A stretch of 64,000 bases of DNA, taken from UHGV virus genome UHGV-0211740; one strand, given 5' to 3'. Below are positions 1-64,000 of this stretch, one piece after another; position 1 is the stretch's first letter; every line of letters starts with the position of its first letter. The stretch is from a virus. The notes under the pieces were generated by a model that saw nothing but the letters and a program-made list of their open reading frames with translations, was not told the origin of the DNA and searched no databases. The translations under genes and the position numbers were made by a program.

Positions 1-63
1 TTGAGTGGGAGAACAGTAAAGATATCAACTTTATGTCCACAGATCTTTGGTAATTAAACTATG

Positions 64-90
64 TGGGGGGGCTCTGGCCCCCTTTATTTT
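64..90 (+). terminator. GC-rich hairpin followed by TTTATTTT; probable terminator of an upstream gene outside the window
   Basis: G-run / C-run inverted repeat then T-rich tract, read directly. Confidence 0.4.
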
Positions 91-97
91 ATCAGTG

Positions 98-126
98 TTG
101 TAAAAACGGCTATTTTATGATACAAT
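98..126 (+). promoter_or_regulatory. sigma70-like promoter TTGTAA-17-TACAAT
   Basis: Hexamers with 17-nt spacer about 35 nt upstream of the first ORF. Confidence 0.45.
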
Positions 127-159
127 ATCTAAATGGTATCGGAGTGTCCTGGAGAGGTT

Positions 160-1044
160 ATGCCAAGTAATATAGTTGATGAAAAAGACCTGTACAAGCC
201 TCAAGAGGTTAAATCTCCAAAGGCTGAAAAGGCAGAGCAGCAAACTGAAAGTGATGTAAAGTATACTATGTTTGTCAGCGGTCTTAACTACGGCGGTCGC
301 AATATAGAGATGAAGGGTAAAAACTTCACTAACGACCTTGCCATTATCTTCGATCAGGTTGAGAATTATTCTTTTAAACAAACGGTCGATAAGTCAGATT
401 TTGCAGTAGAAGATAAGTCTACCCTGTCAGATCATGCAGTGGTTAAGGATGGGGTATTTTCTTTCACTGGTCGGGTAAATACATCCCCTCATATAATTTA
501 TGAGCAAAACTACATTGATAGAAACACTGACTCCAAAAACCCTGCAGCGTCTATGCGACCTGGTGCGGCATTAGAAGCTTTGACAGAGATCATTAATAAG
601 CGACAGTTGGTTTCTTTAGTTACCGAGGAGAGACTCCTTGAAAACTACATTATAACCAGTCTTTCTGCCAACAAGTCTGTTGGTGAAGGTGCTGCAATGG
701 TGTTTGATGTGGAACTTACAGAATTCCGCACATTCTACTTGAACAAGGTTGTTAATGCAACTGTATACAGCAATCCTAAGAAGGTCGGCAAGACTCAGCA
801 AAAAGGTGCTGTCAACGATTGCAAGAATGGTAGTAACGTAGGTAACAAGAGAGACACAGGGGCATTTGCAGACACCGCGTCCACAAATGCTGCAGAAGAG
901 TGGCAGCCATACAAATCTATGATGTGGACAGATGAAAACGGTGTTACCCAATCGGCTGCAGATTGGTACTATCAGGAATATGGAAGACCTTCCACCATAG
1001 TCCCATCTGAGCAGGGAAACTACAACAAAGTTAACGGAAAATAA
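160..1044 (+). CDS. hypothetical virion-associated protein
   Basis: ORF track 133..1044; in-frame ATG at 160 preceded by GGAGAGG; first gene of a same-strand structural block. Confidence 0.55.
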   Translation: MPSNIVDEKDLYKPQEVKSPKAEKAEQQTESDVKYTMFVSGLNYGGRNIEMKGKNFTNDLAIIFDQVENYSFKQTVDKSDFAVEDKSTLSDHAVVKDGVFSFTGRVNTSPHIIYEQNYIDRNTDSKNPAASMRPGAALEALTEIINKRQLVSLVTEERLLENYIITSLSANKSVGEGAAMVFDVELTEFRTFYLNKVVNATVYSNPKKVGKTQQKGAVNDCKNGSNVGNKRDTGAFADTASTNAAEEWQPYKSMMWTDENGVTQSAADWYYQEYGRPSTIVPSEQGNYNKVNGK

Positions 1045-1056
1045 GGGGAGCGTGTA

Positions 1057-1437
1057 ATGGAGCTTAAAGATTGGTGCGTAATCACCTTTGTGTGGGACAT
1101 TGACGGCTTTCCTGATCAGACTATGCGTGTGGTTTTAGATAATGAAACCTATGAAATGCGTATGCAATGGAACGAGAGGGATGAGTCCTGGTGGTTATCT
1201 CTTGGTCCAGTAGGCGACAGTCCTTTAGTAACCAGAAAAGTAACAGCTTGTCAAGACATTTTAGACGGGCTGCATTACAGAGACGATTTACCGAAGGGTA
1301 GGCTAATGGCTCTGTCGTTTAAAGACGATCAATATTGGGGCAGGGTTGGAAGATACAACCTTGGGGCCAGATCTGAGCTACAACTTGTATACGGCACCCC
1401 GGTTGATCTTTACAAGGAACAGCAAGGGTTAGACTAA
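1057..1437 (+). CDS. hypothetical protein
   Basis: ORF track; AAGGGGAG RBS; tight packing. Confidence 0.55.
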   Translation: MELKDWCVITFVWDIDGFPDQTMRVVLDNETYEMRMQWNERDESWWLSLGPVGDSPLVTRKVTACQDILDGLHYRDDLPKGRLMALSFKDDQYWGRVGRYNLGARSELQLVYGTPVDLYKEQQGLD

Positions 1438-2441
1438 TGGCAGAGTATAGACGTAGAACATGGCGATTGTTGTTTGGTCGCCCTGTAGAACATGGCGGAA
1501 AATCAAAAACCAATATCCCAAAATCTGTTGAAAAGAAAGGAGAAAGTGATTCTGGAGTTTATGAGGTTAGCTCAGACACAGGTGCTGCCAATATAGAGTT
1601 CGACATACAAAAGGATAACACCAAAGAGCCAAACAAAGGCTATGTGATAGTTTACAACCTGTCTGACGATACGGTTAACTATCTGGACATGCACCAAGCT
1701 GATGCTCTTGCAGTGATGTTTGAGGCTGGCTATGATAATGAGAACCAGTTGATATTCTCAGGAACTGTAGAGTTTGTTGAAGATAGGTGGGAAGGCCCGA
1801 CTAGGAAAACTAAGTTCATCTTCGGAGACGGCACTGAGAATATCATTAAGTGCCAAAGCACCAGATCTTATCAGAAAGGCACACCTCTGGACTCTGTGCT
1901 TAATGACCTCCTGAAGGATATGAACTTACCAAAAGGTAGGGTTGTTGGTTTTGGAAACCAAACTTTGCAATACTCTATGGCTTTCTCTGGGAACACTGCA
2001 GAGAACCTCCGCAGATTTGCAAGACTGACCAACTCAACATTTAGCGTTCAGGATGGGGCTTTGTATTGGACCAAGGTTGGGAAAAGGTTCAAGGACTCTG
2101 TATTTGAAATCAGTGCAGAGTCTGGGATGCACGGATCGCCCACCCCTAAAAACCCAGAGCCTGCGAGAAAACGAAAAGCTAAAGCTGCTGCAAAAGGCGG
2201 TTCAACATCTAAAAAGAAAAAGAAAAACCCGAAAGAGGACGTTGGTCTTACCGTGACAACATGTCTTAACGGGGCTATCCTCCCAGAGTCAACCATCTAT
2301 CTTAAGAGCAGGCAATATACAGGCTTCTACAAGGTGATCACAGTGCACCACAAGGGCACCATCGAAGGAGGTGATTACATTACAGAGCTTGGACTTGGGG
2401 AAGCTGTTGGTGGGGTTGTTGACAAAACTGAGGAGGTATAA
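1437..2441 (+). CDS. hypothetical structural protein with lysine-rich segment
   Basis: ORF track; start overlaps upstream stop (TAATG); KRKAKAAAKGGSTSKKKKK tract. Confidence 0.55.
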   Translation: MAEYRRRTWRLLFGRPVEHGGKSKTNIPKSVEKKGESDSGVYEVSSDTGAANIEFDIQKDNTKEPNKGYVIVYNLSDDTVNYLDMHQADALAVMFEAGYDNENQLIFSGTVEFVEDRWEGPTRKTKFIFGDGTENIIKCQSTRSYQKGTPLDSVLNDLLKDMNLPKGRVVGFGNQTLQYSMAFSGNTAENLRRFARLTNSTFSVQDGALYWTKVGKRFKDSVFEISAESGMHGSPTPKNPEPARKRKAKAAAKGGSTSKKKKKNPKEDVGLTVTTCLNGAILPESTIYLKSRQYTGFYKVITVHHKGTIEGGDYITELGLGEAVGGVVDKTEEV

Positions 2442-3118
2442 TGGCAATAAACAGGAAAGATGCTGCTGTAAGATCCTTTATAGAAAAGATAATGAGGGAC
2501 TACCACACCAGTATTAGAGCCAGAGTTGTCAGTGTAGATTACAGTATCCCCTCTGCAGCCGTGCAGCCAATAGCCGAAACCATGTTTGACGATGGGGATG
2601 TAGAAAGGTACCCTCTTATCTATGATGTCCCAATTCAGGTGATGTCTGCAAATGGTGGTAAGGCAAGGTTAACACTTCCTATTAAAGCTGGTGATGTTGT
2701 AGGGCTGCAATTTTCAGAGAGAAATGAAAACAATAACGATGACCAGCAAACCCACGGCCTGTTTCCAGGATGGGCTATCACCTCTGTTCATTCTGACTCT
2801 AATGCCTTGCAGATCGACCCTGATAATGTAGAGTTATGGAACGACAGGGTTTATTTTAAACTAACACCTTCTGGTGATTTTGAGCTTCAAACACCGGGCG
2901 GAACATTACGGTGCGACAGTAGCGGGGAGTTTTCTTTTACTAACGGAGCTGCCAATTTACGCGCTGCCGTAGATGGGAATATTAGAATGAATGGTGCCAC
3001 AATAGATCCGTCAGGTAGAATCATAACGGCTGCTGGTGTGGATTTGGATTCATTCTATGCAGAATATAAAGGTCATACTCACTCTTGCCCTGATGGCGAG
3101 ACCAGTGGACCGCACTAA
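2441..3118 (+). CDS. putative baseplate or tail spike-like protein
   Basis: ORF track; GAGGAGG RBS; position ahead of baseplate-like gene; assignment tentative. Confidence 0.4.
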   Translation: MAINRKDAAVRSFIEKIMRDYHTSIRARVVSVDYSIPSAAVQPIAETMFDDGDVERYPLIYDVPIQVMSANGGKARLTLPIKAGDVVGLQFSERNENNNDDQQTHGLFPGWAITSVHSDSNALQIDPDNVELWNDRVYFKLTPSGDFELQTPGGTLRCDSSGEFSFTNGAANLRAAVDGNIRMNGATIDPSGRIITAAGVDLDSFYAEYKGHTHSCPDGETSGPH

Positions 3119-3130
3119 TAGAGGGCTTGC

Positions 3131-3847
3131 ATGGCTACGCTTTATAGTGATATATTGATGGACCCGCAGACAGGCGATTTGGCAATAGACAACGGTCTTG
3201 AGTTGATAGATTCAAACCAAATAAGTCTGCGCCAGCGCCTGTGGATGAGGTTTAACACATGGAAGGGGAGCTGGTACTTTGACGAGTTGTTTGGCTTCCC
3301 TTATATGGACTTTCTTAGTAAGAAGGTCATGAAGACTGTTCTTGATAACAAGATTATGGAGGTGGCAAGACAGGAGCCTGATGTGCTAAACATCATAAAC
3401 TTCCAGTCTACCATGGATCGAAGATCGAGAACATACCAGGCGTTCTTTGAGGTTGTTACCAAGGAGAACGAAATTGTAAGACTGGCCTTCGTAGGTCTTG
3501 ATCAGTTCACTTACCCACAACCTGATGATGGAGCAACTTCTCTTTGTGATGATGAAGGCTGGATTAAGTGGGCTAATAAGCTGTACTACCTAATCAACTT
3601 CAGACTACCGAGGACAGGTGATGCCACATGGTGGAACCAGTATGCTGGCCCTGAGATGGAAAACCCGATCCCTGTAGGCTCTTTGTTGACTCAGGATAAA
3701 GATCTGCTGATGACTGAGGCAGAACAAACCATTAACCGTAATACCTGGACGCTTGCTCCAGATGAGCGCGAATACTCTGGCGTTATTGCTACCTCTAATG
3801 ATGAGGCTATTGCCAACCAGTCTGGTCGTGCTATTGATGTTAACTAA
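3131..3847 (+). CDS. baseplate wedge-like protein (gp25/GPW-like N-terminal motif)
   Basis: N-terminal LYSDI...QRLWMRFNTWKGSWYFDELFGFPY resembles the gp25/GPW signature as recalled; no search run. Confidence 0.4.
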   Translation: MATLYSDILMDPQTGDLAIDNGLELIDSNQISLRQRLWMRFNTWKGSWYFDELFGFPYMDFLSKKVMKTVLDNKIMEVARQEPDVLNIINFQSTMDRRSRTYQAFFEVVTKENEIVRLAFVGLDQFTYPQPDDGATSLCDDEGWIKWANKLYYLINFRLPRTGDATWWNQYAGPEMENPIPVGSLLTQDKDLLMTEAEQTINRNTWTLAPDEREYSGVIATSNDEAIANQSGRAIDVN

Positions 3848-3856
3848 GGAGAAATC

Positions 3857-4525
3857 ATGGCTGTAGCTTATCCTACAATACCAATTCCAGATCTTGAAGA
3901 TGCAGAAACAGTCTTGAGCGATGACTTCTTGGTTGTCAACCAGACTGATGGGACAAGAAAGGCTAAGATTGATGATGTTGTCAATGATCTTAGTATTACT
4001 AAGATAGTTTATTTCACAGAGGGTGGTTATCTTAAAAGTAAGAAAGATTTTGCCTACGATCCTGAGACTAAGCGCTACTACACGTGGAACGGGGATTATC
4101 CTAAAATAATCCTTCCTGATTCCACTGTGGAGGGGGCAGGAGGGGTATCTGCAAAAGCCTGGTCTGTTTTTGGAGAGCTTGCTGCAACTTCTTCAGGCAG
4201 GATAGTTGACTACGGGTCTATCGGCGGTCAGTTGGACATGGATCTTAACGTTGCAGACACATTTAAAGTTAGGCTTACTTCGAATACCACAATCTCTTTT
4301 GAAAATCAAACAGAGGGGCTTAACGAGGTGGCAAGAACTGTGACTGTATGCATTACCCAGTCCTCTGGCGGCAACAAGGTTTATTGGCCTGACAATGTTA
4401 AATGGGCCTACGGAAGAGATCCTATCCTAACATTCACAGCTGGTGCAACAGACATTTTCAAGTTAGAAACCTACGATAATGGACTAACTTGGTACGGGGC
4501 ACTGATTATAGCAGGAGCTATCTAA
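3857..4525 (+). CDS. tail fibre/spike protein with shared N-terminal anchor domain
   Basis: AAGGAG RBS; N-terminal ~70 aa homologous to N-terminus of the 7160 gene (DDxLVVxQxDxTRxxKIxDVV ... FxEGG ... DFAY). Confidence 0.5.
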   Translation: MAVAYPTIPIPDLEDAETVLSDDFLVVNQTDGTRKAKIDDVVNDLSITKIVYFTEGGYLKSKKDFAYDPETKRYYTWNGDYPKIILPDSTVEGAGGVSAKAWSVFGELAATSSGRIVDYGSIGGQLDMDLNVADTFKVRLTSNTTISFENQTEGLNEVARTVTVCITQSSGGNKVYWPDNVKWAYGRDPILTFTAGATDIFKLETYDNGLTWYGALIIAGAI

Positions 4526-4526
4526 G

Positions 4527-7124
4527 ATGCGTATTCAACACAACATTGATAACGTATTTCAGATGATTGAGGGGCACAGGAAGTGCCTCGATAATAACAC
4601 AGGTATTACCAACACCACTACACAAAATAAGCTAGTAAACCCTGATGGTCTTATAGCTGCAGGGTGGGCAGGTAATAAGATAAACAATGATTGGGCAATG
4701 CATGAGGCCCAAGCTGTGTTGATTCTGGGGTACATTGAAGCATATAGGGCATCGAAAAGCGATTTCTATCTGGACAGGGCAAAAGAGGCTTGGGAAGCTT
4801 ACAATAGTCATCTCTTGGGAGTATACGCAGTAGAAAGTAAAATGCAAAGACTATCCCACTACCCGTTATCTACTGATGGGGTTCCATCCCATGGTGGGTT
4901 TAAAGATGTGGTGGTGTCTTTTAACAAAGGTAGAGGAAAAATTCCGGCGGGATCTCCGACATGGGGTGAATACCTGGATAAAGCATTCCAGGCGTATAAC
5001 GGTGTGTTGGGAAGAAACACAGTTGATGCGGATGTTTACGGCGGCACAGATGCTAACCCCAACTGGACAACATCCGGATTAAGTTGGTGGGTTGAATGGT
5101 ATATAGCGTGGGACGGTAACCGCTATTGGGCCAACGGCAGCATAGCTGACAGTGGGCACACATCTGCAGAGTTTGGCACAATACAGCTGCAAGATAAGGG
5201 CGTTACAGGTAGCCATAAGGTAACCTACTGTGTGAGATTGCCTCAAGAGCAAGGTGGATCTGTGATACCTTCAGGATCTCCAGTAGTTGTAAACCCTATA
5301 AACGTGGTTGCAGATAATCAGGCTCCGGAATTGGACGGAGAAGAGATGTGGTGTGACGCTTGTTATCAACTCTACTCTTTGACAGGCGAGGAGAAGTATT
5401 ACACTGCGTTTAAACAGTCTTACGACAAGCTGCTTAATTTCAGTGATATAAACGCCTACGACAAACTGTTTAGAAAGACCACGTTGATTAAGGCACCGTT
5501 TACAGATGGTACTTGTCTTGTTGCAGGAACAGTTCCTGCTATGAGCAGGGACAGTGACGGATATATCAACTTTAGAATGAACGCACGCCAGCCCTGCGAG
5601 ATAATTCAAAAAGGTACCACCTACAAAATAGGTAGAGATACTGAAATTGTTATGAATTTCGGGGGAGAAGGTGTTCTGTTCCAGCCTCATTTCATCATTA
5701 ACGATGGCAACAATAATAAAAAACAATACAGAATAGGGGTTCCTTTTGGTGCGGCAGATGTAACAGAGGTAGTTGCCAAAGTTACTGATTTCGTCGAGGT
5801 GGTGGGGAAGGATGGTAACCCGTACCTCCTGCCTGAGGAGGAGAACATTGTCGTAACTGGTGGCGCTAGTGTTAGTATGCAATACGCTACTGACATTTAC
5901 AACCACTCTGACAACTTCTCCCGTTGCAATATAGCAAAAGGTAAAGTAACTTTCAATTTCGGAAGAGAGATTTCTTTAAACTCAGTGACTTACCGATCAG
6001 ATGATGAAATGGTAAGAGTCAAATTCCTTGACAAAGATCGTTGGTTATGGTATGCTGATCTATATGCTACTAACGGACAATGGGTAACAGAAACTCTTAC
6101 TTTAGGGGATTTCAAACTAGACCCAACACAACCTCATCACACCGAGGAGGAGATTAAGCCTTTCTTTGCTAACACCAAAGGTATTACCTCTGTAGATTTC
6201 AGTCTGAGCGATAGACAGATAGGAAATGGCCTGTTTGATCTGTATTGCGTCAATACGCTGCCTCAATTCTATATTGCAGATATGGATGCTTACCTAATCT
6301 GGTTTAGTGTATGGATGGCAAGCAAGACAGAATCGGTTGCTAAAGTTGGCGATTGCTATGTCAGAAACTACAAGCAAGGGGCATACAGACACACTCCAGG
6401 TGTGTTCCCTGCAGGGAAGGTGATAGATAAGGAAAGTTATCTTCTGGAAGAAAAGCCAAATTGGCCCTACCCAGGCATGCAATACCCAGCGGTATATTGT
6501 ATGGGCGCGGAAAACATAGATCGCCTCAGGTTGTCAAATACAATTGGGTTTATGTACGACTCTCAAGTTTGGTATAATAACACATTTAAAACCGAAGGAC
6601 CAGTCGCATCCCGCTACGTGTGGCAGAGAGGTAATGAGGGATTGTCTGGTTGGTGGGAGATGGTAGATAACTCTAAACTCCAGTCAAGATCTTTTGTTGC
6701 TGCGTGCCGCACAATATATGAGCTCAAGAAACATAAAGAGCCTGTTGATGAAAAACTTTTCCTGTTCTGCCAGAGATGGGCATGGTTCCTCAACAGATTC
6801 CAATCATCTCATTCTGGAAATCTTCCCACAGACTTTAACACCTCTGGAGGATATTCTTATCAAGACAGAGGAGACAGGATGTGGGTGGTCGGTGAGTGGC
6901 TTGCAGGTTGCTGCTGGTTAGGCTTGTGTGGGTATTCAGAGACAATACCTCAAATAGATATTGTTGTAGAAGCTTGCATGAAGCTGCTGCAAAAGCACCA
7001 CTTCATTAATGGCGATAATGTTTTAAACGGCTGCTGGGCAGTTTCTGATCCGGTAGGCTATCACTCTGGCGAAATCCTTCGCGGTCTAGGCCTTTATGCT
7101 CAATACCGTGGATTGTACCTTTAA
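4527..7124 (+). CDS. large virion/tail protein, function unknown
   Basis: 865-aa ORF, Trp/Tyr/Gly-rich; GGAG RBS; sits between two anchor-domain proteins. Confidence 0.55.
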   Translation: MRIQHNIDNVFQMIEGHRKCLDNNTGITNTTTQNKLVNPDGLIAAGWAGNKINNDWAMHEAQAVLILGYIEAYRASKSDFYLDRAKEAWEAYNSHLLGVYAVESKMQRLSHYPLSTDGVPSHGGFKDVVVSFNKGRGKIPAGSPTWGEYLDKAFQAYNGVLGRNTVDADVYGGTDANPNWTTSGLSWWVEWYIAWDGNRYWANGSIADSGHTSAEFGTIQLQDKGVTGSHKVTYCVRLPQEQGGSVIPSGSPVVVNPINVVADNQAPELDGEEMWCDACYQLYSLTGEEKYYTAFKQSYDKLLNFSDINAYDKLFRKTTLIKAPFTDGTCLVAGTVPAMSRDSDGYINFRMNARQPCEIIQKGTTYKIGRDTEIVMNFGGEGVLFQPHFIINDGNNNKKQYRIGVPFGAADVTEVVAKVTDFVEVVGKDGNPYLLPEEENIVVTGGASVSMQYATDIYNHSDNFSRCNIAKGKVTFNFGREISLNSVTYRSDDEMVRVKFLDKDRWLWYADLYATNGQWVTETLTLGDFKLDPTQPHHTEEEIKPFFANTKGITSVDFSLSDRQIGNGLFDLYCVNTLPQFYIADMDAYLIWFSVWMASKTESVAKVGDCYVRNYKQGAYRHTPGVFPAGKVIDKESYLLEEKPNWPYPGMQYPAVYCMGAENIDRLRLSNTIGFMYDSQVWYNNTFKTEGPVASRYVWQRGNEGLSGWWEMVDNSKLQSRSFVAACRTIYELKKHKEPVDEKLFLFCQRWAWFLNRFQSSHSGNLPTDFNTSGGYSYQDRGDRMWVVGEWLAGCCWLGLCGYSETIPQIDIVVEACMKLLQKHHFINGDNVLNGCWAVSDPVGYHSGEILRGLGLYAQYRGLYL

Positions 7125-7127
7125 CAT

Positions 7128-7147
7128 AAGGGGGCTGTTTGCCCCCT
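7128..7147 (+). promoter_or_regulatory. intergenic GC hairpin (GGGGGC-loop-GCCCCC)
   Basis: Inverted repeat between stop of 4527 gene and RBS of 7160 gene; no T-tract. Confidence 0.35.
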
Positions 7148-7159
7148 TCAGGAGAAAGA

Positions 7160-9640
7160 ATGGCTGATATTAAAGTTGTCAGAATTGAATCTCTTCCTGC
7201 CACCACAGCAGTGGCAGAGGATGATTACCTGGTTGTTCAACAACCAGACCTGACCCGTCGTGTAAAAATTGGCGATGTTGTCCATGTGGATGGGACTGTT
7301 TCTCATGTGATCTCCTTTAAGGAAGGTGGTAAGTTAAATGGCCCAATGGATTTTGCCTACTTCGAAGAGGAAGACCTCTACCTGCGTTGGAAGGGCGAAT
7401 TCCCGCACACTGTTCCTGCACTGTCCTCACCATACTCTGATGGCGGTATTACTGATGCCACATGGATGGTATATACAGACCCTTCCTTAAGAGAGGAGCT
7501 GGAATCAACAATTGGCGCATCCATGATTATGACAGCCGAAGGGCAGTCTGTCCAGGATGTAATGGATGTTACAGTTAAGACAGCCAACGATGCTAAAGCG
7601 CTTGCACAGCGGGTGGATTTTGGCACTGTGCACACAGTGGGTGATGTTATTCACCTGGATAATTTTGTTGGCCCTGCAGTTATTGAAGAGGGAAGAACCA
7701 CCAACTATCCTTCTGAAGCCACTGGTGAAAAATTTCTGAACGGTGTGGTATCTCGTCGTGATACTACAACTGTTGATGGCATTTTCCGTGGCGCTACCTC
7801 TGGAGCTATGTACACCATTGCAGTAACCAACGGTGTCGCAACAACAAAAAGAATAGCCCTTCGTGATGAATTTAAACGCCTGGAGGCAAGCAACCCAACA
7901 AGAACAGTTATCCGTGCTGGAGATGATTTAAACACGGCAGGGTACTTGCAGCTTGATGCAACAGGCCGTTGGGGTATGTGGAACCAACAAACAGCTTCGT
8001 GGCAACCTCTTGCTATAGAGCAAGGCGGTACAGGGGCCAGAGATGCCGCAGGTGCACGTATTAACTTAGGGGCTTTCTATAAGCAACGTGCAGCCCTTGA
8101 GCCAAATTTCAATATCAATAACTTGACTGGTAATCAGGATGGTGTATACTACCAGCCGATGACTGCTTATGCAACCGAGGCAAATGGTTACCCTGCAGGT
8201 TCTGGTGCTGGTCACTTGATTGTTTGGCAGAACAATGCTAACGGCGGTACAGGTTGTCGTCAGGAATACTACCCGTTCTCTAACGTGGATGTTTGGTATC
8301 TGAGAACCTACCAAGCCAACACAAACCAGTGGACTGCATGGCAGCCGATGGTCAGACCTCGTAACGATGATACCTTTAGAGCGCACATCGGTCTTGGTTC
8401 CAGAAATTCCCCTACCTTCGGGCACCTTTACCTGTCTCAAAGCTCTGCGGATGTTAAGTCAGCATCAGGTATTGTTCACGGAGACAAATACAGTGCTGAC
8501 GGCGTTCTTGAGCATGGGTATAGAATTTACTCCGAGGTAAGAAACGACAATAAGGCTTGGTTGACAATCCACCTCCACAAAGGTGCAAAAGGGTCTGAAA
8601 CTCATAGATATTTAGGCTTCCGTGAAGACGGTGTGTTAGATTGTCCTAAATATATGCAGGTTGGTGATCTGAACGGTCAGCTGGCAAACTGGGGACTTGG
8701 AGAATGGATCCGCAGTTCAGGAGCAGAAAGAGGTTTCTGGGGATCCAAGAAAGCCGCCAAGATGGTCATCTGGGATGGCGGTATGGATGAGCAAGGTGAA
8801 GGCACTCTGGAATGGGGTGTTTATAACAACCGCAAGGCTAAATGGGAACCTTTGCCGATAGGTTGCGGTGGCACCAGTGCTAGGACTGTGGGAGATGCCC
8901 AGGCACAATTCAGAATCCCTCTTGCAGCAGGTGTCAGACCATATATAAACCTGCCTAGAACTGCAGCGATGCAGGATGGCAAGTATTATCCGATTATTGT
9001 CAGAACAGATCCTAACCATGCGCCAACAATCGGGACAGATTTAACCATCGTTACCAGATCTTCTTCTGGCAGCGATCCTATGAACTGTGCTACACTGCAG
9101 TGCCACTACAGAACTGGTGGCTGGACTGATCGTGGTGACTTCTTTACCGGGTCGATAAATTTCTACCAGAAGGAGAAGGCGATACTTGGGTGCGTTGCTC
9201 CAACAAGGGGTAAACAAGAGTATGTTGCGTTCTATGTAGAGGCACGTGCCTTCCCTGTAACAGTGTATGCCAGCGCTGACGTAATAGAGGTGTCAACAAG
9301 AGAGGCAGACTGGCAGGTTGGCAATGTAACAGACAACCAAGACGGTGTTAAATTCTGTGCACCTCTAGCATCTGCTGACTTGAATCTAGCAATCAAAGGT
9401 GACAATGTAACAAACACTCGACCTCTGGCTGAATTTAATGGTGTAACAGGTTTCTACACCAATCAGTGGATGTATCGTGGGTCTTCTGACAGATATTTCC
9501 TGTCCAATAAAACAGAGTTTGGCCTGACAGAGTTATGGTGCAACGGTCTTAACTACATCTGCCCAGGTAGTCAGACTACTCGAAAAGCACTGTTCTCTAA
9601 CGCAGGGTTCCAGGCTGATAGGAAAGAACAGAGGATCTGA
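7160..9640 (+). CDS. tail fibre/tailspike protein, N-terminal and central part
   Basis: ORF track 7139..9640; ATG at 7160 after AGGAGAAA; N-terminal anchor domain paralogous to 3857 gene; ends at TGA 9638-9640. Confidence 0.65.
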   Translation: MADIKVVRIESLPATTAVAEDDYLVVQQPDLTRRVKIGDVVHVDGTVSHVISFKEGGKLNGPMDFAYFEEEDLYLRWKGEFPHTVPALSSPYSDGGITDATWMVYTDPSLREELESTIGASMIMTAEGQSVQDVMDVTVKTANDAKALAQRVDFGTVHTVGDVIHLDNFVGPAVIEEGRTTNYPSEATGEKFLNGVVSRRDTTTVDGIFRGATSGAMYTIAVTNGVATTKRIALRDEFKRLEASNPTRTVIRAGDDLNTAGYLQLDATGRWGMWNQQTASWQPLAIEQGGTGARDAAGARINLGAFYKQRAALEPNFNINNLTGNQDGVYYQPMTAYATEANGYPAGSGAGHLIVWQNNANGGTGCRQEYYPFSNVDVWYLRTYQANTNQWTAWQPMVRPRNDDTFRAHIGLGSRNSPTFGHLYLSQSSADVKSASGIVHGDKYSADGVLEHGYRIYSEVRNDNKAWLTIHLHKGAKGSETHRYLGFREDGVLDCPKYMQVGDLNGQLANWGLGEWIRSSGAERGFWGSKKAAKMVIWDGGMDEQGEGTLEWGVYNNRKAKWEPLPIGCGGTSARTVGDAQAQFRIPLAAGVRPYINLPRTAAMQDGKYYPIIVRTDPNHAPTIGTDLTIVTRSSSGSDPMNCATLQCHYRTGGWTDRGDFFTGSINFYQKEKAILGCVAPTRGKQEYVAFYVEARAFPVTVYASADVIEVSTREADWQVGNVTDNQDGVKFCAPLASADLNLAIKGDNVTNTRPLAEFNGVTGFYTNQWMYRGSSDRYFLSNKTEFGLTELWCNGLNYICPGSQTTRKALFSNAGFQADRKEQRI

Positions 9641-10959
9641 TCAACAACACCTTTACCTCTAAATGTGGCAATGGTGCCGCGCTGAAAGGTCAGGCAGAGT
9701 TCAGATCTACTCCAGAGGCTGGTCAGGTTATTGTTCGTGATGTTGTAGGCACAGCCCATAGATTCTACAATTTCAACAAAGATGGCACTTTCTCAGCCCC
9801 TGGTGGTTTTGTATGCCACACGGGTGGTGACTGGAACAACCAGTTTGGGCCTAACAACCCGTCAAAAATAATGGCTGGTAATGTCAATGGGCCTGAGGGT
9901 TCGATGGTCGTTGGTGGATTGTCTGTGGCGTTTTCTGGAAACTATGCTTTCCAAATGGCTGGTCGCCTTGATCGATTATACACCAGGTCTATCGAGGGAG
10001 GTAACCATAGGGCGTGGAACAAAGTCATACAACACAGAGGCCAGGGTCTGGGGACAGACGATCTTAATAGCTATGATGGAACTCGTGACGGTATCTATCA
10101 TCAGGGTGCAAATTCTGACGCACTCACATCCCGTCATTATCCTGCTCCGTACGCTGGTACGCTGATTGTTTATCAGAACACTGCTAACCAGTTGACAGGG
10201 TGTGTGCAGGAGTATATAACCTATTTTGGTGACAGGTATACTCGTGCTGGCAACACGAATGGTGAAGATTTTGTTTGGGAAGAGTGGAGACACGATGCGG
10301 GTAAGGGAATCCAGTTAAGACCTAATTACACTTTTGGTGAAACCAGTAATCAACTGGAAATTCATGTCGGTGCTAATGGTCTTCCCTCCAACGCAGATGG
10401 CTTACCTAAGAATGATGCTGTACTCCATTATTGGGGTAACGGCAGCACAGGGGATCGTCCAAACGTGTTAGAGTTTAAGGTTCGTGACGAGTCTCAAGCA
10501 AATTGGGTATGGCATTGCGGTACCTTGCCAGATAACTCAAGATATCTTTCTGTAAATGGTGCTGTGAATTGCACATCTGTCAATCAGAGTTCTGACAGAG
10601 ACCTGAAAGATAACATATCTGTTATTCCTGATGCGTTAGAAGCTATCCGGAAGATGAAGGGTTATACTTACACTCTTAAAGAGAACGGTATGCCTTATGC
10701 AGGTGTTATAGCACAAGAGGTGCTTGAAGCGCTGCCGGAAGCAGTTAGCTCTTTCGTGCAAAGAAAGGAAATCCCAAACCCTGATCAAGATGGAACTCCT
10801 TTGATAACAGAGGAAAGATTCTACAGCGTGGATTACGCAGCCGTAACAGGCTTGCTTGTCCAGGTTTGCAGGGAACAGGATGATAAAATAACCGCCCTTG
10901 AGGAGCAGGTTAAAAAATTGACAGAGGTTGTTACTGGGTTGCAAGAGAAATTGAAGTAA
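9622..10959 (+). CDS. tail fibre C-terminal part with intramolecular chaperone (peptidase S74-like) domain; -1 frame relative to 7160..9640
   Basis: Frame open from 9622 with no start codon before ATG 9871 and no RBS there; C-terminus has SDRDLKDNI...GVIAQEV...coiled coil. Confidence 0.55.
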   Translation, partial: ERTEDLINNTFTSKCGNGAALKGQAEFRSTPEAGQVIVRDVVGTAHRFYNFNKDGTFSAPGGFVCHTGGDWNNQFGPNNPSKIMAGNVNGPEGSMVVGGLSVAFSGNYAFQMAGRLDRLYTRSIEGGNHRAWNKVIQHRGQGLGTDDLNSYDGTRDGIYHQGANSDALTSRHYPAPYAGTLIVYQNTANQLTGCVQEYITYFGDRYTRAGNTNGEDFVWEEWRHDAGKGIQLRPNYTFGETSNQLEIHVGANGLPSNADGLPKNDAVLHYWGNGSTGDRPNVLEFKVRDESQANWVWHCGTLPDNSRYLSVNGAVNCTSVNQSSDRDLKDNISVIPDALEAIRKMKGYTYTLKENGMPYAGVIAQEVLEALPEAVSSFVQRKEIPNPDQDGTPLITEERFYSVDYAAVTGLLVQVCREQDDKITALEEQVKKLTEVVTGLQEKLK

Positions 10960-10966
10960 CTGTTTT

Positions 10967-10996
10967 GCCCTCGCTTCGGCGGGGGCTTTTTGTTTG
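10967..10996 (+). terminator. rho-independent terminator
   Basis: 8-bp stem with TTCG loop followed by TTTTTGTTTG. Confidence 0.6.
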
Positions 10997-10998
10997 TA

Positions 10999-11027
10999 TT
11001 GCGTATTAACTTAAAATCTGGTAAAAT
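10999..11027 (+). promoter_or_regulatory. putative promoter with extended -10 (TGG TAAAAT)
   Basis: TAAAAT preceded by TG; weak -35 TTGCGT at 17-nt spacing. Confidence 0.35.
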
Positions 11028-11058
11028 AACTATCATACTTGTTTAACCTGGAGGCACA

Positions 11059-11649
11059 ATGTTTTTATGGGAAAGGCCTAGATACCTTCCAGATATTAGA
11101 TTAGAGTTGCTGGCAGATATTGTCACGTTTAAAAGCCCGTTTACAGGTAAAACGCAAAAAGTAACCTATGCCACACCTAACTGGAAAGGCACTTTGACGG
11201 TTTCCAATATTAGCGAATCGCAGTTGCTTGAGCTCAAGAGTTTTGTTGACCAAGTTTACAAAGATGGGAATATCTTTCTTATCAAAACTTATGGTCATTC
11301 GGTGACAGCCAATGAGCCAATCGCTCTCGGACCGACTGGTAACGACGATTTTTTGAAGACGGTTGGTTGGGAGCCGAACAGGGATATAGCCAGAGCTGGG
11401 GATAAGATATCTGTTAATGATGAGTTGAAAGTGGTAACAGCTCCAGTACGTAGTGATGGTGTTGGGGCCGCTGTTATAAACATATCTCCAAGACTTAGGA
11501 AACCTATTGCAGCAGGGGATACTATGAAGATAATAACTCAATCCCCGAAGGGTAGGTTTCATATCAGAGATATTTATAAAATTAAGCAAAAAGTTGATGC
11601 TATGCAAAAAGGCGATAATATAGTTATCAATTTCTTTGAGGATTTCTAA
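11059..11649 (+). CDS. tail tip module protein (distal tail/minor tail-like, tentative)
   Basis: GGAGG RBS; first of three small genes before the J-like gene. Confidence 0.5.
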   Translation: MFLWERPRYLPDIRLELLADIVTFKSPFTGKTQKVTYATPNWKGTLTVSNISESQLLELKSFVDQVYKDGNIFLIKTYGHSVTANEPIALGPTGNDDFLKTVGWEPNRDIARAGDKISVNDELKVVTAPVRSDGVGAAVINISPRLRKPIAAGDTMKIITQSPKGRFHIRDIYKIKQKVDAMQKGDNIVINFFEDF

Positions 11650-11650
11650 G

Positions 11651-12202
11651 ATGATCAGAGCTCCATTAGATAATTTATTTATTGAAAATATAGAGCTTGA
11701 TGGCGTTGAGATCTTAATTGCTGCAAAACTGGAGCTACCAACAGGAACTGTCAGGGTGTGCTCAGGCACTGGTGTTGTAGTAATTGAAGGGCAACATTTT
11801 ATAGGTATAGGTGGATCAGCTACATTAACTGCTGTGTCGGAGAAAGATGCCACCAACTTCGGATCTGTGGTAGCAACATTGAACGGGTTTGACCCTAAAT
11901 ATGTTGGTGATTTGTTGAAGACTGAGTATTCAGGTTGTCGTGCCACGTTATACATTACAGCCATGGAGAATGGTCTGCCAGTAACCACTAATGGCTTGTT
12001 TGACGGACTTATAACAGATATGGCTATTCAGACAGGAGAGAATAGTGCTCTATCTATATCCATATCTTCAATCTTCAACAGCTGGCTAAGAGGGTTCCCT
12101 TATCGCTACACAGAAGAAAGTCATAGCTCAAGAAACGACAACGATAGATTTTTTAAATATGTGGATCAGGTGGCTAGTCGCCCGATCATTTGGGAGGTTT
12201 AA
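11651..12202 (+). CDS. tail tip module protein
   Basis: ORF track 11636..12202; ATG 11651 right after upstream stop with GAGGA RBS. Confidence 0.5.
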   Translation: MIRAPLDNLFIENIELDGVEILIAAKLELPTGTVRVCSGTGVVVIEGQHFIGIGGSATLTAVSEKDATNFGSVVATLNGFDPKYVGDLLKTEYSGCRATLYITAMENGLPVTTNGLFDGLITDMAIQTGENSALSISISSIFNSWLRGFPYRYTEESHSSRNDNDRFFKYVDQVASRPIIWEV

Positions 12203-12630
12203 TGAGTATCATACATCCTCGTTTAGTAGACTGGCAAGAAAGATTGTTGAAGGTGTTTGACGAAGAGTCAGCCGTTCCGTTCGAGTGGGGATTTCACGAT
12301 TGTTGCACTTTTGCAGCCAAGTGTGTTGATGCTCAGTATGGAACAGATATTCTCTCTAACTTCGAAGGCACGTACAAAACAGAACTGGAAAGTAAGAGAT
12401 GGTGTATGTTACATTTCAAAACCACCAACTTGCCTACCATTTTTGATCTCTTTATGACCAGACTGGATACTCCTAAACAGGTTCAGCGTGGAGATATTGT
12501 TATTTTCAAAGGTCTGAACGGACTTACCGCTGGCGTGTTTTGGAACAATCAGATTTGGTCAAAAGGTGATAAAGGGGTCTTTATGTTTGACATGAAAGAT
12601 TCTATCGTTGTTGATGTCTGGAGGTATTAA
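12202..12630 (+). CDS. putative tail-associated cysteine peptidase (NlpC/P60-like, tentative)
   Basis: ORF track 12190..12630; ATG 12202 with GGGAGG RBS; FHDCCTF motif; position like lambda gpK. Confidence 0.35.
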   Translation: MSIIHPRLVDWQERLLKVFDEESAVPFEWGFHDCCTFAAKCVDAQYGTDILSNFEGTYKTELESKRWCMLHFKTTNLPTIFDLFMTRLDTPKQVQRGDIVIFKGLNGLTAGVFWNNQIWSKGDKGVFMFDMKDSIVVDVWRY

Positions 12631-15600
12631 TGCCAATTGCAATGATTGATAACATCGTTGCTTCTGCAAGATCTTCGAGCTATGACTGGAACGCATCCAA
12701 GGCGGCTCTGGCTGACAGTCTGAACACTGTTACCACCAGAACTCTGGATAAGATTTTTGAGGGCAACAAATCTTACAGAGGCCAGCAAGATAGACAAAAG
12801 CTTCTCAGATCTTCAGCTGCACCTTGTTCTGTAGTGTATGGGAAGACACGCACATCGGGATTGCTTGCGTTTTTGGAGCAGGACAGGGACAGAACCCTCC
12901 ATTGTGCCATTGTTCTTGCCAATCACCCTCTGGAAGGTGTAGAAGACATACTTATCGACGGTAATCCTATTTCTTCATATGGAGATTTGGTATCGTGGGA
13001 GCTGCATAACGACAGAAAAACATCTGATCCTTTCATGGGGACACACTGCCCTTCGTGGTCACCAGACATGATAGGTAGAGGGATCAGTTGGCTGCGTGCC
13101 AGCTTCAAATTTGACCCTAACAAGTTTCCTTTTGGGTTGCCAAACGTTACACTCGTCAAGGTTGGTAAAAAATGCTATGATCCTCGCATCAGCAAAGAGG
13201 TGTATACCAATAACGCGGCCTTGGTGATTCTGGACTATTTAAGAACATACCTTAAATGTCCTGACGAAACCATCAACTGGGAGTCCTTCAAGGAAGCTGC
13301 CAACATATGTGACGAGGCTGTAAGAAACGCTGACGGAACCAGTGAGCGTCGTTACACCATCAATGGTGAGTTCGACATGGATGAGGCTCCAGCAAGCATC
13401 ATGGCAGAAATGCTGAAAGCCTGTGGTGCAGATCTTAGCTATGTGGCTGGTAAGTATGGATTGCTGGTTGGGGCCTATTATGGACCAGCAACAATGACAC
13501 TGGGTGAGGATTGTGTTTGTGGTGAAGTCAAGATCTATCCAGAAGCTTCCTTTGACAAAAGATCCAACACAATAACTGGTAGATTCACCAGTCCTGCCAA
13601 AGGATACTCTGAAACAGATTTCCCATCAGTGTTTGTTCCAGAGTGGATAGAGAAGGATGGGGAAAGAAAGATAATCGATATAGATTATCGTTTTGTCACC
13701 AGTCCTTATCAGGCCCAGCGTGTTTCCGCGATATTCTTAAGACGTGCCAGAGCTGGTAGGATTATTGAAGTCACGTGCAATATGCGTGGTTTTAAATTTA
13801 AGCCTGGACGCTACGTCACAATGAACCTCCCAAGTATTGGCATAGTAGGCCAAGAGATGAGAGTTCTTGAGTGGGAGTTCACTAAAAAGGGCGGTGTTAA
13901 GGTAAAACTTCGTCAAGATGCGAAAGAGTGGAATGATGCCACAGGTCAACTTCCTGACTCTGGTGATGTAGATATTCCTGTGTCCCCATCTGGTGTGGCT
14001 CAACCGCAAAACTTCAGATTCTCTGTTCTTCAAGCTGGAGAAGTAACTCATGGTGTTTTAGCTTGGGACAACGTTGGGACTTACGCTCAAAACATTGTGC
14101 AGGTCAGGAAAAATGGAGAGATTGTCTGGACAGCACAGACAGTTGAGCAGTTTGTCCGTGTTGAAGGTCTGACTAAAGGGTCTTACACAGCCACTGTTGT
14201 TGCAACATCTTATAAAGGCGGTGTATCTCCAGAAGCGTACTGTGAGTTTAACATTCAGGCACCTGAGGCTCCGGTTTCTGTAGAAGTTAAGCAGGGATAT
14301 TTTGCTATCACCTTAATTCCGCACAGCAGGGATTTAGCAAGTGTCAGCACCCAGTATGACTTTTGGACATCCGGCATGACAAGGTTGCCTGACACTAGTG
14401 ATGCAACCGTCACTTCAAAAGCTACTCGCATGGGTGTTGGTTCAACTTGGACATCTGAAGGTCTGCAGAACGATAAGGTTTATTATTGGTATATTCGAAC
14501 CACAAACGCTTTTGGTAGTTCTCAGTTTGTAGAGTGTGCTGCACGCTGCTATACCTCTATTGAAGATTTGATGCCTCAGATAGATGCTGAATTTAAAAAG
14601 ACAGAGACTTATAAAGAGTTGATGAGCACTTTAGATTCTTCTATCGAAGAGGTTGAAAATCGGGTCACAGAACTTAACAAGTACATGGATGGTAGAGTTG
14701 ATGAAGCTTTTGATCACATGGAAAGTGAGTTCTCTAGAGTAGACAAGCTGTATGCTCAGCTGGGAGATAGGGTAGGGGTATTCATCCAAGAAACCAGTGA
14801 AAACTTCCAAGATGTTAATGGAACGCTTACCGCTCTCGACCAGAAACTGGTAGCCACTCAGAACAAGTTTACAGATGATCTCTCTAAAGAAAGTGGCAAG
14901 CTAACCTCTCTGATCCAGACCACTAACAAAGCTACAACTGATCTTCTTAATAAGAAAACAGAAGCTTTGGACGAGAAGATTGTTTCGACCAGGGGCGAGT
15001 TGGAAGATGCTTTAGCACAGGAAAGCGCTGAGCTGAACTCTCTGATTGTATCTACCAATAAAACGACTACAGATCTCCTTAATCAGAAAACCGAGGCACT
15101 GGACAATAAGCTGACGGCAACGAAAGGTGAGTTGACCAACAACTTGAATAATGAGAGTGCTAAACTGTCGTCGTTGATTGAGACAACCAACAAATCCACC
15201 ACTGATCTTCTTAACAAGAAAACAGATGCGTTGGATGAAAAACTGGTTGCTGCACAGGGTGAGCTAACTGAGCAGATTGGCGATGTTGAAAAAGGTTATC
15301 TGGCTGGAGATAAGAGCCTAGAAGGTAAGTTGAATACTCAGAGATCTGAGTTGGATGCAAGCATTCTGAGTACTAATCAGGCTACTGTGGATTTGCTGAA
15401 TAGAACTTCTCAGACTCTTGACCAGAAGATTAGCCAGACTAACGCCACGGTATCTAAAAACTACACCACTCTAGATGGCAAGATCAACACCACCAAATCT
15501 GATCTCAATACGTTGATCTCTACCACCAACAAGGCCACAACGGACCTGCTGAATCAGAAAACTGCAGCCTTATCTGAACAATTAACCTCTGCTAAAGGGC

Positions 15601-16775
15601 AGATTACAACCAACACCAATAATATTACGGGGTTGGATAATAAGCTTACCCAAGCTAAGAAAGATTTGTCTGCAAATATTTCTGAAACTAATCAGGCCAC
15701 TGTTGACCTGATTAACGGAACAGCGTCAGCTATTCGTCAAGAACTTGCTGTTGCTAAGCAGGAGATCATTGATGATGTTGGAGATGTGTCCGAGATCAGG
15801 GCTGCAGTAGCTACAACATCTAAGGCTGTAACCGACTTAGAGGGCAAAGTAAACGCTCAGTGGGGCACAAAAATACAGGTAGACTCCGCAGGGAATAAAT
15901 ATGTTGCAGGTATCCAGTTGGGGATGGAAGGGTCTGGGGGCCAAGTTCAATCCTACTTCATGGTTAGTGCAAACAATTTTGCGGTATATAACCCTGGGAA
16001 TGGAACAGCAACCCTTGCCTTTGCAATCAAGAACAACCAGGCGTTCTTGAAAGATGCCTTCATAGAGAATGGCACAATCTCTTCAGCCAAGATTGCACAA
16101 GAGATTTCGTCAAACAACTACGATGGCAACGGGTACCACAAATACGGCTGGTATATTAACAAGAATGGGCACGCCCAGTTTATGGATGTGTGGGTGAAAG
16201 GCAACATCAACGCTAGTGCAGGTAACTTCACAGGAGCAGTTAACGCCACCAGCGGTACCTTCCGTGGCGATGTTTATGCCAACAACGGTAGTTTTAGAGG
16301 TACCATAGACGCAACAGGTGGTACTTTCCGTGGGCGTGTAGAAGCTTCTGTTATCCGTGCCAACCAGTTTGAAGGTGCAATTGTTGCACACAGGACCTAT
16401 GGTGACTGTCCTCCGGTATATAACTCCCAGCAGAGGGTTTGCCGCTGGAAATGGAGATATGTGGATAACGTGCAAGGCCAAGGTAAGAACGTAACATTCT
16501 TCTTTAAACTGAACGGTACGCTCGCCAGCTCCCAGCTTAACGTTTGGATAGCCGGACATCAAATCCTTGCAGGTAAGAAGTACGGAAACGACAACAACGG
16601 CATGTGTGCGGTAGGGATAACGGGTCTAGGTGAACAGACCATAGACATTATCGTTGAAATTTACACACCATGGTCAACGTCAAGCGTGACAGGAGTTACA
16701 ATATCTTGTCCTACTGTTGTGGTGAGCCGATCCAACTCAAGTTTCCAAGGCCCTTGGAACGAGTCTCACGACTAA
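12630..16775 (+). CDS. host specificity / central tail fibre protein (lambda gpJ-like)
   Basis: 1381 aa; N-terminal region with gpJ-like motifs (VILDYLRTYL); six ~44-aa coiled-coil repeats; C-terminal GxFRG repeats. Confidence 0.6.
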   Translation: MPIAMIDNIVASARSSSYDWNASKAALADSLNTVTTRTLDKIFEGNKSYRGQQDRQKLLRSSAAPCSVVYGKTRTSGLLAFLEQDRDRTLHCAIVLANHPLEGVEDILIDGNPISSYGDLVSWELHNDRKTSDPFMGTHCPSWSPDMIGRGISWLRASFKFDPNKFPFGLPNVTLVKVGKKCYDPRISKEVYTNNAALVILDYLRTYLKCPDETINWESFKEAANICDEAVRNADGTSERRYTINGEFDMDEAPASIMAEMLKACGADLSYVAGKYGLLVGAYYGPATMTLGEDCVCGEVKIYPEASFDKRSNTITGRFTSPAKGYSETDFPSVFVPEWIEKDGERKIIDIDYRFVTSPYQAQRVSAIFLRRARAGRIIEVTCNMRGFKFKPGRYVTMNLPSIGIVGQEMRVLEWEFTKKGGVKVKLRQDAKEWNDATGQLPDSGDVDIPVSPSGVAQPQNFRFSVLQAGEVTHGVLAWDNVGTYAQNIVQVRKNGEIVWTAQTVEQFVRVEGLTKGSYTATVVATSYKGGVSPEAYCEFNIQAPEAPVSVEVKQGYFAITLIPHSRDLASVSTQYDFWTSGMTRLPDTSDATVTSKATRMGVGSTWTSEGLQNDKVYYWYIRTTNAFGSSQFVECAARCYTSIEDLMPQIDAEFKKTETYKELMSTLDSSIEEVENRVTELNKYMDGRVDEAFDHMESEFSRVDKLYAQLGDRVGVFIQETSENFQDVNGTLTALDQKLVATQNKFTDDLSKESGKLTSLIQTTNKATTDLLNKKTEALDEKIVSTRGELEDALAQESAELNSLIVSTNKTTTDLLNQKTEALDNKLTATKGELTNNLNNESAKLSSLIETTNKSTTDLLNKKTDALDEKLVAAQGELTEQIGDVEKGYLAGDKSLEGKLNTQRSELDASILSTNQATVDLLNRTSQTLDQKISQTNATVSKNYTTLDGKINTTKSDLNTLISTTNKATTDLLNQKTAALSEQLTSAKGQITTNTNNITGLDNKLTQAKKDLSANISETNQATVDLINGTASAIRQELAVAKQEIIDDVGDVSEIRAAVATTSKAVTDLEGKVNAQWGTKIQVDSAGNKYVAGIQLGMEGSGGQVQSYFMVSANNFAVYNPGNGTATLAFAIKNNQAFLKDAFIENGTISSAKIAQEISSNNYDGNGYHKYGWYINKNGHAQFMDVWVKGNINASAGNFTGAVNATSGTFRGDVYANNGSFRGTIDATGGTFRGRVEASVIRANQFEGAIVAHRTYGDCPPVYNSQQRVCRWKWRYVDNVQGQGKNVTFFFKLNGTLASSQLNVWIAGHQILAGKKYGNDNNGMCAVGITGLGEQTIDIIVEIYTPWSTSSVTGVTISCPTVVVSRSNSSFQGPWNESHD
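14900..15770 (+). repeat. in-frame tandem repeats (~132 bp units, degenerate later) encoding coiled-coil segment
   Basis: Repeated L(N/S)SLIxTTNKATTDLLNxKTxALDxKL units visible in DNA and protein. Confidence 0.7.
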
Positions 16776-16783
16776 CCTTTAAA

Positions 16784-16810
16784 GCCCCGCTTCGGCGGGG
16801 TTTATTTTTA
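16784..16810 (+). terminator. rho-independent terminator
   Basis: GCCCCGC-TTCG-GCGGGGT hairpin followed by TTTATTTTTA. Confidence 0.65.
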
Positions 16811-16818
16811 TGCTCAGA

Positions 16819-16847
16819 TTGACTATTGTTACAAAATTTGGTAAAAT
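16819..16847 (+). promoter_or_regulatory. sigma70-like promoter TTGACT-17-TAAAAT with TG extended -10
   Basis: Read directly upstream of GTG 16881. Confidence 0.5.
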
Positions 16848-16880
16848 ACCTTGTAGAGATTTTCATACCGGAGGAGTGAA

Positions 16881-18371
16881 GTGGCTAAGTATGGATTGAC
16901 AGAGGCTGGTTTCGTTATACCAACCCTAAATGACCTGATCGTTGAAACTAAGCAAAGCCTGATCCGTGCTTTTGGCGAAAACTTCAACGTACAGAGTAAC
17001 TCAGTTGCAGATAAGCTGACCACTATCTTCAACGAGCGAGAGTATCAACTTATTCTTATGGCAGCGTCTGTGTATGCATCGCAGACACTGTATGGGGCAG
17101 AGGGTATTTACCTTGATGAACTTCTTGGAAGACAAGGTATTTACCGAAGAGGTCGTTCTAAATCATCAGGTACCTGCCAGTTGACAATTAACACAACTGT
17201 GCCGTACAATATGATTTATGATTCCAAAACTTACACGCTGGACAGTGGCAACTTTGTCCTCAGTAATGACGTGCAGGTAGCTGGGAATCTGATTGCTCAC
17301 AGAATAAACGCTCCAGACCTAAGAATTGGGAAATACAATTTTCAAATTACCAACCAGACAGATGGAAGTATCAAAACAAAAAGTCTGGTTTTAACAGATA
17401 AGGCCCTGGACTCTTCTGATCTTCCCAGCTTTTACGGGGAGATTAAGCAATTTATTGTCGATAATACAACCCTGTTGAACGACGATTTGATCCAGATCGA
17501 TATGTTGACAGGTACGTTGTGGATAGGTTACAATTCTAACCTTGATCAAGTTGGGCTTAATAGTAGGGTGGATTTCAGAGTATCTCCGATTGTAGGGGAA
17601 AGAACTATCACCCTGGATGTTATCGCTAACGAGGCTGGTGAGCTGTCAAGAGAGGCAGAAACTGTAACAACAATGTCACCTACCCCTAGTGGGTTTATTA
17701 AACTCACCAACCGAGAAAGATTCAATGAGGGCAGGGATGTTGAGAAAGACTCTGAGTATCGCTTAAGAGCTACCAGCACTAAACAGCTGACATCTAAAGC
17801 TACTCGCCCTGCAATCCTTAGCGCCGTAAGCGAGGTGAAAGGTGTTGAGAAAGTGAGAGTGTTCTCTAACAACACCGATAAAACGGATGCGAAAGGTATA
17901 CCACCTTACAAATTTCAAGTGGTGGTGTTTGGTGGTACAACAGAGGATATCTGTCAAGCATTGTATCAAACCATAGCTTGCACAAACAGAACTTATGGTA
18001 ATATCTTCTACGATATTAATACATCAGACGGTCAAACTGAAAGGATTTATTATTCTAAGGCAAACACTTACCGTCTGGATATGAGGATTACCTACTCAGG
18101 TGCTGCGCTTTCCACGACTGAAAAAGATGCTATTACAGAGGCCCTTCTGCAGGTTGTTAATGGACTAGATGTTGCCGATACGTTGTATAATATCCAATTG
18201 GTTGGTGCTGCATCTGCGGCTGTTTCTATAGGCAGATTTAACAGACTGGTAATTCAAGTTAAACCTGTAGGGGCTTCTGATGAAGCTTACACCACAAACG
18301 ACATTGTTGCAAACATGACCGAGGTGTTTGACCTCGACGAAAGTAATATAACTTTCCAACAAACTATTTAA
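16881..18371 (+). CDS. structural protein (possibly baseplate-associated), function unknown
   Basis: GTG start with GGAGG RBS; 496 aa; no recognised motif. Confidence 0.5.
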   Translation: MAKYGLTEAGFVIPTLNDLIVETKQSLIRAFGENFNVQSNSVADKLTTIFNEREYQLILMAASVYASQTLYGAEGIYLDELLGRQGIYRRGRSKSSGTCQLTINTTVPYNMIYDSKTYTLDSGNFVLSNDVQVAGNLIAHRINAPDLRIGKYNFQITNQTDGSIKTKSLVLTDKALDSSDLPSFYGEIKQFIVDNTTLLNDDLIQIDMLTGTLWIGYNSNLDQVGLNSRVDFRVSPIVGERTITLDVIANEAGELSREAETVTTMSPTPSGFIKLTNRERFNEGRDVEKDSEYRLRATSTKQLTSKATRPAILSAVSEVKGVEKVRVFSNNTDKTDAKGIPPYKFQVVVFGGTTEDICQALYQTIACTNRTYGNIFYDINTSDGQTERIYYSKANTYRLDMRITYSGAALSTTEKDAITEALLQVVNGLDVADTLYNIQLVGAASAAVSIGRFNRLVIQVKPVGASDEAYTTNDIVANMTEVFDLDESNITFQQTI

Positions 18372-18382
18372 GGCGGCGAGAT

Positions 18383-19069
18383 ATGGCAGAGATTAAGTCG
18401 GATGTCAACCACATCCACACTCTGCCAGATTTTGTTCAGGGAGGTCTTGACTACCTGCCTGGAGATTTTCTGGCTGAGAAGGTTAATTTGGTCACATTCT
18501 TAACCGTGTACCTTAAAAGGTTGGAGGATGTTGATAAGATGCTGGTAGGTTTGGCTGAAGGAAGATTGCTTAACAATGCCAGCGGAAGATACCTTGACGA
18601 GGTAGGAAATCAGCTTGGCATTCTTAGGAACGGGCTTTCAGATGCCGATTTTCGTGCCACACTAATTATTCAGCAGGCAGCATCCTCAAGGGGTGGGACT
18701 AGAGAAGATGTCATCTCCACTTTGCGACAATTGTTCGGAAGAAATAATTTCGATACGTGGAAAGGTGACAACTTCAGGTTTGACATAAATATTAGAAAAA
18801 CTTGCTTTGATATACTGCAGTCTATCGATCAGATCTTAGATATGCTACCGCTGCCTTGCCATTTGCGGCTTACAGAGTCGCAGGGGCAAGCTTTTGGCTT
18901 TGAAGGGGACTCAACAGCTCTCGGTTTCGGATCAGTGTGGGAAGAAAACCAGTTCGGAGTTGGTGGATTGGCTACTTTATTGTACGTTCCTGACGTAAGA
19001 CCTGATTGGGACACCACAACCATTTATTGTGAAAGTATTACAGTGAACGCAACTAGACAGGAGGGTTAA
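18383..19069 (+). CDS. hypothetical structural protein
   Basis: ORF track; operon context. Confidence 0.5.
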   Translation: MAEIKSDVNHIHTLPDFVQGGLDYLPGDFLAEKVNLVTFLTVYLKRLEDVDKMLVGLAEGRLLNNASGRYLDEVGNQLGILRNGLSDADFRATLIIQQAASSRGGTREDVISTLRQLFGRNNFDTWKGDNFRFDINIRKTCFDILQSIDQILDMLPLPCHLRLTESQGQAFGFEGDSTALGFGSVWEENQFGVGGLATLLYVPDVRPDWDTTTIYCESITVNATRQEG

Positions 19070-21141
19070 TGGCAACAGCTATTTTTAAACCTTACCGTGA
19101 TTACTCTACAATGGCTGCACGGTTTCATTACCGCACAGTTCAGGATACTGCCGTTCCAGGTAGGGATTATGATCATGTTGAGGGAGATGTAACTATTCCG
19201 GTTGGAGCAACCAGCATTGAGATCCCAGTAGAAATTGTTGACAAATTGCCCAACAGGTTGCCAAGAAGCTTCTTCATGGAGTTTTCATCAGAGTCTCAAG
19301 GGGTGATGATCGGGACGCAAAAAGCAAAATGCACAATAGTCTCGGATGAGAATCTTGACAGATTATCCTGGGATACTGTTGAGGAGAGAATGTTCCACCC
19401 AAGGTATTGGGTTACAACCACTCAACAAACTGAAAGTACCTGTATTGTTGCAGATAACAACTGTTGTATTAACCGTTTGGTGTCAAGAACGTATGGGGGT
19501 ATGGCAGGTTGCATTTGGGAAACAGTTGACAAGTATGACCATTTCGGTATTGGATTTGATGATCATTATGAAATGAGAAACACCAAGCTTTGGTTCAGAA
19601 TGTCAATAAACAACGCCACCAACTTCTCCACCCCTGAAAAGATGATTATGACTGTGGACCTTGTTGATGGCACAATCATCTATGTTCCTTTAGCTCAATA
19701 TGCCGCCAGCATTTCAGAAGATAAAAATGTTGCAGAGATTCATATTGACTTTGAGGATTGCATTGGGATGGACCAGCACAACAACATGATGGGTGTTGAT
19801 CCTCGGCAGGTGAGAAGGATTCTAATTCCGCTTATGCCTAAAGATTGGGTAAGCAACAGCACAGACCCAAGGACGGAAAATGTAGAGTGCGAGTTGCGCC
19901 TAGACCTGCTTCAGCCAGACACAGGCTGGAAAATGATGCAACTTAACAATATTCAGGTGAAAGAGCACGACGTCGGGATCTGCACTGCATATGATGATAT
20001 GTGGAACGTATCACCTTTGAGAGTGTTGAACAATATTAAGCGTTTGGGCTACACGGGGATCATAAATCACTATGTTGGGATGAGTCATTACTATGACTAC
20101 ACGTGGACTGGTACTCAATGGTCTATAAACAAAACAGGGGCCTTGAACGCAGCAGCTTATAAATGGCATGATGACTTTATGTATAATGCCAAACAGCATG
20201 GCTTCGAGGTTATGCAATCTGTAAGTTTTGAGCTTTACAGTGATGCCTGCCCGTTAGAATGGACCCAAAGAGATTGGAATGATAACTATGCTAAAACAGG
20301 GTACACCCCTTGCAGCTACCTTCTATCTCCGACCATTGAAGAGGGTATGAATTTCCTTACGGCAGTGTTTAAGAATTTTGCATCGGCAGCTATGCGAAAC
20401 AATCTGCCAGTGATTATGCAGATCGGGGAGCCGTGGTGGTGGTTCAACACCGACACTCGTAAACCTTGTATTTATGATTATCCTACAAAACAAGCGTTTT
20501 ATGACGAGACTGGAGAATATGCGCTAGATATTGGAACTATTGACGATCCTAAAACTGGCGGGGTTTACGACAAGTATGTAGCATTTTGTCGTGGCAAGCT
20601 CGGAGCTCGTATTGCAGCCATTTCAAAAGCAATCAAGGCACACGCTGCATCGGCTCAGATGACAGCTTTGCTGTTTTTCCCAACCATTATGGAAACCGAG
20701 CTTACGCAGAAACTGAACCTTGCTGACCAATATAAAAAGGAAGCAGGAGCTCTTGATTTCTTCTGCACTGAGTGCTACGATTGGGTGATGCAGGGCGGTA
20801 TTGAAAAGGCAAAAGAGTCTGTAAACATACCTATCGTTAAGTTAGGTTGGCAACCGTCTGAAATACAATACCTTGCAGGGTTCGTTCCTAGTAAAGAGCT
20901 TGCTCCGGTATATGGCTACGACCCAACCAGGAATTACCAAGAATTTTTATGGAGATGTATTTGCGGAAACATGGCAACCATAGAGTATAGATACCCTGAG
21001 GTAAAACAGTATGTGTGGGCATACCCACAAGTGATGTCTGATAGTATTACTGTTACTGCCAGGGAGTCTACTGTGCTTCATATGGGGCAGGTTGCTCTGA
21101 AAGGGTATGTAGAAGATGTTGTTCCGCCAGACTTCTCATAA
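19069..21141 (+). CDS. hypothetical large structural protein
   Basis: ORF track; AGGAGGG RBS; start overlaps upstream stop. Confidence 0.5.
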   Translation: MATAIFKPYRDYSTMAARFHYRTVQDTAVPGRDYDHVEGDVTIPVGATSIEIPVEIVDKLPNRLPRSFFMEFSSESQGVMIGTQKAKCTIVSDENLDRLSWDTVEERMFHPRYWVTTTQQTESTCIVADNNCCINRLVSRTYGGMAGCIWETVDKYDHFGIGFDDHYEMRNTKLWFRMSINNATNFSTPEKMIMTVDLVDGTIIYVPLAQYAASISEDKNVAEIHIDFEDCIGMDQHNNMMGVDPRQVRRILIPLMPKDWVSNSTDPRTENVECELRLDLLQPDTGWKMMQLNNIQVKEHDVGICTAYDDMWNVSPLRVLNNIKRLGYTGIINHYVGMSHYYDYTWTGTQWSINKTGALNAAAYKWHDDFMYNAKQHGFEVMQSVSFELYSDACPLEWTQRDWNDNYAKTGYTPCSYLLSPTIEEGMNFLTAVFKNFASAAMRNNLPVIMQIGEPWWWFNTDTRKPCIYDYPTKQAFYDETGEYALDIGTIDDPKTGGVYDKYVAFCRGKLGARIAAISKAIKAHAASAQMTALLFFPTIMETELTQKLNLADQYKKEAGALDFFCTECYDWVMQGGIEKAKESVNIPIVKLGWQPSEIQYLAGFVPSKELAPVYGYDPTRNYQEFLWRCICGNMATIEYRYPEVKQYVWAYPQVMSDSITVTARESTVLHMGQVALKGYVEDVVPPDFS

Positions 21142-21153
21142 TCAGGAGATAAA

Positions 21154-22194
21154 ATGTCAAAACCTAGTTTTCCATTAGAGATTTGGGCAGAGGAGGATCA
21201 GGTTCTGCCTAACACCCACAGACAGAACAGGCTGCGCCCGATTGATGATTTGTGGAGAAAAGGTTGGGATCTTGGTCAAAAGCCCTCATGTGAAGAGCTT
21301 AACTATATTTTTAATATGCTTGGAACTTGGGCAAAATATATTGCTGACGAGCAGATCCCCGCTCAAGAAGGTCGCTATCTGGTACGGGATAATAACTTGA
21401 GCGATCTTTTGAACATCCCTGTTGCCCGTAAAAACCTTGGGATTATTACTAAGGAAGAGGCAGATGCCCGGTATGTAAAAGTTACAGGGGATACAATGAC
21501 AGGCCCTTTAGGTCTGCAACGTATCAACTTTAAAGCTGCCGAGACGGACAAGGCTTGGATAGAGACAACCATTGGTCCAGACAAGACAACTCTTGATTTT
21601 GGTTTGAGTGACAATACAGGGTCGTTCGATGATGGTGGAACATCTACAGTAGACGCATTCCGCTGGAGATTTCAACCAACTCAGCCGGACATTAACCCTG
21701 AGTTTACCTTGATGTACCTGAATGCCATCACAGCTAACCGTGCACTGCTGAAAGTGATAGGTAATGTTGAAATTGTAGACAACATGAGGTGCAATAACCT
21801 TACCATTACCAGCACAGCAACATTCACCAACTGCAATGTGGGAAGCCAGTTAACTACAGGGTCACTGTATGTCAATGGAGGCACCAGCTGCGATAGTTTG
21901 GTTGTGAGAAGTCAGCACTGTGTTGTTGGTAACCGAAATGTGGTCCGCTCTGTGAACGGTGTAACCGCCAACGGCAACGGCGATGTGACGATCACTATTC
22001 CGCAAACAGGTGTGCAAGACATCAGAATTGGTGCAAGACTTGTTGACGGTGTTTCTGAATCTCCAGTCCGCAATGGCTACGTTGTCACAGGATGGCATTT
22101 TGGTGATAAAAAAGAAATGCGTGGTTCAACTTACTGGGCAGGACCTTTACAAAAACTTGTAAACGGTCAATGGATCACTGTTAATTATGCGTAG
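21154..22194 (+). CDS. tail fibre / receptor-binding protein, paralog A
   Basis: AGGAGA RBS; N-terminus and C-terminal 14 aa (QKLVNGQWITVNYA) shared with 23209 gene; followed by Tfa-like chaperone. Confidence 0.6.
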   Translation: MSKPSFPLEIWAEEDQVLPNTHRQNRLRPIDDLWRKGWDLGQKPSCEELNYIFNMLGTWAKYIADEQIPAQEGRYLVRDNNLSDLLNIPVARKNLGIITKEEADARYVKVTGDTMTGPLGLQRINFKAAETDKAWIETTIGPDKTTLDFGLSDNTGSFDDGGTSTVDAFRWRFQPTQPDINPEFTLMYLNAITANRALLKVIGNVEIVDNMRCNNLTITSTATFTNCNVGSQLTTGSLYVNGGTSCDSLVVRSQHCVVGNRNVVRSVNGVTANGNGDVTITIPQTGVQDIRIGARLVDGVSESPVRNGYVVTGWHFGDKKEMRGSTYWAGPLQKLVNGQWITVNYA

Positions 22195-22208
22195 ATCGGA
22201 GGACTAGC

Positions 22209-22793
22209 ATGAAAATACTTCAAGAGTTTAAGCTTTACCAGCCAGGATCTGGCGAATACTCCGCCAATGAGGAAACCAAAGAGTTGACCCCTCAAGAGGT
22301 TGAGGATTACACTGCATACACAGGGTATTTTTTACGTAATGATGATGGAGATTGGTATGTGCAGTCCAGAACATTACGACAAGAAAACCCAGGGTGTATC
22401 TTCCTACTTGTTGACGAGAAGGGTATTCTTAAGACATCTACAGAAGAGCCTGATGCCTTATGGCCTGCTCCAGGTCTTCGTGTGGTTATCGCCAAAAAAG
22501 AAGAGGTACCAGAAAACATTATGCTCCACCACGACGCTTTGCGTTTAGTTGGTGATGAATTTGTCACAGATAATGAATTCTTTGTTCAACAGGCAGAGGG
22601 TGTCATAGAGACAGAACTTGCTTGGGCTACTGCTAGAATTGGTGCCTATCAAGACATGATTGACCTTGAATATGATCTTACTGATGACCAAAAACGCAAC
22701 ATCAGAGATTTGAAAATGTACAGGGTAAAACTTCTTGAAATAGATACATCTAAAGCCCCTGACATTTTCTTCCCGGAACGACCTACCCTCTAA
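22209..22793 (+). CDS. tail fibre assembly chaperone (Tfa/Caudo_TAP-like)
   Basis: C-terminal W..YR..LL..D...APDIFFPERP motif; immediately downstream of a fibre gene. Confidence 0.55.
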   Translation: MKILQEFKLYQPGSGEYSANEETKELTPQEVEDYTAYTGYFLRNDDGDWYVQSRTLRQENPGCIFLLVDEKGILKTSTEEPDALWPAPGLRVVIAKKEEVPENIMLHHDALRLVGDEFVTDNEFFVQQAEGVIETELAWATARIGAYQDMIDLEYDLTDDQKRNIRDLKMYRVKLLEIDTSKAPDIFFPERPTL

Positions 22794-22804
22794 GAGGAGG
22801 TGTT

Positions 22805-23119
22805 GTGGAGTTGGATTTGGCGGCGTTGTACGGTATCTGCATGGGTACCGTTGTCCCGATCTGTGTATGGGCTTTCAACCAGTGGCACACCAAATGGAAA
22901 GGTATTTCCAAGAGGTTGGATGAGCTGGAGAAAGACCTCATCCTAGTGAAAAATAGCATGGTTACAAAAGATAGACTTGATTCCATTATCGAGACCCGGT
23001 TAAGTAAGCTAGAGGCCGATATTAACGACCTTAAGCAAGATGTCAGAACAGATGTCTCCGGTATCCGAGCTGACGTGCAAAAGATTTTGCACATGCTTGT
23101 AGAGCATAGTAAAAGGTAA
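22805..23119 (+). CDS. membrane-anchored coiled-coil protein (possible i-spanin-like or assembly factor)
   Basis: GTG start after GAGGAGG; N-terminal hydrophobic helix then charged coiled coil. Confidence 0.4.
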   Translation: MELDLAALYGICMGTVVPICVWAFNQWHTKWKGISKRLDELEKDLILVKNSMVTKDRLDSIIETRLSKLEADINDLKQDVRTDVSGIRADVQKILHMLVEHSKR

Positions 23120-23129
23120 ACAAAGGTCA

Positions 23130-23160
23130 GGACGGAAAGGACTCCGTTCTTGCATTTTGT
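23130..23160 (+). terminator. hairpin plus T-rich tract, weak terminator
   Basis: GGACGG-loop-CCGTTC then TTGCATTTTGT. Confidence 0.35.
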
Positions 23161-23178
23161 TCTCTAAAGTGTTAAAAT
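23150..23178 (+). promoter_or_regulatory. sigma70-like promoter TTGCAT-17-TAAAAT
   Basis: Read directly upstream of the second fibre paralog. Confidence 0.45.
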
Positions 23179-23208
23179 AGTCCTAAGGAATTTTCTCAGG
23201 AGAACGTG

Positions 23209-24252
23209 ATGGCTAAACCAGTTATCCCTCTTGATATTTGGGCCAATCAGGATGTTGTGCTTGAAAATACAGGAGAGTTGAATAAGTCTCAACCAAAAAA
23301 AGAAGAGAGACTGAAAGGTTGGGATATGACACAAAGGGTGGCATGTGAAGTTGTTAACTTTGAACTTCACATGCTCTCTGCGTGGTTAAGACATTTAACA
23401 GAAGATGTTATTCCAGGGTGGGATAATAGATTTTTAAGGGTTACCAATAATCTAGCAGACGTTCCAGACAAAGCTGCTGCACGCCAAGTCCTCAATGTAT
23501 ACTCCCCTGAAGAAATGGACGACCTATATGTTGACAAATCTGGGGACACAATGACCCAAACTCAAACTTTAGGTCTTCAAAGAATACAGTTCGCATCTGC
23601 GTCCACAGATAGTGCGGCAATATATACCACTATAACTCCAGACAAGACGCTGATGGATTTCTGGATTATGGACAATATTGGTGGTGCAGACGGTGCAGAT
23701 CTTGATGATTCTTCTAATCAAATAGATGGGTTTCGTTGGAGATTCCAGCCTTCTGGTGGACAGCCTGTATTTTCTGCCATGAAGCTTAATGCTATAACTG
23801 CCAATCGTGCAAGACTGGCTATTCAGGGGAATCTTGAATGCAACGACGCAAAAAGTTCCTCTGCAAATGCTAATGCGGTCACGATACCAAGAGCTACCGT
23901 CAATGGACAACAATCTTGCGGTAATGCCCAAGTTGGTGGAAGATTGGATTGTAATGATGGAACTGTACGAGGTCAGTATTCGATAGTCGGCGGTAGAAAC
24001 GTGGTTCGTAGGGTGAACGGTAATAGTGCAGACAGCAGCGGTAACCTTACTATTCCTATGCCAAGTAGGGGAGTTGACGATGTAAGGATAGCAAACCGCT
24101 TCAGAACCACCTACAGAGAATCAAGAGTCTACGTAGGACATGTAATGTGTTCTGGTAATTACGCTTACAAACACCCATATCAAGGCGACTATTGGACAGG
24201 TGCTATCCAAAAACTTGTAAACGGTCAATGGATCACTATATCTTATGCTTAA
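23209..24252 (+). CDS. tail fibre / receptor-binding protein, paralog B
   Basis: ORF track 23206..24252; ATG 23209 after AGGAGA; shares conserved N-terminal motifs and C-terminus QKLVNGQWITISYA with paralog A. Confidence 0.6.
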   Translation: MAKPVIPLDIWANQDVVLENTGELNKSQPKKEERLKGWDMTQRVACEVVNFELHMLSAWLRHLTEDVIPGWDNRFLRVTNNLADVPDKAAARQVLNVYSPEEMDDLYVDKSGDTMTQTQTLGLQRIQFASASTDSAAIYTTITPDKTLMDFWIMDNIGGADGADLDDSSNQIDGFRWRFQPSGGQPVFSAMKLNAITANRARLAIQGNLECNDAKSSSANANAVTIPRATVNGQQSCGNAQVGGRLDCNDGTVRGQYSIVGGRNVVRRVNGNSADSSGNLTIPMPSRGVDDVRIANRFRTTYRESRVYVGHVMCSGNYAYKHPYQGDYWTGAIQKLVNGQWITISYA

Positions 24253-24263
24253 AAAGAGGGTAA

Positions 24264-24530
24264 ATGAAACTAACTCAGTTTTTATGGGGACTGGTTGCGG
24301 CATCTGATGACCCTACAAAAGTGTCCCAATCTAAGCTATGGTCGAACATCGGCATGGCAGTGATGACTGGGGTGTTTATTCACATGGGGTACAATGATAC
24401 ACTTCCTGAATGGTATGCGTGGATATACGCACCATCGGTAGCCTGTCCCCAGCTTATTAGCAAATTCATCTCGCTCCGGTGGGGTTGCCAGCACCCTGAC
24501 CACGTTAAAAGCGAAGAGCAAAAAGCTTAA
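24264..24530 (+). CDS. small protein with hydrophobic segments
   Basis: ORF track; AGAGGG RBS; function unknown. Confidence 0.4.
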   Translation: MKLTQFLWGLVAASDDPTKVSQSKLWSNIGMAVMTGVFIHMGYNDTLPEWYAWIYAPSVACPQLISKFISLRWGCQHPDHVKSEEQKA

Positions 24531-24539
24531 GGAGAAATC

Positions 24540-26285
24540 ATGGCGCAAGACATGACAAGCTTCGAGCAGGCGGTAGATCAAGTAATTGTGGATTCTGAAC
24601 GTCTGCACTTGGTTGTCAACGGTAACGCTGTGGATGAAGTTGTCGTAGAGGATGGTACCACCATCCCTACGGTACGGAAAGCCATGCTTGACAACCTTTA
24701 TTTTAAAACGCCACCGATTCCTTGGGCGTACGGGGCATCCACAACAGTTTTTAACCAACTTTATGAGTTTAAAGGTGACACAGGTCCTCAGTGGTGGTAC
24801 GCGCCTGCGGCATCAAAAGCTAATCCGGTTAGAATGCCAGCAGACCCTTCACAATCTGCAAACTGGAGATTGTATACCGACTCTGCAGTAATGGCAAAGT
24901 ACTATGCAAAACTTAACAGCCCGAGGTTTGAAGGTGACCCGCGAGTACCTACACCTCCAATGGATGATAAGTCAGAGTCTATAGCAAACACGGAGTTTGT
25001 TGTTGACTACGTGGATAGTATATTTGAAGCTATGGAGGGGATGAAAGTTACCGTAGGTTCTTTGGTGGTAAAAGGTCTTTCAGAGCTTGCCAATACCATA
25101 GTTGGAGGGACTCTTACCTTACAAGGGCCTGTCAACGGAGCAGACTCTACGGCACGCTTCAGAAACCTAATCCTCACGGCAAATACTTCTACACTTACCT
25201 TCGCTTGGAGCGATCCTAAGCATACGGACTGGAAAAGCACAGAACTGCAGCCTCACGAGGTGTCAACGCACAGGGTTATAGCTGACACTATAACATCTGG
25301 AAAACCTGTGGCAAACAACAATGATGTGCATTTTAATGGTCTTGGAAACAACTTCTTTGACTATGTGTATATCCGTGGTAATGCCATGAAGGCGGCGACC
25401 GAACCAACACTGCAGGTTGATGGTATCACCAGGGTTAAAAACCTGGAAGTGACAGGCACTGTTACAGGGATAACCTACTCTGTTGATGGCACCATGATTT
25501 ACCCTAGCTACATCGAAAGCACAGGGGATGCACTGATCAATGGAGATTTAGAGGTTGGCGGGGCAATAGTTATTCGTGGTACAGCCTCTGTGCAGAACTT
25601 GTCCTTAAACACTCTGAGTGTGAACGAGCGTGCCACTTTTGAAGGAGAAGGAATTACAGCCAATAAGGGTGCAATTACCTCCCTGACTGCCACCACTTTA
25701 ACGGCAACAACTGCAAACGCTGAAAACTGCAACGTTAGCAGAAACTTGCAAGTTAATGGGGATGTGAGTTTGAACGCAGCAGGGACTGGAACTACCTACC
25801 TCCACAACCTTGAAATATCAGGTGCCGTCACCGGGTGGTTGCCAGACTTCTCTAATGTTAACTTTGTCTGTAATGGTATCAACTCTAGTGGTAAGATAAC
25901 CACCTCTCAAGGAATTGAGGCTGGTAAAACTATCACTGCCCCTGCTTTCCACGCAGGAAAAGTAGACTTTGACTTAGAAGAGGTTGATGCATCCAGTGGG
26001 ACATGGACACCTAACGGGCAGGCCAATATGTATGTTGTCCACGCAAAAGGTGACTTTACAATAGGTCAGTGGCCTGGAACATCGGCTGAAGATAAACCTT
26101 ACCCGTTCACTGCAATCATCTATGTCATTCAGGATGCTGTAGGTCACAACGTGACTTTACACGATAAGTATGCCATCTTGTCGGCAACGCCTGTTATTAA
26201 CAACAAGGCCAACAGCGTCACCTTACTACAATTGACATATTGTGGTGTTGGTGATATTGTGGATGTGGTTATTGCACAACGTTAA
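24540..26285 (+). CDS. tail fibre protein
   Basis: AAGGAG RBS; N-terminal region ending SIANTEFV as in long tail fibre proximal domains; Gly/Thr-rich body. Confidence 0.6.
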   Translation: MAQDMTSFEQAVDQVIVDSERLHLVVNGNAVDEVVVEDGTTIPTVRKAMLDNLYFKTPPIPWAYGASTTVFNQLYEFKGDTGPQWWYAPAASKANPVRMPADPSQSANWRLYTDSAVMAKYYAKLNSPRFEGDPRVPTPPMDDKSESIANTEFVVDYVDSIFEAMEGMKVTVGSLVVKGLSELANTIVGGTLTLQGPVNGADSTARFRNLILTANTSTLTFAWSDPKHTDWKSTELQPHEVSTHRVIADTITSGKPVANNNDVHFNGLGNNFFDYVYIRGNAMKAATEPTLQVDGITRVKNLEVTGTVTGITYSVDGTMIYPSYIESTGDALINGDLEVGGAIVIRGTASVQNLSLNTLSVNERATFEGEGITANKGAITSLTATTLTATTANAENCNVSRNLQVNGDVSLNAAGTGTTYLHNLEISGAVTGWLPDFSNVNFVCNGINSSGKITTSQGIEAGKTITAPAFHAGKVDFDLEEVDASSGTWTPNGQANMYVVHAKGDFTIGQWPGTSAEDKPYPFTAIIYVIQDAVGHNVTLHDKYAILSATPVINNKANSVTLLQLTYCGVGDIVDVVIAQR

Positions 26286-26293
26286 TATATCTG

Positions 26294-26320
26294 ACCGCTC
26301 CTGACGGGGCGGTTTTCTTA
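26294..26320 (+). terminator. rho-independent terminator
   Basis: 8-bp stem with TGAC loop then TTTTCTT. Confidence 0.55.
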
Positions 26321-26333
26321 TCTGGAGAACACA

Positions 26334-29300
26334 ATGCTTCCAATCCCTTTGCTAAAACTTGGTCGTCATTTCCTCGATAAGAGGGGTGGAGTTAAGGAAC
26401 TTGCTGTTCTGTCATACCCAATAGACAACAGTGACGGTACAAGCACTACAGTAGCCTATGTAAATAGCTTAGCTATACTTTTTGATAACGGTCAACTCAA
26501 TATTACAGGTTACAACAGGTTCGGGGAGTGCAGGACTGGAGATCTTGACACGATAAACTACCCAAATGAGGCTGCCTGGAACGTTGACCATGTGTGGAGA
26601 GCAGACCGTGCGTTTGTGATCCGAACTTTTGATAATCAGTTTTTCTACATCGGCTGCACTGCAGGGCTTATTGGGTCTGATGCTGCAGGTGGTAATGATG
26701 TTTGTGTAAGGGAGTGGACACCTCTTCCTGAACAGATTGTTAAAGGATTGCACCTTGACACCCACCCAGAGCGCCTTGTTGAGGTGATGGGCGGTATTAA
26801 CAACACCGTCTGGGTTATGGCAGAGGCAGAAGGCACTGGCATTTTACACCTGTACGGATCTGGTAACAACACCTACGGATCTTTGCATGTGGATAAAAAC
26901 CAGCATGCAACCCCTGTAAAGATTGGTGAAACATCGGAAAATCCTGAAACAGGTCCTTGGAAAAACCCAAGCATCAACTGTGAGGTGCATGATAACTCTG
27001 TTATTTTCGGCGGTCCTAGAGGTTTCTGGATTGCGGGATACGACTTTCTGAGAAACAACAGCAGAAACGACCTTGTTTGGCCTCCTGCTCAGATTACCCG
27101 TGACGATTTGAGAGGTATTCCTGCAGATGAGGAGTGGAAAGGGTTCATGTGCGGTCCGAACGGGGCAGTGGTTGTAACACAAAGAATGCACAGACCTGAT
27201 GACCAGCAACTTGTTAACGTATTCTACGGGCAAAACATCTGGGGAGATGATACATGGCGTTCCTTAAATCTTACCTACACCCATGAAGTAATAATGGCGC
27301 GTGGGTACGGAACAAGCGGCATTTTCTTCAATAATGGCACTAAGCAGTATCGTGGATTCTCTCGCAACTTATGTAATGATATTGGTGCACAGTCTGCAAA
27401 CAATAGCCCTAGGGATAATTTTATCCACTATCAAGCCCTTGCCACAGCTAAATATGTTGAGCAAAGACTGCCAGTCAGCTGGACAGAGAGTGTTTATTTC
27501 CAGGGCATTCACAGAGAGGGTTTTTTAGGGACCTTTACTGTTGTTAATGGTAAACTTTGGTGGTCAGGTATCCCAAGGGGAAGTTTTGCAGGCTCTAATA
27601 ACTTGTTTGGGGGTAGACTTAATAGTCAAGGGTTCACAGAGGTTCCTGAGAATTGGTATAAAAATGTTCCAGTAGACAGTTGGGATATTGAGGATATTTT
27701 TGACGTTAACGGTGTTAGCAGCGTTAGCAATATTTACATTGGTGACACGGTCAAGATGAAATTGAAGCCTCAGCCAGAGGGTGCTACGTTCATTATTGAC
27801 AAGATTGAACTGGTAAATGCTGCAGGCACGGTTGTTACAGATGCAAATTATCAATTCTCCACCAACTGGAACCACGGTGGTGCCAACGAAGTTATTGTTA
27901 CCCAGTATAACAGGAATGTTAACAGACGTGGCCTGTACTCTGTAAAAATAACCTATCATGACAAGCATGGCACAGGTAGAACTCACACGACAAGGACTTT
28001 GAACTGGAACACCATAGTTCCTGCGTATCCGTCTAACGGTAAGTGGCATACTGTCGGTAGAAACAAGCAGTTCCATGTTAACGATACTGTGTACTTTGGG
28101 CTGAATGGTACTCAGCCTGCAGTAGAAGGGGATACATCGTATATGGTCAGACTCCATAGAATGGATGCTGGATCAGTAACTTATGATGTTACCCAAGAGA
28201 TTTATGATCAGCGACGAAATACCTACAATAACTTGGTGCAGACACAGGCCTTATGGGAGTTCAACCCCAACGGCAGAGGTGGTAAAATGTTGCAGGTCAA
28301 CGAACAAAACGGGACATCGTTGACTGTACACGAACATTCAGATCCTTGGCCTGATCCTGGAAAACCTCACCCAGGCGCTCGTACACTAAAAATTGTCAGC
28401 CATGACGTAGGATATTTCGGAATACGCTGGGAAGCTACGGTAAGATATGCCGACGGGACGACAAACAATATTGGGATTACTCTTGGCGGCACCAGTGAGG
28501 ATAACTCGCTGAAAATTGCCTACACACCCAGAGGCATCTCTATTGACAATATGGATGTTGTTCGCAATGGTTACGGAGATGTAAACATCAAAGTTACTCT
28601 TGGTGAGCATCTCGGCGGAGAGAGGATCATTATGTATGCCTTTGATCATGACCCGCGAACCAACGGAACTTATGCGAATCAGGCCTGGAGTTACCTGATA
28701 AGTGCGCCTGAGCCAAATACTAAAGAATTCTACTACGGTATGAAGCGAGATGTGTGCAAGAAAACAGGAACACATGACTGGATTGCTATCTGCGTTAAAG
28801 ATGAGAGAACAGCTTGGGATGAGCCTGTTAACAGATGGTTCATAGGTATTCCCACTCGAAGTGATAAATACGTTGAAGAATATATTGTGTGCATGGGTGG
28901 CACCAACCTCAATATGTGTTGGAACGAGGATGCAAACAAATACTCTGATTATGACTATATGAGGGACTACTCTTGCAATCAATGGTTTAACCAAACCGGG
29001 TATGCTAATCGGCAGTCAAGAGTAAACCCTGCAATCTTTACAGATACGCAGGTTTTCTTGACAAAACAGGCAAACGAGGTTCAGACCTTCAAGAACAACT
29101 ATGACCCTAACAAGTGGTTCTATAACTGCTATGGGGCATTTTTCTGGGGACCCGGGGAATTACCTGGTGGTGGCTCTTGTTTTGAGGCTGCAACTTACGC
29201 CAGTGACAGATTTATGGGCCAGGTCAAGAAATACAAGATAATTCCAGGGCCTGAAACTTTAGGTAACGCTGTCGACCCCTATATCATCATGAGTGATCTA

Positions 29301-31967
29301 AGATCGAACATGGATGGAACATCCATATCTATGCAAGTTCCGGTAACAAACGGATACAAGCGTGTTGTGATGATCATTAAGTGCGATCTGATAGGTAAGC
29401 AAGTTCTTGCAGAGAACGGAACTTCCACCCACCTATTTGAGACTGCTCTGCACTATCAGTTTGCTGATTCCCCTTTTGCAGGGGATAAGAGAATATCTGA
29501 CACAGACGCTGTGCGATGCAAGAAATTTATGCTAGGTGGTGGGTGGTGGTGGTATGAATTTGACTTAACAGACAAATTCACCGACACGTCTAAAGTAGTG
29601 ACGGGGCTTCGTCTAGACCTTGGCGAAAACATGCACAAAAGTGTTTGTGATGGCACCTACGGTGACCCAACAATCTACTTAAAGTATGTCTCTTTTGAGC
29701 ACCCAGAGGATGTTGTTTATGGTCCAAAACTGAGACTGTTTGGCAATTGGATTGCTAAAGACAGGGTAGGTATGGGCAAGAAGGTAAGAGGTTTCTTAAT
29801 GGATGCCGGTACAGAGGACATGCTAGTTAATGCAGTGTGGCCTGAATTACCCGGAACTCAGTGGAACAACTCCGCTAAATCTATAAACTGGTTCAATATC
29901 CACAGGGCTATGTGGACAACCAACTGTTATCTGTGGAAAGAGCTGAATGACGGCGCTTTCGGGTTCACAGGTGGCAGAAGAATGGCAATCATTTGCTGGA
30001 CAACGTTGCAAAGATGTTATGAACATGACTACGAGATTGGAGGTAGGGCATGGAAAAATATTAGGGATAGAATCATAACCAACTTTGCAGATCCTAACGG
30101 TGGTGGAGCGTATGGCTTTGACTGCAGCAGGCTCATCCATTTGAACGGATCCTCTGCCTACAAGAAAGAAGGTTACTCTGGGTCTATGATAGAATGGGGC
30201 CTGGTGAAAGATGCTCGCGTGCTGATGGGTCAACAACTTGCTGCTGCAATAGGTCCTAATGCAGTGCAATCTGTTAAACCTGCGTGGTTTGATATCCCAT
30301 TGTGGTCATCCGGTACACCAGGGACCGCTGCAATCAACCCGACCACGGGGGATCTGGAAATATCTTGGGAGGACTTGAAGCAGGTTGGAGGCTGGGATAA
30401 AACAGGGTATCAGGTTCAGTGGTGGAGGGCTGACGGATCTTTAGCTGCTGATGAGTTTGTTAAGGACAACTTCTACACCATGTCCTCTGCAAAAGCACAG
30501 CAACTGTTTGGTCAGGCTACTCCGTCAACGATTACCATGTCCATGTGCTGTAAAGACAACAGGACTGGAGCTTTGGGGCCAAGGGTTGCTAAAGTTTTCT
30601 CAGGTATTAAATGGAATCTCCCTGTTCAAAGTGTTTCATGGAAGCAAATAGGTGATAACAAGCTACTAGTTACTCCTGCCTGCCAGTTCAACGCAACCCT
30701 CAACGTTGATCCGGCTGTTGCAGCAAACTCAGCTAAAGCTTCTGACTTCTCTGTGTCTAACACTGCCATGGCAGATGTGAGAAAGATTGATACACTGAAT
30801 GCCAGAATTACCTGTAAAAACACTTACGGCACATTCCAGATCATCAACAACTTCACAGATACTGATTCTAAGGTAGTGAGGACAGCAAGCCAGACTATGC
30901 AGTTGGGAACTCTGGCATACTCTGCCCTGATCACTGAACAATCTCCTACCCTTCAGGGTGGAGGTGTTGGTAAGTTGATCACAACACCTGTGTGGAAGCC
31001 AAATGAGTGGGTTGTGTTTGATTTGACTGTAGACTTCTCCAGTGACAATAACTGGACATGGGTAAGGAATTGCTTGTCACAGTTGATGGGTGGTCCAAGC
31101 TCTGTTAGTGATAGCCACGACTCTACGGACCCGAGCGTGTTCCAGGTGGGTAAAACTCATCCAGAAACTGGGGCACAGTTGCCTGACAGGAAGTATGCTT
31201 TGGTTTGCATCTCCAACGGCAAGGCAGATGTAACCTTCTCAGGGACACACGCATATAACGGCACTTACAACTTCTCTAAAAAGTACAGCCTCAAGGCAGG
31301 TAACATTGTAGATGAAGTTGGTGCGTTGTATAATCCAGGTAACGGCATAGGGATTGTGGGTGGTAAACTGCAGATGCAGGAACCTTCTATTACCCCTTCC
31401 AATGTGCCAGGGATTAGAAAGACTTGGGAAAGTAGTAATACTAACATTGCAACAGTGGATGCTACCACAGGATTGGTAACATTTAAAGCCCCTGGTAATG
31501 TCACTATAAAGTTTGTAGTTACGGATGATGCAGGCCGCAAAACGTCTTCAACATCTTTCACTGTAAGACAGATGGCACCTCAGTGGAGAATGTGGATAGG
31601 CACAGCAACAAACGGGGCATACCCTAATCCGGCAGGGACTTCTGGTATGAAGACTTTCTCTACAAGCAAGCCGATGGAGTACGGCAGCGGTCCTAAGGTA
31701 GGGCAGATGGTGTACTTTGGTGCATATATTCCTGAAATTATAGGGCTTCCGAGAAGTCAGCTTCAGTTGCTGTTTGGGGCTGGTGTTGACGATCTTGCCA
31801 CTTTCGGGTATAGCGACAACATCGAGGCTGCAAGAAGTTCAGGATGGGTAGGGTTCAGAATGGAGTCTGGAAAGGAAGGCAGGATTCTAGGGACAGCCTC
31901 TATAGGTGTTATGTTCCCTGGTGACCAGCAGTATCGTCTGGGAGCCTACGCAACTTTCTCTCTTTAG
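26334..31967 (+). CDS. giant virion protein (1877 aa) with C-terminal Big_2-like Ig domain
   Basis: Single uninterrupted ORF; segment IRKTWESSNTNIATVDATTGLVTFKAPGNVTIKFVVTDDAGRKTSSTSFTV matches Big_2 pattern. Confidence 0.6.
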   Translation: MLPIPLLKLGRHFLDKRGGVKELAVLSYPIDNSDGTSTTVAYVNSLAILFDNGQLNITGYNRFGECRTGDLDTINYPNEAAWNVDHVWRADRAFVIRTFDNQFFYIGCTAGLIGSDAAGGNDVCVREWTPLPEQIVKGLHLDTHPERLVEVMGGINNTVWVMAEAEGTGILHLYGSGNNTYGSLHVDKNQHATPVKIGETSENPETGPWKNPSINCEVHDNSVIFGGPRGFWIAGYDFLRNNSRNDLVWPPAQITRDDLRGIPADEEWKGFMCGPNGAVVVTQRMHRPDDQQLVNVFYGQNIWGDDTWRSLNLTYTHEVIMARGYGTSGIFFNNGTKQYRGFSRNLCNDIGAQSANNSPRDNFIHYQALATAKYVEQRLPVSWTESVYFQGIHREGFLGTFTVVNGKLWWSGIPRGSFAGSNNLFGGRLNSQGFTEVPENWYKNVPVDSWDIEDIFDVNGVSSVSNIYIGDTVKMKLKPQPEGATFIIDKIELVNAAGTVVTDANYQFSTNWNHGGANEVIVTQYNRNVNRRGLYSVKITYHDKHGTGRTHTTRTLNWNTIVPAYPSNGKWHTVGRNKQFHVNDTVYFGLNGTQPAVEGDTSYMVRLHRMDAGSVTYDVTQEIYDQRRNTYNNLVQTQALWEFNPNGRGGKMLQVNEQNGTSLTVHEHSDPWPDPGKPHPGARTLKIVSHDVGYFGIRWEATVRYADGTTNNIGITLGGTSEDNSLKIAYTPRGISIDNMDVVRNGYGDVNIKVTLGEHLGGERIIMYAFDHDPRTNGTYANQAWSYLISAPEPNTKEFYYGMKRDVCKKTGTHDWIAICVKDERTAWDEPVNRWFIGIPTRSDKYVEEYIVCMGGTNLNMCWNEDANKYSDYDYMRDYSCNQWFNQTGYANRQSRVNPAIFTDTQVFLTKQANEVQTFKNNYDPNKWFYNCYGAFFWGPGELPGGGSCFEAATYASDRFMGQVKKYKIIPGPETLGNAVDPYIIMSDLRSNMDGTSISMQVPVTNGYKRVVMIIKCDLIGKQVLAENGTSTHLFETALHYQFADSPFAGDKRISDTDAVRCKKFMLGGGWWWYEFDLTDKFTDTSKVVTGLRLDLGENMHKSVCDGTYGDPTIYLKYVSFEHPEDVVYGPKLRLFGNWIAKDRVGMGKKVRGFLMDAGTEDMLVNAVWPELPGTQWNNSAKSINWFNIHRAMWTTNCYLWKELNDGAFGFTGGRRMAIICWTTLQRCYEHDYEIGGRAWKNIRDRIITNFADPNGGGAYGFDCSRLIHLNGSSAYKKEGYSGSMIEWGLVKDARVLMGQQLAAAIGPNAVQSVKPAWFDIPLWSSGTPGTAAINPTTGDLEISWEDLKQVGGWDKTGYQVQWWRADGSLAADEFVKDNFYTMSSAKAQQLFGQATPSTITMSMCCKDNRTGALGPRVAKVFSGIKWNLPVQSVSWKQIGDNKLLVTPACQFNATLNVDPAVAANSAKASDFSVSNTAMADVRKIDTLNARITCKNTYGTFQIINNFTDTDSKVVRTASQTMQLGTLAYSALITEQSPTLQGGGVGKLITTPVWKPNEWVVFDLTVDFSSDNNWTWVRNCLSQLMGGPSSVSDSHDSTDPSVFQVGKTHPETGAQLPDRKYALVCISNGKADVTFSGTHAYNGTYNFSKKYSLKAGNIVDEVGALYNPGNGIGIVGGKLQMQEPSITPSNVPGIRKTWESSNTNIATVDATTGLVTFKAPGNVTIKFVVTDDAGRKTSSTSFTVRQMAPQWRMWIGTATNGAYPNPAGTSGMKTFSTSKPMEYGSGPKVGQMVYFGAYIPEIIGLPRSQLQLLFGAGVDDLATFGYSDNIEAARSSGWVGFRMESGKEGRILGTASIGVMFPGDQQYRLGAYATFSL

Positions 31968-31980
31968 CAAGCAGTAAATA

Positions 31981-32010
31981 AAAAAGGGGCCGTTTGGCCC
32001 CTTTCTTTTT
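31981..32010. terminator. bidirectional terminator between convergent gene blocks
   Basis: AAAAA-GGGGCC-GTTT-GGCCCC-TTTCTTTTT between + gene ending 31967 and - gene ending 32015. Confidence 0.65.
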
Positions 32011-32014
32011 ATAG

Positions 32015-32215
32015 TTAGTAATACTCCCAACATGCCCCATCTTCAGACGGCTTGACTCGCTTACCCTTGTGGTCCACATAGGTGTAACCGCAACCTTCAC
32101 AAATAACAGGTGCTGCATAACCTTCTTTCCACTGATCCTCAGTGATCAGACCTTCCAAATCTTTGCAGTCAAAGCCAAACAACTCTTCAGAACAATTTTT
32201 GCAAAAATCAGCCAT
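32015..32215 (-). CDS. small zinc-ribbon protein (CxxC...CxxC)
   Basis: ORF track; GAGGA RBS; four-cysteine pattern. Confidence 0.5.
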   Translation of the reverse strand: MADFCKNCSEELFGFDCKDLEGLITEDQWKEGYAAPVICEGCGYTYVDHKGKRVKPSEDGACWEYY

Positions 32216-32218
32216 TTC

Positions 32219-32626
32219 TCAGTCCTCGCATTTAACAAATTTTTCTACAGATCCACCAAGCACAGCTTGTTGTTTGATGGCACTTTCTTCATCATAGTGG
32301 ATAGACTTATGTTCCGTACCTCCGAACTTACCTGTGTGGAAGGTGTGCACCCAAATCTCTTTGGGAAGGGATTTATTCTCTTCTTCCACCAATTCCCACA
32401 TACCCCACAAGTGATCTGTGATATCTTTGATGAAATATCCCTCGCCGAGGTTTGTATTCACACTATAGGCCGATTCGTGATCTCCGTGAATATAACGGAA
32501 GGCAGTATACTCTTTCCCTGGCGTGAAGTGGGTATCCATCAGTATGGCTGTTAAAGAATTAGGGTCTCGAAATCCCAAGAACTTTAGTTTAACAATTTCG
32601 ACGTTTACACTTGCAAGATTCTCCAT
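32219..32626 (-). CDS. hypothetical protein with metallophosphoesterase-like motifs (MDTH, GDHE)
   Basis: ORF track; GAGGAG RBS; motif assignment weak. Confidence 0.4.
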   Translation of the reverse strand: MENLASVNVEIVKLKFLGFRDPNSLTAILMDTHFTPGKEYTAFRYIHGDHESAYSVNTNLGEGYFIKDITDHLWGMWELVEEENKSLPKEIWVHTFHTGKFGGTEHKSIHYDEESAIKQQAVLGGSVEKFVKCED

Positions 32627-32656
32627 GACAGTCTCCTCTGTTTGGTAGGTGAGAGA

Positions 32657-32685
32657 ATCATATACAAACCCGGTGTCGGTGTCAA
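32657..32685 (-). promoter_or_regulatory. sigma70-like promoter on minus strand, TTGACA-17-TATGAT
   Basis: Reverse complement read directly upstream of the 32219..32626 gene. Confidence 0.5.
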
Positions 32686-32762
32686 GCTTAATTTTAAGGG
32701 ATCTGAGAGGGTATTTTATTCAGGAAGGTAATCACACAGGGTGGGGCAATTTATGAAGGCAC

Positions 32763-32780
32763 AGGCCTCGTTTGAGGCCT
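32763..32780. promoter_or_regulatory. intergenic hairpin AGGCCTC-GTTT-GAGGCCT
   Basis: 7-bp stem just downstream of the 32790..33170 stop; T-rich on the plus-strand side only. Confidence 0.3.
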
Positions 32781-32789
32781 TAAATTTTA

Positions 32790-33170
32790 TTATGGCACCT
32801 TGACATAGCGCTCTGACAAAGCTGGGAAGCCAAAAGTGGTGCCTATACTGCCGTACGCTATCCACCATTGAAGTTCATCGTGACACCATTTTCCGATCAG
32901 AAAGGTGCTGGGGTATCGGGTCAGTATTTTGGCATAATCTTTAGGATCTGCACCTTCTGGGATAATGATGCTTGGAACATCTTTGTTATGACCGCAGCAG
33001 CAGTTTAGCGTTTTCAAACCTGCTGCCCACAAGCTCATGATAGGCTTAGCCATACACTTATCAAGGCACACACGTTTTTTGCCGTCACGAAGATTTTTAG
33101 GCACATCAACGATAACATTTGGGCGCTTGGCACCTTTCACTTTCCAATTGTAGGATTTACACTTACACAT
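32790..33170 (-). CDS. cysteine-rich hypothetical protein
   Basis: ORF track; GGAG RBS. Confidence 0.5.
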   Translation of the reverse strand: MCKCKSYNWKVKGAKRPNVIVDVPKNLRDGKKRVCLDKCMAKPIMSLWAAGLKTLNCCCGHNKDVPSIIIPEGADPKDYAKILTRYPSTFLIGKWCHDELQWWIAYGSIGTTFGFPALSERYVKVP

Positions 33171-33220
33171 TTCATTAGTCTCCGTCTAGAAAGCCGCACT
33201 ATATGTTTTTGAGGTATATT

Positions 33221-33391
33221 TTACTTAAAGTCTTTATCACCTGCCACGATTGCATGAATCCACTCGTTGTGATGCTTAATGGCGGTGAGGTGTAGCATAA
33301 TGTAGTGATTGTCATTACCAAGCATGGTGAGATAAGCTTTAGCAGCACCATGATATAACTTCCACATTAAGTAATGATACCTTCGTTTCAT
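33221..33391 (-). CDS. small ORF (56 aa), hypothetical
   Basis: Not in ORF track (below 60 aa); ATG overlaps stop of upstream HAD gene (ATGA); fills an otherwise empty 217-nt gap. Confidence 0.3.
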   Translation of the reverse strand: MKRRYHYLMWKLYHGAAKAYLTMLGNDNHYIMLHLTAIKHHNEWIHAIVAGDKDFK

Positions 33392-33867
33392 GGCTCTTTC
33401 TCCGGTTCAGGATCTGGGTAATCTTCAATAATAAAAGGCCATCCATTACGCTTTGCGTCAGACTTATACTTAATCTCCTTCATTGCGAACTCTAACTGAT
33501 TTTTAGCAGGAATGCAAGCCGGAGAATCATCCACCCAGATGTCAGGGTAGATATCGAACTGTGCCAAGTAGGCTGCCTTTTGTACACCGCCTGTGTAGAA
33601 CACACCTACATCCAACTCCTTGCGCCAATACTCAATGTCCACGTTGTCTTGAGTGATGAACCGAGAAGTCACAAGGTATACTGTCCACCCTTCCTTTTTC
33701 AAGTCCTTAATCAGGCGGGAGAAGATGAAAGGACTCGCATTAAACGTTCCATCAAAGTCAATGGCAATGATGTGTGTGCCGTGGCGAGTCTCATATGGAT
33801 TGCTCGTGGTGAGATTGCTGTAGTTAAAAGGGACCTCTTCCCCGCAGTAGCTGTAGTCCATATTCAC
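33388..33867 (-). CDS. HAD-superfamily phosphatase / nucleotidase-like
   Basis: Motif I IAIDFDGTF and motif IV WVDDSP. Confidence 0.6.
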   Translation of the reverse strand: MNMDYSYCGEEVPFNYSNLTTSNPYETRHGTHIIAIDFDGTFNASPFIFSRLIKDLKKEGWTVYLVTSRFITQDNVDIEYWRKELDVGVFYTGGVQKAAYLAQFDIYPDIWVDDSPACIPAKNQLEFAMKEIKYKSDAKRNGWPFIIEDYPDPEPEKEP

Positions 33868-34193
33868 ACCTTCTCGTTGATAAATTTACGGGCGGTTTGG
33901 TGAGTTGTTTCTGCTGTCTTCAGGATGATATTAATTTTATCGTCAAGATCATTCATCTCAGCAGTTAATTCAGGAATCTCTCCGGCATGCATGGTGAAAT
34001 CATACATAGACATACCCAGGATCTCGTTGATTCGGCGGTTGCATTCTGCAGCACGCTGGTTCATTTTCCAGGCTAACACTAAAGCCTCTTGTGTAGCCTC
34101 CAGTGCAAAGTCTAATACGTCAGCTTCTTCTTTCGTCATCTCAGTCTCTCTTGTTGTATTTGTTGGTAGGTGCATGAACACCTTATATCTCAC
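33864..34193 (-). CDS. hypothetical protein
   Basis: ORF track; true start may be the internal ATG at 34139. Confidence 0.4.
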   Translation of the reverse strand: MRYKVFMHLPTNTTRETEMTKEEADVLDFALEATQEALVLAWKMNQRAAECNRRINEILGMSMYDFTMHAGEIPELTAEMNDLDDKINIILKTAETTHQTARKFINEKV

Positions 34194-34195
34194 TT

Positions 34196-34768
34196 TTATT
34201 CAAACTGCAATAGCAAGTCCACCACCGCACTAGGCCTGTCAACAAATTCCCCAGGTCCACATGCCCATAGAGGGTATCCGTCAACATACCTCCATATCCA
34301 ACCTGCAGTGTGGAGCTCAAGCAGGGCAGTGCCGTCCTTACTGTCAACCACTCTTTCCCACAGTGTTGGGCAGCGAAGCTTGAGAATCGGGTCCCCGCCC
34401 TTATACCCGTCCATGTAGATACCCATTGCAAAGTTCAGCATCATCTTTTTGTGCATAGATCTTTTACTGAGGGTGCTCATCACTTCCTCTTTGTGAATGC
34501 TTGTAAGCTTCTCCTTAGCTATCCGTAGATCGTTGCAACCATTGTTCAGCAGATCTTCCAGGCACTTGATCCGAAGGTCGTGAATGTCTTTGTCGTGTAC
34601 CGTTGGCACAGGGTCGTAGCGATATAGCACTGTTGATACAAGGTTGCTAGGGTGTGGGTCTGATAGCAACCCATACCCCCAGTACTCTTCTGTATCTGAA
34701 AGGACAAGACACCCAATGTCTCTGTCAAGCTTTCCTGTGTTGTAAGCCACATTGACCGCCATGATCAT
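34196..34768 (-). CDS. hypothetical protein
   Basis: ORF track; overlaps neighbours by 4 nt. Confidence 0.5.
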   Translation of the reverse strand: MIMAVNVAYNTGKLDRDIGCLVLSDTEEYWGYGLLSDPHPSNLVSTVLYRYDPVPTVHDKDIHDLRIKCLEDLLNNGCNDLRIAKEKLTSIHKEEVMSTLSKRSMHKKMMLNFAMGIYMDGYKGGDPILKLRCPTLWERVVDSKDGTALLELHTAGWIWRYVDGYPLWACGPGEFVDRPSAVVDLLLQFE

Positions 34769-35010
34769 AACTCCACTAGCAAAGTACTTTCAAAATGCCT
34801 CTCATGTAGACCATTATAAGGAACCACTTCCACAACACCATCACGGATATATGGAGTCATCATAGTGATATAATCCCCGAACGGGTTGGTATTATCACTA
34901 ACCACAACAACATGCTGCCCTTCCTTGGCAGAGTGCCAGATAGATCTGCACTTCATCATGTGCTCTAGGGCACCTGGTAAAATTTTGTTACGTTCTTTAC
35001 GAGTTTTCAT
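34765..35010 (-). CDS. hypothetical protein
   Basis: ORF track; operon context. Confidence 0.45.
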   Translation of the reverse strand: MKTRKERNKILPGALEHMMKCRSIWHSAKEGQHVVVVSDNTNPFGDYITMMTPYIRDGVVEVVPYNGLHERHFESTLLVEL

Positions 35011-35453
35011 AATAGAAATAGCTCCTTATGAAAATGGGCTTTCAATTTCTCACCAAGAAACTTCTTAATGCCTTCTTCAAGGGTGTTCTCGATGTAGTCC
35101 AACTTAACCGCTTCGATGGACATATCATAGATCGCCAGCTCTAAGCTGTCAAGCCCCATCATAGCATGAACCATAAGATTTTCATCTTCAGATACGTTCA
35201 GTGGGCTACCTATAACATCTGTAGGTAGAATAGTCTCCCAGTTATTCTGGGAGGTTCTATCACCATCCACTTTACGGCGGAGCTCGAAGGTATTCTTAGT
35301 GTAAAACACTTCATAAGAAACGATACGGCTGTCGCTCTCGTAATAAACGAAGTTCAGGTAGGAGCCGAGCCGCAGACGGCAAACTTCTACCCCAAACCAT
35401 TGTTTCTTATAGGAATTCAGGCTAATGCTGTCGCATTCACGTTTGCTCAACAC
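35007..35453 (-). CDS. hypothetical protein
   Basis: ORF track; operon context. Confidence 0.5.
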   Translation of the reverse strand: MLSKRECDSISLNSYKKQWFGVEVCRLRLGSYLNFVYYESDSRIVSYEVFYTKNTFELRRKVDGDRTSQNNWETILPTDVIGSPLNVSEDENLMVHAMMGLDSLELAIYDMSIEAVKLDYIENTLEEGIKKFLGEKLKAHFHKELFLL

Positions 35454-35469
35454 GGCTCTCTCCTTTTTG

Positions 35470-35703
35470 TTAATCTTCGTAAATAAGGATTTCTGCTTTA
35501 GGTTTTCGTGCTTTCAGGTCCAGCTCTATCCAGTGTACCATAGCTGTTTCAAGAAAAACAGCCTGGATACATCCGTCCTCAGCGTGACCAACCAGCATAA
35601 CAAGATCTTCAACTTCATCATCTGCATCACGAACATACAGAATCTCTCCAGATTCAAAGTCTTTCACAACCTGATTGTTGGATAATTTACGAATTTTTGC
35701 CAT
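35470..35703 (-). CDS. hypothetical small protein
   Basis: ORF track 35470..35754; internal ATG at 35703 has GGAGGG RBS and avoids overlap with next gene. Confidence 0.45.
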   Translation of the reverse strand: MAKIRKLSNNQVVKDFESGEILYVRDADDEVEDLVMLVGHAEDGCIQAVFLETAMVHWIELDLKARKPKAEILIYED

Positions 35704-35704
35704 A

Positions 35705-35968
35705 TTAGAAGCCCTCCAGGAAGCTTTTATAGAGGATGATTTCAGTGTCAACACCTGTTACAATCTTATCGTTGCGGATCTCGTCGGTAAGATAGGTGTC
35801 GAAACGCAGCACCTGTGTGGTATTGTCACACATCCACTCTGAGGTAACCATAGCGAAGATTTTGGTGTCTTCGTTGTCTGGTGTGAATGTTACAACTTCA
35901 CCACCCTTAAATTTTTCAATAGGTTGTGTGTTGGCTTTCGGTTCTGCTACAGTGATTTTCGTGGTCAT
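35705..35968 (-). CDS. hypothetical small protein
   Basis: ORF track; operon context. Confidence 0.45.
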   Translation of the reverse strand: MTTKITVAEPKANTQPIEKFKGGEVVTFTPDNEDTKIFAMVTSEWMCDNTTQVLRFDTYLTDEIRNDKIVTGVDTEIILYKSFLEGF

Positions 35969-36225
35969 TACTCTTCCTCCGTAGTTTCACCAAATACCTC
36001 GATACGAGCATCAAGCTCAGTTACTTTCAGCTCTCCAACAAAATCTTTCAGTTCTTTCTCGTCCAGATCGTAAGCCCATACACAAGAAGAGCATGCAGAT
36101 TTCACAATCAGTAGAGTAGATACACGGCCTGACTCTGTAATCATGCTCACAATGGTTCCAACAGGGAACGTGTTGATGGCCTTTTTAACTGGACGTTCAG
36201 TTTTAATTACTACCTCTGTTGCCAT
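35968..36225 (-). CDS. hypothetical small protein
   Basis: ORF track; operon context. Confidence 0.45.
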   Translation of the reverse strand: MATEVVIKTERPVKKAINTFPVGTIVSMITESGRVSTLLIVKSACSSCVWAYDLDEKELKDFVGELKVTELDARIEVFGETTEEE

Positions 36226-36236
36226 AAAATCCTCTC

Positions 36237-37697
36237 TTACTTAGCATACTCGATTAACTCTACAGTTTTCCCAAAGCTTGGGATATAATTTTTATTATAC
36301 CCCTCTGTGAGAACCCACAAAGTATCGTACTTTTTCCACTTGTTGTCAACAGCCTTTTGTTCAAAGTTATGCTCAAAGTATAGGTCGGTCAGGACGATGA
36401 CATCTTTTGCATTTGGTATGTTGGCATCCAGATACTCGAACACGCAAGCGGCTGTTGTGCCCCATGTTGAGTGGACCCCATAATTAATCATCTCGTCGAT
36501 GTTGCCACGAGTGTATACTTTGACCTCTCCAACCTCAGTTGACCAACAGAACATCGTAACCTTAAACTCTTTATACAGATTGCACAATCCAGTGATCTCA
36601 TTGAACATTTTCTTTAAAGTTCTTTGAGAGATCGAGCCAGAAACGTCTAAAGCCACCACAATATCTATCGTGTTTTCCGGATTACGCCCAGGAACAATAA
36701 CGTGCTGATTCTTGTTTATAGCTCCAACTTTCCGCATTGTGCTGGTCAAAGATCCGGATCGGCGACCAGGCTTTCTGTAGGTCAGTTCAGCCTTTCGTTT
36801 AGACAACATACGTTGCTTAATGATGTCTATATAGTTGATTACAGGCTTACCTCTATTCTTGACAAACTCTCGCACAGCCTCAGGGCAACGACCTCCGGAA
36901 GCTTGCATTGCTGCCTCCAGCATGTCACCAGAGTCCTGCATGGCCTGATCTTTATCAGATTGGCTAATTACAGGTTGTGGCTGATCATACCCCATAGCCT
37001 TTCCGAGATCATCACTGGCCCCACCGTTTCCACTCATGTGATCATCGGTTTGTCGCTTATCTCCTTGAGGGTTCTCACCTTTGCCATTCTTACTTTTACT
37101 GTTATTCTGGTCTCTTTGCTTGTCAAGAACTGCATAGACGTTCTCAGCAATCCATCCATGAAACCTCATATCACAGTAGCAACTGGCTAAGAAGCCAAAA
37201 GGCTTACCTTTTACGAAGGTAGTGCTTTTCCCCTTCGGGAAGAAAACACAAGGTGGCTTGCTAAAGTCAACCACAAGACCTGTATTGATAACGTGATCAC
37301 AAGCAATATTGAACAGTTCCGGTTCAAAGCTTTTACCACGGACCAGATGATCACAGATAATATGTCCAACCTCATGCGACAGAAGAAAGGCCACCTCTTT
37401 CACAGATTTTGGGGAATAGAAAACCTCAGCCATCTCAAACTGCTCGTCAGTAAGAGAGGCTTTAAGAATAGCCCTGCGCTCATCAGCCAACCCCATAATG
37501 AACTCAGGGCTGTAATAGATGCGTTTATGGTCGGTTGCCATGGTGGAGCACCATGTGTGGTTTTCTACGAACTGCAACCCTGACAACAGTGTGCCATAAA
37601 ACGGCAGCTTTTCAAGGAGATACATACGTGCAGCCTGCAACATTCTCAGGGCATCATCTTTTTGCGAGGCAATGATTTCTGAACTTCTGCTATCCAT
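36237..37697 (-). CDS. putative metallopeptidase (HExxH) fused to von Willebrand factor A domain
   Basis: N-terminal LSHEVGHIICDH; C-terminal DIVVALDVSGSIS (MIDAS DxSxS); GGAG RBS. Confidence 0.6.
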   Translation of the reverse strand: MDSRSSEIIASQKDDALRMLQAARMYLLEKLPFYGTLLSGLQFVENHTWCSTMATDHKRIYYSPEFIMGLADERRAILKASLTDEQFEMAEVFYSPKSVKEVAFLLSHEVGHIICDHLVRGKSFEPELFNIACDHVINTGLVVDFSKPPCVFFPKGKSTTFVKGKPFGFLASCYCDMRFHGWIAENVYAVLDKQRDQNNSKSKNGKGENPQGDKRQTDDHMSGNGGASDDLGKAMGYDQPQPVISQSDKDQAMQDSGDMLEAAMQASGGRCPEAVREFVKNRGKPVINYIDIIKQRMLSKRKAELTYRKPGRRSGSLTSTMRKVGAINKNQHVIVPGRNPENTIDIVVALDVSGSISQRTLKKMFNEITGLCNLYKEFKVTMFCWSTEVGEVKVYTRGNIDEMINYGVHSTWGTTAACVFEYLDANIPNAKDVIVLTDLYFEHNFEQKAVDNKWKKYDTLWVLTEGYNKNYIPSFGKTVELIEYAK

Positions 37698-37710
37698 TAA
37701 AACTCCAGAA

Positions 37711-37725
37711 GGGGCCGTTGGCCCC
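37711..37725 (-). promoter_or_regulatory. intergenic hairpin GGGGCC-GTT-GGCCCC
   Basis: Between the stop of 37731..38717 and the start of 36237..37697; same motif family as the 31986 and 7130 hairpins. Confidence 0.35.
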
Positions 37726-37730
37726 TGTCA

Positions 37731-38717
37731 TTATTTAACGTGTTTGAAAATACTCGCCAACTCGGTCATCGTCATGCGGGTAGTCTTCATAAGGTCTGTC
37801 ATAGCTTTTTCCATAATCGGTGATACTACCATGAAGTTGCCTTTAGCGAAACCTTTGTTCCAGTCGGTCACCAACAGAGGTTTGATCCCAGCCCCAAGAC
37901 GCTCACCAGTTAAAGCACAGTATTTGCGAATATACGAACTCTTGAATTGGCTAAAGGATAGATCAACTTTCATACCTGCATCGTAGAATGTTTGGCAATA
38001 GAAAGTGTAAGCCTTGGCAATCTCAACATCATCAGGCAGTGCAGGAACCTCTTCTGCAACCTCCTCTTCGACCTCCTGAGGCTCTTTTTCCTCTTCAGAG
38101 GTCTGTTGCACCATTTCTTCAATTTCTTCTGCCACAGGCTCGTTTACGATGTCTGAAATGTGTTTGTTGGCTGCACGCTCTGCCATAAAATTCTTAAAGT
38201 CCTGCATTGGTGACATATCTTCCTCCTCTTCGTCAAATAGTGCTAGTTTATCTTCTTCTGTCCCATATTGCAAGATGAAATCTTCAAAAGTATATTCATC
38301 TTTTAATTCCTCCATCCTCTCTTCGCTCAGGTGGAGCATCATTTGTTGGACAATTTTTCGATCAGTTTTGTCCTTAATCAAGATTGCGGTCGTTTTATCT
38401 ACCAGACAATCCTTAAGGGAGTTGCACCGAAGTCCAACCACACAACAGTTATCGATTGCATAAGGACCTTCATCGTTTATCCGCTCCAAAGATGGGTAGA
38501 ACGGATTCCCCAGTCCGTTTTCATCTGTGTGCATGTCAAAAGGAATAAGGGTGTAGTCGCACACCCCCTCTCCTAAAAGTTTTTTACCAAATAGGAGGTA
38601 TTCTTCCCATGACAGGTTGAACTCTATATCTCGTTTCCGTGCATTATTCTGTTTACGTCTATATTTTTTGAGCAGGCGCTCTAACTCTTCTGGTGTATAA
38701 TATTTTTCAAGATTCAT
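37731..38717 (-). CDS. hypothetical protein with acidic glutamate-rich central region
   Basis: ORF track 37731..38912; start placed at ATG 38717 so the gene does not run through the divergent promoters. Confidence 0.45.
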   Translation of the reverse strand: MNLEKYYTPEELERLLKKYRRKQNNARKRDIEFNLSWEEYLLFGKKLLGEGVCDYTLIPFDMHTDENGLGNPFYPSLERINDEGPYAIDNCCVVGLRCNSLKDCLVDKTTAILIKDKTDRKIVQQMMLHLSEERMEELKDEYTFEDFILQYGTEEDKLALFDEEEEDMSPMQDFKNFMAERAANKHISDIVNEPVAEEIEEMVQQTSEEEKEPQEVEEEVAEEVPALPDDVEIAKAYTFYCQTFYDAGMKVDLSFSQFKSSYIRKYCALTGERLGAGIKPLLVTDWNKGFAKGNFMVVSPIMEKAMTDLMKTTRMTMTELASIFKHVK

Positions 38718-38748
38718 GAGTTGTCTCTTGTGCTCTGTAGGTGAAGAA

Positions 38749-38777
38749 ATCTTATCAAGTGCCTCGACAGATGTCAA
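38749..38777 (-). promoter_or_regulatory. sigma70-like promoter on minus strand, TTGACA-17-TAAGAT
   Basis: Reverse complement read directly; drives the leftward block. Confidence 0.5.
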
Positions 38778-38790
38778 CCTCAAAAACGTA

Positions 38791-38819
38791 TTGACTTTAC
38801 TATAAATCCACGATATAGT
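38791..38819 (+). promoter_or_regulatory. sigma70-like promoter TTGACT-17-TATAGT
   Basis: Back-to-back with the minus-strand promoter; drives the rightward block. Confidence 0.5.
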
Positions 38820-38859
38820 GCACCCATTCGAAAGAAAACGAACACAGGAGCACTTAATC

Positions 38860-39759
38860 ATGGCAAATCTTAACAGCTTTAGCACTCGGTGGAAACAAGA
38901 TATCACAACCAATCTCTCAGCAGGTGATATCCTTTCTGCAATTTACGAGGCTTTGGATGATAAAGCTACTTCAAAATCGGTTTGTACCAACCCGCTAATT
39001 CCTATAGTAATGAAGGTTATTGAGCGTAGACTGGTATCCGGATCTGATAAGTGGACATATCTGGATAATGGAGGCCACACTTACTCCAACGGCTATGTCG
39101 ATATAAAAGTAGAATATGCGGTATCATATCGCCGGAGCGGCTCTGTAACTTTCAACTTCTCTGGTGGTTTCCGATCTCTGGCAACTTCACCTTTTGTTTC
39201 CTCAGAGGAGAAGTTTGAACTTCCGTTCCTTTGGATGATGGCTAACGCGACAGGCAAAACCCCCGTAAGCATTCGCGTAAAATACAACTACAACGGATCT
39301 AGTAAGATCTATGCCGAGAGTGTCTCAGCAAGTTTTTATTTTGTGATGGGGGATGGAATCCTCAAACATATAAAGATGTGCGATATGCATGATGTTATAA
39401 ATGAAGTGACTGATAAGAATGTTCTGGTGAAGGATCTCAACAATTTTTATACACCTGGGGACTATTACGTCAACCGTCCACTGTGCATCTTTAATGCCGC
39501 ACACCCTTTAGGTGAGTATTTGATCGCCAATAGCGATATTGCCAATAACCGCTTCGAGGTAGCAAGAGTACAGAATGAGGTGTTGACATCTTGCAAGAGC
39601 GGTGATAAGTTTACCGAAGAGGAGATGGGTGTTTTAGAAATGATGGGATATAAGTGTAGCCTTTGGGTAGATGAGGTGTTTAATGACGGCATCTATGGAC
39701 AGGATATTTACCCGTTAAAGAAGTATACTGATTCCAGTTTAATTTACGCGGAGATTTGA
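38860..39759 (+). CDS. hypothetical protein
   Basis: ORF track 38818..39759; ATG 38860 with AGGAG RBS downstream of promoter. Confidence 0.55.
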   Translation: MANLNSFSTRWKQDITTNLSAGDILSAIYEALDDKATSKSVCTNPLIPIVMKVIERRLVSGSDKWTYLDNGGHTYSNGYVDIKVEYAVSYRRSGSVTFNFSGGFRSLATSPFVSSEEKFELPFLWMMANATGKTPVSIRVKYNYNGSSKIYAESVSASFYFVMGDGILKHIKMCDMHDVINEVTDKNVLVKDLNNFYTPGDYYVNRPLCIFNAAHPLGEYLIANSDIANNRFEVARVQNEVLTSCKSGDKFTEEEMGVLEMMGYKCSLWVDEVFNDGIYGQDIYPLKKYTDSSLIYAEI

Positions 39760-40034
39760 CTATGATGAAGGCATGTGGTAGTGTATATTACGTCGGTGAA
39801 CATGTTCAGGCAGACAGTGTGTGGAAATCTATTAAGTCTACCACTGATGATGCCTTTCTGAGTAGCCTATGTTTCCCCAACCCTGGGGACATCCTTCCCC
39901 ACCAGGGGGATTTCGTTGTTAACAAAGCGGATGGCTATACTGTGTGCCTGATGGTTGAAAAAATCTTTTTAGACCCTCGACACAATCACCGTCTTGTGTT
40001 AAAATTCCAAGAATGTAAAATGACAGTCGCCTAA
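39756..40034 (+). CDS. hypothetical small protein
   Basis: ORF track; 4-nt overlap with upstream gene. Confidence 0.45.
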   Translation: MTMMKACGSVYYVGEHVQADSVWKSIKSTTDDAFLSSLCFPNPGDILPHQGDFVVNKADGYTVCLMVEKIFLDPRHNHRLVLKFQECKMTVA

Positions 40035-40046
40035 GGAGGCCTATCA

Positions 40047-40385
40047 ATGTCAAAAGTTACTTACCGTGCAGCTATTTACTGTAACGAACACCGTGTGAAG
40101 GACGGCGAAGTATGCCTGTTTGAGGAAGGTCAATTGGGGTGTGTCGCCTTGCCGGAGGAAGGAGAGGGCTACCTGATAGCCTTAACAGGTTTTGATGCAG
40201 ATGCCTTAGAGGATAACTTAGATTACCTCGTAGAGAAAGGGGCTGCAGATATCATTGCCAATGGATGCTCACGCAGTCTAGATGAAATTGTTAATTTCAT
40301 GGGCGACTATAAGGTTGTACGTGAATTTACCGTAGAGGTGGAAACCTCAGAGTGGGGTAGTGCAGAAGAAGAGGAGGCAGAATAA
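40047..40385 (+). CDS. small acidic protein (C-terminal EEEEAE)
   Basis: AAGGAGG RBS; strongly acidic composition. Confidence 0.5.
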   Translation: MSKVTYRAAIYCNEHRVKDGEVCLFEEGQLGCVALPEEGEGYLIALTGFDADALEDNLDYLVEKGAADIIANGCSRSLDEIVNFMGDYKVVREFTVEVETSEWGSAEEEEAE

Positions 40386-40642
40386 TGAAAGTACAGATCT
40401 TGACTAATGCCGAGAAGATGTTTATTGAAGATACACCTTTCGAGGCTGGTGAGCTGCAGTTTGTATATTTTGTTGAGGCAGATAAGGTTTTCCCTGCACT
40501 GAATCTGGGACTGGATGAAGTCCCTTATAAAGTTCTACGCCAAGTTGTCCGTGCCCTGGCGGCAGACGGGGAGTTCCACACCCTTGAAGATGTCCAGGCT
40601 TATGGGTATCTTGAGCTGCAGCGAGAAGAAGAGGTGGACTAA
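40385..40642 (+). CDS. small acidic protein
   Basis: ORF track; start overlaps upstream stop. Confidence 0.45.
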   Translation: MKVQILTNAEKMFIEDTPFEAGELQFVYFVEADKVFPALNLGLDEVPYKVLRQVVRALAADGEFHTLEDVQAYGYLELQREEEVD

Positions 40643-40644
40643 TA

Positions 40645-41025
40645 ATGGCACAGTGGAAGACGACAGTCGATCTCCATGAGCAGTGGTTAGGACGCATCGC
40701 CGAAGACGGGAAACTGGTGGATTGGGATAATAAGCATGTTAGTGAGCTGGCAAGTATCGTGGCTGAAAAGTTACGTGCCAAGTTTCCTGAGCAGCTGGAT
40801 CCTGATAATTCAAAGTTTGATCCTGAATTGGAAGATGTTGTATATTACTTCGACACTGTAGATGATTATGATTCGTGGTTTGCAGCAATGAATCATTTTC
40901 CTCAGGGTTCTGCCATGCGCCGGATGGAGGAGGACTATCCACCGTCCGAGCAATTCAATAGTGCAATGACTTGCCTTTATGATTGGGCAGATAAAAACCT
41001 TGTTTGGATTAGAACTGCATTCTAG
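40645..41025 (+). CDS. hypothetical protein
   Basis: ORF track. Confidence 0.45.
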   Translation: MAQWKTTVDLHEQWLGRIAEDGKLVDWDNKHVSELASIVAEKLRAKFPEQLDPDNSKFDPELEDVVYYFDTVDDYDSWFAAMNHFPQGSAMRRMEEDYPPSEQFNSAMTCLYDWADKNLVWIRTAF

Positions 41026-41043
41026 CAGGTGGTGGTGGCAAGG

Positions 41044-41334
41044 ATGCCGCTTAAAAGAGTAATAAATATGTTATATCAGAAACACGTAACGCGTGCAGAA
41101 AAAGAGTTAAATTTTGACAAAGTTATCCACAGATGTTGTTATGGAAAAATCGGAAGACAGTTAAGAGGGTGCCCCACATTCTTTCACTCCAGTAGACGGC
41201 TAAGTCCTGAAGAGGCAACAGCAGAAATGGTTGCATATAACTGGGAAGTTGTGTACGATATTGACAGATCCGATGTGACATCTGTTTTGGAAAACTTTGA
41301 AAACACTTACACACAAGTAGAGGACTTTTACTAA
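41044..41334 (+). CDS. hypothetical small protein
   Basis: ORF track 41029..41334 (GTG); ATG 41044 chosen. Confidence 0.4.
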   Translation: MPLKRVINMLYQKHVTRAEKELNFDKVIHRCCYGKIGRQLRGCPTFFHSSRRLSPEEATAEMVAYNWEVVYDIDRSDVTSVLENFENTYTQVEDFY

Positions 41335-42518
41335 TGTCAAGAAACGTATTTGAAAGTGGTCAAATTACTGTCCGCGAGTTGCCAGCTATTATTAAGTTTG
41401 CCCAACGGCATAATCGATCTGTTCTGATTTTAGGACCGATGGGTGTTGGGAAGAGCCAAGTGATGAAGCAGATCGCTGACAGCATGTTCGGTGAGCGAGA
41501 TGACAACCTGGTTGATGTTCGGCTGTCAGATAAAGACCCTGCTGACTTGTCTGGGTTACCTATCCCTGTAGAGTCGGATGGGACTACACGCACAGTGTTT
41601 GCAATTCCAGAATTTTGGCCTGCAGATCCGGACTGGAGCGGAATTATCTTCCTAGATGAGCTTACTCATGCAGATAACTACCTGCAGAAGGTTGCAATGC
41701 AAATTATGCTCGACCACAAGTGTGGCACCTATGCATTCCCTAAGAGTTCTGTTTTTGTAGCTGCAGGAAACCGTGCTACAGACGGTGCTGTTCTTTCGGC
41801 GCTAGAAGCTCCTCTAGCTAACCGCTTTATCATTGTAGAAGTTACAAGCAATGCAGAGGTGTTTATTGAGGACTATGCATTCCTTAATGGGGTGCACTCC
41901 TCGGTAATTGGATATCTGAAAAGAGTCCCATCAGCCATCGATAATTATGAGGCCATGGCTGAGATTAATTGTCCAGCTTTTGCTACACCGCGATCTTGGG
42001 TTGCTGCATCTGACATCCTGCACGATTTTGACAGCGGTATTATTTCTGACGCTATGGCTCGTGTTCTTCTGCAAGGTGCTATCGGTCACACTGCAGCGGT
42101 AGAAATCTGGACCTACCACACCAAGAAACGAAACTTGCCAGAAATCGGTCGGATTATGGCAGGGGGTTGCAAAGAGTATGTAGGTCCTAAGCAGCCAGAT
42201 ATTTTGTGGATTCTGGGGTCTGAAGGGTGTATCGCTATTCGTAACATGATGGAAAATGCAAGTATCTCCGACGAAGATCTTGTCAGCTGTGTGGCAAACT
42301 TCCTTGATTTCCTTTGGGAAAATTTCAAGGATGAGAACCGAGACTTTGTATTCTCAGTCTTTATGGCGATGATGAAACCCAACGCCCTAGGAAATGCCTT
42401 ACTTATTGGTAAAGGCCGGGACAAGATCGTTGCTCAGCTGATCAAAGCATACCCGAACCTGATGAAGATTGTAAAAGAGTTTGGTGAAGAGTTTAGCGCC
42501 ATTTTAGCTAAAGCTTGA
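41334..42518 (+). CDS. AAA+ ATPase, MoxR/AAA_5-like
   Basis: Walker A GPMGVGKSQ; Walker B IIFLDELTHA. Confidence 0.6.
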   Translation: MSRNVFESGQITVRELPAIIKFAQRHNRSVLILGPMGVGKSQVMKQIADSMFGERDDNLVDVRLSDKDPADLSGLPIPVESDGTTRTVFAIPEFWPADPDWSGIIFLDELTHADNYLQKVAMQIMLDHKCGTYAFPKSSVFVAAGNRATDGAVLSALEAPLANRFIIVEVTSNAEVFIEDYAFLNGVHSSVIGYLKRVPSAIDNYEAMAEINCPAFATPRSWVAASDILHDFDSGIISDAMARVLLQGAIGHTAAVEIWTYHTKKRNLPEIGRIMAGGCKEYVGPKQPDILWILGSEGCIAIRNMMENASISDEDLVSCVANFLDFLWENFKDENRDFVFSVFMAMMKPNALGNALLIGKGRDKIVAQLIKAYPNLMKIVKEFGEEFSAILAKA

Positions 42519-42527
42519 GGAGGTTGT

Positions 42528-42908
42528 ATGGCTAAAGTAGGTAAGCGGGGAAACTACTTGGTGGTATTGACCGAGGAGCCGGAGAAGGAGTACGAATGCA
42601 GCTCCACTTGCGTGATCGATATCCGAGAAAAAGATGTAGATGAAATCTGGTTTAAAATATTGGACGCTTGCGACAGCAGTGACTATTTCTTCATCTATGT
42701 CAACGATAAAGCGGGGTTCTTCCATGACGATGGAGAGTTACCGTATGAAATCTATGAACTTGTAGAGGCTTGCCATCGTGGAGATGCGGAGTTGTTTGGT
42801 CTACGGCTGAAAAGCGGTAAGTTCTTCTACCAAGACGAATGCATGAATCTTCACAACTTCGTAGAGGGAACTTGCAACGATGGAGAGATTCTGGCACACT
42901 ACGACTAA
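42528..42908 (+). CDS. hypothetical protein
   Basis: ORF track; GAGGAGG RBS. Confidence 0.5.
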   Translation: MAKVGKRGNYLVVLTEEPEKEYECSSTCVIDIREKDVDEIWFKILDACDSSDYFFIYVNDKAGFFHDDGELPYEIYELVEACHRGDAELFGLRLKSGKFFYQDECMNLHNFVEGTCNDGEILAHYD

Positions 42909-42922
42909 TTTCTAAGACCACC

Positions 42923-42950
42923 CCCCGCTTCGGCGGGGATTTTCTATTTG
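42923..42950 (+). terminator. rho-independent terminator
   Basis: CCCCGC-TTCG-GCGGGG then ATTTTCTATTT. Confidence 0.55.
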
Positions 42951-42958
42951 GAGTTATT

Positions 42959-43459
42959 GTGAAAATTAAAATCTTTGCTATTATTTTGAGCGCATTTTTA
43001 TCGCTGCCTGTTGTTGCAGCACCAAAACAAAAAGTATATCACACCTGCAAGCCATCGGATACTAAGGAAAACATTCTAGCATGCAATATCTACAGGGAGG
43101 CTAGAGGGGATGGCACGATGGGTATGCTGGCATCAGGGTTTGCCACACTAAACAGGAAATCTCACCCCAAATACCCGGACACCATAAGAAAGATTGTCTA
43201 CCAACCTAACCAGTTTTCGTGGACAAACCACGGCAAAACTTTTAAGGTGATAGAAAAAGATTCATGGGATCACGCTAAAAGTCTTGCAAAGATGCTTCTA
43301 AAGGTCTATAATAACAACCATGTTGCATACATGGCTATGGATATAACAGGTGGAGCAACACACTATCATACAACAAAAGTACGACCGAAATGGGCAAAAA
43401 AGATGCAGAGGACAGCCCAATTCGGGAGTCATATCTACTACAAGGAGCGCAATAAATGA
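42959..43459 (+). CDS. SleB/CwlJ-type cell wall hydrolase with N-terminal signal peptide
   Basis: ORF track 42839..43459; GTG 42959 after GGAG; signal-like KIKIFAIILSAFLSLPVVAAP; motifs NIYREARGDG...LNR...QFSW. Confidence 0.65.
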   Translation: MKIKIFAIILSAFLSLPVVAAPKQKVYHTCKPSDTKENILACNIYREARGDGTMGMLASGFATLNRKSHPKYPDTIRKIVYQPNQFSWTNHGKTFKVIEKDSWDHAKSLAKMLLKVYNNNHVAYMAMDITGGATHYHTTKVRPKWAKKMQRTAQFGSHIYYKERNK

Positions 43460-45438
43460 TTGTAAACAGTAATGAAACTAAAGCAGTGCTAACTGGGAAT
43501 TTGGAGGTCACAAGGGGATCAATTTCTCTGAACAAAGAGACTTTTGGGTTAATCATTAAAGGGATTTATGAAGATAAGGTGCTGGCAAGCTGCCGTGAAC
43601 CAATCTTCAATGCTGTGGACTCCCATGTTGAGTCTGGACGTGGTGATGTTCCGATCATCATTCACTCCCCTACAGATCTTGAACCATACTTCTTTGTGCA
43701 GGACGTTGGCCTCGGTATGTCAGAAGAGATGGTCCGCAACACTTTCATGAACCTCGGTGAGTCAACCAAGCGCAACAGCAACGCTCTGGTAGGCAATAAA
43801 GGTGTTGGTTCAAAGGCCCCGTTCAGCATGGTAGACACTTTCGATGTAATCAGTGTGCACAATGGTGTGGAAAGCACATACCTATTGTTCTTGGATCAGG
43901 GCATCCCAAATGTCACCAAGATCCGTGAGCGGAAGACTGAAGAGCACAACGGGGTAAAAGTTCAGTTTCATGTTAAGAAAGAGCATGTTCTGAAATATCG
44001 CACTGCTATTGCATCATGTCTGCGCTATGCAAAATTCCCGTTCACCGTCACCGATCCAATGACGAGCAAAATGCTGGAGGGGGATAAGGTAGAGGCGCAG
44101 TATTATTATGAAAAAGATGGTTGGAAGATGACCATCCTGAAGGGCTATACCAGCTCTGACGAGAGTCGTGTGGTAATGGGTCACCAACCTTACCGTTCTA
44201 AGTTCCTGGAAACACTAACAGATTATCCTGCAATTTGTGTAGAGATCCCTATCGGAGACTGCAATATTAACCCAGGGCGTGAATGGACCATAGAAGGTCA
44301 CGATGATGGTGGATTCCAAGAGCGTTTGGAAGCTTTTGTCAAAGAAGGTATTCGCCTTCGTGGAGCAGAAGTTGTTGCAGAACTGGAGACAGCAAAAACA
44401 TCCTCAGAAGCACGCGAGATGATGAAGAACAGTGGAGTGTTCGGGCACATTTTCGGTAAGAATTTTATGTATAACCGTTGGGAAGAAACAGGGTTAGGTA
44501 GTTTGGGGGACTGCGAGATCTTCGCGGGTGGCTTAAATAAAGGCCGCATAGGCTACGCTTGTTACGGAAAGGTAGAATTCTTACGAGGAGTCTATTTAGT
44601 ATTTAACGACGGAGACGGTAAATATAACCGAAATAAGTGTAACTACTTAAGCGAGATCACCGGACGCAACGTTTTCTATTGCCGGAACACGGATCTGGTA
44701 AAAGAGTTTAAAGAGGCGGCACACCATCCGTTCTTTGCAGATACGGTCAAATTGTTATCAGAGCTCCCTCGCCGACCTGTGAAGAAAGGTGAAACAAAAA
44801 CTCGTTATGAGCCCGGTTATTGGGTTAAAAAACTTGAGAAGGATGGTTACTTCCGTCGTGAGCGTATTACCAAGGCAGAGTTCAGGAAGATTAAGCACTG
44901 CATACCGTATGAGGGGGATATCCAACGTGGAAGTTGTTGGCTAGGTCAGATGAGCAACATCTACCAGCAAGATTATGACCGTGTGCGTGCAGCACTTCAG
45001 ATCCCTGAAGGGGAAGATCTGTACCTGGTATCGGAATCTCGTCTGCTTTGGACTGATCCTAATTGCCAATATGTTACAGAGAAGAATGTGGAACATTTGT
45101 TGAAAGAGGATGCTTGGAAATTCTTACTGACTCGCGCAGCAAATGAAACTTCATACGACAGCCTGTACAGACAGTTAGGTAAAATTATACCCATGCAGGA
45201 TTTTGGAAATTATCGGCCACATTTCCACAAGTGGGAAGGTAGCACCACGTGGAAGTACGGTGAGCTGAATCATCGTGCCAAAGTCTTAATCGCCAACCGA
45301 GTTAAGTGCGGGAAGGCCTATATTGCAAGATTGGAAAAGAAATATCCACTTTTAAAGCATGTGGGCTTGAAATATTGGGACACTCCTGCTATGATTGAAT
45401 ACCGTGAACTGATTGATACAAAGAATAACATCAAATAA
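43456..45438 (+). CDS. GHKL-family ATPase domain protein (Hsp90/MORC/histidine-kinase-like fold)
   Basis: Bergerat-fold motifs in order: EPIFNAVDS, DVGLGMS, GNKGVGSKAPFS. Confidence 0.5.
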   Translation: MIVNSNETKAVLTGNLEVTRGSISLNKETFGLIIKGIYEDKVLASCREPIFNAVDSHVESGRGDVPIIIHSPTDLEPYFFVQDVGLGMSEEMVRNTFMNLGESTKRNSNALVGNKGVGSKAPFSMVDTFDVISVHNGVESTYLLFLDQGIPNVTKIRERKTEEHNGVKVQFHVKKEHVLKYRTAIASCLRYAKFPFTVTDPMTSKMLEGDKVEAQYYYEKDGWKMTILKGYTSSDESRVVMGHQPYRSKFLETLTDYPAICVEIPIGDCNINPGREWTIEGHDDGGFQERLEAFVKEGIRLRGAEVVAELETAKTSSEAREMMKNSGVFGHIFGKNFMYNRWEETGLGSLGDCEIFAGGLNKGRIGYACYGKVEFLRGVYLVFNDGDGKYNRNKCNYLSEITGRNVFYCRNTDLVKEFKEAAHHPFFADTVKLLSELPRRPVKKGETKTRYEPGYWVKKLEKDGYFRRERITKAEFRKIKHCIPYEGDIQRGSCWLGQMSNIYQQDYDRVRAALQIPEGEDLYLVSESRLLWTDPNCQYVTEKNVEHLLKEDAWKFLLTRAANETSYDSLYRQLGKIIPMQDFGNYRPHFHKWEGSTTWKYGELNHRAKVLIANRVKCGKAYIARLEKKYPLLKHVGLKYWDTPAMIEYRELIDTKNNIK

Positions 45439-45448
45439 GGAGACCAAG

Positions 45449-46654
45449 ATGATTTTCATCTACGAACATTTCAAAACCCGTAAAGAAGCACGAGACCGCC
45501 GTGCAGAACTTGAGAAGAAGGGTTTCACATGTGCCATTGAGAAAGGAGACACAACCTGGACACTGGCAGTGGGTGCCCCAGAGTTGTTCGATCCTGACCG
45601 TGACAGCGTCTGCTACACCCGTGAGGATTTTGAAACCCGTGAAGAGGCCCGTTTATTTCGATATGGACTGGAAGATAACGGTAAGTACGCCATGATCTTA
45701 GACTTAGGCGAAGGTTCCGTTAAACGTTGGGGCGTGGTATACCCACTGTGTGTTGTTCACGGTGTGGGGTTCACTGGGGTAGCAGTTAAGTCAGAAGAAC
45801 CTTCGGTAGAAGTCAAAGACCCGGTGCTGGAGGTGGTGAGCAGTGTGTCTCAGCAACAGACTCGAAGCATCGAGCCTTTGGTAGTTATTTGTGGAGAACT
45901 CCTCCAGATCACCTGCAACGAAGGTATTTTTGAAATTCGCCGTAGCGAAAGTGAGGAAGTTTACCAGAAAGTCTTCGACCATATCTCTGTTCAGGAATAT
46001 GACGAGGCAATTGGTGAAATCCTTATCTGGCTGGAACGCAAGAATGAGTTCACTACACTGGCAGACAACCTGATCATGAAAGATGGTAAGCTCTACTACT
46101 ACGGTGTAGAGATGCGATCTACCATTGCAAAGAAAATTGAGAAAGATTATGCAGATGGAACACTGGATGACCGCTATGTGAAATTCCTAGTTCGCCTGTT
46201 ACGCAATCCGTCTGCAAAATCTGTAAACATGCTCTACGATTTTATGCAGGCAAACGACATTCAGATTGCAGAAGATGGTCGAATCATTTGCTACAAAGGG
46301 GTTCAGTTTAACGGCGACAAGTGGGTGGATTGGCACAGTGGTAAAGTCCCACAATACCAGGGAGCTTTTGTATCCATGCCTCGTAACTTTGTAGAGGATG
46401 ATCCGGAAGCTGCATGCTCTTATGGTCTGCACTGTGCCAGCAAAGAGTATGCAAAGAGCTACGGCACTGTGATGACGGTTATGGTTGACCCTGCCGATGT
46501 AGTCAGTGTACCTTACCAACACAACAGCGCTAAGTGCCGTGCATGCCGCTACGAAATCGTAGTAGCTCCAGAATCGCGCAAAGATGGAGACCCAATCGAG
46601 TACGTGGTTGACCGCGACGGTAACACTATCGACATTATCTACGAGGAGGCGTAA
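45449..46654 (+). CDS. hypothetical protein with two N-terminal ~45-aa repeats
   Basis: ORF track 45413..46654; ATG 45449 after AAGGAG; repeated FKTRKEARDRRAELEKKGF / FETREEARLFRYGLEDNGKY modules. Confidence 0.5.
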   Translation: MIFIYEHFKTRKEARDRRAELEKKGFTCAIEKGDTTWTLAVGAPELFDPDRDSVCYTREDFETREEARLFRYGLEDNGKYAMILDLGEGSVKRWGVVYPLCVVHGVGFTGVAVKSEEPSVEVKDPVLEVVSSVSQQQTRSIEPLVVICGELLQITCNEGIFEIRRSESEEVYQKVFDHISVQEYDEAIGEILIWLERKNEFTTLADNLIMKDGKLYYYGVEMRSTIAKKIEKDYADGTLDDRYVKFLVRLLRNPSAKSVNMLYDFMQANDIQIAEDGRIICYKGVQFNGDKWVDWHSGKVPQYQGAFVSMPRNFVEDDPEAACSYGLHCASKEYAKSYGTVMTVMVDPADVVSVPYQHNSAKCRACRYEIVVAPESRKDGDPIEYVVDRDGNTIDIIYEEA

Positions 46655-48024
46655 TGGAAAAAGGGCAGTACGATGTAGGCACAGATGCTGCCCTTGTTGC
46701 AATCATGAGTGGTGAGAATGTCTTCGTAAGTGGACCTGGTGGAACCGGGAAGACATATCTTATCAACATGATCCAGTCCATGTATGGAGACTCTTGCATA
46801 ACGGTTGCCCCGACAGGGGTAGCCGCTTTAAACGTTAATGGAGCAACAGCGCACCGAACTTTCGATCTTGCCGCAGGTGTGAGCATGGAGTCAGACTGGA
46901 CAGCAATAAGGGCAAAAACAGCAAAGCCTCTGAAAAGCAAGGCATTTACCATCCTAATTATCGATGAAATCTCTATGATCCGTGCTGACAAGTTCATAGA
47001 GATGGATAGAAAACTCCGCTTTCTTCGGAAAAATGACAAACCTTTCGGAGGCATTCAGGTGTTATTGTTTGGAGATTTCTACCAAGCTCCTCCAGTTGTC
47101 TCTTCTATGGAGAAAGAAGCCTACTTCAACTTCTACCACACAGATCTGTGTTGCTATACAGAGTCTTGGGAGGATCTTAATCTTCACAATATAGCTTTAG
47201 TAGACCAGTTCCGTCAGGAATCTGTTCGCTTCGCCACAATGTTGAACTGTGTTCGTGAAGGTCGTCGCATAAAAGAGGTTGTAGCAGAGCTTAACACTCG
47301 TTGCTATCATGGTGGTGTCCCAACAGATGCCTTGACCATCTGTGCCACCAATAAGCAAGCAGAGGAGGTGAACAGACGTTTCTATGATGCCATCAAGGCT
47401 CCAGAGAAGACCTACATTGGTAAAATGAAAGGTAAGTTCCCCTCCACACTGCCTGTGGAGCAGGAAATGAGGCTGAAGATAGGGATGAAGGTTATGATAA
47501 CCTCAAACGATGTTGACCCGACACACAAAGTTCCGTACTATGTCAACGGGACACGCGCCACAGTGGTAAAATTCAAGACCAAGTCTGTGGTGGTTGAGCT
47601 GGAAGACGGGACACAGGTTGAAATTGAGCCGAGATTGTGGGAGAATAACGAGTACAAACCTTCCCAGAGGTACAATATTGCCGAAAGGAAGATGGAGAAG
47701 TTCATAGAGAGGGTTGTGATCGGGTCTTATGAGCAACTTCCTTTGAAATCTGGGTACGCAGTAACATCGCATAAAAGTCAAGGACTTACGTTAGATTGTT
47801 ACAACCTAGACCTCGGAAAGAACGGAGCTTTCTCTCCCGGAATGACGTATGTTGCCTTGAGTCGGGTTAAGACGATACAAGGAATAAACTTGTTGCGTCC
47901 ATTAAGAGAGGTGGATATTATTGTTGACCCGAGAGTCGTAGAGTTTTATAATACAACTTTCCCTGGCTTAGACGAGAAAGTCAGGAAAGATTTTGAAACT
48001 AGAGCAGAAAAGGGGGACGTATGA
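46654..48024 (+). CDS. SF1B helicase, Dda/RecD/Pif1-like
   Basis: Walker A GPGGTGKT; Walker B ILIIDEISM; GDFYQAPPV; VTSHKSQGLT. Confidence 0.75.
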   Translation: MEKGQYDVGTDAALVAIMSGENVFVSGPGGTGKTYLINMIQSMYGDSCITVAPTGVAALNVNGATAHRTFDLAAGVSMESDWTAIRAKTAKPLKSKAFTILIIDEISMIRADKFIEMDRKLRFLRKNDKPFGGIQVLLFGDFYQAPPVVSSMEKEAYFNFYHTDLCCYTESWEDLNLHNIALVDQFRQESVRFATMLNCVREGRRIKEVVAELNTRCYHGGVPTDALTICATNKQAEEVNRRFYDAIKAPEKTYIGKMKGKFPSTLPVEQEMRLKIGMKVMITSNDVDPTHKVPYYVNGTRATVVKFKTKSVVVELEDGTQVEIEPRLWENNEYKPSQRYNIAERKMEKFIERVVIGSYEQLPLKSGYAVTSHKSQGLTLDCYNLDLGKNGAFSPGMTYVALSRVKTIQGINLLRPLREVDIIVDPRVVEFYNTTFPGLDEKVRKDFETRAEKGDV

Positions 48025-48362
48025 GTTTGTGGAGAAATATAGTTAACTACGTGTGCGGTAATCCAAATCCTGAAGAGAAGGATGTTGTGATTCACGATTT
48101 TACTAAAAGATCTCGTGAAAAAGACCTACTGCTAATGAGAGTTGTTGATAAAGATCCTGCAGTAGGGGACTGGGCAGGTTTTGCGTTCACATCGGACAAA
48201 TATACCTTTAACAAAGGTGACTATCTTGTTGTGGATTTTAACGAAGACATCGAGGGTGCTGAACCTTACTACCAAACCCTTATTGTTGCAGAGTGTATCG
48301 AGCTCTCTGCAACCGCGCACAGTTTAATTCTTTTTGAGCTTGACTCTGAAGATCTTCAGTAG
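48021..48362 (+). CDS. hypothetical protein
   Basis: ORF track; 4-nt overlap with helicase. Confidence 0.45.
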   Translation: MSLWRNIVNYVCGNPNPEEKDVVIHDFTKRSREKDLLLMRVVDKDPAVGDWAGFAFTSDKYTFNKGDYLVVDFNEDIEGAEPYYQTLIVAECIELSATAHSLILFELDSEDLQ

Positions 48363-48379
48363 TAAGATGTGAGTATAAA

Positions 48380-48397
48380 GGGGAGGAACTCCTCCCC
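48380..48397. promoter_or_regulatory. intergenic hairpin GGGGAGG-AACT-CCTCCCC
   Basis: 7-bp perfect stem; no T-tract; same GGGAGG...CCTCCC family as the hairpin before the polymerase gene. Confidence 0.35.
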
Positions 48398-48422
48398 ACA
48401 AAACTAAGGAGAGCACCAAACG

Positions 48423-48725
48423 ATGAAGCGTTATAAACCCTATACTTTTGAAATCGATTTCGAACTGGATGATATGTTTACTGTGGAGGCTCAGGCGGTT
48501 GTCCAGTTGCCAGACCCTGAGTGTCATGATTCCGATGTTGATTATTATGGATTTAGACAGATCACGGATGTGCATGTTTACCACAACGGTGAAGAGATTG
48601 ACTTTCACCAACTACCAAACGATCTGCGCCACTCGATTTACAAACGTGCAGCCCGTGAACTGGAGTCTTATCTAGATGCAGCGACAACAGCGGCTGCATT
48701 TGCTGAAGAGGTAGGAGGTTTCTGA
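48423..48725 (+). CDS. hypothetical small protein
   Basis: ORF track; AAGGAGAG RBS. Confidence 0.5.
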   Translation: MKRYKPYTFEIDFELDDMFTVEAQAVVQLPDPECHDSDVDYYGFRQITDVHVYHNGEEIDFHQLPNDLRHSIYKRAARELESYLDAATTAAAFAEEVGGF

Positions 48726-49120
48726 TGATTACTGATGTGAAGATTCTCCAATACTCCTTAACCAAGCTAGAAGATGCTGAAAAAGAGCTTGCAGAAGTCC
48801 TTAACAACGGATACACTATGCTGACCTGCTCCTGCTCAGACTCCTACGCCGTGTGGACACTTATTAAGAAGGAAGAGCCTGCAGGGATCTTGGTGTCTAA
48901 CCCCAAGATTATTAGCGAGATGGATGAATACTCTCAGGACGGGCTGCCAGAAGGCTGGGAAGTGTGGGAAGGTGGTGAAAACCCTGCGCCAGGTAAGTGG
49001 GTAAAATACAAGCTACGGAGTGGTGCACAGTACGCTGACTTCTCCGATGATTTGGACTGGAGTCATTCCTCACCTGGATCATCTGCAAGTTTGTACGATA
49101 TCGTAGCTTTTCAAGAATGA
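48725..49120 (+). CDS. hypothetical protein
   Basis: ORF track; start overlaps upstream stop. Confidence 0.45.
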   Translation: MITDVKILQYSLTKLEDAEKELAEVLNNGYTMLTCSCSDSYAVWTLIKKEEPAGILVSNPKIISEMDEYSQDGLPEGWEVWEGGENPAPGKWVKYKLRSGAQYADFSDDLDWSHSSPGSSASLYDIVAFQE

Positions 49121-49132
49121 GGAGAAGGAGTT

Positions 49133-49615
49133 ATGTCGGATTTTATGTGGAAAGTAGGTTACGCTTCTCCGGAAATGTGTGAGGCCTGTTTTGTAAAAAT
49201 AGGACGAGAAGATATTGACAAAGTGATCCTTAAGTTTCGTGATGTAGCTGTGATCGGCAACCGAGTGCTTAAGCACTTAAAGAATCTGAAGCTCACCAAA
49301 AAGAAGTTCTTTGGGCTTTTCGAAGAAAAAGTCGATGCTTGGACCCATTGCATCCAGGAAGCTAAATCTCACTACAGTGCTATCGTTACTCCAGAACGGG
49401 TAGCCAAGATGGAAGGATTTATCAACAGCACAGAGTTTGAGTGCCTAAAGGCTGCCCTTAATAGTTATCCAAAATGCCTCAAACACCTTGACAAATATGT
49501 AGAAAAGGATGGGGAAATGTATCTCACCCTTGACGCATACTATGAGATGCAAGAAATTTTAAATTTAGATTTGACATTGGTATCCACCGAGTATACAATA
49601 GGTATCCGGGTTTAA
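49133..49615 (+). CDS. hypothetical protein
   Basis: ORF track; GAGGAGAAGGAG RBS. Confidence 0.5.
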   Translation: MSDFMWKVGYASPEMCEACFVKIGREDIDKVILKFRDVAVIGNRVLKHLKNLKLTKKKFFGLFEEKVDAWTHCIQEAKSHYSAIVTPERVAKMEGFINSTEFECLKAALNSYPKCLKHLDKYVEKDGEMYLTLDAYYEMQEILNLDLTLVSTEYTIGIRV

Positions 49616-49620
49616 CACTA

Positions 49621-49648
49621 GGCCCTGCCCGAAAGGGTGGGGCTTTTT
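49621..49648 (+). terminator. rho-independent terminator (GGCCCTGCC-GAAA-GGGTGGGGC-TTTTT)
   Basis: GNRA-loop hairpin then T5; near-identical copy at 60037. Confidence 0.6.
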
Positions 49649-49666
49649 GCATTAGGAGACAGCAAA

Positions 49667-50431
49667 TTGAAATTTATCTATAAAGAACACTACCACAAAG
49701 GTGTTGTGTGGAGTCTATTTGACGGGTCTGGCGGTGCAGTCATTGACTGGGCAAAAGCTGGGTATCTGTGCCTGTGCTTTAACGCAGAAGGTGCTGACCA
49801 CGGCAGTTATGCAGAGGTGATAACCGATCATCCAAATATTCACTATGTAGATTATTGGATTGATCCATGGTTTCCTCAGGAAACTTTCTGCATGTACCCA
49901 GCTCCGGACTTTGTTCTTGCATTTCCTCCGTGCACTCACTTAGCGGTGTCCGGTGCTGCACACTTTAAGAAGAAACTGGCTAAGGATCCGCTGATCCAAA
50001 TTAATGCTGTAAAGGATGCTCGGGTTGCGGAAGAGTTGGGAGAGATTTACGATTGCCCGTGGCATGTAGAGAATCCTGTTGGAGTTATGTCCACATTGTG
50101 GCGCAAACCTGACTACCGTTTTCACCCTTCTGATTATGGCGGGTATTTACCGGAAGATGATGTAAACCCATGGTTTCCTGAATTTATAGCTCCACGTGAT
50201 GCCTATCCAAAAATAACTTGCGGATGGATAGGTAATGGATTTATAATCCCAGCCACAAAACCTGTCCCGCAAATAGTTGATGTGGTTAGCGGTTATTCCA
50301 TGCAACACGCTAAGCTAGGTGGAAAAAGTGCAAGGACGAAGATGATTCGAAGCCTTACACCACGTGGCTGGGCAAAAGCAGTATTCTTAGCAAACGAGCC
50401 TGCAGTAAGGAGCAGAATTAATGGGAAGTAA
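49667..50431 (+). CDS. DNA cytosine-5 methyltransferase-like protein (short, atypical)
   Basis: ORF track 49637..50431; TTG 49667 after AGGAG; motif I LFDGSGG, motif IV-like FPPCTHLAVSG, motif VI-like VENPVG; start uncertain. Confidence 0.4.
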   Translation: MKFIYKEHYHKGVVWSLFDGSGGAVIDWAKAGYLCLCFNAEGADHGSYAEVITDHPNIHYVDYWIDPWFPQETFCMYPAPDFVLAFPPCTHLAVSGAAHFKKKLAKDPLIQINAVKDARVAEELGEIYDCPWHVENPVGVMSTLWRKPDYRFHPSDYGGYLPEDDVNPWFPEFIAPRDAYPKITCGWIGNGFIIPATKPVPQIVDVVSGYSMQHAKLGGKSARTKMIRSLTPRGWAKAVFLANEPAVRSRINGK

Positions 50432-52499
50432 ATTCATGGCATCTGCATATAACCGTTTCGGTGAGCCAAACCCGAAAGCAACTAAGTATAAAAGTGGGGG
50501 AAGTGTGAAACGAGACTATCGTGATGAAAAAGAAGTTGAAACTGTAGAGACTGTTTTAGAAAATACTAAAATTGTTCCTGTTCCACAACAAAATATCGGA
50601 CTGATGGCTGCACAGTATTTCGGTGTACGATCATCCCTATCCCAAGAGGATGGTGTAACTGTTACTGCCACCTACTTCCCGTATTATGACCGCTACGGGA
50701 ATCTATCTGGCTTTAAAAAGCGCGACTGGACAATCCCTAAAGAGCAAAGGGGCCATTTCTCAGTTGTTGGCATAGTAAAAGCCAACTCCCAGATGTTTGG
50801 TCAAAAGCTGTGTGCATCCTCCAACAACCGTAAGCAGATTAACGTTTGTGAGGGGGAAGGTGATGTTATTGCAGCGTGGCAGGCTGCATATCAGATACAA
50901 GTAAAAGGAATTCTCACCAATGCCAAGGCCCCAGCAAAGGTTAAGCAGTGGGCTAAAGAGGTCCAGGACGGGATCGATGCAGTTATCAACGGGGGTGATC
51001 TGGCAGGAAAACCATGTCTACCTTTTGTTGGAATTAACTGTGGGTGTGCAAACGCAGTAGATACTTTTGCAAACAATGAGAAATTTATCCGTAGCTACGG
51101 AACAGTGGTCCTTGCAATGGACAACGATGCAGCTAACGAGGTAGAGAAGCAAAAACACGTTATCAAAGGTGTTGAAGCCACACATAATATTGCAGCATTT
51201 TTGATGGCTGATAATGTTTACCATGTGGAATACCCTGGTGAGGTGAACGACCCTGACGGTGTAAAAGATATCCGTGACATGCTGAAGGCTAAAAAGCTGG
51301 AAGATATTGTCAACATGTTCCGTCACCCAGTTAAATATGTGCCTGATGCTGTATCTGATTTAGAAGACTTTTCCATTGAATCTCTTCGTAAGAAGACTTC
51401 CAATGGCGTGGATATCAGTGCAGAGTTCCCTAAACTACAGAAGATGCTGAAAGGACTCCACAAAGGCACCTTGATGATGCTGACAGGCCCATCTGGTGGT
51501 GGTAAAACAACTGTAGCCAAGAAACTGGAACACTGCATTGCAAGATATTTGATGGATCCGACATGCCCTAAAGCCGATGATTATGAAGAGGATGATCGCC
51601 TGTGTATGATCCACCTTGAAGAGGATCCTGAGGAAGCAATAAACTCTCTATACGCTAACCAGTTGGGGTTTGATGTTAAAGAGTTTGTTGAAGACCCTAG
51701 TCAGTTCCTGACCGATCAGGAGCATGCTGAGATTCACCAATCTTGGGCCAAAGCTGGAAAAATCAAAGTGTTCAAGCATTTTGGTTCTATCCCTGTAGAT
51801 GAGCTGATCACTAAGCTTAAACAAATGGTGTGTCTGTATCACTGCCGTTACATTGTGCTGGATCACCTGTCCATGGTAATTTCAGGGCTTAATGTTAAGG
51901 ATGAGCGAAAAGAACTTGACATGGCTATGACTCAACTAGCCGCGTTCTGTAAGCAGTTTAATGTATTTATCTTGGTGATCGCTCACCTGAAACGCACAGA
52001 GATTGTGCCTCCAAAGGACAAGGATGGGAATCCGTTACCTTTCTGGTATCCTGTACGAAAAGAGAACCTTCGAGGTAGTGCTGGATTGGAACAACTTAGC
52101 TGGGTAGTTGTTGGGGTAGAGGCAGAAGAGATGGTGGATCGTTCCCGTGGACGTGTCCGGCTGGTAGGTCTTAAAAACCGCCCAGCAAAAACGTTAGGCA
52201 TTGCGGACACCTTAGTTATGGATCCTCACACAGGTAAGTTCCATGATGCCAGCAATTGGTACTGGGACAAAGAAATGCAGATGTTCACAGACGGCGAAGG
52301 TGGGGAGGTTGTTTGGAGACCTCAAGCTATGTTTGAGGATCAAGAGCACGCAGTTGTAGAAACACCTGTAGGCAGGGTTGTGGCTGATAAGGTTGTAACT
52401 CCTACTGTTAACCCTGTTGACACACAAGAAGACCTTCCGTATGATGATCCGTCCTCTGACCCTGTTCCCGGTTTTGAAGACGATGAAACACCTTTTTAA
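50421..52499 (+). CDS. primase-helicase (TOPRIM plus DnaB-family SF4 helicase)
   Basis: TOPRIM CEGEGD and MDNDAANE; helicase Walker A GPSGGGKTT, Walker B IVLDHLS. Confidence 0.7.
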   Translation: MGSKFMASAYNRFGEPNPKATKYKSGGSVKRDYRDEKEVETVETVLENTKIVPVPQQNIGLMAAQYFGVRSSLSQEDGVTVTATYFPYYDRYGNLSGFKKRDWTIPKEQRGHFSVVGIVKANSQMFGQKLCASSNNRKQINVCEGEGDVIAAWQAAYQIQVKGILTNAKAPAKVKQWAKEVQDGIDAVINGGDLAGKPCLPFVGINCGCANAVDTFANNEKFIRSYGTVVLAMDNDAANEVEKQKHVIKGVEATHNIAAFLMADNVYHVEYPGEVNDPDGVKDIRDMLKAKKLEDIVNMFRHPVKYVPDAVSDLEDFSIESLRKKTSNGVDISAEFPKLQKMLKGLHKGTLMMLTGPSGGGKTTVAKKLEHCIARYLMDPTCPKADDYEEDDRLCMIHLEEDPEEAINSLYANQLGFDVKEFVEDPSQFLTDQEHAEIHQSWAKAGKIKVFKHFGSIPVDELITKLKQMVCLYHCRYIVLDHLSMVISGLNVKDERKELDMAMTQLAAFCKQFNVFILVIAHLKRTEIVPPKDKDGNPLPFWYPVRKENLRGSAGLEQLSWVVVGVEAEEMVDRSRGRVRLVGLKNRPAKTLGIADTLVMDPHTGKFHDASNWYWDKEMQMFTDGEGGEVVWRPQAMFEDQEHAVVETPVGRVVADKVVTPTVNPVDTQEDLPYDDPSSDPVPGFEDDETPF

Positions 52500-52514
52500 T
52501 GTTTAACCAAGAGT

Positions 52515-52540
52515 GGGAGGGGTAGTACAACCGCCTCCCC
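52515..52540. promoter_or_regulatory. intergenic hairpin GGGAGG(GG)-loop-(CC)CCTCCC
   Basis: Between primase-helicase stop and polymerase RBS. Confidence 0.3.
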
Positions 52541-52557
52541 TTTAAGGAGAACTGTAT

Positions 52558-54981
52558 ATGAGTATGTGGTCTTTCGACCTGGAGGCCTCTGGTTTACTAG
52601 AAGACCTAGATCTTTATTATCACTGCGGCTTGTTTAAAGAGTTGAATAAGAACCGTTTTATGCTGTTCCTTCCTCTAAATGACCGCACACACTACTCTGA
52701 AGAGGATATAGAGAAGGCTAAGAACTTTATTCTGGCAAAGAAAACTCTTTATAAAGATTTTGAAGTTCGCATAGCAGATTTTTCAGAGTTGGAAGGTTGG
52801 CTTACAGGCAATTCTGACTGGTCACCCACAGCTTTGAACTGCCACAACTGCTACAGCTACGACTTTATGCTGATGGAGAGATTGTCCGGTATTCATTTTG
52901 ATATGTTCCGTGATCCTAAGTGTATGGGAACTATCAACGACCACCAGGTTAATCTGTTTGATACATTGGCTATGAGCCGAATCTTGTGGCCTGACCGACC
53001 TTTGCCAAAAGGTTGTCCAGACTCAGTATTCAACCCAGTTACTAAGAAAATGCAACCTGTTGGACCTCACGGTCTTATGGCATGGGGCTATGCTCTTGGT
53101 AACCAAAAAGTTCAAATTGATGACTGGCGCGAGCTTCCGTTGTGGAAGTATGTGGATCGTGTGTTCGAGGACGTTATCATCCAAGAGCTACTCTGGAAAG
53201 AGTTGGTAGCGGAATCAAAAGGTGTATTCTACGGCAAATCTGACATGCAGAACTTTATGTACGATCCTGCCAAAGAGAAGCCGAAAGGGTTCAAAAAGAT
53301 CACCTGGAAGAATGCATTGCGTCGAGGCATGCTGCAGCACTTCCTGATGGAGCTGCAGGCCCGTCAGGGTGTGTATTTTGACATAGACGGGGCTATTGCT
53401 TTACGTGACCGCTGTGATGCGTGGATGAAGGAGATCGCTGATCGTGTTGAACCTCAACTCCCTTTAAAAGAGTTATCAATATCTCAGCGGCCTAAATTCC
53501 CTGAAAAGCCGTTTAACCAAGATGGGACAATTTCCAATAACGGCTGGAAATGGTTAAAAGATAAACTTGGCTATCCTGTGGACATGAGCGCTTTAGAGTT
53601 CAAAGCCCCGCCTAAGCGAGCATTTACCTCCACAGGAGATGTCAGTAAAATGGGGATAAAATGGTGTGAAGAGATGGGCTGCAAAGACCCAGACAAGATG
53701 GCTGATTTCTTGAGGGGGTATATTAAAGGCACCTCCACACCACACCCTTTACCTAAAGAGCTGATGGATCAGGCAATAAGTGATCTGCAGCAGAAGCGAA
53801 TGCCGGAATGCAAGATACCTATGAAAATCAGCAATCAGGACGATATTAAGCGATACCTGATCAGTGCTGGTTGGCTTCCAACAATGTGGAGAACTAAAGA
53901 TGTAACTAAAGACAGTAAGAAGAAAGCTTTACCTGATGCAGATGTTGATGCACGAGTATATGCATATATGGACGAGCTTTTAGAGTCAGAGTATTGTGAC
54001 CTGATTATCAACTTCTGGAACAAAACTGATGCTAAGTTCCAGACAACTGTGCACAAGTTCCGAAGCTTCCCTAACTCCGAAAGGATTAAAAAAGAAGTAT
54101 TCGGGAAAATACGTAGAAAAGCCAGGGCACTTATCACTTCTCCACAACTGAAAGATACGTTTGGGCACCTGTGCCCGAATCTTGAAAAATTGAACGGAGA
54201 AATGGCTAAGGACATCGTCTTGTGGTTATCCTTGCGAAACCGCAGGTCGGTCCTTGATCCAATCAAGGAGGATAAGGTTGATACTGGTCTTCTTAATCAT
54301 CCACGTTTGAAGATTGACCATAAGCTTCCTGCTAAAAGCTCTGGATTAACAAACACTTCCAGACAGAAACACAGTATTTGTGCAAACATGCCTAAACCAT
54401 CTCCGAAAGTGGTTATGGGTAAAGAGATGCGTAGTCTGTGGGGTGTTCCTCCTGGATACTTTGAGATCGGTATTGACGGGTCCAACTTAGAGCAGCTTAT
54501 CGGGGCTTGGGGTGCCTTTGAGTTCGACAACGGCCTGTATTATGATGTTGTAAGTAACGGGGACGCGCACCAAAACAATGCTGAGGCGTATACAAAAGTA
54601 GCAGGAAGAGAGGTATCTCGTAATGACGGTAAACCTATCACGTATGGGGTTATGTACGGGGCACAAAAAGATAAAGTTGCAGACATGCTGGATATCTCTC
54701 CAGAATTGGGACAAAAGGTAATCGATGCTCTCTGGGATGCTAACCCCGGCCTTAAGGGGCGTAAAGAGGACTTGGAGAAATTCTGGGAAGCAACAGGTAA
54801 GAAATTTATCTACTCTTTTGATGGTCATGCCATCTGGACCCGCTCTAAACACTCTTTGCTTAATGCATACCAACAAAATGGCGGTGCATCGTTGTGTGAC
54901 TTGGTTGGGATACTCATGCACCACCAGATGGTGAAGCGTGGGTGGTATGATGAAGGTGTTCGTCGTATTATTTATTACCAT
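52558..54981 (+). CDS. DNA polymerase, family A, exon 1 (3'-5' exo domain to first half of motif C)
   Basis: Exo I SFDLEASG; motif B RNDGKPITYGVMYGAQ; ends ...RRIIYYH then an in-frame stop. Confidence 0.75.
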
Positions 54982-55257
54982 AAATAACATTGTGGCTTCA
55001 TAGAGCAATCTATGTCGAATAACCTCTTTAACTGCGGGAAGCCTAAACCTTATGGCAAGGTAATCCGCAACGAAGCGCTCAAAAGAGCGAACGCTCAGAG
55101 GCCATTCCGAAAGGAAGTAGACCAGCAAGTGCGGTCGAAATGGGAGGGTTCCTATGGTTGTTTACCCTAGGAATGTGAGATGGTCCGATCCTACGTGAAA
55201 ACGTATGGCTATGCACGTAATGGTGCGGGGTAGCTTAACGACCTACCTGAACTATTG
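54982..55257 (+). other. putative group I self-splicing intron (276 nt, no ORF) in the DNA polymerase gene
   Basis: Exons in the same frame; joining gives RRIIYYH-DEYQLQV (motif C); 5' exon ends in U, intron ends in G; IGS GUGG; P-like ACUGCGGGAA and Q-like AAUCCGCAAC. Confidence 0.6.
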
Positions 55258-55611
55258 GATGAGTACCAACTTCAAGTACCTGATACACCTAAATATAAAA
55301 CTGTGTACACCTTCGACACAATTGAAGAGTTGGAGGAGTTCAAAGCCAAGCAGGAAGCCAAACTTCATGTGTTCGACGGTCATAAGTACAAAAAGGCACG
55401 CAAGGATGAGGATGGAAACGAAGTAGTTGACAGTAATGGGAATACGGTATACGATCCTATCCTGAACGATGACGGAAAGCTTGAACTTATCTGGAGCCCT
55501 GTGGGTGAAATGGTGGTACATTGCTTCTGGCAAGCGTCTAAAATGATGGGAGTCCCATTCCAGATCACAGGTGAGTACTTGTGTGGTCGTAACTGGGGTG
55601 ATTGTCACTAA
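55258..55611 (+). CDS. DNA polymerase, family A, exon 2 (second half of motif C to C-terminus)
   Basis: In frame with exon 1; begins DEYQLQV; ends GRNWGDCH, like the Pol I terminus. Confidence 0.65.
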   Translation, partial: DEYQLQVPDTPKYKTVYTFDTIEELEEFKAKQEAKLHVFDGHKYKKARKDEDGNEVVDSNGNTVYDPILNDDGKLELIWSPVGEMVVHCFWQASKMMGVPFQITGEYLCGRNWGDCH

Positions 55612-55660
55612 TGTAAACTATCAGCACAGGGAGGTGCTGTTGAGCAGAGAGGAGACTTTT

Positions 55661-55945
55661 ATGGTAGTAGAACCAACAAAAACATTTACATCCATGACTA
55701 TTCCTGTTATTATGCAGGTGAAATGCGTTCAGGTGTCCCAAGTATGGCCAGGTACTAAAATACCAACAGGGCCAGATTTCTTTCAAGTTGACAAAGTGTA
55801 CAATGTCTGGAAGGCACCAGACTGCTACCCTTTCATTAAAGATGACCGTGGAATGCTGTGGTATCTGGGAAATGATTTGACACTACATCTCGGAAATGCT
55901 ATTATTGCAGTGTTCCAGCTTAATAAGAAGGAGACAGATCAATGA
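55661..55945 (+). CDS. hypothetical small protein
   Basis: ORF track 55571..55945; ATG 55661 after GAGAGGAG. Confidence 0.45.
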   Translation: MVVEPTKTFTSMTIPVIMQVKCVQVSQVWPGTKIPTGPDFFQVDKVYNVWKAPDCYPFIKDDRGMLWYLGNDLTLHLGNAIIAVFQLNKKETDQ

Positions 55946-56169
55946 TAACTTTTGTTAAAGCTACGTTTGTAGAAGAAAAGATGACAGACCTATCGTTCTT
56001 TAAAGAAGGTAAGGTCTACAAGGTTTATTACGACAAGGATCGCAGAAACAATATGATCGAAGACGAGGAAGGTATCGCCTGGTTTATCTCCCATCTGGCA
56101 AACGGTGAGTATCATATCTATGGGACCACCCTGCTTGCCAAGTTTGTAGCTGTGGAAGAGAGCCTATGA
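55942..56169 (+). CDS. hypothetical small protein
   Basis: ORF track; AAGGAGA RBS. Confidence 0.45.
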   Translation: MITFVKATFVEEKMTDLSFFKEGKVYKVYYDKDRRNNMIEDEEGIAWFISHLANGEYHIYGTTLLAKFVAVEESL

Positions 56170-56360
56170 AAGTAAAGTATCTGGCTGAGGGCATGAGTAG
56201 GTATTTTACCCTTGGAGAGGAATATTGGCCCTTTACAAGTAACGGCGATGTCTACGTGAAAGATAATTTCGGCACGCCGTGGTTTCTGCACTCTAATGGG
56301 CTGGGATACTCCATTTACTGCGGTGCAGTGAACAACACAACTCTTGCAGAGTTTGTATAG
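56166..56360 (+). CDS. hypothetical small protein
   Basis: ORF track; 4-nt overlap. Confidence 0.4.
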   Translation: MKVKYLAEGMSRYFTLGEEYWPFTSNGDVYVKDNFGTPWFLHSNGLGYSIYCGAVNNTTLAEFV

Positions 56361-56370
56361 AGGAGGTAGA

Positions 56371-56742
56371 ATGTTAGTAAAAGGTACCCACACAGTCAAA
56401 CAACGTATCGAAGTTGAGATCGATGACTGCGAGCTGAAGCATATTTTACGGTCATGCTCCAACGTTTTGCTCCTTAGTATTCTCCAGGAGCGAGCGGAGA
56501 ACGAGTTCTTAAATGCACTGGCAGGCCGCCCTGGTGACTTCTGTGTGCGTAAGCGTGGTGACAACAAGTCATGGTTGTGGGAAATCGATGCCGACTGGGA
56601 TTACCACAAAAATGAGGGTATAGATGAGCCTATTCGTGAATTGACAGACAAAGAGGTGCAGATGTACAATGAAGTTTGTCATTGGGCAACACGCCAACAA
56701 ATTTACCTCGACCCTGTGTGGCTGATTGAAAATAGCCATTGA
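56371..56742 (+). CDS. hypothetical protein
   Basis: ORF track 56344..56742; ATG 56371 after AGGAGG. Confidence 0.5.
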   Translation: MLVKGTHTVKQRIEVEIDDCELKHILRSCSNVLLLSILQERAENEFLNALAGRPGDFCVRKRGDNKSWLWEIDADWDYHKNEGIDEPIRELTDKEVQMYNEVCHWATRQQIYLDPVWLIENSH

Positions 56743-56767
56743 CAAGAAGTAAGATTAGATATAAGAT
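56739..56767 (+). promoter_or_regulatory. sigma70-like promoter TTGACA-17-TAAGAT
   Basis: Read directly; -35 overlaps upstream stop. Confidence 0.5.
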
Positions 56768-56818
56768 GCTTCACACAAACAGAGCGTTGATTTTTAAATA
56801 ACCAAGGAGACTGCCAAG

Positions 56819-57001
56819 ATGAAAATTACTTTGAAGCCAGAATGCGTTGCAAATGACCGAGCTTTTAAAGATTGCACAGTCGGTGCAATTTATGAAGCAG
56901 AGTTTTGTGAGAACCCTCTGGTAAAAGCCCTTCTGGAAGAAGGGGCCCCTTTATCACAAGAAGAGATTGATGGAAAACTCAGCACAGTGCCTTACCTTTA
57001 A
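56819..57001 (+). CDS. hypothetical small protein
   Basis: AAGGAGA RBS; downstream of promoter. Confidence 0.45.
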   Translation: MKITLKPECVANDRAFKDCTVGAIYEAEFCENPLVKALLEEGAPLSQEEIDGKLSTVPYL

Positions 57002-57071
57002 AGATGATGAAGGAGACTCTGTCTGGTGCACTGTTAATGAAGTAGTTTTTGTAAAACCTGAACATTAATAC

Positions 57072-57100
57072 TTGACAACAGTGATGGGGCCTAATATAAT
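57072..57100 (+). promoter_or_regulatory. consensus sigma70 promoter TTGACA-17-TATAAT
   Basis: Perfect hexamers with 17-nt spacer. Confidence 0.6.
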
Positions 57101-57131
57101 GGCCCTATCAAAACGAAAGGGGACCACAGCA

Positions 57132-57392
57132 ATGACCAAACAATATCAACGAATTAAAGCCAAGGTTAAGCCAGACTATCTGGAGAAGGACTCTGCTTTT
57201 CGGGACTGCACAGCTGACAAAGTTTACACAGGGGCCGTCCTGTTGAACGATGAACTTGAAGTAGGTGTGCTTGGCAAAGAGGCCGTCATCGAGGATGACA
57301 AAGGGGACTGTGTTTTCTGCACCACACGTGAGCTAGAAGTCTTAGAATACTTCGGTGAAATCTTCAACTCCTTAGATGACGAGGCAGAGTGA
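57132..57392 (+). CDS. hypothetical small protein
   Basis: ORF track 57072..57392 begins inside the promoter; ATG 57132 with AAAGGGGA RBS. Confidence 0.5.
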   Translation: MTKQYQRIKAKVKPDYLEKDSAFRDCTADKVYTGAVLLNDELEVGVLGKEAVIEDDKGDCVFCTTRELEVLEYFGEIFNSLDDEAE

Positions 57393-57793
57393 TGAAAAAC
57401 ATTTGGGATATTAATATCTTTGAAGCCTCTGAGCTTGACGGTGCTGATGGGGTTATTATGGTTTCTGATGGAAAGGCCACGCTGACCTCTGGACTGACCT
57501 ATAATGACACTACCTACGTACTGGGAGATCTTGCCTTGTTGAAATCGACAGGTGACTCTCTGGAAGAACGTCTGCAAGGATTTGCCTTTAAAGAAGGCAC
57601 AAACACCACGCTAATGTGCACCACACGCACTGTTCAGTTGGGCAACGGGGTATATATGGTCATTGCAGTGTGTCCTAAATTCAGCAACGTCAACAAAGAT
57701 GATGCTGACGCTGTCAACGATGTGGTTGTTCTCTTCGTGGGTGACGCTATGGCAGATTTGATGAATGCAGGAGAAGCAGCAAATGAAGACTGA
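57389..57793 (+). CDS. hypothetical protein
   Basis: ORF track; 4-nt overlap. Confidence 0.45.
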   Translation: MMKNIWDINIFEASELDGADGVIMVSDGKATLTSGLTYNDTTYVLGDLALLKSTGDSLEERLQGFAFKEGTNTTLMCTTRTVQLGNGVYMVIAVCPKFSNVNKDDADAVNDVVVLFVGDAMADLMNAGEAANED

Positions 57794-58085
57794 AAACATC
57801 ACCCCCGCAGGGTTCTTAAAAGTATACCGTGAACTGCTATATACTACAGAGGACAGTGTTCTAGAGTATCCAGAATATCTTTTGCTGTATAAGTATCTGC
57901 AGGAGGCGGGTGAAAATTTGCCAGTTAGTGCAGAAGGTGGTCCGAACTGGGTATACAGCGCATGGAGAAAGGTTGACATTCTCCCAGACCCAGGTAAAGA
58001 TATGGTAGTTTGGCAGCTAATTAATAACATCGGGGTTCCAATCTTCGATGAGGCTGTTAAGATTTATTTTGAACTTGACGATTGA
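57783..58085 (+). CDS. hypothetical small protein
   Basis: ORF track 57765..58085; ATG 57783 after AGGAG. Confidence 0.45.
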   Translation: MKTENITPAGFLKVYRELLYTTEDSVLEYPEYLLLYKYLQEAGENLPVSAEGGPNWVYSAWRKVDILPDPGKDMVVWQLINNIGVPIFDEAVKIYFELDD

Positions 58086-58102
58086 TATCAGGAGACCTTA
58101 AG

Positions 58103-58348
58103 ATGGCTGAAGTAGTTGCTCGCGCAGGACAGAAAGTACGTTGTGTTGAAGTAGGTTTCGGCGGTAAAGGTTGCCAGAACCTGACACAAGATAAGGAATA
58201 TACTGTTATTGCTGGAGGTGGTGACGAAAGCATTGTGTTTGATGACCACATTCTTGATGCTGAAAACTTTGAAATACTTGACGACGATGGTGATCCAATC
58301 ACCTGCCTGTTGGATGGCTCTTGGGGCACTTTTGAAGTAGTCGGTTAA
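58103..58348 (+). CDS. hypothetical small protein
   Basis: ORF track 58082..58348; ATG 58103 after AGGAGA. Confidence 0.5.
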   Translation: MAEVVARAGQKVRCVEVGFGGKGCQNLTQDKEYTVIAGGGDESIVFDDHILDAENFEILDDDGDPITCLLDGSWGTFEVVG

Positions 58349-58357
58349 TAATAAATG

Positions 58358-58386
58358 TTGTAATTTACAGAAGGGGATGCTAAAAT
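58358..58386 (+). promoter_or_regulatory. sigma70-like promoter TTGTAA-17-TAAAAT
   Basis: Read directly; -10 overlaps the first ATG of ORF 58385. Confidence 0.45.
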
Positions 58387-58429
58387 GGTATCTCCTTTAT
58401 GTTGTTCAAATAAAATCGGAGATTCCACA

Positions 58430-58795
58430 ATGGAACAAATGAACGATCAAGCGTCGGTTGCGATGAACGAGCAAGAACAACCTCAAGAATTTTTCTTAGG
58501 GTTAAGCAAAGATCAAGTGTCTCTTCTGCTGGTGCTTTCCTCTTTCATGGGAAGACTACAGGAGCTCACACAACAACCAGAGGCTGAACAATTATTTCAG
58601 GCTCTGCGTGAAGAAGAAAAATATCGTCGTTTGGACTATGCCTTGGGTTGGGTAGCTCAACAACGGGATATGCTAATGGCCCTCTCTGGGACCACAAGTT
58701 TTGCAATGGGCCTGTTGGCTCAAGTCCAGGACAAATTGATTCAAGCAGGGTTTGCACACACGGCAAACACCAATGAAGAACAAGGAGACAAATAA
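58430..58795 (+). CDS. hypothetical protein
   Basis: ORF track 58385..58795; ATG 58430 with GGAGA RBS lies downstream of the promoter. Confidence 0.45.
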   Translation: MEQMNDQASVAMNEQEQPQEFFLGLSKDQVSLLLVLSSFMGRLQELTQQPEAEQLFQALREEEKYRRLDYALGWVAQQRDMLMALSGTTSFAMGLLAQVQDKLIQAGFAHTANTNEEQGDK

Positions 58796-60021
58796 TGAGC
58801 GTTATTCAGCAATTTGCTAACCCGATGAATCCACGTGAGACTGTTTTACTGGCTCACGGTATGATTAAACGTGTCAGCATCAAGCCTATCAAAGGTGCTG
58901 ATCCCACAACAGGTATTAAAACCACTGTGTGGCAAGGTAAGAAAATTGAATCCAGCCACACCGTCTCTTTACTTATTTCTGAACTGGACTCCTCCGATAA
59001 CCCGCTCCAGGGTGGTGAAGAAATCTGGATCAGCATGGGAGATAAACTGCTTAAACCAGGTCATCAAGACTCTGTTTCTGTCAAAATTGATGATAAGTGG
59101 GAAACCGTAACGCCGGGATGGATCGTAAATATCCCTTTGAAGGCAAACGAGCATAATGGTAAGACCTACTACAAAGGCTCGCTGGCTAAGATGGTTAAAC
59201 TGGGGGCAGGAGAGGCTCCAGCAGCTACTCAGCAGCAAAAACAGCAACAAGGTGCACAATCACAAGGCCAGAAGCAGAAACCTCAGCAGAATGCCAATCA
59301 GGACGTTTTACGCATCTATGGTGATGTAACTCAGATTGTTGGCAACGTGGTTACTGTTAACGACCACAAGATTGGCGAAGGTGCTATGGTTGTCTCTGAT
59401 GAGCAGCTTAAAGACCTGGTGGTGGGTGGTCGTGTTGCAGCTATTGTTGACAAAGACACTGGTAACATTATTAGTGGTTTTAAAGCCTACCCACCTAAAG
59501 CAGAGAGCGGCACCCAAGGCTCTGGTGGCAAGCGTAAATCCTCTTACGATCCTATTGGTGTAGAAACAGGGCATAGTATCAATGCGTTGCAAATCATCTT
59601 GGATCGCGGGTTTAAGGTAGATAGTCCTTTGGATGTGGCTAAAACACTGCACGTGGTCACTATTGAGCTTAAGAAAGAGTATGCTCAAGCCACCAACCGA
59701 ACTGAGGATGAAGTAGGTGCCAGTGTCGGTAATGCTGTGTTGAACGCTTGTCGCCGTATTGACAAGAAAACGAAAGTTGATGATTTTGCAGTGGCAATTA
59801 CTGCAGAAGCAAAAGATGTCTTGACTAATCTGGCTGAGCCGTTGTACGATTGGATCAAGAACGGTGCTGGGTCAACTAGCTATCAAGAACCTCAAGCTAC
59901 CAAACAGGAAGCCGCTCCACAGCAAAACACTGTAGACGCTCCCCCTGTAAGTGATGGGGAAGATGACCCGATGGATCAGAATCCGGCGCAATATGCCTTT
60001 GATGATGACATACCTTTTTAA
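58795..60021 (+). CDS. putative single-stranded DNA-binding protein with SSB-type C-terminal tip (FDDDIPF)
   Basis: C-terminal ...AFDDDIPF; Gln-rich linker; body not recognisable by eye as canonical OB fold. Confidence 0.45.
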   Translation: MSVIQQFANPMNPRETVLLAHGMIKRVSIKPIKGADPTTGIKTTVWQGKKIESSHTVSLLISELDSSDNPLQGGEEIWISMGDKLLKPGHQDSVSVKIDDKWETVTPGWIVNIPLKANEHNGKTYYKGSLAKMVKLGAGEAPAATQQQKQQQGAQSQGQKQKPQQNANQDVLRIYGDVTQIVGNVVTVNDHKIGEGAMVVSDEQLKDLVVGGRVAAIVDKDTGNIISGFKAYPPKAESGTQGSGGKRKSSYDPIGVETGHSINALQIILDRGFKVDSPLDVAKTLHVVTIELKKEYAQATNRTEDEVGASVGNAVLNACRRIDKKTKVDDFAVAITAEAKDVLTNLAEPLYDWIKNGAGSTSYQEPQATKQEAAPQQNTVDAPPVSDGEDDPMDQNPAQYAFDDDIPF

Positions 60022-60036
60022 CATTTAGTTAACATG

Positions 60037-60066
60037 GCCCTGCCTGAAAGGGTGGGGCATTTTTGT
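60037..60066 (+). terminator. rho-independent terminator (GGCCCTGCC-TGAAA-GGGTGGGGC-ATTTTTG)
   Basis: Near-identical to the terminator at 49621. Confidence 0.6.
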
Positions 60067-60083
60067 ATAAGAGGATCTGAAAA

Positions 60084-60500
60084 ATGACATTAGAAGATAT
60101 TATTGTTAAACCTGAGAACTATGACCAATACAACCTATCAACTCAATCTGTAGACCTAGGATGCGCCACAGTCAGTGCATGGCTGGTTAACGGAAAAGAG
60201 CTTGACGCGTGCCTGGAAGCACACATGTCGGTGAATAAATTTCTCGATGAAAATACCCACTGGCTAGAGGGTGCAGGTGTGTACGCTTCGTGGCTGGAGA
60301 GCATGGGATTTGACTACCAATCTGAAGAGGGATGGTGGAGCTATTTAGCTGTCTGTCCAGAGACGCTGCAATGCTTCATGAAATATTCTGAAGATTTGGA
60401 GTATCGCGAGGTGGTTGACGGAGCTATCGCTCGTTATAGTCGTAAACCTTTTTCCCACGACATCAAAACTGTGGAAGAATTTATTGAAGTTTTCTGTTGA
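60084..60500 (+). CDS. hypothetical protein
   Basis: ORF track; AAGAGGA RBS. Confidence 0.5.
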   Translation: MTLEDIIVKPENYDQYNLSTQSVDLGCATVSAWLVNGKELDACLEAHMSVNKFLDENTHWLEGAGVYASWLESMGFDYQSEEGWWSYLAVCPETLQCFMKYSEDLEYREVVDGAIARYSRKPFSHDIKTVEEFIEVFC

Positions 60501-60525
60501 CACAGGCTGAAAGGTGTGCCATTAT
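60497..60525 (+). promoter_or_regulatory. possible promoter TTGACA-17-CATTAT
   Basis: Good -35, weak -10. Confidence 0.3.
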
Positions 60526-60596
60526 GGCTTAATAAAACGGGAGGATGTGATGAACGAAGAAAACTGGGATGTATAACTGACAGGAGACCGCTGCCC

Positions 60597-60794
60597 ATGA
60601 TTTATCGAATCCGTGTAAGAGAAGATGCACCAGGTTGTTACTTTGACTGGCGTGGGTGGTGGTTTCTCCACCCAATGGATGGACTCACAGATAGAATGCT
60701 GGATGCCGCCATTTATACAGATACCGACATAGAGTATAATCTCTATCTGAAGGACGGTATAGATAACGGTCTGTTTGAAGCAATTCCTGTGTAA
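60597..60794 (+). CDS. hypothetical small protein
   Basis: ORF track 60516..60794; ATG 60597 after CAGGAGA. Confidence 0.4.
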   Translation: MIYRIRVREDAPGCYFDWRGWWFLHPMDGLTDRMLDAAIYTDTDIEYNLYLKDGIDNGLFEAIPV

Positions 60795-60861
60795 GAGACT
60801 GTATAACTATGTTTTATGATCTTCCTGTAGCACCACCACCTGTTGAACCCGGAGAACTAAG

Positions 60862-61287
60862 ATGATCTATGAAATGCCAAAACTGATTCGTGACGATGCC
60901 CAAAACGCTCACACCATTATTATGGGCAAACGCATGGATATTATTTGTCATAAAGATTTCTGGGAAGGAAGTTACTTCACAGAGTATTTTGGTAAACTGG
61001 ACAATGGTCTGCTGATCCAGTTCTACACCGATGCGGAAAACAACATTCACTGGGAGTTCGAAACTGAAGATATCCATAAACTTTTCACCTTCCTCGGTAT
61101 TAAGGTTGAGGCCAAGTTTGAAGAAGGTGAGTGCGACGATTGTGGATTCTACGAGGTAACAGATTTCTATCTTCCAAGTGGTAAAAATCTCTACTACGAA
61201 AGCCACTTCGGTAACTCCAATATGCCACAGTGCTGGACTGAGTTTTTGGAAATTGCAGAAGAGGAGTTGTCATACCATGATTATTGA
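60862..61287 (+). CDS. hypothetical protein
   Basis: ORF track; GGAGAA RBS. Confidence 0.5.
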   Translation: MIYEMPKLIRDDAQNAHTIIMGKRMDIICHKDFWEGSYFTEYFGKLDNGLLIQFYTDAENNIHWEFETEDIHKLFTFLGIKVEAKFEEGECDDCGFYEVTDFYLPSGKNLYYESHFGNSNMPQCWTEFLEIAEEELSYHDY

Positions 61288-61735
61288 TACTGTAGAGGGA
61301 GATCTAATCTCCCTTTTCAAGAAAGGGGCAGGACACATGATCCACGGTTGTAACTGCTTTCACACAATGGGGGCAGGTATAGCGAAAGATATTGCCCGTG
61401 AGTTCCCTCAAGCATTGGCAGCCGACAAAGAGACTGCTTATGGCAATCTGGACAAGCTGGGCATGTTTTCTTGTTGGGAGCATTTTGCCAAGAACAGGGT
61501 TGTATATGGAATCAACCTGTATACTCAGTTCTACCCTGGGCCCAATGCTGAATACTTCTCAATCATGAAAGGTTTTGAGCGAGTCAACGAGGTATTCAAA
61601 GGTGTGTCATTGCCGTTCTACATTCCTAAAATCGGATGCGGTATTGGTGGTCTAAAGTGGGAACACGTAGAAGATGTCATTAATCTTGCAACCACGGATA
61701 TTGATGTGGTTGTAGTAGAGTACAAAAAGTGTTGA
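61277..61735 (+). CDS. macrodomain protein, TARG1/DarG-like (putative ADP-ribose glycohydrolase)
   Basis: ORF track 61178..61735; ATG 61277 after GAGGAG; GDLISLF...MIHGCNCFHTMGAGIAKDIAREFP resembles the TARG1/DarG macrodomain signature as recalled. Confidence 0.5.
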   Translation: MIIDTVEGDLISLFKKGAGHMIHGCNCFHTMGAGIAKDIAREFPQALAADKETAYGNLDKLGMFSCWEHFAKNRVVYGINLYTQFYPGPNAEYFSIMKGFERVNEVFKGVSLPFYIPKIGCGIGGLKWEHVEDVINLATTDIDVVVVEYKKC

Positions 61736-61760
61736 CGACCATCTTCTGAGGTGATATAGT
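61732..61760 (+). promoter_or_regulatory. sigma70-like promoter TTGACG-17-TATAGT
   Basis: Read directly; -35 overlaps upstream stop. Confidence 0.5.
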
Positions 61761-61799
61761 CTCCACAACAACTAAGAGAGGAGAGCACTGTGGAGACTA
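61757..61799. promoter_or_regulatory. 11-bp perfect inverted repeat (TAGTCTCCACA ... TGTGGAGACTA, 21-nt spacer), operator-like
   Basis: Left arm overlaps the -10; right arm overlaps the GTG of a small ORF. Confidence 0.45.
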
Positions 61800-61960
61800 A
61801 AATCTTAATTCTTGCTGTGGTAGATACAACCGAAGGAGCTATATTCGAATCTGCAGGAGGGTATTTCTACCTACCATACGGAAAAAGAACTTCCGAGCCA
61901 AGTAAAGATTCAATCCTTGAAGTGTTCCCGTGCGCTTTCTGGCTGGAGATTTTGGTATAA
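61790..61960 (+). CDS. small ORF (56 aa), hypothetical
   Basis: Not in ORF track (below 60 aa); GTG start after AGAGAGGAGAG. Confidence 0.3.
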   Translation: METKILILAVVDTTEGAIFESAGGYFYLPYGKRTSEPSKDSILEVFPCAFWLEILV

Positions 61961-61986
61961 GATTACAGAGGATTTTGGAGAGAATT

Positions 61987-62181
61987 ATGAGAAACAAGAG
62001 AGAGCTTTACTCTGGCGAGTGGATAAACGATCAACAGGTTGGAGAGGTAACCTGCTTCCGGTGTTTTACTCGGTACAATCTTAAAACTGCACCAAAAAGT
62101 GTTCCAAAGACTGACGGTTATTACATAAAAGAACCTCATTGCCCAAAATGTAAATGCCGATTATACTGGAGTAACCTGTAA
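61987..62181 (+). CDS. small zinc-ribbon protein
   Basis: ORF track 61930..62181; ATG 61987 after GGAGAG; CFRCF...CPKCKC. Confidence 0.45.
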   Translation: MRNKRELYSGEWINDQQVGEVTCFRCFTRYNLKTAPKSVPKTDGYYIKEPHCPKCKCRLYWSNL

Positions 62182-62185
62182 AAGA

Positions 62186-62213
62186 TTGACATCTGAAAAC
62201 TGCGGTGTATAAT
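62186..62213 (+). promoter_or_regulatory. consensus sigma70 promoter TTGACA-16-TATAAT
   Basis: Perfect hexamers with 16-nt spacer. Confidence 0.55.
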
Positions 62214-62244
62214 ACAAGCATAGACTGGCAGAGAGGGATATATT

Positions 62245-62436
62245 ATGGTAATTTTTAATCGAGACGGTATCATAGTTAGACAGCACCCATTCCTTGAATA
62301 CTACCAAATTGAGCAATGGTGCTACGGAGATTGCAGTCACTCCTATGGGCAAAGTTGGGGATATCGCACAGTTTTTGAATCAACAGATCTTGATAAAGTA
62401 AGACAGAAAGTTTTAGAACTTCTTAACAACAAGTGA
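62245..62436 (+). CDS. hypothetical small protein
   Basis: AGAGGGA RBS; downstream of promoter. Confidence 0.45.
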   Translation: MVIFNRDGIIVRQHPFLEYYQIEQWCYGDCSHSYGQSWGYRTVFESTDLDKVRQKVLELLNNK

Positions 62437-62446
62437 GTATCGTGCC

Positions 62447-62779
62447 ATGGTAACATTAGAAAGACGTAAAGCTAACGCCGCTACACTGGCAGACATCTTT
62501 TGGGATTGCAATTTAAAAGATACCCGAAATTGTGGCGCATCTGTAGATGTATTATTTCCACGACCTACCATTGTTGCGATGGGTAACCTGCTGGATACAG
62601 TTACAGGTGCATGGGATAAGGAGGGCGGTTTCTATATCTGGCAACCTGTCTACGGAGCCTGGAAAGAGGTAAGGGGTGCTGACGACTTTGGGCCTACAGC
62701 TGCTAAGATGGATGGCTGGAAAATTTATGTTGGAAACGATATGAAGCTGAAAGGCGAGATTGTTTATTGGTTACCTTAA
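62447..62779 (+). CDS. hypothetical protein
   Basis: ORF track; weak RBS. Confidence 0.4.
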   Translation: MVTLERRKANAATLADIFWDCNLKDTRNCGASVDVLFPRPTIVAMGNLLDTVTGAWDKEGGFYIWQPVYGAWKEVRGADDFGPTAAKMDGWKIYVGNDMKLKGEIVYWLP

Positions 62780-62799
62780 TAAAACGCAGGAGATAAAGT

Positions 62800-63045
62800 A
62801 TGAACAAAGAATGGACATTAGTAGACGGCGTTAAAAACATGCCTCTTGGAAAGTATATCGTAGCCATGGCTGATGAAGATGGTGATATCGATTTCGGAGC
62901 TTGTGAAGTTGTTCTTGCAGGTTCAGGTGATCATATGTGTAAAACTGGGATAATTAACGGTCAGTTCTACTTTGATCACAACCCTGTTGTAGCGTATATG
63001 GCTATGCCAGAGTTCAAGCTCCCAAAGGAGTGCGCCAATGTTTAA
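62800..63045 (+). CDS. hypothetical small protein
   Basis: CAGGAGA RBS. Confidence 0.45.
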   Translation: MNKEWTLVDGVKNMPLGKYIVAMADEDGDIDFGACEVVLAGSGDHMCKTGIINGQFYFDHNPVVAYMAMPEFKLPKECANV

Positions 63046-63232
63046 GCTAAAATCCGCATGGAACATTGCTGTAGGAGATGAGATCCGCATCCCAGGCGGG
63101 AAGACCATTATGAAGATATCTCGTATTGAGTACGAAGGTGACCGTGTATTCCACATCTTTGCAGAAGATGGTCGAGAAATTTATATACAGGCAGGATCAC
63201 ACATCTATATTCGTAAAGGGGATGACAAATGA
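63038..63232 (+). CDS. hypothetical small protein
   Basis: GGAG RBS; overlaps upstream gene. Confidence 0.4.
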   Translation: MFKLKSAWNIAVGDEIRIPGGKTIMKISRIEYEGDRVFHIFAEDGREIYIQAGSHIYIRKGDDK

Positions 63233-63558
63233 CAGAGATCATCATTTCAACTGCAGGGTATGTATTCCTGACAATCATTGCGCTGATCATCTTGGTGGTG
63301 GTGTATGGATTTGTTATCCTGCCTATTCTTGAGACATTTAGTTTGTGTCGGTGTTGGAGAAAGGCTTACGGTCCACAGCCGTGGAAAGACTGGCCCCATC
63401 TGTTACGCATAGCGTTCTCTTATGCCTATGATCACTCCAGCAGTGCATGCATAACCGGATACCACGCCCACAATTGGAGCTGGGAAGGGTTGAGGAAGTG
63501 GAATGTTACAAAGACTATACCTCTCCGCATGTATAAACCTAAAAACAAAGATAGCTGA
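63229..63558 (+). CDS. small membrane protein (N-terminal transmembrane helix)
   Basis: AGGGGA RBS; hydrophobic stretch YVFLTIIALIILVVVYGFVILPIL. Confidence 0.45.
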   Translation: MTEIIISTAGYVFLTIIALIILVVVYGFVILPILETFSLCRCWRKAYGPQPWKDWPHLLRIAFSYAYDHSSSACITGYHAHNWSWEGLRKWNVTKTIPLRMYKPKNKDS

Positions 63559-63561
63559 TAC

Positions 63562-63590
63562 TTGAAAATTTCTGACATATCAAGTATAAG
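63562..63590 (+). promoter_or_regulatory. possible promoter TTGAAA-17-TATAAG
   Basis: Read directly at the start of the terminal non-coding region. Confidence 0.3.
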
Positions 63591-63869
63591 GGGGATTTCT
63601 AAAATGGATTTCCCCCTTTTTGATATTTTACCCAGCCAGATATTTTAAAATTCTTAGAAAATCAGAAAATGGATCGAAAACTAAAATGGATTTTTTCAGG
63701 ACGGGCGTGGCAAATTGTGCCAATCTCTCCAGCCATTTGCACCATATCCGAGATCACCATTTCAGATTTCCCACACATACACACCTCTCCCCACTACCTT
63801 TCTCTACCTGCTCTTGGTGCTTTATGACGGAAAGCTCATCACTGTTAGTGAGCTGCGGTACAATCTTTC

Positions 63870-63981
63870 CAGTACTCGATCTACTTTTCATTTCAGGGCT
63901 TGGATTTTCTGAAAATTTTTCTCGATAGATTTCTCAGTACTCGATCTGTTTTTCGTTTTCTGAATTGGATTTTCTGGAAAT
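63870..63981. repeat. two imperfect ~47-bp direct repeats in non-coding DNA
   Basis: CAGTACTCGATCT...GGATTTTCTG(A/G)AAAT at 63870-63916 and 63935-63981. Confidence 0.55.
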
Positions 63982-64000
63982 CCAAGCCCCCCAAACACAC

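What the first reader, a model, noticed from the sequence alone, without database searches (positions are those of the whole stretch)
3857..7450. Two different tail proteins share one N-terminal anchor domain
The first ~70 residues of the 222-aa protein (3857) and of the large fibre (7160) align clearly (DDxLVVxQxDxTRxxKIxDVV ... FxEGGxL ... DFAY) while the rest differs. This is the pattern seen when alternative receptor-binding proteins dock to the same virion site. The 865-aa protein lies between them.
Basis: seen in the sequence. Interest (0 to 1): 0.5.

Follow-up and report, generated by a model that had tools for sequence, protein, structure and literature searches.

The report
Shared tail-fibre anchor in rV5-like phage
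Two tail proteins of this rV5-like E. coli phage start with the same roughly 105-residue attachment module. This is an ordinary way for phages to hang several appendages on one baseplate, but here it suggests which genes build the still-unassigned fibres of rV5/phi92-type phages.

Summary
The 222-aa protein (3857-4525) and the large fibre (from 7160) share their first ~105 residues: 37% identity, BLASTP E=5e-18, z=30 against shuffles. The rest is unrelated.

The window is a Vequintavirus (rV5-like myophage). The two proteins are the homologues of rV5 gp43 and gp41, and the 865-aa protein between them is gp42.

The shared module has two parts:
- "segA" (aa ~5-46) has no Pfam family and no solved structure.
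- A Tail_spike_N "head" domain (PF18668, aa 47-105) matches the heads of CBA120 tailspikes and G7C gp63.1.

The same pairing recurs in Seunavirus, in phi92-like phages (segA only, including endosialidase gp143) and in Mydovirus (three segA proteins). The module is also fused to many different enzymes, so an anchor role is well supported.

The "alternative proteins for one site" reading is weaker. rV5 virions contain gp41, gp42 and gp43 together, and the paralogous anchors are only 35-38% identical.

The C-terminal domain of the 222-aa protein always lies directly upstream of an 865-aa-type gene, even in a T7-like podophage, where a T7 fibre anchor replaces the N-terminus. The small protein is therefore probably an adaptor that carries the 865-aa protein.

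The large fibre gene in this window is broken by a 1-nt deletion.

The parts
3857..4525 (+). [quoted passage not shown]
   Evidence: ORF with AAGGAG RBS. phrog_7760 'tail fiber protein' E=4.5e-117. 95-100% identical in 119 phage records.
3857..3994 (+). segA of the 222-aa protein (aa 1-46). Conserved motif, h = hydrophobic: h-x-h-x-x-L-P-x-A ... D-x-h-h-h-x-Q-x-D-x-T-[RK]-K
   Evidence: z=11.5 against the fibre's segA. segA HMM E=7.5e-21. No Pfam family and only a marginal PDB match. AF2 pLDDT 40-55 as a monomer.
3995..4171 (+). Tail_spike_N 'head' domain of the 222-aa protein (aa 47-105)
4190..4522 (+). C-terminal beta-sandwich domain (aa 112-222, phi92 gp140-like); proposed docking domain for the 865-aa protein
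   Evidence: AF2 pLDDT 80-90. It is the only part shared with phi92-like gp140. It lies directly upstream of a gp141-like gene in every cassette examined.
4527..7124 (+). Gene for the 865-aa tail protein (rV5 gp42, phi92 gp141-like); proposed cargo of the 222-aa adaptor
   Evidence: phrog_2871. It starts 1 nt after the stop of the 222-aa gene, and its RBS lies inside that gene. 33-34% identical to the Seunavirus and phi92-like homologues. No Pfam or PDB sequence match. The AF2 model is poor.
7131..7147 (+). GC-rich hairpin (GGGGGC-TGTT-TGCCCCC) between the 865-aa gene and the fibre gene
   Evidence: Read directly from the sequence. Phage Murica annotates terminators in this region.
7160..9640 (+). 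N-terminal 826-aa ORF of the large fibre (rV5 gp41 homologue), truncated by a frameshift
   Evidence: phrog_6578. 92% identical to residues 1-822 of Bas59 gp0026.
7160..7297 (+). segA of the large fibre (aa 1-46)
   Evidence: segA HMM E=6.7e-20; alignment.
7298..7474 (+). Tail_spike_N head domain of the large fibre (aa 47-105)
   Evidence: PF18668 E=1.7e-9, 38 bits. PDB sequence matches to 9occ gp13, 9lna and 9d84.
9617..9618 (+). Site of a 1-nt deletion (GCTG[C]AT in relatives) that breaks the fibre reading frame
   Evidence: DNA alignments with Bas59, rV5_ev168 and EcoIv14a_Aya. tblastn shows the frame switch 9616/9622.
9622..10959 (+). C-terminal ~446 codons of the fibre in another frame (the listed ORF starts at ATG 9871), including the Peptidase_S74 intramolecular chaperone
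   Evidence: tblastn 92% identity to Bas59 residues 825-1270. PF13884 E=2.5e-14.

Best explanation
The window is the baseplate and fibre region of an rV5-like myophage (Vequintavirus). The 222-aa protein (rV5 gp43) and the large fibre (gp41) are two different appendages that are both built into the same virion. Each plugs into the baseplate periphery through a homologous N-terminal module. The module consists of a ~45-residue segment (segA) that probably folds only in the trimer or on docking, followed by one Tail_spike_N 'head' domain. SegA is the constant element. In phi92-like phages it alone precedes the tip domain of gp140 and the catalytic domain of endosialidase gp143. Its docking partner is probably a conserved baseplate part (the wedge), not the 865-aa protein. 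The two anchors are old paralogues, so they most likely occupy related but distinct sockets rather than competing for one. The 222-aa protein is most likely an adaptor, not a receptor binder: its N-terminus docks to the virion and its C-terminal beta-sandwich holds the 865-aa glycosidase-like protein, which has no anchor of its own. Shown: the homology, the domain content, the modular distribution, the gene adjacency and the virion presence (in rV5). Inferred: the docking itself, the socket identity and the adaptor-cargo contact.
For: - Homology: 37% identity over 99 aa, E=5e-18, z=30. Both proteins carry PF18668 above its cutoff.
- Recurrence of the pairing: Seunavirus gp052c/gp050c 46% identity over 98 aa, E=8e-30. 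phi92-like bas60_0024/bas60_0027 share segA, and phi92 gp143 begins with segA. Mydovirus has three consecutive segA proteins.
- Modularity: about 20 clusters (50% identity) carry the full module at residue 1, with lengths of 110-1599 aa. Their C-termini include beta-helix, alginate lyase, SASA esterase and S74 fibres.
- Co-display: rV5 gp41, gp42 and gp43 were all found by virion proteomics, and the gp43 N-terminus resembled the P22 tailspike head-binding domain by HHpred (PMC3606486).
- Partner is not the 865-aa protein: the whole Mydovirus genome has segA proteins but no gp141-like gene and no gp140-like C-terminal domain.
- Adaptor idea: tblastn of the 222-aa protein (534 records) and of a gp141-like protein (532 records) gives nearly the same organism tallies, and the coordinates are adjacent. 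The gene upstream of gp141-like ends in the same C-terminal domain in a T7-like podophage (N-terminus = Pfam Phage_T7_tail), in Rosemountvirus and in a Vibrio Ackermannviridae phage. The gene junctions overlap or are at most 11 nt apart.
- The 222-aa protein is 95-100% conserved across 119 records, whereas the large fibre is mosaic.
Against: - No physical interaction was tested, and no multimer prediction was possible with these tools.
- SegA is modelled with low confidence (pLDDT 40-55) and has no structural precedent.
- No T4 gp10-like XD docking domain was found in the window, so the CBA120 mechanism cannot simply be transferred.
- Identity values of the C-terminal domain and of gp141-like proteins do not co-vary across lineages (r=0.23).
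- The 865-aa model is too poor (pLDDT 54) to show a docking surface.
- The 2026 phi92 cryo-EM study could not fit gp140 into any fibre density (PMC13450770).
- Virion presence is taken from rV5, not from this phage, whose large fibre gene is frameshifted.
Confidence: 0.7

Rival explanations
1. One reading: the 222-aa protein and the large fibre are alternative receptor-binding proteins that compete for the same docking site, giving mixed or switchable virions.
For: The anchors are homologous over ~105 residues. The general principle holds in other phages, where a conserved N-terminus carries a swapped C-terminus. In this window the large fibre is frameshifted, so the small protein could in principle take over its sites.
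Against: rV5 virions contain both proteins (PMC3606486). The pair is conserved as a pair in Vequintavirus, Seunavirus and Justusliebigvirus, and Mydovirus has three. The paralogous anchors are only 35-38% identical, while the two Vequintavirus orthologue pairs compared are 98-99% identical; that argues for separate constraints, meaning separate sockets. The 222-aa protein is nearly invariant and tied to the 865-aa gene, which is unlike a host-range determinant.
Confidence: 0.15
2. The shared region is not an anchor. It would be a generic structural or carbohydrate-binding 'neck' domain that happens to sit near the N-terminus, with attachment achieved elsewhere.
For: Pfam names PF18668 a 'receptor binding N-terminal domain'. 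In hundreds of proteins the domain is internal, at residues ~70-380. The precise role of the D1/D2 heads is not fully settled in the literature read.
Against: SegA always starts at residues 1-10. phi92 gp140 and gp143 keep segA but lack the head domain. In the podophage orthologue the whole N-terminus is replaced by the T7 fibre N-terminal domain, a known tail anchor. Neither protein has any other candidate attachment region.
Confidence: 0.1
3. The 222-aa protein is a short fibre in its own right, whose C-terminal domain binds a host receptor. The 865-aa protein would be attached independently, or would be an assembly factor, and the adjacency would reflect co-regulation only.
For: PHROGs annotate the C-terminal domain as a tail-fibre tip in many families. 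No co-variation with gp141-like proteins was seen (r=0.23). The same domain ends longer fibre proteins in some phages.
Against: The adjacency is strict and the junctions overlap across very different phages. Both are absent together in Mydovirus. In T7-like Atoyac23 the only fibre gene is the 270-aa anchor-plus-domain protein, and the 934-aa protein has no anchor of its own. gp42-type proteins are virion components.
Confidence: 0.25

Closest known systems
Branched tailspike complex of Ackermannviridae phage CBA120 (TSP1-4), and G7C gp63.1/gp66
   Different: In CBA120 and G7C the heads dock on T4 gp10-like XD domains of a scaffold tailspike. No such domain was detected in this window. Here an extra ~45-residue segA precedes a single head. 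SegA is absent from the G7C-type protein checked and gave only one marginal match (E=0.14) in a profile search of all PDB chain sequences. SegA can also act without the head, as in phi92 gp140 and gp143.
phi92 multivalent adsorption apparatus (gp140-gp143; fibres I-III)
   Same: The gene order is orthologous: sheath initiator, small protein, gp141-like, then receptor-binding protein(s), then wedge. gp140 and endosialidase gp143 share segA.
   Different: phi92-like small proteins are 157 aa and lack the head domain. The receptor-binding protein at the third position is an enzyme, not a 1270-aa fibre. The cryo-EM papers read do not mention the shared N-terminus and leave fibre II and the arm of fibre I unassigned.
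Adaptor-mediated tailspike attachment in K1-5/K1E/SP6 (gp37 adaptor), and anchor-branch receptor-binding proteins of Klebsiella KP32-type phages
   Same: A small protein with a tail-specific N-terminal anchor carries a separately encoded enzyme. The Atoyac23 orthologue of the 222-aa protein has the T7 gp17-type N-terminal anchor.
   Different: The cargo-binding domain here (gp140-like beta-sandwich) and the cargo (gp141-like, ~860-990 aa) were not shown to be related to those systems. The comparison rests on my own knowledge of those systems plus the description in PMC13450770, not on a test here.
P22 tailspike head-binding domain
   Same: An N-terminal particle-binding domain precedes a variable body. 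The rV5 authors reported HHpred similarity of the gp43 N-terminus to 2VNL.

Membership tests
Pfam PF18668 Tail_spike_N (TSP1/Gp66 N-terminal domain) | HMM match above the curated gathering score (25 bits) | tested here: met
   222-aa protein 40.6 bits (aa 51-104); fibre 38.0 bits (aa 46-103).
Pfam PF18668 Tail_spike_N (TSP1/Gp66 N-terminal domain) | Fold of the CBA120 TSP D1/D2 head and the G7C gp63.1 N-terminal domain | tested here: met
CBA120/G7C-type branched receptor-binding complex | A scaffold tailspike with T4 gp10-like XD2/XD3 docking domains encoded in the same genome | tested here: not met
CBA120/G7C-type branched receptor-binding complex | Physical complex between the head-bearing proteins and the scaffold | not testable with these tools
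   Needs multimer prediction, pull-down or cryo-EM.
Modular receptor-binding proteins with a conserved N-terminal anchor and an exchangeable C-terminus | The same N-terminal module at residue 1 of proteins with unrelated C-terminal domains | tested here: met
   the module precedes beta-helix, alginate lyase, SASA esterase, endosialidase, S74 fibres and the small tip domain.
Modular receptor-binding proteins with a conserved N-terminal anchor and an exchangeable C-terminus | The N-terminal module mediates incorporation into the virion | not testable with these tools
   Indirect support only: both proteins are in rV5 virions, and a T7 fibre anchor replaces the module in the podophage orthologue.
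Adaptor-plus-cargo fibre (K1-5/SP6 gp37-like logic) | The adaptor gene and the cargo gene are inherited together, with the anchor exchanged to fit the tail type | tested here: met
   Organism tallies of the hit sets are nearly identical and the coordinates are adjacent. Three unrelated cassettes have different N-termini. Both genes are absent together in Mydovirus.
Adaptor-plus-cargo fibre (K1-5/SP6 gp37-like logic) | Direct binding of the cargo to the adaptor's C-terminal domain | tested here: inconclusive
   Only a co-variation proxy could be run, and it gave r=0.23. The 865-aa model is too poor to use.
P22 tailspike head-binding domain | Structural similarity to 2VNL | not tested
   Reported by HHpred in PMC3606486. 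P22 was not among the hits.

The most novel reading that the evidence does not exclude
Two linked ideas remain open. First, segA may be an undescribed ~45-residue 'plug' that lets two or three different appendages per virion use one family of sockets on the wedge of rV5-, phi92-, Seunavirus- and Mydovirus-type baseplates. Second, the 222-aa and 865-aa genes may form a mobile adaptor-plus-enzyme cassette that moves between myophages, T7-like podophages and jumbo phages simply by exchanging the adaptor's N-terminal anchor. If both hold, phi92 gp140+gp141 and gp143 would be the two segA-anchored appendages, which would assign the fibre densities that the 2026 cryo-EM study left open.
Probability: 0.4. 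Interest if true: 0.6.

Novelty: new member of a known kind. Interest (0 to 1): 0.42.

Why it matters
rV5- and phi92-type phages are common, broad-host-range coliphages used in therapy and biocontrol. According to the BASEL paper and the 2026 phi92 cryo-EM paper, it is still unclear which genes form which fibre.

Recognising segA as the common plug gives a concrete and testable wiring diagram. So does recognising the small protein as the likely adaptor of the 865-aa enzyme. Together they define a short N-terminal module that could be used to graft new receptor-binding domains onto these phages.

The bare observation, however, is an instance of a well-known design principle.

Tried and rejected
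- **Compositional or chance similarity:** rejected by the shuffle test and the compositionally adjusted E-value.
- **865-aa protein as the docking scaffold for segA:** rejected. The whole Mydovirus genome has three segA proteins but no gp141-like gene.
- **Small co-variation check of segA against candidate partners across three genera:** only suggestive, with too few residues and lineages.
- **Mirror-tree of the C-terminal domain against gp141-like proteins:** r=0.23, no support.
- **Structure of the 865-aa protein:** only 4 homologues could be used. The model had mean pLDDT 54, and the Foldseek hits (GH101 EngBF, jelly-roll and CBM proteins, TM about 0.1) are not reliable.
- **Searching PDB and Pfam for segA:** only a marginal match to crAss001 gp22 (E=0.14) and no Pfam family.
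- **G7C-type protein IME11_90 as a segA carrier:** it has none. The tblastn hit was to its internal head domain.
- **Programmed frameshift at 9617/9618:** rejected. There is no slippery heptamer, and three relatives simply carry one more base.
- **Schwarzer et al. 2012 (phi92):** could not be read because it is not held, so I cannot exclude that the gp140/gp143 N-terminal similarity was noted there.
Full report
**Identity of the window.** A megablast of 3000-11000 finds 124 phage records, almost all Vequintavirus (rV5-like myophages). The best is 95.7% identical (EcoIv14a_Aya), and Bas59 EduardKellenberger and the rV5 variants are about 88-90% identical. From the annotated relatives and the phi92 cryo-EM nomenclature, the gene order is:

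| Window coordinates | Gene product |
|---|---|
| 133-1044 | tube initiator |
| 1057-1437 | plug |
| 1437-2441 | hub |
| 2441-3118 | central spike |
| 3131-3847 | sheath initiator |
| 3857-4525 | 222-aa protein (rV5 gp43) |
| 4527-7124 | 865-aa protein (gp42) |
| from 7160 | large fibre (gp41) |
| 11059-16775 | lambda-like Dit/J module |
| 16881-19069 | wedge proteins |
| downstream | further fibres |

**The observation.**
- BLASTP aligns residues 8-105 of the 222-aa protein with 7-105 of the fibre at 37% identity, E=5e-18.
- The Smith-Waterman score is 30 standard deviations above shuffles. Both halves are significant separately (z=11.5 and 17.4), and the rest of the proteins are unrelated (z=1.1).
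- No other ORF in the window has the module.

**Anatomy of the shared module.**
- The second half (aa 47-105) is Pfam Tail_spike_N in both proteins, above the gathering score.
- PDB sequence matches are to tailspikes and fibres: 9occ gp13, 9lna, 9d84, G7C gp63.1 and CBA120 TSP1/3/4.
- An AF2 model of the 222-aa protein has pLDDT 76-84 here and 80-90 in a C-terminal beta-sandwich. The first 46 residues ('segA') reach only 40-55.
- In CBA120 these D1/D2 'heads' are homologous among TSP1, TSP3 and TSP4. They sit at the very N-terminus of TSP1 and TSP3, the two tailspikes that lack any further N-terminal region and are assembled into the branched complex through the TSP4 N-terminal region (PMC8825819).
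- SegA has a clear motif (alignment A3), but no Pfam family and only a marginal PDB match.

**The pairing recurs, and segA is the constant part.**
- Seunavirus GEC_vB_MG has a 224-aa protein and, two genes downstream, a 712-aa colanidase-like protein. Their first ~100 residues are 46% identical, E=8e-30.
- In phi92-like PaulScherrer the small protein is 157 aa. It consists of segA joined directly to the C-terminal domain, with no head domain.
- The 624-aa tailspike in the gp143 position of PaulScherrer begins with segA. So does the phi92 endosialidase gp143 itself, where segA runs straight into the catalytic part.
- In Mydovirus VLCpiM5a, three consecutive genes between sheath initiator and wedge (635, 1531 and 275 aa) all begin with segA.

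**Modularity.**
- A full HMMER scan of 1.84 billion representatives found 525 proteins with E of 0.001 or better.
- About 20 clusters have segA plus head at residue 1, with lengths from 110 to 1599 aa. Many others have only the head, at internal positions.
- C-terminal partners include right-handed beta-helix, alginate lyase, SASA esterase, hydrolase and S74-chaperone fibres.
- Within Vequintavirus the large fibre is a mosaic that always keeps its first ~330 residues.

**Are the two proteins alternatives, or displayed together?**
- rV5 total-virion proteomics detected gp41, gp42 and gp43. The authors noted HHpred similarity of the gp43 N-terminus to the P22 tailspike head-binding domain (PMC3606486).
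- The two anchors are 35-38% identical to each other, whereas the two Vequintavirus orthologue pairs compared are 98-99% identical.
- Together with the conserved pairs and the Mydovirus triple, this favours simultaneous display on related but distinct sockets over competition for one site. The choice of socket remains an inference.

**What segA docks to.**
- I first suspected the 865-aa protein.
- That is contradicted by Mydovirus. Its complete genome (four loci covering 1-141724) has three segA proteins, no gp141-like sequence and no gp140-like C-terminal domain.
- The partner is therefore more likely a conserved baseplate part.
[quoted passage not shown] It left fibre II and the arm of fibre I unassigned, and its text mentions neither gp141 nor gp142.

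**The 865-aa protein is not a bystander.**
- tblastn with the 222-aa protein (534 records) and with a gp141-like protein (532 records) gives almost identical organism tallies. Outside Vequintavirinae, only the C-terminal domain of the small protein matches.
- Where both lists show a record, the two matches are adjacent: brunost, SE4, Vibrio K353 and VP-1, BAU.Micro_ELP-22 and nepoznato.
- I fetched three unrelated cassettes:
  - In the T7-like Aeromonas phage Atoyac23, the 270-aa 'tail fiber protein' is Pfam Phage_T7_tail (aa 24-135) plus the gp140-like domain (aa 176-264). It overlaps the start of a 934-aa gp141-like gene.
  - Rosemountvirus brunost_67 (207 aa) has another N-terminus plus the same domain.
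  - Vibrio VP-1 has a 117-aa ORF that is the domain alone.
- The junctions are overlaps, or gaps of at most 11 nt. In the window the gap is 1 nt and the RBS lies inside the upstream gene.
- The most economical reading is that the small protein is an adaptor. An exchangeable N-terminal anchor fits the host phage's tail, and the constant C-terminal domain holds the gp141-like protein.
- Two checks did not add support. The identity-based co-variation was r=0.23, and the AF2 model of the 865-aa protein was poor (pLDDT 54), so its fold matches are unreliable.

**State of the large fibre gene here.** The window lacks one base between 9617 and 9618 (GCTG-AT here, GCTGCAT in Bas59, rV5_ev168 and EcoIv14a_Aya). 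As a result the ~1270-codon gene is split into 7160-9640 and a C-terminal part that includes the S74 intramolecular chaperone. There is no slippery site. This is either a sequencing error or an inactivating mutation.

**Verdict.** The shared N-terminus is genuine and is best explained as a virion-attachment module, which is a known design principle (CBA120, G7C, T7-like and K1-5-type systems). In the papers I could read, it is not described for this family. The new elements are:
- the definition of segA as the constant plug;
- the natural Mydovirus 'experiment' against gp42 as its socket;
- the adaptor-plus-cargo cassette.

All docking steps remain inferences that multimer modelling, pull-downs or cryo-EM could settle.

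Noticed in passing
window 9617-9618 (fibre gene 7160-10959): A 1-nt deletion relative to three close relatives splits the ~1270-codon large fibre gene. The S74 chaperone part ends up in another frame. This is either a sequencing error or a natural knockout.
   Followed up: yes
window 11059-16775: A siphophage-style tail-tip module sits inside a myophage baseplate cluster. It comprises a Dit-like protein (phrog_1302), a DUF6950 protein, and a 1381-aa J-like protein with Phage_Tail_Tip and Ig_J domains and a long repetitive coiled region. It is the rV5 gp37 homologue, which BASEL annotates as a lateral fibre.
   Followed up: no
window 7131-7147: A GC-rich hairpin (GGGGGC TGTT TGCCCCC) lies between the 865-aa gene and the fibre gene, immediately before the fibre's RBS. 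It may be an attenuator or terminator.
   Followed up: no
L005 9669-12458 vs L004 12345-15221: The gp141-like proteins of Seunavirus GEC_vB_MG and phi92-like PaulScherrer are 77% identical, although their sheath initiators and wedge proteins are only ~31-32% identical. This implies horizontal exchange of this gene between subfamilies.
   Followed up: partly
P0015/P0016 and L007 3401-6091: Metagenomic proteins with segA plus head continue with a stretch (SFVRIWKY...VTVIIG) that also occurs in the G7C-type gp66-like protein IME11_90. The stretch may be a gp10-like XD docking region. If so, some segA proteins are themselves branch points.
   Followed up: no
/ one search hit lists: About 18-23 GenBank records of rV5-like or phi92-like genomes are labelled 'Campylobacter phage' with host Campylobacter jejuni. 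This looks like carry-over or mislabelling of coliphages.
   Followed up: no
window 21154-22194, 22209-22793, 23206-24252: Two paralogous short tail fibres (346 and 348 aa) share N- and C-termini. A lambda-gpK/Mu-gpU-type assembly chaperone lies between them. This is a second, different case of shared fibre ends in the same window.
   Followed up: no
window 24540-26285 and L006 11863-14277: The 581-aa fibre has an N-terminus of a different anchor type (…TIPTVRKAMLDNLYFK…), shared with phi92 gp150 and Mydovirus M5a_00180. The window therefore uses at least three distinct anchor families.
   Followed up: no
window ~32000-40000: GC skew and AT skew change sign between about 32 and 40 kb, which marks a block of genes on the minus strand after the fibre cluster.
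   Followed up: no

What the first reader, a model, noticed from the sequence alone, without database searches (positions are those of the whole stretch)
9600..9880. Tail fibre needs a -1 frame change to reach its C-terminal intramolecular chaperone domain
ORF 7160..9640 ends at TGA 9638-9640. The -1 frame is open from 9622 and encodes 83 glycine-rich codons with no ATG, GTG or TTG before ATG 9871, which has no RBS. That frame ends in an S74-type chaperone domain (SDRDLKDNI...GVIAQEV), normally the C-terminus of a fibre or tailspike. The overlap (AGGAAAGAACAGAGGATCTGA) has no classical slippery heptamer, so a programmed frameshift, a real indel or a sequencing error are all possible.
Basis: partly seen in the sequence, partly recalled or inferred. 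Interest (0 to 1): 0.6.

Follow-up and report, generated by a model that had tools for sequence, protein, structure and literature searches.

The report
Frameshift-broken phage tail fibre gene
One of the several tail-fibre genes of an uncultured rV5-like coliphage from a gut virome has been cut in two by a small, recent deletion-plus-substitution mutation; it is an ordinary gene-breaking mutation in a dispensable fibre, not a programmed frameshift.

Summary
ORF 7160..9640 stops at TGA 9638-40. The -1 frame is open from 9622 and has no ATG, GTG or TTG before ATG 9871. It ends in a Peptidase_S74 chaperone domain.

The window is a Vequintavirus (rV5-like) metagenome-assembled genome, and the gene is the orthologue of rV5 gp041 and Bas54 bas54_0027. 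Most relatives examined carry one uninterrupted ORF of 1264-1274 aa. A 99.5%-identical intact copy (L024, 1266 aa) differs from the window gene by 20 substitutions and one gap. That gap is a missing C after 9617. Three substitutions sit within the same 9 nt, and one of them makes TAG 9619-21 in the downstream frame.

- The overlap has no slippery heptamer, no homopolymer run and no stable downstream RNA structure.
- Only 1 of 97 long ORFs is broken relative to the closest phage record.
- Independent Logan assemblies of two SRA runs carry the same junction, so a sequencing error is unlikely.
- Orthologues are broken at other sites in other assemblies, and a transposon screen reports that bas54_0027 tolerates disruption on E. 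coli K-12.

Verdict: a real, recent, lineage-specific truncating mutation. Low interest.

The parts
7160..9640 (+). Truncated 5' part of the lateral tail fibre gene. It encodes 826 aa: 819 native residues plus a 7-residue frameshifted tail DRKEQRI, then TGA. The N-terminal Tail_spike_N anchor domain is at aa 46-103.
   Evidence: The exact protein is DAU99061.1, 'MAG TPA: tailspike protein'.
9617..9625 (+). The lesion. The 10 nt CGTCGGAAGG of the 99.5%-identical intact allele are replaced by the 9 nt ATAGGAAAG. This is loss of one C, G>A at 9618, C>A at 9620 (TCG>TAG in the old frame) and G>A at 9625 (GGA>AGA).
   Evidence: It is the only gap in a 10.6-kb alignment with L024.
9616..9621 (+). 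TGA and TAG in the downstream frame. They set the 5' limit of any frame change that could restore the protein.
9638..9640 (+). Premature TGA stop reached by the shifted ORF1 frame.
9622..10959 (+). Stranded 3' part of the gene: 445 codons, still fully open, identical to the intact allele P0010 except G823R. It holds the second knob-like repeat, the distal tip and the chaperone domain.
10591..10746 (+). Peptidase_S74 / intramolecular chaperone core (aa 324-375 of the downstream frame). It includes SDRDLK, with Ser and Lys spaced as in the Ser-Lys autoproteolytic site.
   Evidence: 53.2 bits, cut-off 22; sequence; T5 pb1 Ser1264 analogy from PMC4690869.
9871..9873 (+). First canonical start codon in the downstream frame. 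It has no Shine-Dalgarno motif. It starts the 362-aa ORF annotated as DAU99030.1, 'endosialidase chaperone'.
9895..9906 (+). GAGGG-N4-ATG: an internal Met codon with a fortuitous Shine-Dalgarno-like motif. It is a possible start of a 351-aa C-terminal fragment.
   Evidence: (the Logan gene call is 351 aa).
10967..10986 (+). Intrinsic-terminator-like hairpin with a T-run directly after the downstream frame. The transcription unit therefore ends after the whole original gene, not after ORF1.
   Evidence: The same feature is annotated as a terminator in phage Murica.

Best explanation
The gene is the orthologue of rV5 gp041, Murica gp040 and Bas54 bas54_0027, one of the large lateral tail fibres of rV5-like myoviruses. 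In this lineage a single small complex mutation replaced 10 nt with 9 nt at 9617-9625, shifting the reading frame. Translation from ATG 7160 now ends at TGA 9638 after 826 residues. The product keeps the N-terminal virion-anchor domain and the proximal and middle parts of the fibre. It lacks the distal 445 residues: the second knob repeat, the distal tip and the S74 intramolecular chaperone. These steps are shown. From what is known of S74-type fibres, the C-terminal chaperone nucleates trimerisation and the receptor-binding tip lies just before it. I therefore infer that this fibre is non-functional or absent from the virion. I also infer that the phage survives because its other fibre sets suffice on its current host. 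The event is recent, because the stranded 3' part has no further stops or lineage-specific amino-acid changes.
For: (1) Most relatives have one ORF. These include EduardKellenberger, Murica, VB-EcoM-WM, rV5, PDX, YN3 and slur16, 25 full-length cluster representatives carrying both PF18668 and PF13884, and seven further contigs.
(2) L024 encodes the intact 1266-aa P0004. Its gene differs from the window gene by 20 substitutions plus one gap, and that gap is the only one in 10.6 kb of alignment. Of those substitutions, 14 of the 17 outside the lesion are synonymous.
(3) The conceptual fusion of the two frames is 1266 aa. It differs from P0004 or P0010 at only 3 residues outside the lesion.
(4) Both frames hit phrog_6578 collinearly: profile positions 35-750, then up to 1202.
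(5) The Logan assembly of SRR7892471 is 100% identical over 10.5 kb. The Logan assembly of SRR7892473 carries the same junction.
(6) Only 1 of 97 ORFs of at least 100 aa in the closest phage record is split in the window.
(7) There is no slippery heptamer or homopolymer run, and the RNA fold z-score is +0.41.
(8) The orthologue bas54_0027 is listed among fibre genes that tolerate disruptive insertions on E. coli K-12 in preprint 10.1101/2025.11.20.689424.
(9) Orthologues are broken at other sites in other assemblies.
Against: No reads could be inspected, so a minority intact allele or a systematic sequencing artefact cannot be excluded. The two runs have neighbouring accession numbers and may not be fully independent samples. 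Three substitutions next to the deletion are far more than the background divergence predicts (P about 1.5e-5). A complex mutation, an unseen donor sequence or an artefact must be invoked, and none was identified: the only other occurrence is a 9-mer at 6218. The perfectly preserved 445-codon downstream frame fits a recent event, but it would also fit continued use of that frame.
Confidence: 0.85

Rival explanations
1. Sequencing or assembly artefact: the phage really has the intact gene, and the delins exists only in the assembled sequence.
For: The window is a metagenome-assembled genome. The lesion is an odd cluster of four differences in 9 nt. The allele was found nowhere else: IMG/VR, JGI metagenomes and GTDB genomes gave no match.
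Against: Two SRA runs assembled by a different pipeline (Logan) give the identical junction. A de Bruijn contig can only contain k-mers present in reads, and the whole 9-nt lesion fits inside one k-mer (inference). The site is not a homopolymer. The rest of the 64 kb shows no other split ORF relative to OX460980, and there is no other gap in 10.6 kb relative to L024.
Confidence: 0.07
2. Programmed -1 ribosomal frameshift or other recoding within 9622-9637 that yields full-length fibre, alone or together with the 826-aa product.
For: The two frames overlap in the right geometry, and the downstream frame is intact for 445 codons. The substitutions create AGG AAA in the ORF1 frame, a rare Arg codon followed by Lys AAA. 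This is a weak, speculative point.
Against: The overlap has no X XXY YYZ heptamer and no run of 4 or more identical bases. There is no significant RNA structure downstream (z = +0.41). The arrangement is absent from every relative, including one 99.5% identical, so it has no evolutionary history as a signal. A +1 shift leads into the wrong frame.
Confidence: 0.02
3. Functional two-protein arrangement. The C-terminal part is made separately, from ATG 9904 with its GAGG motif or by reinitiation at CTG 9637 overlapping the TGA. It then either chaperones or assembles with the 826-aa part in trans, or acts as a free receptor-binding trimer.
For: GAGGG-N4-ATG at 9895-9906 lies in the downstream frame, and a gene caller predicts a 351-aa product. 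CTGA overlap is present at 9637-9640. The downstream frame is undamaged. Lateral fibres of other phages can be made of one or of several polypeptides (PMC8594841).
Against: The same internal ATG and GAGG are present in intact relatives, so they were not selected for this role (P0004 and P0010 share the residues). CTG sits only 1 nt after the SD-like AGAGGA. The S74 domain is described as an intramolecular chaperone that folds the chain it is attached to (PMC4690869). The break does not lie at the chaperone boundary but 320 residues before it. The arrangement is unique to this lineage.
Confidence: 0.05

Closest known systems
Phage lambda PaPa stf frameshift (Hendrix & Duda 1992; recalled from my own knowledge, not checked with tools)
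   Same: A single-base frameshift splits a side tail fibre gene into two adjacent ORFs. The phage remains viable because the fibre is accessory.
   Different: The lambda lesion arose in a laboratory stock. Here the allele comes from faecal virome assemblies, and the lesion is a delins with three adjacent substitutions rather than a plain 1-nt indel.
rV5 gp041 / Murica gp040 / EduardKellenberger bas59_0026 / MaxBurger bas54_0027 lateral tail fibre (phrog_6578)
   Same: Orthologous gene in the same synteny: 865-aa glycosidase-type fibre upstream and 196-aa tail protein downstream. It has the same N-terminal Tail_spike_N and C-terminal Peptidase_S74 domains, and nucleotide identity is 85-93%.
   Different: Those genes are single ORFs of 1266-1274 aa. 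The window copy is interrupted at codon 820.
S74-type C-terminal intramolecular chaperone fibres and tailspikes (K1F endosialidase, T5 pb1)
   Same: The downstream frame carries the PF13884 domain with the Ser...Lys (SDRDLK) motif at the expected cleavage position, directly after the distal domain.
   Different: In the window this domain is no longer translationally linked to the fibre shaft.
Programmed -1 frameshifts in phage tail genes (lambda G/GT-type tail assembly chaperones, dnaX-type A AAA AAG)
   Same: Only the geometry matches: two overlapping ORFs with the second in the -1 frame and lacking its own start.
   Different: There is no slippery heptamer, no stimulator and no conservation. 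Close relatives encode one ORF.

Membership tests
Programmed -1 ribosomal frameshift site | Slippery heptamer X XXY YYZ (or A AAG-type tetramer) in the upstream frame inside the overlap | tested here: not met
   none of the heptamers from 9589 to 9643 qualifies. The longest run in the overlap is AAA, preceded by G.
Programmed -1 ribosomal frameshift site | Stimulatory RNA structure a few nt downstream of the shift site | tested here: not met
   the MFE of 9600-9740 is no better than shuffles (z = +0.41; 130 of 200 shuffles fold at least as well).
Programmed -1 ribosomal frameshift site | Two-frame arrangement conserved among relatives | tested here: not met
   relatives carry a single ORF at this site, including L024 at 99.5% nt identity.
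Programmed -1 ribosomal frameshift site | Trans-frame protein product detected | not testable with these tools
   Needs proteomics or a reporter assay.
Gene disrupted by a lineage-specific indel (pseudogene or truncated allele) | Uninterrupted orthologue in close relatives, and a discrete indel not divisible by 3 at the frame break | tested here: met
   there is one gap (C missing after 9617) against the intact 1266-aa allele. Searches show the same against eight other relatives.
Gene disrupted by a lineage-specific indel (pseudogene or truncated allele) | The lesion is present in the underlying data, not just in one assembly | tested here: inconclusive
   the junction is identical in Logan contigs of SRR7892471 and SRR7892473. 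The reads themselves could not be inspected.
rV5 gp041-type lateral tail fibre (phrog_6578) | Collinear match of the whole coding region to the family profile, and conserved synteny | tested here: met
   ORF1 matches profile 35-750 (E = 0), and the downstream frame matches up to 1202 (E = 6e-166). Synteny is shown.
Peptidase_S74 / C-terminal intramolecular chaperone domain | Pfam PF13884 match above the gathering score at the C-terminus | tested here: met
   53.2 bits against 22, at aa 324-375 of the 445-aa downstream frame.
Peptidase_S74 / C-terminal intramolecular chaperone domain | Catalytic Ser with Lys five residues downstream | tested here: met
   SDRDLK is read directly. Its assignment as the dyad rests on the analogy with T5 pb1 Ser1264 and K1F (PMC4690869) and on my own knowledge.
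Peptidase_S74 / C-terminal intramolecular chaperone domain | Covalent linkage to the fibre it folds, followed by autoproteolytic release | tested here: not met
   In the window the domain is separated from the shaft by the frame break. Cleavage itself is not testable here.

The most novel reading that the evidence does not exclude
The break is not a dead-end accident but one instance of recurrent, possibly adaptive, switching-off of this particular fibre in natural rV5-like populations. Independent frame-breaking lesions at other sites of the same orthologue were seen in at least four other assemblies. These are 1-nt deletions at codons ~154 and ~177, a 55-nt duplication in the isolate A51.2, and an internal duplication. 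Shedding one 'blade' of the multi-fibre apparatus might be selected on hosts where it is useless or harmful. The intact downstream frame would allow easy reversion.
Probability: 0.12. Interest if true: 0.4.

Novelty: already known. Interest (0 to 1): 0.1.

Why it matters
It matters mainly for annotation. The two GenBank proteins DAU99061.1 ('tailspike protein') and DAU99030.1 ('endosialidase chaperone') are fragments of one disrupted gene. They should not be read as a two-component fibre or as a recoding site. Together with the other broken orthologues found here, this adds a natural example to the experimental report that this fibre is dispensable in rV5-like phages. That is of modest interest for host-range work and for choosing therapeutic phages.

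Tried and rejected
1. Programmed frameshift was rejected after the heptamer and homopolymer scan, the RNA fold and comparison with relatives.
2. A prfB-like +1 shift at ATC TGA preceded by the SD-like AGAGGA was rejected, because +1 leads into the third frame, which stops after 15 codons.
3. A templated origin of the 9-nt lesion was tested. I searched the window for a donor on either strand. No 18-mer within 3 mismatches turned up, and only one chance 9-mer at 6218.
4. I searched for the broken junction elsewhere. The exact pattern is absent from IMG/VR, JGI metagenomes and GTDB genomes.
5. I searched for closer intact relatives by a DNA pattern from the variable region. Nothing was found in the three collections, and the search for related loci in IMG/VR gave only relatives of 79% identity or less.
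I got round this through the exact 196-aa neighbouring protein, which yielded L024.
7. The literature on whether the S74 domain works in trans could not be settled. PMC2666599 is not held, and the K1F DMS preprint was uninformative on this point.
8. No structure prediction was run. It would not bear on the frame question.
Full report
**Observation**

The ORF that begins MADIKVV at ATG 7160 ends at TGA 9638-9640. The frame one base behind it contains TGA 9616-18 and TAG 9619-21, and is then open from 9622 to the stop at 10957-59. In that frame there is no ATG, GTG or TTG for 83 codons (11 of them Gly) until ATG 9871. The 20 nt before ATG 9871 carry no Shine-Dalgarno-like motif. The downstream frame matches Pfam Peptidase_S74 at 53.2 bits (cut-off 22). 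The upstream ORF matches the Tail_spike_N anchor domain. Between 9589 and 9643 there is no X XXY YYZ heptamer in the ORF1 frame, and no run of four identical bases in the overlap.

**What the locus is**

The window is an rV5-like (Vequintavirus) phage genome. It is 97% identical over 25 kb to Vequintavirinae sp. EcoIv14a_Aya (OX460980.1), and about 91% identical to more than 100 E. coli phage records. The exact proteins of the two ORFs are in GenBank. They are DAU99061.1 ('MAG TPA: tailspike protein [Caudoviricetes sp.]') and DAU99030.1 ('MAG TPA: endosialidase chaperone'), so the window comes from a metagenome-assembled genome.

The gene lies between an 865-aa glycosidase-type lateral fibre gene and a 196-aa tail protein gene. 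This is exactly the position of rV5 gp041, Murica gp040, EduardKellenberger bas59_0026 and MaxBurger bas54_0027. Both halves hit the same PHROG tail-fibre profile, phrog_6578 (1210 positions), collinearly. ORF1 covers positions 35-750 and the downstream frame runs up to position 1202. A terminator-like hairpin follows the downstream frame at 10967-86, and none lies between the halves. The hairpin is annotated as a terminator in Murica.

**Relatives have a single ORF**

- In the annotated relatives the gene is one ORF of 3801-3819 nt: EduardKellenberger, Murica, VB-EcoM-WM, rV5, PDX, YN3, slur16 and MaxBurger.
- A protein search returned 25 cluster representatives of 1265-1274 aa that carry both PF18668 and PF13884.
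- Members of the window protein's own 90% cluster are 1264-1270 aa and read straight through...NAGFQAASEGTEDLINNTFTSKCGNGA....
- Fusing the two window frames gives 1266 aa. That differs from P0004 or P0010 (both 1266 aa) at only three residues outside the junction.

**The lesion**

DNA alignments with eight relatives place a one-base gap in the window after 9617, flanked by two window-specific substitutions.

The best comparator is L024, a 78.6-kb Logan contig of ERR2368555. I reached it through the exact 196-aa neighbouring protein, and it encodes P0004. Across the 3801-nt gene it differs from the window by 20 substitutions and one gap. That gap is the only one in the whole 10.6-kb alignment, which is 98.85% identical.

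| Region | Differences from L024 |
|---|---|
| Upstream of the lesion | 13 substitutions: 11 synonymous, plus A188T and N671K |
| Downstream of the lesion | 4 substitutions: 3 synonymous, plus K1033T (the window residue T is the common one) |
| Lesion, 9617-9625 | loss of C; G>A at 9618; C>A at 9620 (TCG Ser > TAG); G>A at 9625 (GGA Gly > AGA Arg) |

In effect the 10 nt CGTCGGAAGG became the 9 nt ATAGGAAAG. With 20 substitutions in 3800 nt, three falling in a given 9-nt span has a probability of about 1.5e-5. The lesion is therefore best treated as one complex mutation. I found no donor sequence for it in the window.

Because TAG 9619-21 lies in the downstream frame, simply restoring the lost base would not reopen the gene. 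Any rescuing frame change would have to occur within the 16 nt from 9622 to 9637.

**Real or artefact**

- The Logan assembly of SRR7892471 is 100% identical to window 1160-11671.
- The Logan assembly of a second run, SRR7892473, carries the same junction and differs only at a ragged contig end.
- Of the 97 ORFs of at least 100 aa in OX460980 over the homologous 64 kb, only this gene is split in the window.
- The site is not a homopolymer.

These points make an assembly or platform error unlikely. I could not look at reads, and the two runs have neighbouring accession numbers. Runs of this accession series are described as human gut viromes from Cameroon in PMC12862488. The two runs themselves are not listed there, so their origin is an inference. 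The broken junction was not found in IMG/VR, JGI metagenomes or GTDB genomes.

**Programmed frameshift**

None of the defining features is met.

- There is no slippery heptamer or homopolymer run.
- The 141 nt around and after the site fold no better than shuffled sequence (z = +0.41).
- The two-frame arrangement is absent from relatives at every distance, down to 0.5% divergence.
- A +1 shift leads into the third frame, which closes after 15 codons.

**Consequence (inferred)**

The 826-aa product keeps the anchor domain and the proximal and middle parts of the fibre. It loses the second knob-like repeat, the variable distal tip and the S74 chaperone. In T5 pb1 and the K1F endosialidase this C-terminal domain is an intramolecular chaperone. 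It trimerises first, folds the preceding domain and is then cut off at a serine (PMC4690869). The window's SDRDLK motif fits that site. Loss of linkage should therefore abolish this fibre.

rV5-like phages encode several lateral fibre sets (PMC8594841). A transposon-insertion study of Bas54 lists bas54_0027, the orthologue, among the fibre genes that tolerate disruption on E. coli K-12. The same study reports that some fibres are conditionally essential on clinical strains (preprint 10.1101/2025.11.20.689424).

Orthologues broken at other positions turned up in other assemblies:

- a 1-nt deletion in a T run at codon ~154 (L025 and L026);
- a 1-nt deletion in a G run at codon ~177 (L027);
- a ~55-nt tandem duplication in the isolate A51.2 (L011);
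- an internal duplication (L029).

The downstream 445 codons of the window have acquired no stop and no lineage-specific amino-acid change other than G823R. This points to a recent event.

**Residual alternatives**

An internal ATG at 9904 with GAGGG four to five nt upstream could give a 351-aa C-terminal fragment. CTG 9637 overlaps the TGA. The same sequences occur in intact relatives, and nothing indicates they are used.

**Verdict**

This is an ordinary, recent truncating mutation of an accessory tail fibre gene in a virome-derived rV5-like phage, comparable to the lambda PaPa stf frameshift (recalled from my own knowledge). Novelty: already known kind. Interest: low, about 0.1.

Noticed in passing
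L025 2034-5845; L026; L027 1917-5728: Orthologues of the same fibre gene are split by other 1-nt deletions. In L025 and L026 (two runs), GATTTTGG became GATTTGG at codon ~154, giving 159 + 1114 aa. In L027, GAGGGAAG became GAGGAAG at codon ~177, giving 185 + 1075 aa.
   Followed up: partly
L011 (Escherichia phage A51.2, ON286973.1) 2760-2900: In this cultured isolate the same gene is annotated as two CDS (748 + 484 aa). The cause is a ~55-nt tandem duplication that encodes NQDGVKFVAPLQSADLNL twice and shifts the frame.
   Followed up: partly
L029 (ERZ28584414 scaffold_53) 504-5296: The region for residues ~283-575 of the fibre is represented twice, with a frame change between the copies. This is either an internal duplication or an assembly artefact.
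   Followed up: no
proteins P0090, P0089, P0091: The fibre family shows modular variants. One is a 617-aa form that looks like an in-frame deletion between the two knob-like repeats (GYPAGSGAG.LIV.QN.AN... and YPAPYAGTLIVYQNTAN...). Others are 827-aa forms with a different C-terminal module lacking the S74 domain.
   Followed up: no
window 9530-9593: This is a mosaic boundary. Many relatives align to the window only from about 9530, 9580 or 9593 onward. A recombination junction between the variable middle part and the conserved linker therefore lies just upstream of the lesion.
   Followed up: partly
window 33925-34233 and 42839-43459: These two window ORFs (102 and 206 aa) lie in two different frames in the closest phage record, OX460980.1. 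The break is on the OX460980 side or is a real difference.
   Followed up: no
GenBank MG065644-MG065690: Eighteen records named 'Campylobacter phage', with host given as C. jejuni, are 88-91% identical to this rV5-like coliphage genome. The host label looks doubtful.
   Followed up: no
window 4527-7124 (cluster 3): The 90% cluster of the 865-aa upstream fibre protein contains an 88-aa partial protein labelled Enterococcus faecium (HAP9005252.1, 637-bp contig). This is probably contamination of that assembly.
   Followed up: no

What the first reader, a model, noticed from the sequence alone, without database searches (positions are those of the whole stretch)
14900..15770. In-frame ~132-bp tandem repeats form a coiled-coil shaft in the J-like protein
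About six repeat units each begin with L(N/S)SLIxTTNKATTDLLNxKTxALDxKL. The first three are near-identical in length and the later ones are degenerate. Repeats like this can expand or contract by recombination and change fibre length.
Basis: seen in the sequence. Interest (0 to 1): 0.45.

Follow-up and report, generated by a model that had tools for sequence, protein, structure and literature searches.

The report
Repeat-built helical rod in phage fibre
The repeats are real: a 44-amino-acid unit, copied several times, builds the long alpha-helical rod of a lambda-J-type tail fibre in an rV5-like E. coli phage, and related phages carry rods shorter by whole units, so this is a tidy but ordinary case of fibre-length variation.

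Summary
Observation confirmed. The ORF at 12630-16775 (1381 aa) is a J-type tail fibre of a Vequintavirus (rV5-like myovirus). It has three exact in-frame 132-nt (44-aa) tandem units at 14901-15296. Three degenerate copies follow at 15351, 15504 and 15666, and an ancestral terminal copy abuts the tail-tip domain. The signal is strong in protein (lag-44 identity z = 10.4) but weak in DNA: 57-61% identity, third codon positions randomised, and Tandem Repeats Finder reports nothing.

The units lie in a 428-aa stretch that AlphaFold2 predicts as almost continuous helix. Hydrophobic periodicity is 3.64-3.67 residues, an 11-residue (hendecad) pattern, so one unit is four hendecads.

Relatives fall into three fixed rod classes: 428, 326 and 246 aa. 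The rV5 class lacks exactly two units (88 aa). Siphovirus J proteins have a 110-aa heptad rod with none of these extra units. No intermediate copy numbers occur among about 135 sequences, and the tandem units share at most 14 identical bases. The variation is therefore old and moves as an allelic cassette: the window matches phage Aya at 97-100% on both sides, but inside ~14650-15330 it is only 63-74% like Aya and ~91% like BP9.

Best reading: a static trimeric coiled-coil spacer that sets the fibre's reach. A fold-switching coil of the F-pyocin type is not excluded but is poorly supported.

The parts
12630..16775 (+). Gene for the 1381-aa J-type tail fibre protein (homologue of rV5 gp37)
   Evidence: Single ORF. 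PHROG 31 'central tail fiber J', E 5e-160. 91-95% DNA identity to Vequintavirus genomes. rV5 gp37 was detected in virions by mass spectrometry (PMC3606486).
13359..14045 (+). Hub-type domain (aa 244-472) shared with siphovirus baseplate hub proteins
   Evidence: phmmer hit to T5 pb3 residues 527-752, E 3e-4. Collinear from aa 48 with Queuovirinae central fibre J at 51% identity.
14106..14585 (+). Two Ig/fibronectin-III-like domains of J (aa 493-652)
   Evidence: Pfam Ig_J_second 105.8 bits, above its cut-off. Ig_J 24.8 bits, below its cut-off of 29. Aligns to lambda J residues 666-849.
14568..15851 (+). Alpha-helical rod, aa 647-1074 (428 aa, about 63 nm if fully extended)
   Evidence: AlphaFold2 single-sequence model: helices aa 661-891, 896-1051 and 1054-1078, pLDDT 50-74. 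Hydrophobic periodicity 3.64, power 233-243 against a shuffle maximum of 53 +/- 11. One proline in the stretch.
14715..14756 (+). 14-aa segment (aa 696-709, two heptads) absent from rV5-type alleles
   Evidence: Protein alignments.
14901..15032 (+). Tandem unit 1 (aa 758-801), extra relative to rV5-type fibres
   Evidence: No orthologue in rV5; 28/44 identical to unit 2.
15033..15164 (+). Tandem unit 2 (aa 802-845), extra relative to rV5-type fibres
15165..15296 (+). Tandem unit 3 (aa 846-889), orthologue of the single rV5 unit at aa 744
   Evidence: 36/44 identical to rV5 unit 744-787.
15303..15314 (+). Predicted short helix break or possible hinge (aa 892-895, within GYLAGDKSLEG)
   Evidence: Only sizeable interruption of the predicted helix. 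Glycines at 889, 893 and 899.
15351..15482 (+). Degenerate unit 4 (aa 908-951, STNQATVDLLN type)
   Evidence: 43/44 identical to rV5 unit 806; absent from the isim class.
15504..15635 (+). Unit 5 (aa 959-1002, TTNKATTDLLN type)
   Evidence: 32/44 identical to rV5 unit 857.
15666..15797 (+). Degenerate unit 6 (aa 1013-1056, ETNQATVDLIN type)
   Evidence: 39/44 identical to rV5 unit 911.
15813..15845 (+). Terminal ancestral copy of the motif, TTSKAVTDLEG (aa 1062-1072), joining the rod to the tail-tip domain
   Evidence: Conserved in siphovirus J (SHIN8 ETSKAVVDLEG) and in the F2-pyocin fibre (TTSQAVTSLDG). Fits the SxSxxMxxLxS strand motif 5/5.
14650..15330 (+). Mosaic cassette: the 'long' rod allele set in an otherwise Aya-like gene (approximate limits)
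   Evidence: Identity to Aya is 97-100% in most 150-nt bins outside the cassette (lower, 87-96%, in the last ~850 nt of the gene, where all relatives diverge). Inside it is 63-74% with 306 nt of gaps. Identity to BP9 is about 91% throughout. 13 phage records carry this allele and 59 carry the short one.
15804..16226 (+). Phage_Tail_Tip (DUF1983) domain, aa 1059-1199
   Evidence: Pfam 133.6 bits. Aligns to lambda J 844-990 and F2-pyocin fibre 1081-1184.
16227..16772 (+). Distal glycine-rich repeats and C-terminal domain; presumed receptor-binding end (inferred, not tested)
   Evidence: Position as in lambda J. Partial alignment of aa 1180-1217 to lambda J 942-990. Not analysed further.

Best explanation
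The region encodes the central rod of a trimeric, lambda-J-type tail fibre in an rV5-like myovirus.

**What the rod is.**
- It is a long parallel alpha-helical coiled coil built mostly on an 11-residue (hendecad) hydrophobic pattern.
- One 44-aa repeat unit is four hendecads, which is 12 helical turns. Adding or removing whole units therefore lengthens or shortens the rod by about 6.5 nm each. It does this without disturbing the core register or the relative rotation of the two ends.
- The rod separates the proximal attachment part (hub-type domain plus two Ig/FN3 domains) from the distal beta-structured tip and C-terminal domain. Its length sets how far the tip reaches from the baseplate.

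**How it arose.**
- The rod grew in the Vequintavirus lineage by serial duplication of a motif. That motif's ancestral copy still sits next to the tail-tip domain.
- This phage carries the longest known allele, with three tandem units where rV5 has one.
- The duplications are old. The length classes now persist as diverged alleles swapped between phages by recombination in the conserved flanks.

**Shown:** the repeats, helix prediction, periodicity, length classes, mosaicism and J homology.

**Inferred:** the trimeric parallel packing (from homologous solved structures), the straight extended geometry, and the functional role of reach.
For: - **Repeat statistics:** (z = 10.4 at lag 44; spacing 132 nt; invariant core positions I5, T8, T12 and L15 fall at hendecad positions e, h, a and d).
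- **Helix:**
- **Periodicity:** 3.67 in the three tandem units, with power 121-135 against a shuffle maximum of 48 +/- 12 and about zero power at 3.5. The whole rod gives 3.63-3.64 in all Vequintavirus classes, against 3.51-3.54 in siphovirus J rods.
- **Pfam Apolipoprotein hit:** aa 723-883, a family built of 11/22-mer helical repeats, E 3.7e-7 but below its cut-off.
- **Trimer:** lambda J, A8 gpJ and the F2-pyocin fibre each occur as three chains per entry.
- **Position of the insertion:** lambda J goes from FN3 (to about 849) to the tail-tip domain (from 844) with almost no rod. Here the FN3 alignment ends at aa 683 (Pfam Ig_J_second ends at aa 652), while the tail-tip domain starts at aa 1059.
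- **Length classes:** 1381, 1279 and 1199 aa with 6, 4 and 3 units. Queuovirinae J has none.
- **Purifying selection on the units:** codon position 2 is 82-84% identical and position 3 is 32-34%.
- **Mosaic cassette:**
- **Literature:** a Vequintavirinae fibre with a central-fibre-type N-terminus, a large coiled coil and a C-terminal beta-helix has been modelled as a trimer (RBPseg class TC5, PMC12143355).
Against: - There is no experimental structure of this protein or of any Vequintavirus J-like fibre.
- The AlphaFold2 model is a single-sequence monomer with only moderate confidence (mean pLDDT 54; 62-74 in the rod).
- In a perfectly 44-periodic block, Fourier power can only fall on harmonics of 44. 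The 3.67 value there is therefore partly a consequence of the repeat length. The rows-of-11 layout is the independent support.
- Several core positions are polar (T8, T12, K at some d/h positions), which is unusual for a stable coiled coil.
- The position of this fibre on a contractile-tail baseplate that has its own hub is unknown, so the 'reach' function is inference.
Confidence: 0.78

Rival explanations
1. The rod, or at least its distal part, is a metastable fold-switching coiled coil like that of the F-type pyocin central fibre. On receptor contact it would convert to a beta-prism and release stored energy. The repeats would then tune the size of the switching segment.
For: - The F7 pyocin central fibre converts a 163-residue trimeric coiled coil, lying just upstream of its C-terminal beta-prism, into a beta-prism. 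Similar switches are predicted for 21 of 24 siphophage central fibres, with an 11-residue strand motif SxSxxMxxLxS (PMC12874032).
- Window aa 974-1180 aligns to F2-pyocin fibre residues 986-1184, E 4e-18.
- The terminal motif TTSKAVTDLEG matches the strand motif 5/5 and equals pyocin TTSQAVTSLDG. The repeated motif TTNKATTDLLN is its paralogue.
- The rod has an 11-residue periodicity.
Against: - The motif is not enriched in the rod: 5 full matches against 2.7 +/- 1.6 in shuffles, with 256 of 2000 shuffles reaching 5. Density is 1.2 per 100 aa, against 3.8 in the pyocin fragment.
- The conserved repeat motif scores only 2/5. It carries invariant Asn at two 'small' positions. In the pyocin, Gln at such positions blocks switching.
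- The hydrophobic helical moment is strong here but weak in the pyocin fragment.
- The phage has a contractile tail with its own hub, so it does not need this energy source.
- The authors note that lambda and T5 do not show the switch.
Confidence: 0.1
2. The helical region is not an extended shaft. It would be a folded-back antiparallel helical bundle (apolipoprotein- or spectrin-like), so the repeats would change bundle thickness or stability rather than fibre length.
For: - Weak Pfam hits to Apolipoprotein and Spectrin_7.
- A predicted helix break at aa 892-895 and another at 1052-1053.
- The monomer model cannot distinguish the two geometries (pTM 0.27).
Against: - The three predicted helices are 231, 156 and 25 residues long. 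These unequal lengths cannot form a regular three-pass bundle, and an even number of passes would put the distal tip back at the proximal end.
- Homologous J fibres are parallel trimers.
- The related Vequintavirinae fibre is described as elongated with large coiled-coil domains.
- The rV5 paper reports thin fibres of about 70 nm. That is roughly what an extended 326-aa rod plus end domains would give (my estimate).
Confidence: 0.07
3. The repeats are an active recombination or slippage hot spot (a contingency locus) that generates fibre-length variants at high frequency within phage populations.
For: - Relatives differ by exactly two units.
- The repeats are in frame, so unit changes are tolerated.
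Against: - The tandem units are 57-61% identical in DNA, and their longest shared exact words are 9, 14 and 8 nt.
- TRF finds no array.
- Among 119 proteins of the 1279-aa class and 15 of the long class there is no intermediate copy number. The two shorter long-class members are C-terminal truncations that keep all units.
- The long and short alleles also differ by 26-37% in the sequence flanking the indel, so they are old alleles and not recent slippage products.
Confidence: 0.04
4. The periodicity is a by-product of biased amino-acid composition in a low-complexity region and not a true repeat.
For: - TRF is negative.
- The region is rich in T, N, K, L, D and E.
Against: - Composition-preserving shuffles never reach the observed lag-44 identity (0 of 2000, z = 10.4).
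- The copies are in register over 115 nt.
- A profile of the unit finds only this protein family among 1.84 billion representative proteins.
Confidence: 0.01

Closest known systems
Bacteriophage lambda tip attachment protein J (gpJ; PDB 8IYK, 8XCG and others)
   Same: Both have the second Ig/FN3 domain, a helical connector, the Phage_Tail_Tip domain, distal beta-structure and a C-terminal domain. The domain order is the same, and lambda J is trimeric in solved structures.
   Different: - Lambda J has almost no rod: FN3 and the tail-tip domain are adjacent in the alignment. Here about 420 aa of helix are inserted.
- Lambda J closes a non-contractile tail tube, whereas this phage is a myovirus with a separate hub.
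- The N-terminal ~490 aa are shorter and only weakly similar.
Central tail fibre J of Queuovirinae siphoviruses (Seuratvirus SHIN8, Nonagvirus JenK1; PDB 23gd 'J-like tail tip protein gp24')
   Same: - Closest non-Vequintavirus relatives: collinear from aa 48, at 43-51% identity.
- The three upstream genes are shared: Dit phrog_1302, phrog_2048 and DUF6950, at 39-45% identity.
- The terminal motif ETSKAVVDLEG is conserved.
   Different: Their rod is 110 aa, has heptad periodicity (3.51-3.54), and contains none of the 44-aa units.
rV5 gp37 and other Vequintavirus J-like fibres (1279-aa and 1199-aa classes)
   Same: Orthologous gene in the same locus, 89-95% DNA identity outside the cassette. 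gp37 is a virion protein.
   Different: rV5 type: one unit instead of three tandem units, and a 14-aa deletion, giving a rod of 326 aa. isim/FFH2 type: also lacks unit 4, giving a rod of 246 aa.
F-type pyocin central fibre protein (F2/F7; PDB 25vf; PMC12874032)
   Same: Significant sequence similarity over the distal rod plus the tail-tip domain. Both share the motif next to the beta-prism seed and an 11-residue sequence pattern.
   Different: - The pyocin coil is Ala-rich, carries the SxSxxMxxLxS motif densely, and switches fold.
- The window's repeats break that motif (Asn at 'small' positions) and show a strong helical hydrophobic moment.
Hendecad (11/3) coiled coils and 11/22-mer helical repeat proteins (Thermotoga Omp-alpha, tetrabrachion stalk, apolipoproteins A-I/A-IV/E; stalks of trimeric autotransporter adhesins with variable repeat number)
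   Same: - 11-residue hydrophobic periodicity with 22- and 44-residue super-repeats.
- Some GenBank records label the rV5 protein 'Omp-alpha'.
- Pfam gives a sub-threshold Apolipoprotein match.
- Rod length is set by the number of units (family properties are from my own knowledge).
   Different: There is no evidence of common descent. The similarity is in periodicity and composition only, and the Pfam score (30.5) is far below the family cut-off (90).

Membership tests
Lambda-J-type central tail fibre / tip attachment protein | Phage_Tail_Tip (DUF1983, PF09327) domain | tested here: met
   133.6 bits against a cut-off of 22, aa 1059-1199, full profile coverage. Aligns to lambda J 844-990.
Lambda-J-type central tail fibre / tip attachment protein | J-type Ig/FN3 domains upstream of the fibre part | tested here: met
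   Ig_J_second 105.8 bits against a cut-off of 27. The first Ig_J domain scores only 24.8 against 29, below its cut-off.
Lambda-J-type central tail fibre / tip attachment protein | N-terminal hub domains homologous to siphovirus baseplate hub / Tal proteins | tested here: inconclusive
   - aa 244-472 match T5 pb3 at E 3e-4.
- Pfam Phage-tail_3 scores only 14.3 bits, below its cut-off.
- The protein is strongly collinear with Queuovirinae J from aa 48.
- The PHROG 31 alignment starts at profile position 466, so the first hub domains of lambda J are not matched.
Lambda-J-type central tail fibre / tip attachment protein | Encoded after a Dit / L-like / K- or I-like gene set | tested here: met
   Genes 11059-11649 (phrog_1302, distal tail protein), 11636-12202 (phrog_2048) and 12190-12630 (DUF6950). 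They are 39-45% identical to those of SHIN8, in the same order.
Lambda-J-type central tail fibre / tip attachment protein | Forms the tip of a non-contractile tail | tested here: not met
   - The genome is a Vequintavirus, a contractile-tailed group.
- The window has its own myovirus baseplate hub (1437-2441, phrog_196), a gp25-like protein (3131-3847) and wedge proteins (16881-19069).
- The protein is therefore J-like by descent, but its place in the virion is not that of lambda J.
Alpha-helical coiled coil (hendecad type) | Long uninterrupted alpha-helix | tested here: met
   AlphaFold2: helices of 231, 156 and 25 residues, pLDDT 50-74. One Pro in 431 aa.
Alpha-helical coiled coil (hendecad type) | Hydrophobic periodicity of 3.5-3.67 residues well above chance | tested here: met
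   Period 3.64 for the whole rod and 3.67 for the tandem units. 0 of 300 shuffles reach the observed power.
Alpha-helical coiled coil (hendecad type) | Knobs-into-holes packing in a parallel oligomer | not testable with these tools
   Only monomer prediction is available. The trimer is inferred from solved homologues with three chains per entry.
Recombinogenic DNA tandem repeat | Head-to-tail DNA copies similar enough to be detected and to recombine | tested here: not met
   TRF finds nothing. Units are 57-61% identical, and the longest shared word is 14 nt.
Recombinogenic DNA tandem repeat | Copy number differs between relatives by whole units | tested here: met
   88-aa (two-unit) difference between the 1381-aa and 1279-aa classes.
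Recombinogenic DNA tandem repeat | Copy-number polymorphism among close relatives | tested here: not met
   No intermediate numbers among 119 + 15 proteins.
Fold-switching central-fibre coiled coil (F-pyocin type) | Sequence similarity to the C-terminal ~400 aa of the pyocin central fibre protein | tested here: met
   aa 974-1180 align to the F2-pyocin fibre residues 986-1184, E 4e-18.
Fold-switching central-fibre coiled coil (F-pyocin type) | Recurrent SxSxxMxxLxS strand motif through the coil | tested here: not met
   5 matches in 431 aa against 2.7 +/- 1.6 expected. The conserved repeat motif fits 2 of 5 positions. Only the last ~45 aa carry it.
Fold-switching central-fibre coiled coil (F-pyocin type) | Both coil and beta-prism conformations obtainable (prediction or experiment) | not testable with these tools
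   This needs trimer prediction with deep and shallow alignments. Only a monomer, single-sequence run was possible, and it gave helix.

The most novel reading that the evidence does not exclude
[quoted passage not shown] Two readings remain open.

- **(a) Switch retained.** The Vequintavirus rod still switches, at least in its distal ~100 aa. This would be the first such spring on a contractile-tailed phage.
- **(b) Switch disabled.** The invariant Asn residues at the 'small' motif positions have frozen a former spring into a static spacer. That would show how a metastable element is domesticated after a siphovirus tail-tip module moves onto a myovirus baseplate.
Probability: 0.12. Interest if true: 0.7.

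Novelty: new member of a known kind. Interest (0 to 1): 0.3.

Why it matters
Fibre rods set how far a receptor-binding tip reaches through capsule and O-antigen. A rod built from register-neutral 44-aa units is a natural, modular way to tune that reach. The three discrete natural lengths (about 36, 48 and 63 nm by calculation) offer ready-made parts for engineering fibre length in a therapeutically relevant phage group. They also provide a simple test of whether length affects host range. The link to the recently described fold-switching coil of F-pyocin fibres, and the presence of a complete siphovirus tail-tip module in a myovirus, are the points a specialist might want to follow up. In itself, the finding is an expected kind of feature in a known protein family.

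Tried and rejected
- **Tandem Repeats Finder** at its lowest threshold found nothing. This is a sensitivity limit and not evidence of absence.
- **The search for homologous proteins with the rod alone** returned only 4 hits, because low-complexity words saturated the candidate list.
- **The search for homologous proteins with the full protein** listed 120 proteins, all but one of the near-identical 1279-aa class. This was useful as a census but useless as a deep alignment. A deep-versus-shallow AlphaFold test of fold switching therefore could not be set up, and the second structure job was not spent.
- **The AlphaFold2 single-sequence model** is poor for the beta-rich tail-tip part (pLDDT below 50), so no fold search was run on it.
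- **The phi92 cryo-EM paper** (PMC13450770) was read in the hope of locating a J-like fibre on a related baseplate. It does not identify one.
- **The BASEL and receptor-prediction papers** say nothing specific about this protein.
- **A literature search** for hendecad coiled coils in phage fibres found nothing directly relevant.
- **Exact breakpoints of the 88-aa indel** cannot be placed, because the gap can slide within the repeat and the alleles are 26-37% diverged.

Full report
**What is there**

The finding lies inside one long ORF, 12630-16775 on the + strand, of 1381 aa.

- Pfam finds the Phage_Tail_Tip domain (aa 1059-1199, 133.6 bits) and the second Ig-like domain of protein J (aa 547-652, 105.8 bits). 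PHROGs gives 'central tail fiber J' at E 5e-160.
- The DNA is 91-95% identical to rV5-like E. coli myoviruses of the genus Vequintavirus.
- The orthologue in rV5 is gp37 (1279 aa), which was detected in virions by mass spectrometry (PMC3606486).
- The 'J-like protein' label is therefore correct.

**The repeats**

- Tandem Repeats Finder reports nothing, even at minimum score 30.
- The seed-and-extend repeat finder reports three in-register 115-nt copies at 14885, 15017 and 15149. They are spaced exactly 132 nt and are 65-72% identical. Shorter copies of the core lie at 15372, 15514 and 15687.
- In protein, the units begin at aa 758, 802, 846, 908, 959 and 1013. The first three are exactly 44 aa; the later spacings are 62, 51 and 54 aa.
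- Identity at lag 44 across the rod is 0.226, against 0.081 +/- 0.014 for composition-preserving shuffles (z = 10.4, 0 of 2000). Secondary signals appear at lag 22 (z = 5.7) and lag 88 (z = 6.3).
- The three tandem units share 25-28 of 44 residues but only 75-81 of 132 bases. Identity is 82-84% at second codon positions and 32-34% at third positions.
- So the duplication is old and has been kept by selection on the protein. This is also why the DNA-level tool missed it.
- A seventh, terminal copy of the core motif (TTSKAVTDLEG, aa 1062-1072) joins the rod to the tail-tip domain. It is conserved in siphovirus J proteins and in the F2-pyocin fibre.

**Helical rod**

- A single-sequence AlphaFold2 run on aa 631-1257 predicts helix for aa 661-891, 896-1051 and 1054-1078, at pLDDT 50-74. 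The beta-rich tip is not modelled with confidence.
- Hydrophobic periodicity over aa 645-1075 peaks at 3.64 residues. Its power is 233, against a shuffle maximum of 53 +/- 11.
- In the three tandem units the peak is at 3.67 (11/3), and power at 3.5 is essentially zero.
- Written in rows of 11, the hydrophobic residues fall in columns 1, 4, 5 and 8, which are hendecad positions a, d, e and h. The invariant unit residues I5, T8, T12 and L15 are exactly such positions.
- One unit is therefore four hendecads, or twelve helical turns. This also explains the lag-22 signal and the sub-threshold Pfam match to apolipoprotein 11/22-mer repeats.
- Homologous fibres (lambda J, A8 gpJ, F2-pyocin fibre) are present as three chains per entry in solved structures. 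The rod is therefore most likely a parallel trimer; this step is inferred.
- A Vequintavirinae fibre with this architecture has already been modelled as an elongated trimer with a large coiled coil (RBPseg class TC5, PMC12143355).

**Where the rod sits relative to lambda J**

In lambda J, the alignment runs from the FN3 domains (to residue ~849) almost straight into the tail-tip domain (from 844). In the window protein, the same two blocks are aa 497-683 and 1059-1217. About 420 aa of helix have thus been inserted at the short connector of lambda J.

**Copy number in relatives**

| Protein class | Length (aa) | Rod (aa) | Units | Notes |
|---|---|---|---|---|
| Window, BP9, ECML-10 and others | 1381 | 428 | 6 | 13 phage records |
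| rV5, EduardKellenberger, Aya and others | 1279 | 326 | 4 | ~59 phage records |
| isim, FFH2 and others | 1199 | 246 | 3 | |
| Queuovirinae siphovirus J (nearest outgroup) | 1042-1077 | 110 | 0 | Periodicity 3.51-3.54 |

(Sources.)

- The 1381-aa and 1279-aa classes differ by exactly 88 aa (two units) plus a separate 14-aa (two-heptad) indel.
- By unit-to-unit similarity, the rV5 units are orthologues of window units 3, 4, 5 and 6 (36, 43, 32 and 39 of 44 identical). Units 1 and 2 are the extra ones.
- Two allele classes and the outgroup have no tandem array at this site. The triplication is therefore probably derived.
- A profile of the unit, searched against 1.84 billion representative proteins, finds only the Vequintavirus J-like family at significant level. 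The expansion is lineage-specific.

**How the variation is maintained**

- The tandem units share exact DNA words of only 9, 14 and 8 nt.
- Among 119 proteins of the 1279-aa class and 15 of the long class there is no intermediate copy number. The two shorter long-class members are C-terminal truncations that retain all units.
- The window gene is 97-100% identical to phage Aya in most 150-nt bins outside ~14650-15330, falling to 87-96% in the last ~850 nt of the gene, where all relatives diverge. Inside that interval it is only 63-74% identical, with 306 nt of gaps. Identity to BP9 is a uniform ~91% throughout.
- The long rod segment is therefore an old, diverged allele that has been recombined into an Aya-like backbone.
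But the present mechanism is cassette exchange and not recombination between units.

**Mechanism proposed**

The rod is a static spacer that sets the distance between the proximal hub/FN3 part and the distal tip.

- Because 44 aa is a whole number of hendecads and of helical turns, unit gain or loss keeps the core register and the azimuth of the tip.
- At 0.148 nm per residue, the three classes give about 63, 48 and 36 nm. This is a calculation, not a measurement.
[quoted passage not shown] That is about what a 48-nm rod plus end domains would give, but the identification is my inference.

**The fold-switch alternative**

A 2026 preprint shows that in the F7 pyocin a 163-residue coiled coil of the J-like central fibre converts to a beta-prism on receptor binding. 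The strand motif is 11 residues long, SxSxxMxxLxS, and similar switches are predicted in many siphophage fibres (PMC12874032).

- The distal rod and tail-tip domain of the window protein align to the F2-pyocin fibre (E 4e-18), and the terminal motif fits the pattern 5/5.
- However, the pattern is not enriched in the rod: 5 matches against 2.7 +/- 1.6 expected.
- The conserved repeat motif fits only 2 of 5 positions. It carries invariant Asn at two 'small' positions, and in the pyocin Gln at such positions blocks switching.
- The helical hydrophobic moment is much stronger here than in the pyocin fragment.
- The phage also has a contractile tail with its own hub.
- I rate this reading at about 10%. 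It could not be tested directly, because only monomer prediction was available.

**Comparison and novelty**

- By descent the protein is a member of the J-type central-fibre family. It does not meet the family's positional criterion, which is the tip of a non-contractile tail.
- The coiled-coil rod of Vequintavirus J-like fibres is known from annotation and modelling. A 97%-identical protein is already in public data.
- Not described, as far as the searched literature shows, are: the 44-aa hendecad unit, its paralogy with the tip-proximal motif, the three discrete length alleles, and the mosaic origin of this phage's allele.
- This makes the finding a well-characterised new member of a known kind, of modest interest.

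Noticed in passing
window 11059-16775: A complete siphovirus-type tail-tip module sits inside the baseplate and fibre locus of a contractile-tailed phage that has its own hub (1437-2441) and wedge genes (16881-19069). The module is a distal tail protein (phrog_1302), a phrog_2048 tail protein, a DUF6950 protein and J. It has the same order as in Queuovirinae siphoviruses and is 39-51% identical to them. Where this module sits on the virion is unknown.
   Followed up: partly
window ~9617 (gene 7139-10959): A one-base deletion (a missing C) relative to phages Aya and BP9 splits the rV5-gp41-type lateral tail fibre gene. In relatives it is a single ORF of about 1270-1280 aa. Here it becomes an 833-aa ORF (7139-9640) plus a downstream open frame ending at 10959. 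This could be a sequencing error or a real frameshift.
   Followed up: partly
public records matching window 12630-16775: Eighteen GenBank records named 'Campylobacter phage' (MG0656xx series; host given as Campylobacter jejuni for 16) are 89-91% identical to this E. coli Vequintavirus gene over its whole length, and their genome sizes are mostly Vequintavirus-like. The naming or host assignment looks doubtful.
   Followed up: no
window 14901-15797 (unit columns 9 and 17): Two asparagines (N9, N17) and one aspartate (D14) are invariant in all six units, although by the hendecad register they are not core positions. The core itself contains invariant threonines (T8, T12). This suggests a conserved polar inter-helix network whose role is unexplained.
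   Followed up: no
window 14568-14900 versus 14901-15851: The proximal part of the rod (aa 645-735) has periodicity 3.58, and the siphovirus rods have 3.51-3.54. The repeat-built part has 3.62-3.67. The Vequintavirus expansion thus changed the coiled-coil type from heptad-like to hendecad-like.
   Followed up: partly
window 16230-16775: The 3' end of the gene (C-terminal domain) drops to 82-91% identity with all relatives compared, including Aya at 87-96%. This suggests a second variable segment, presumably the receptor-binding end.
   Followed up: no
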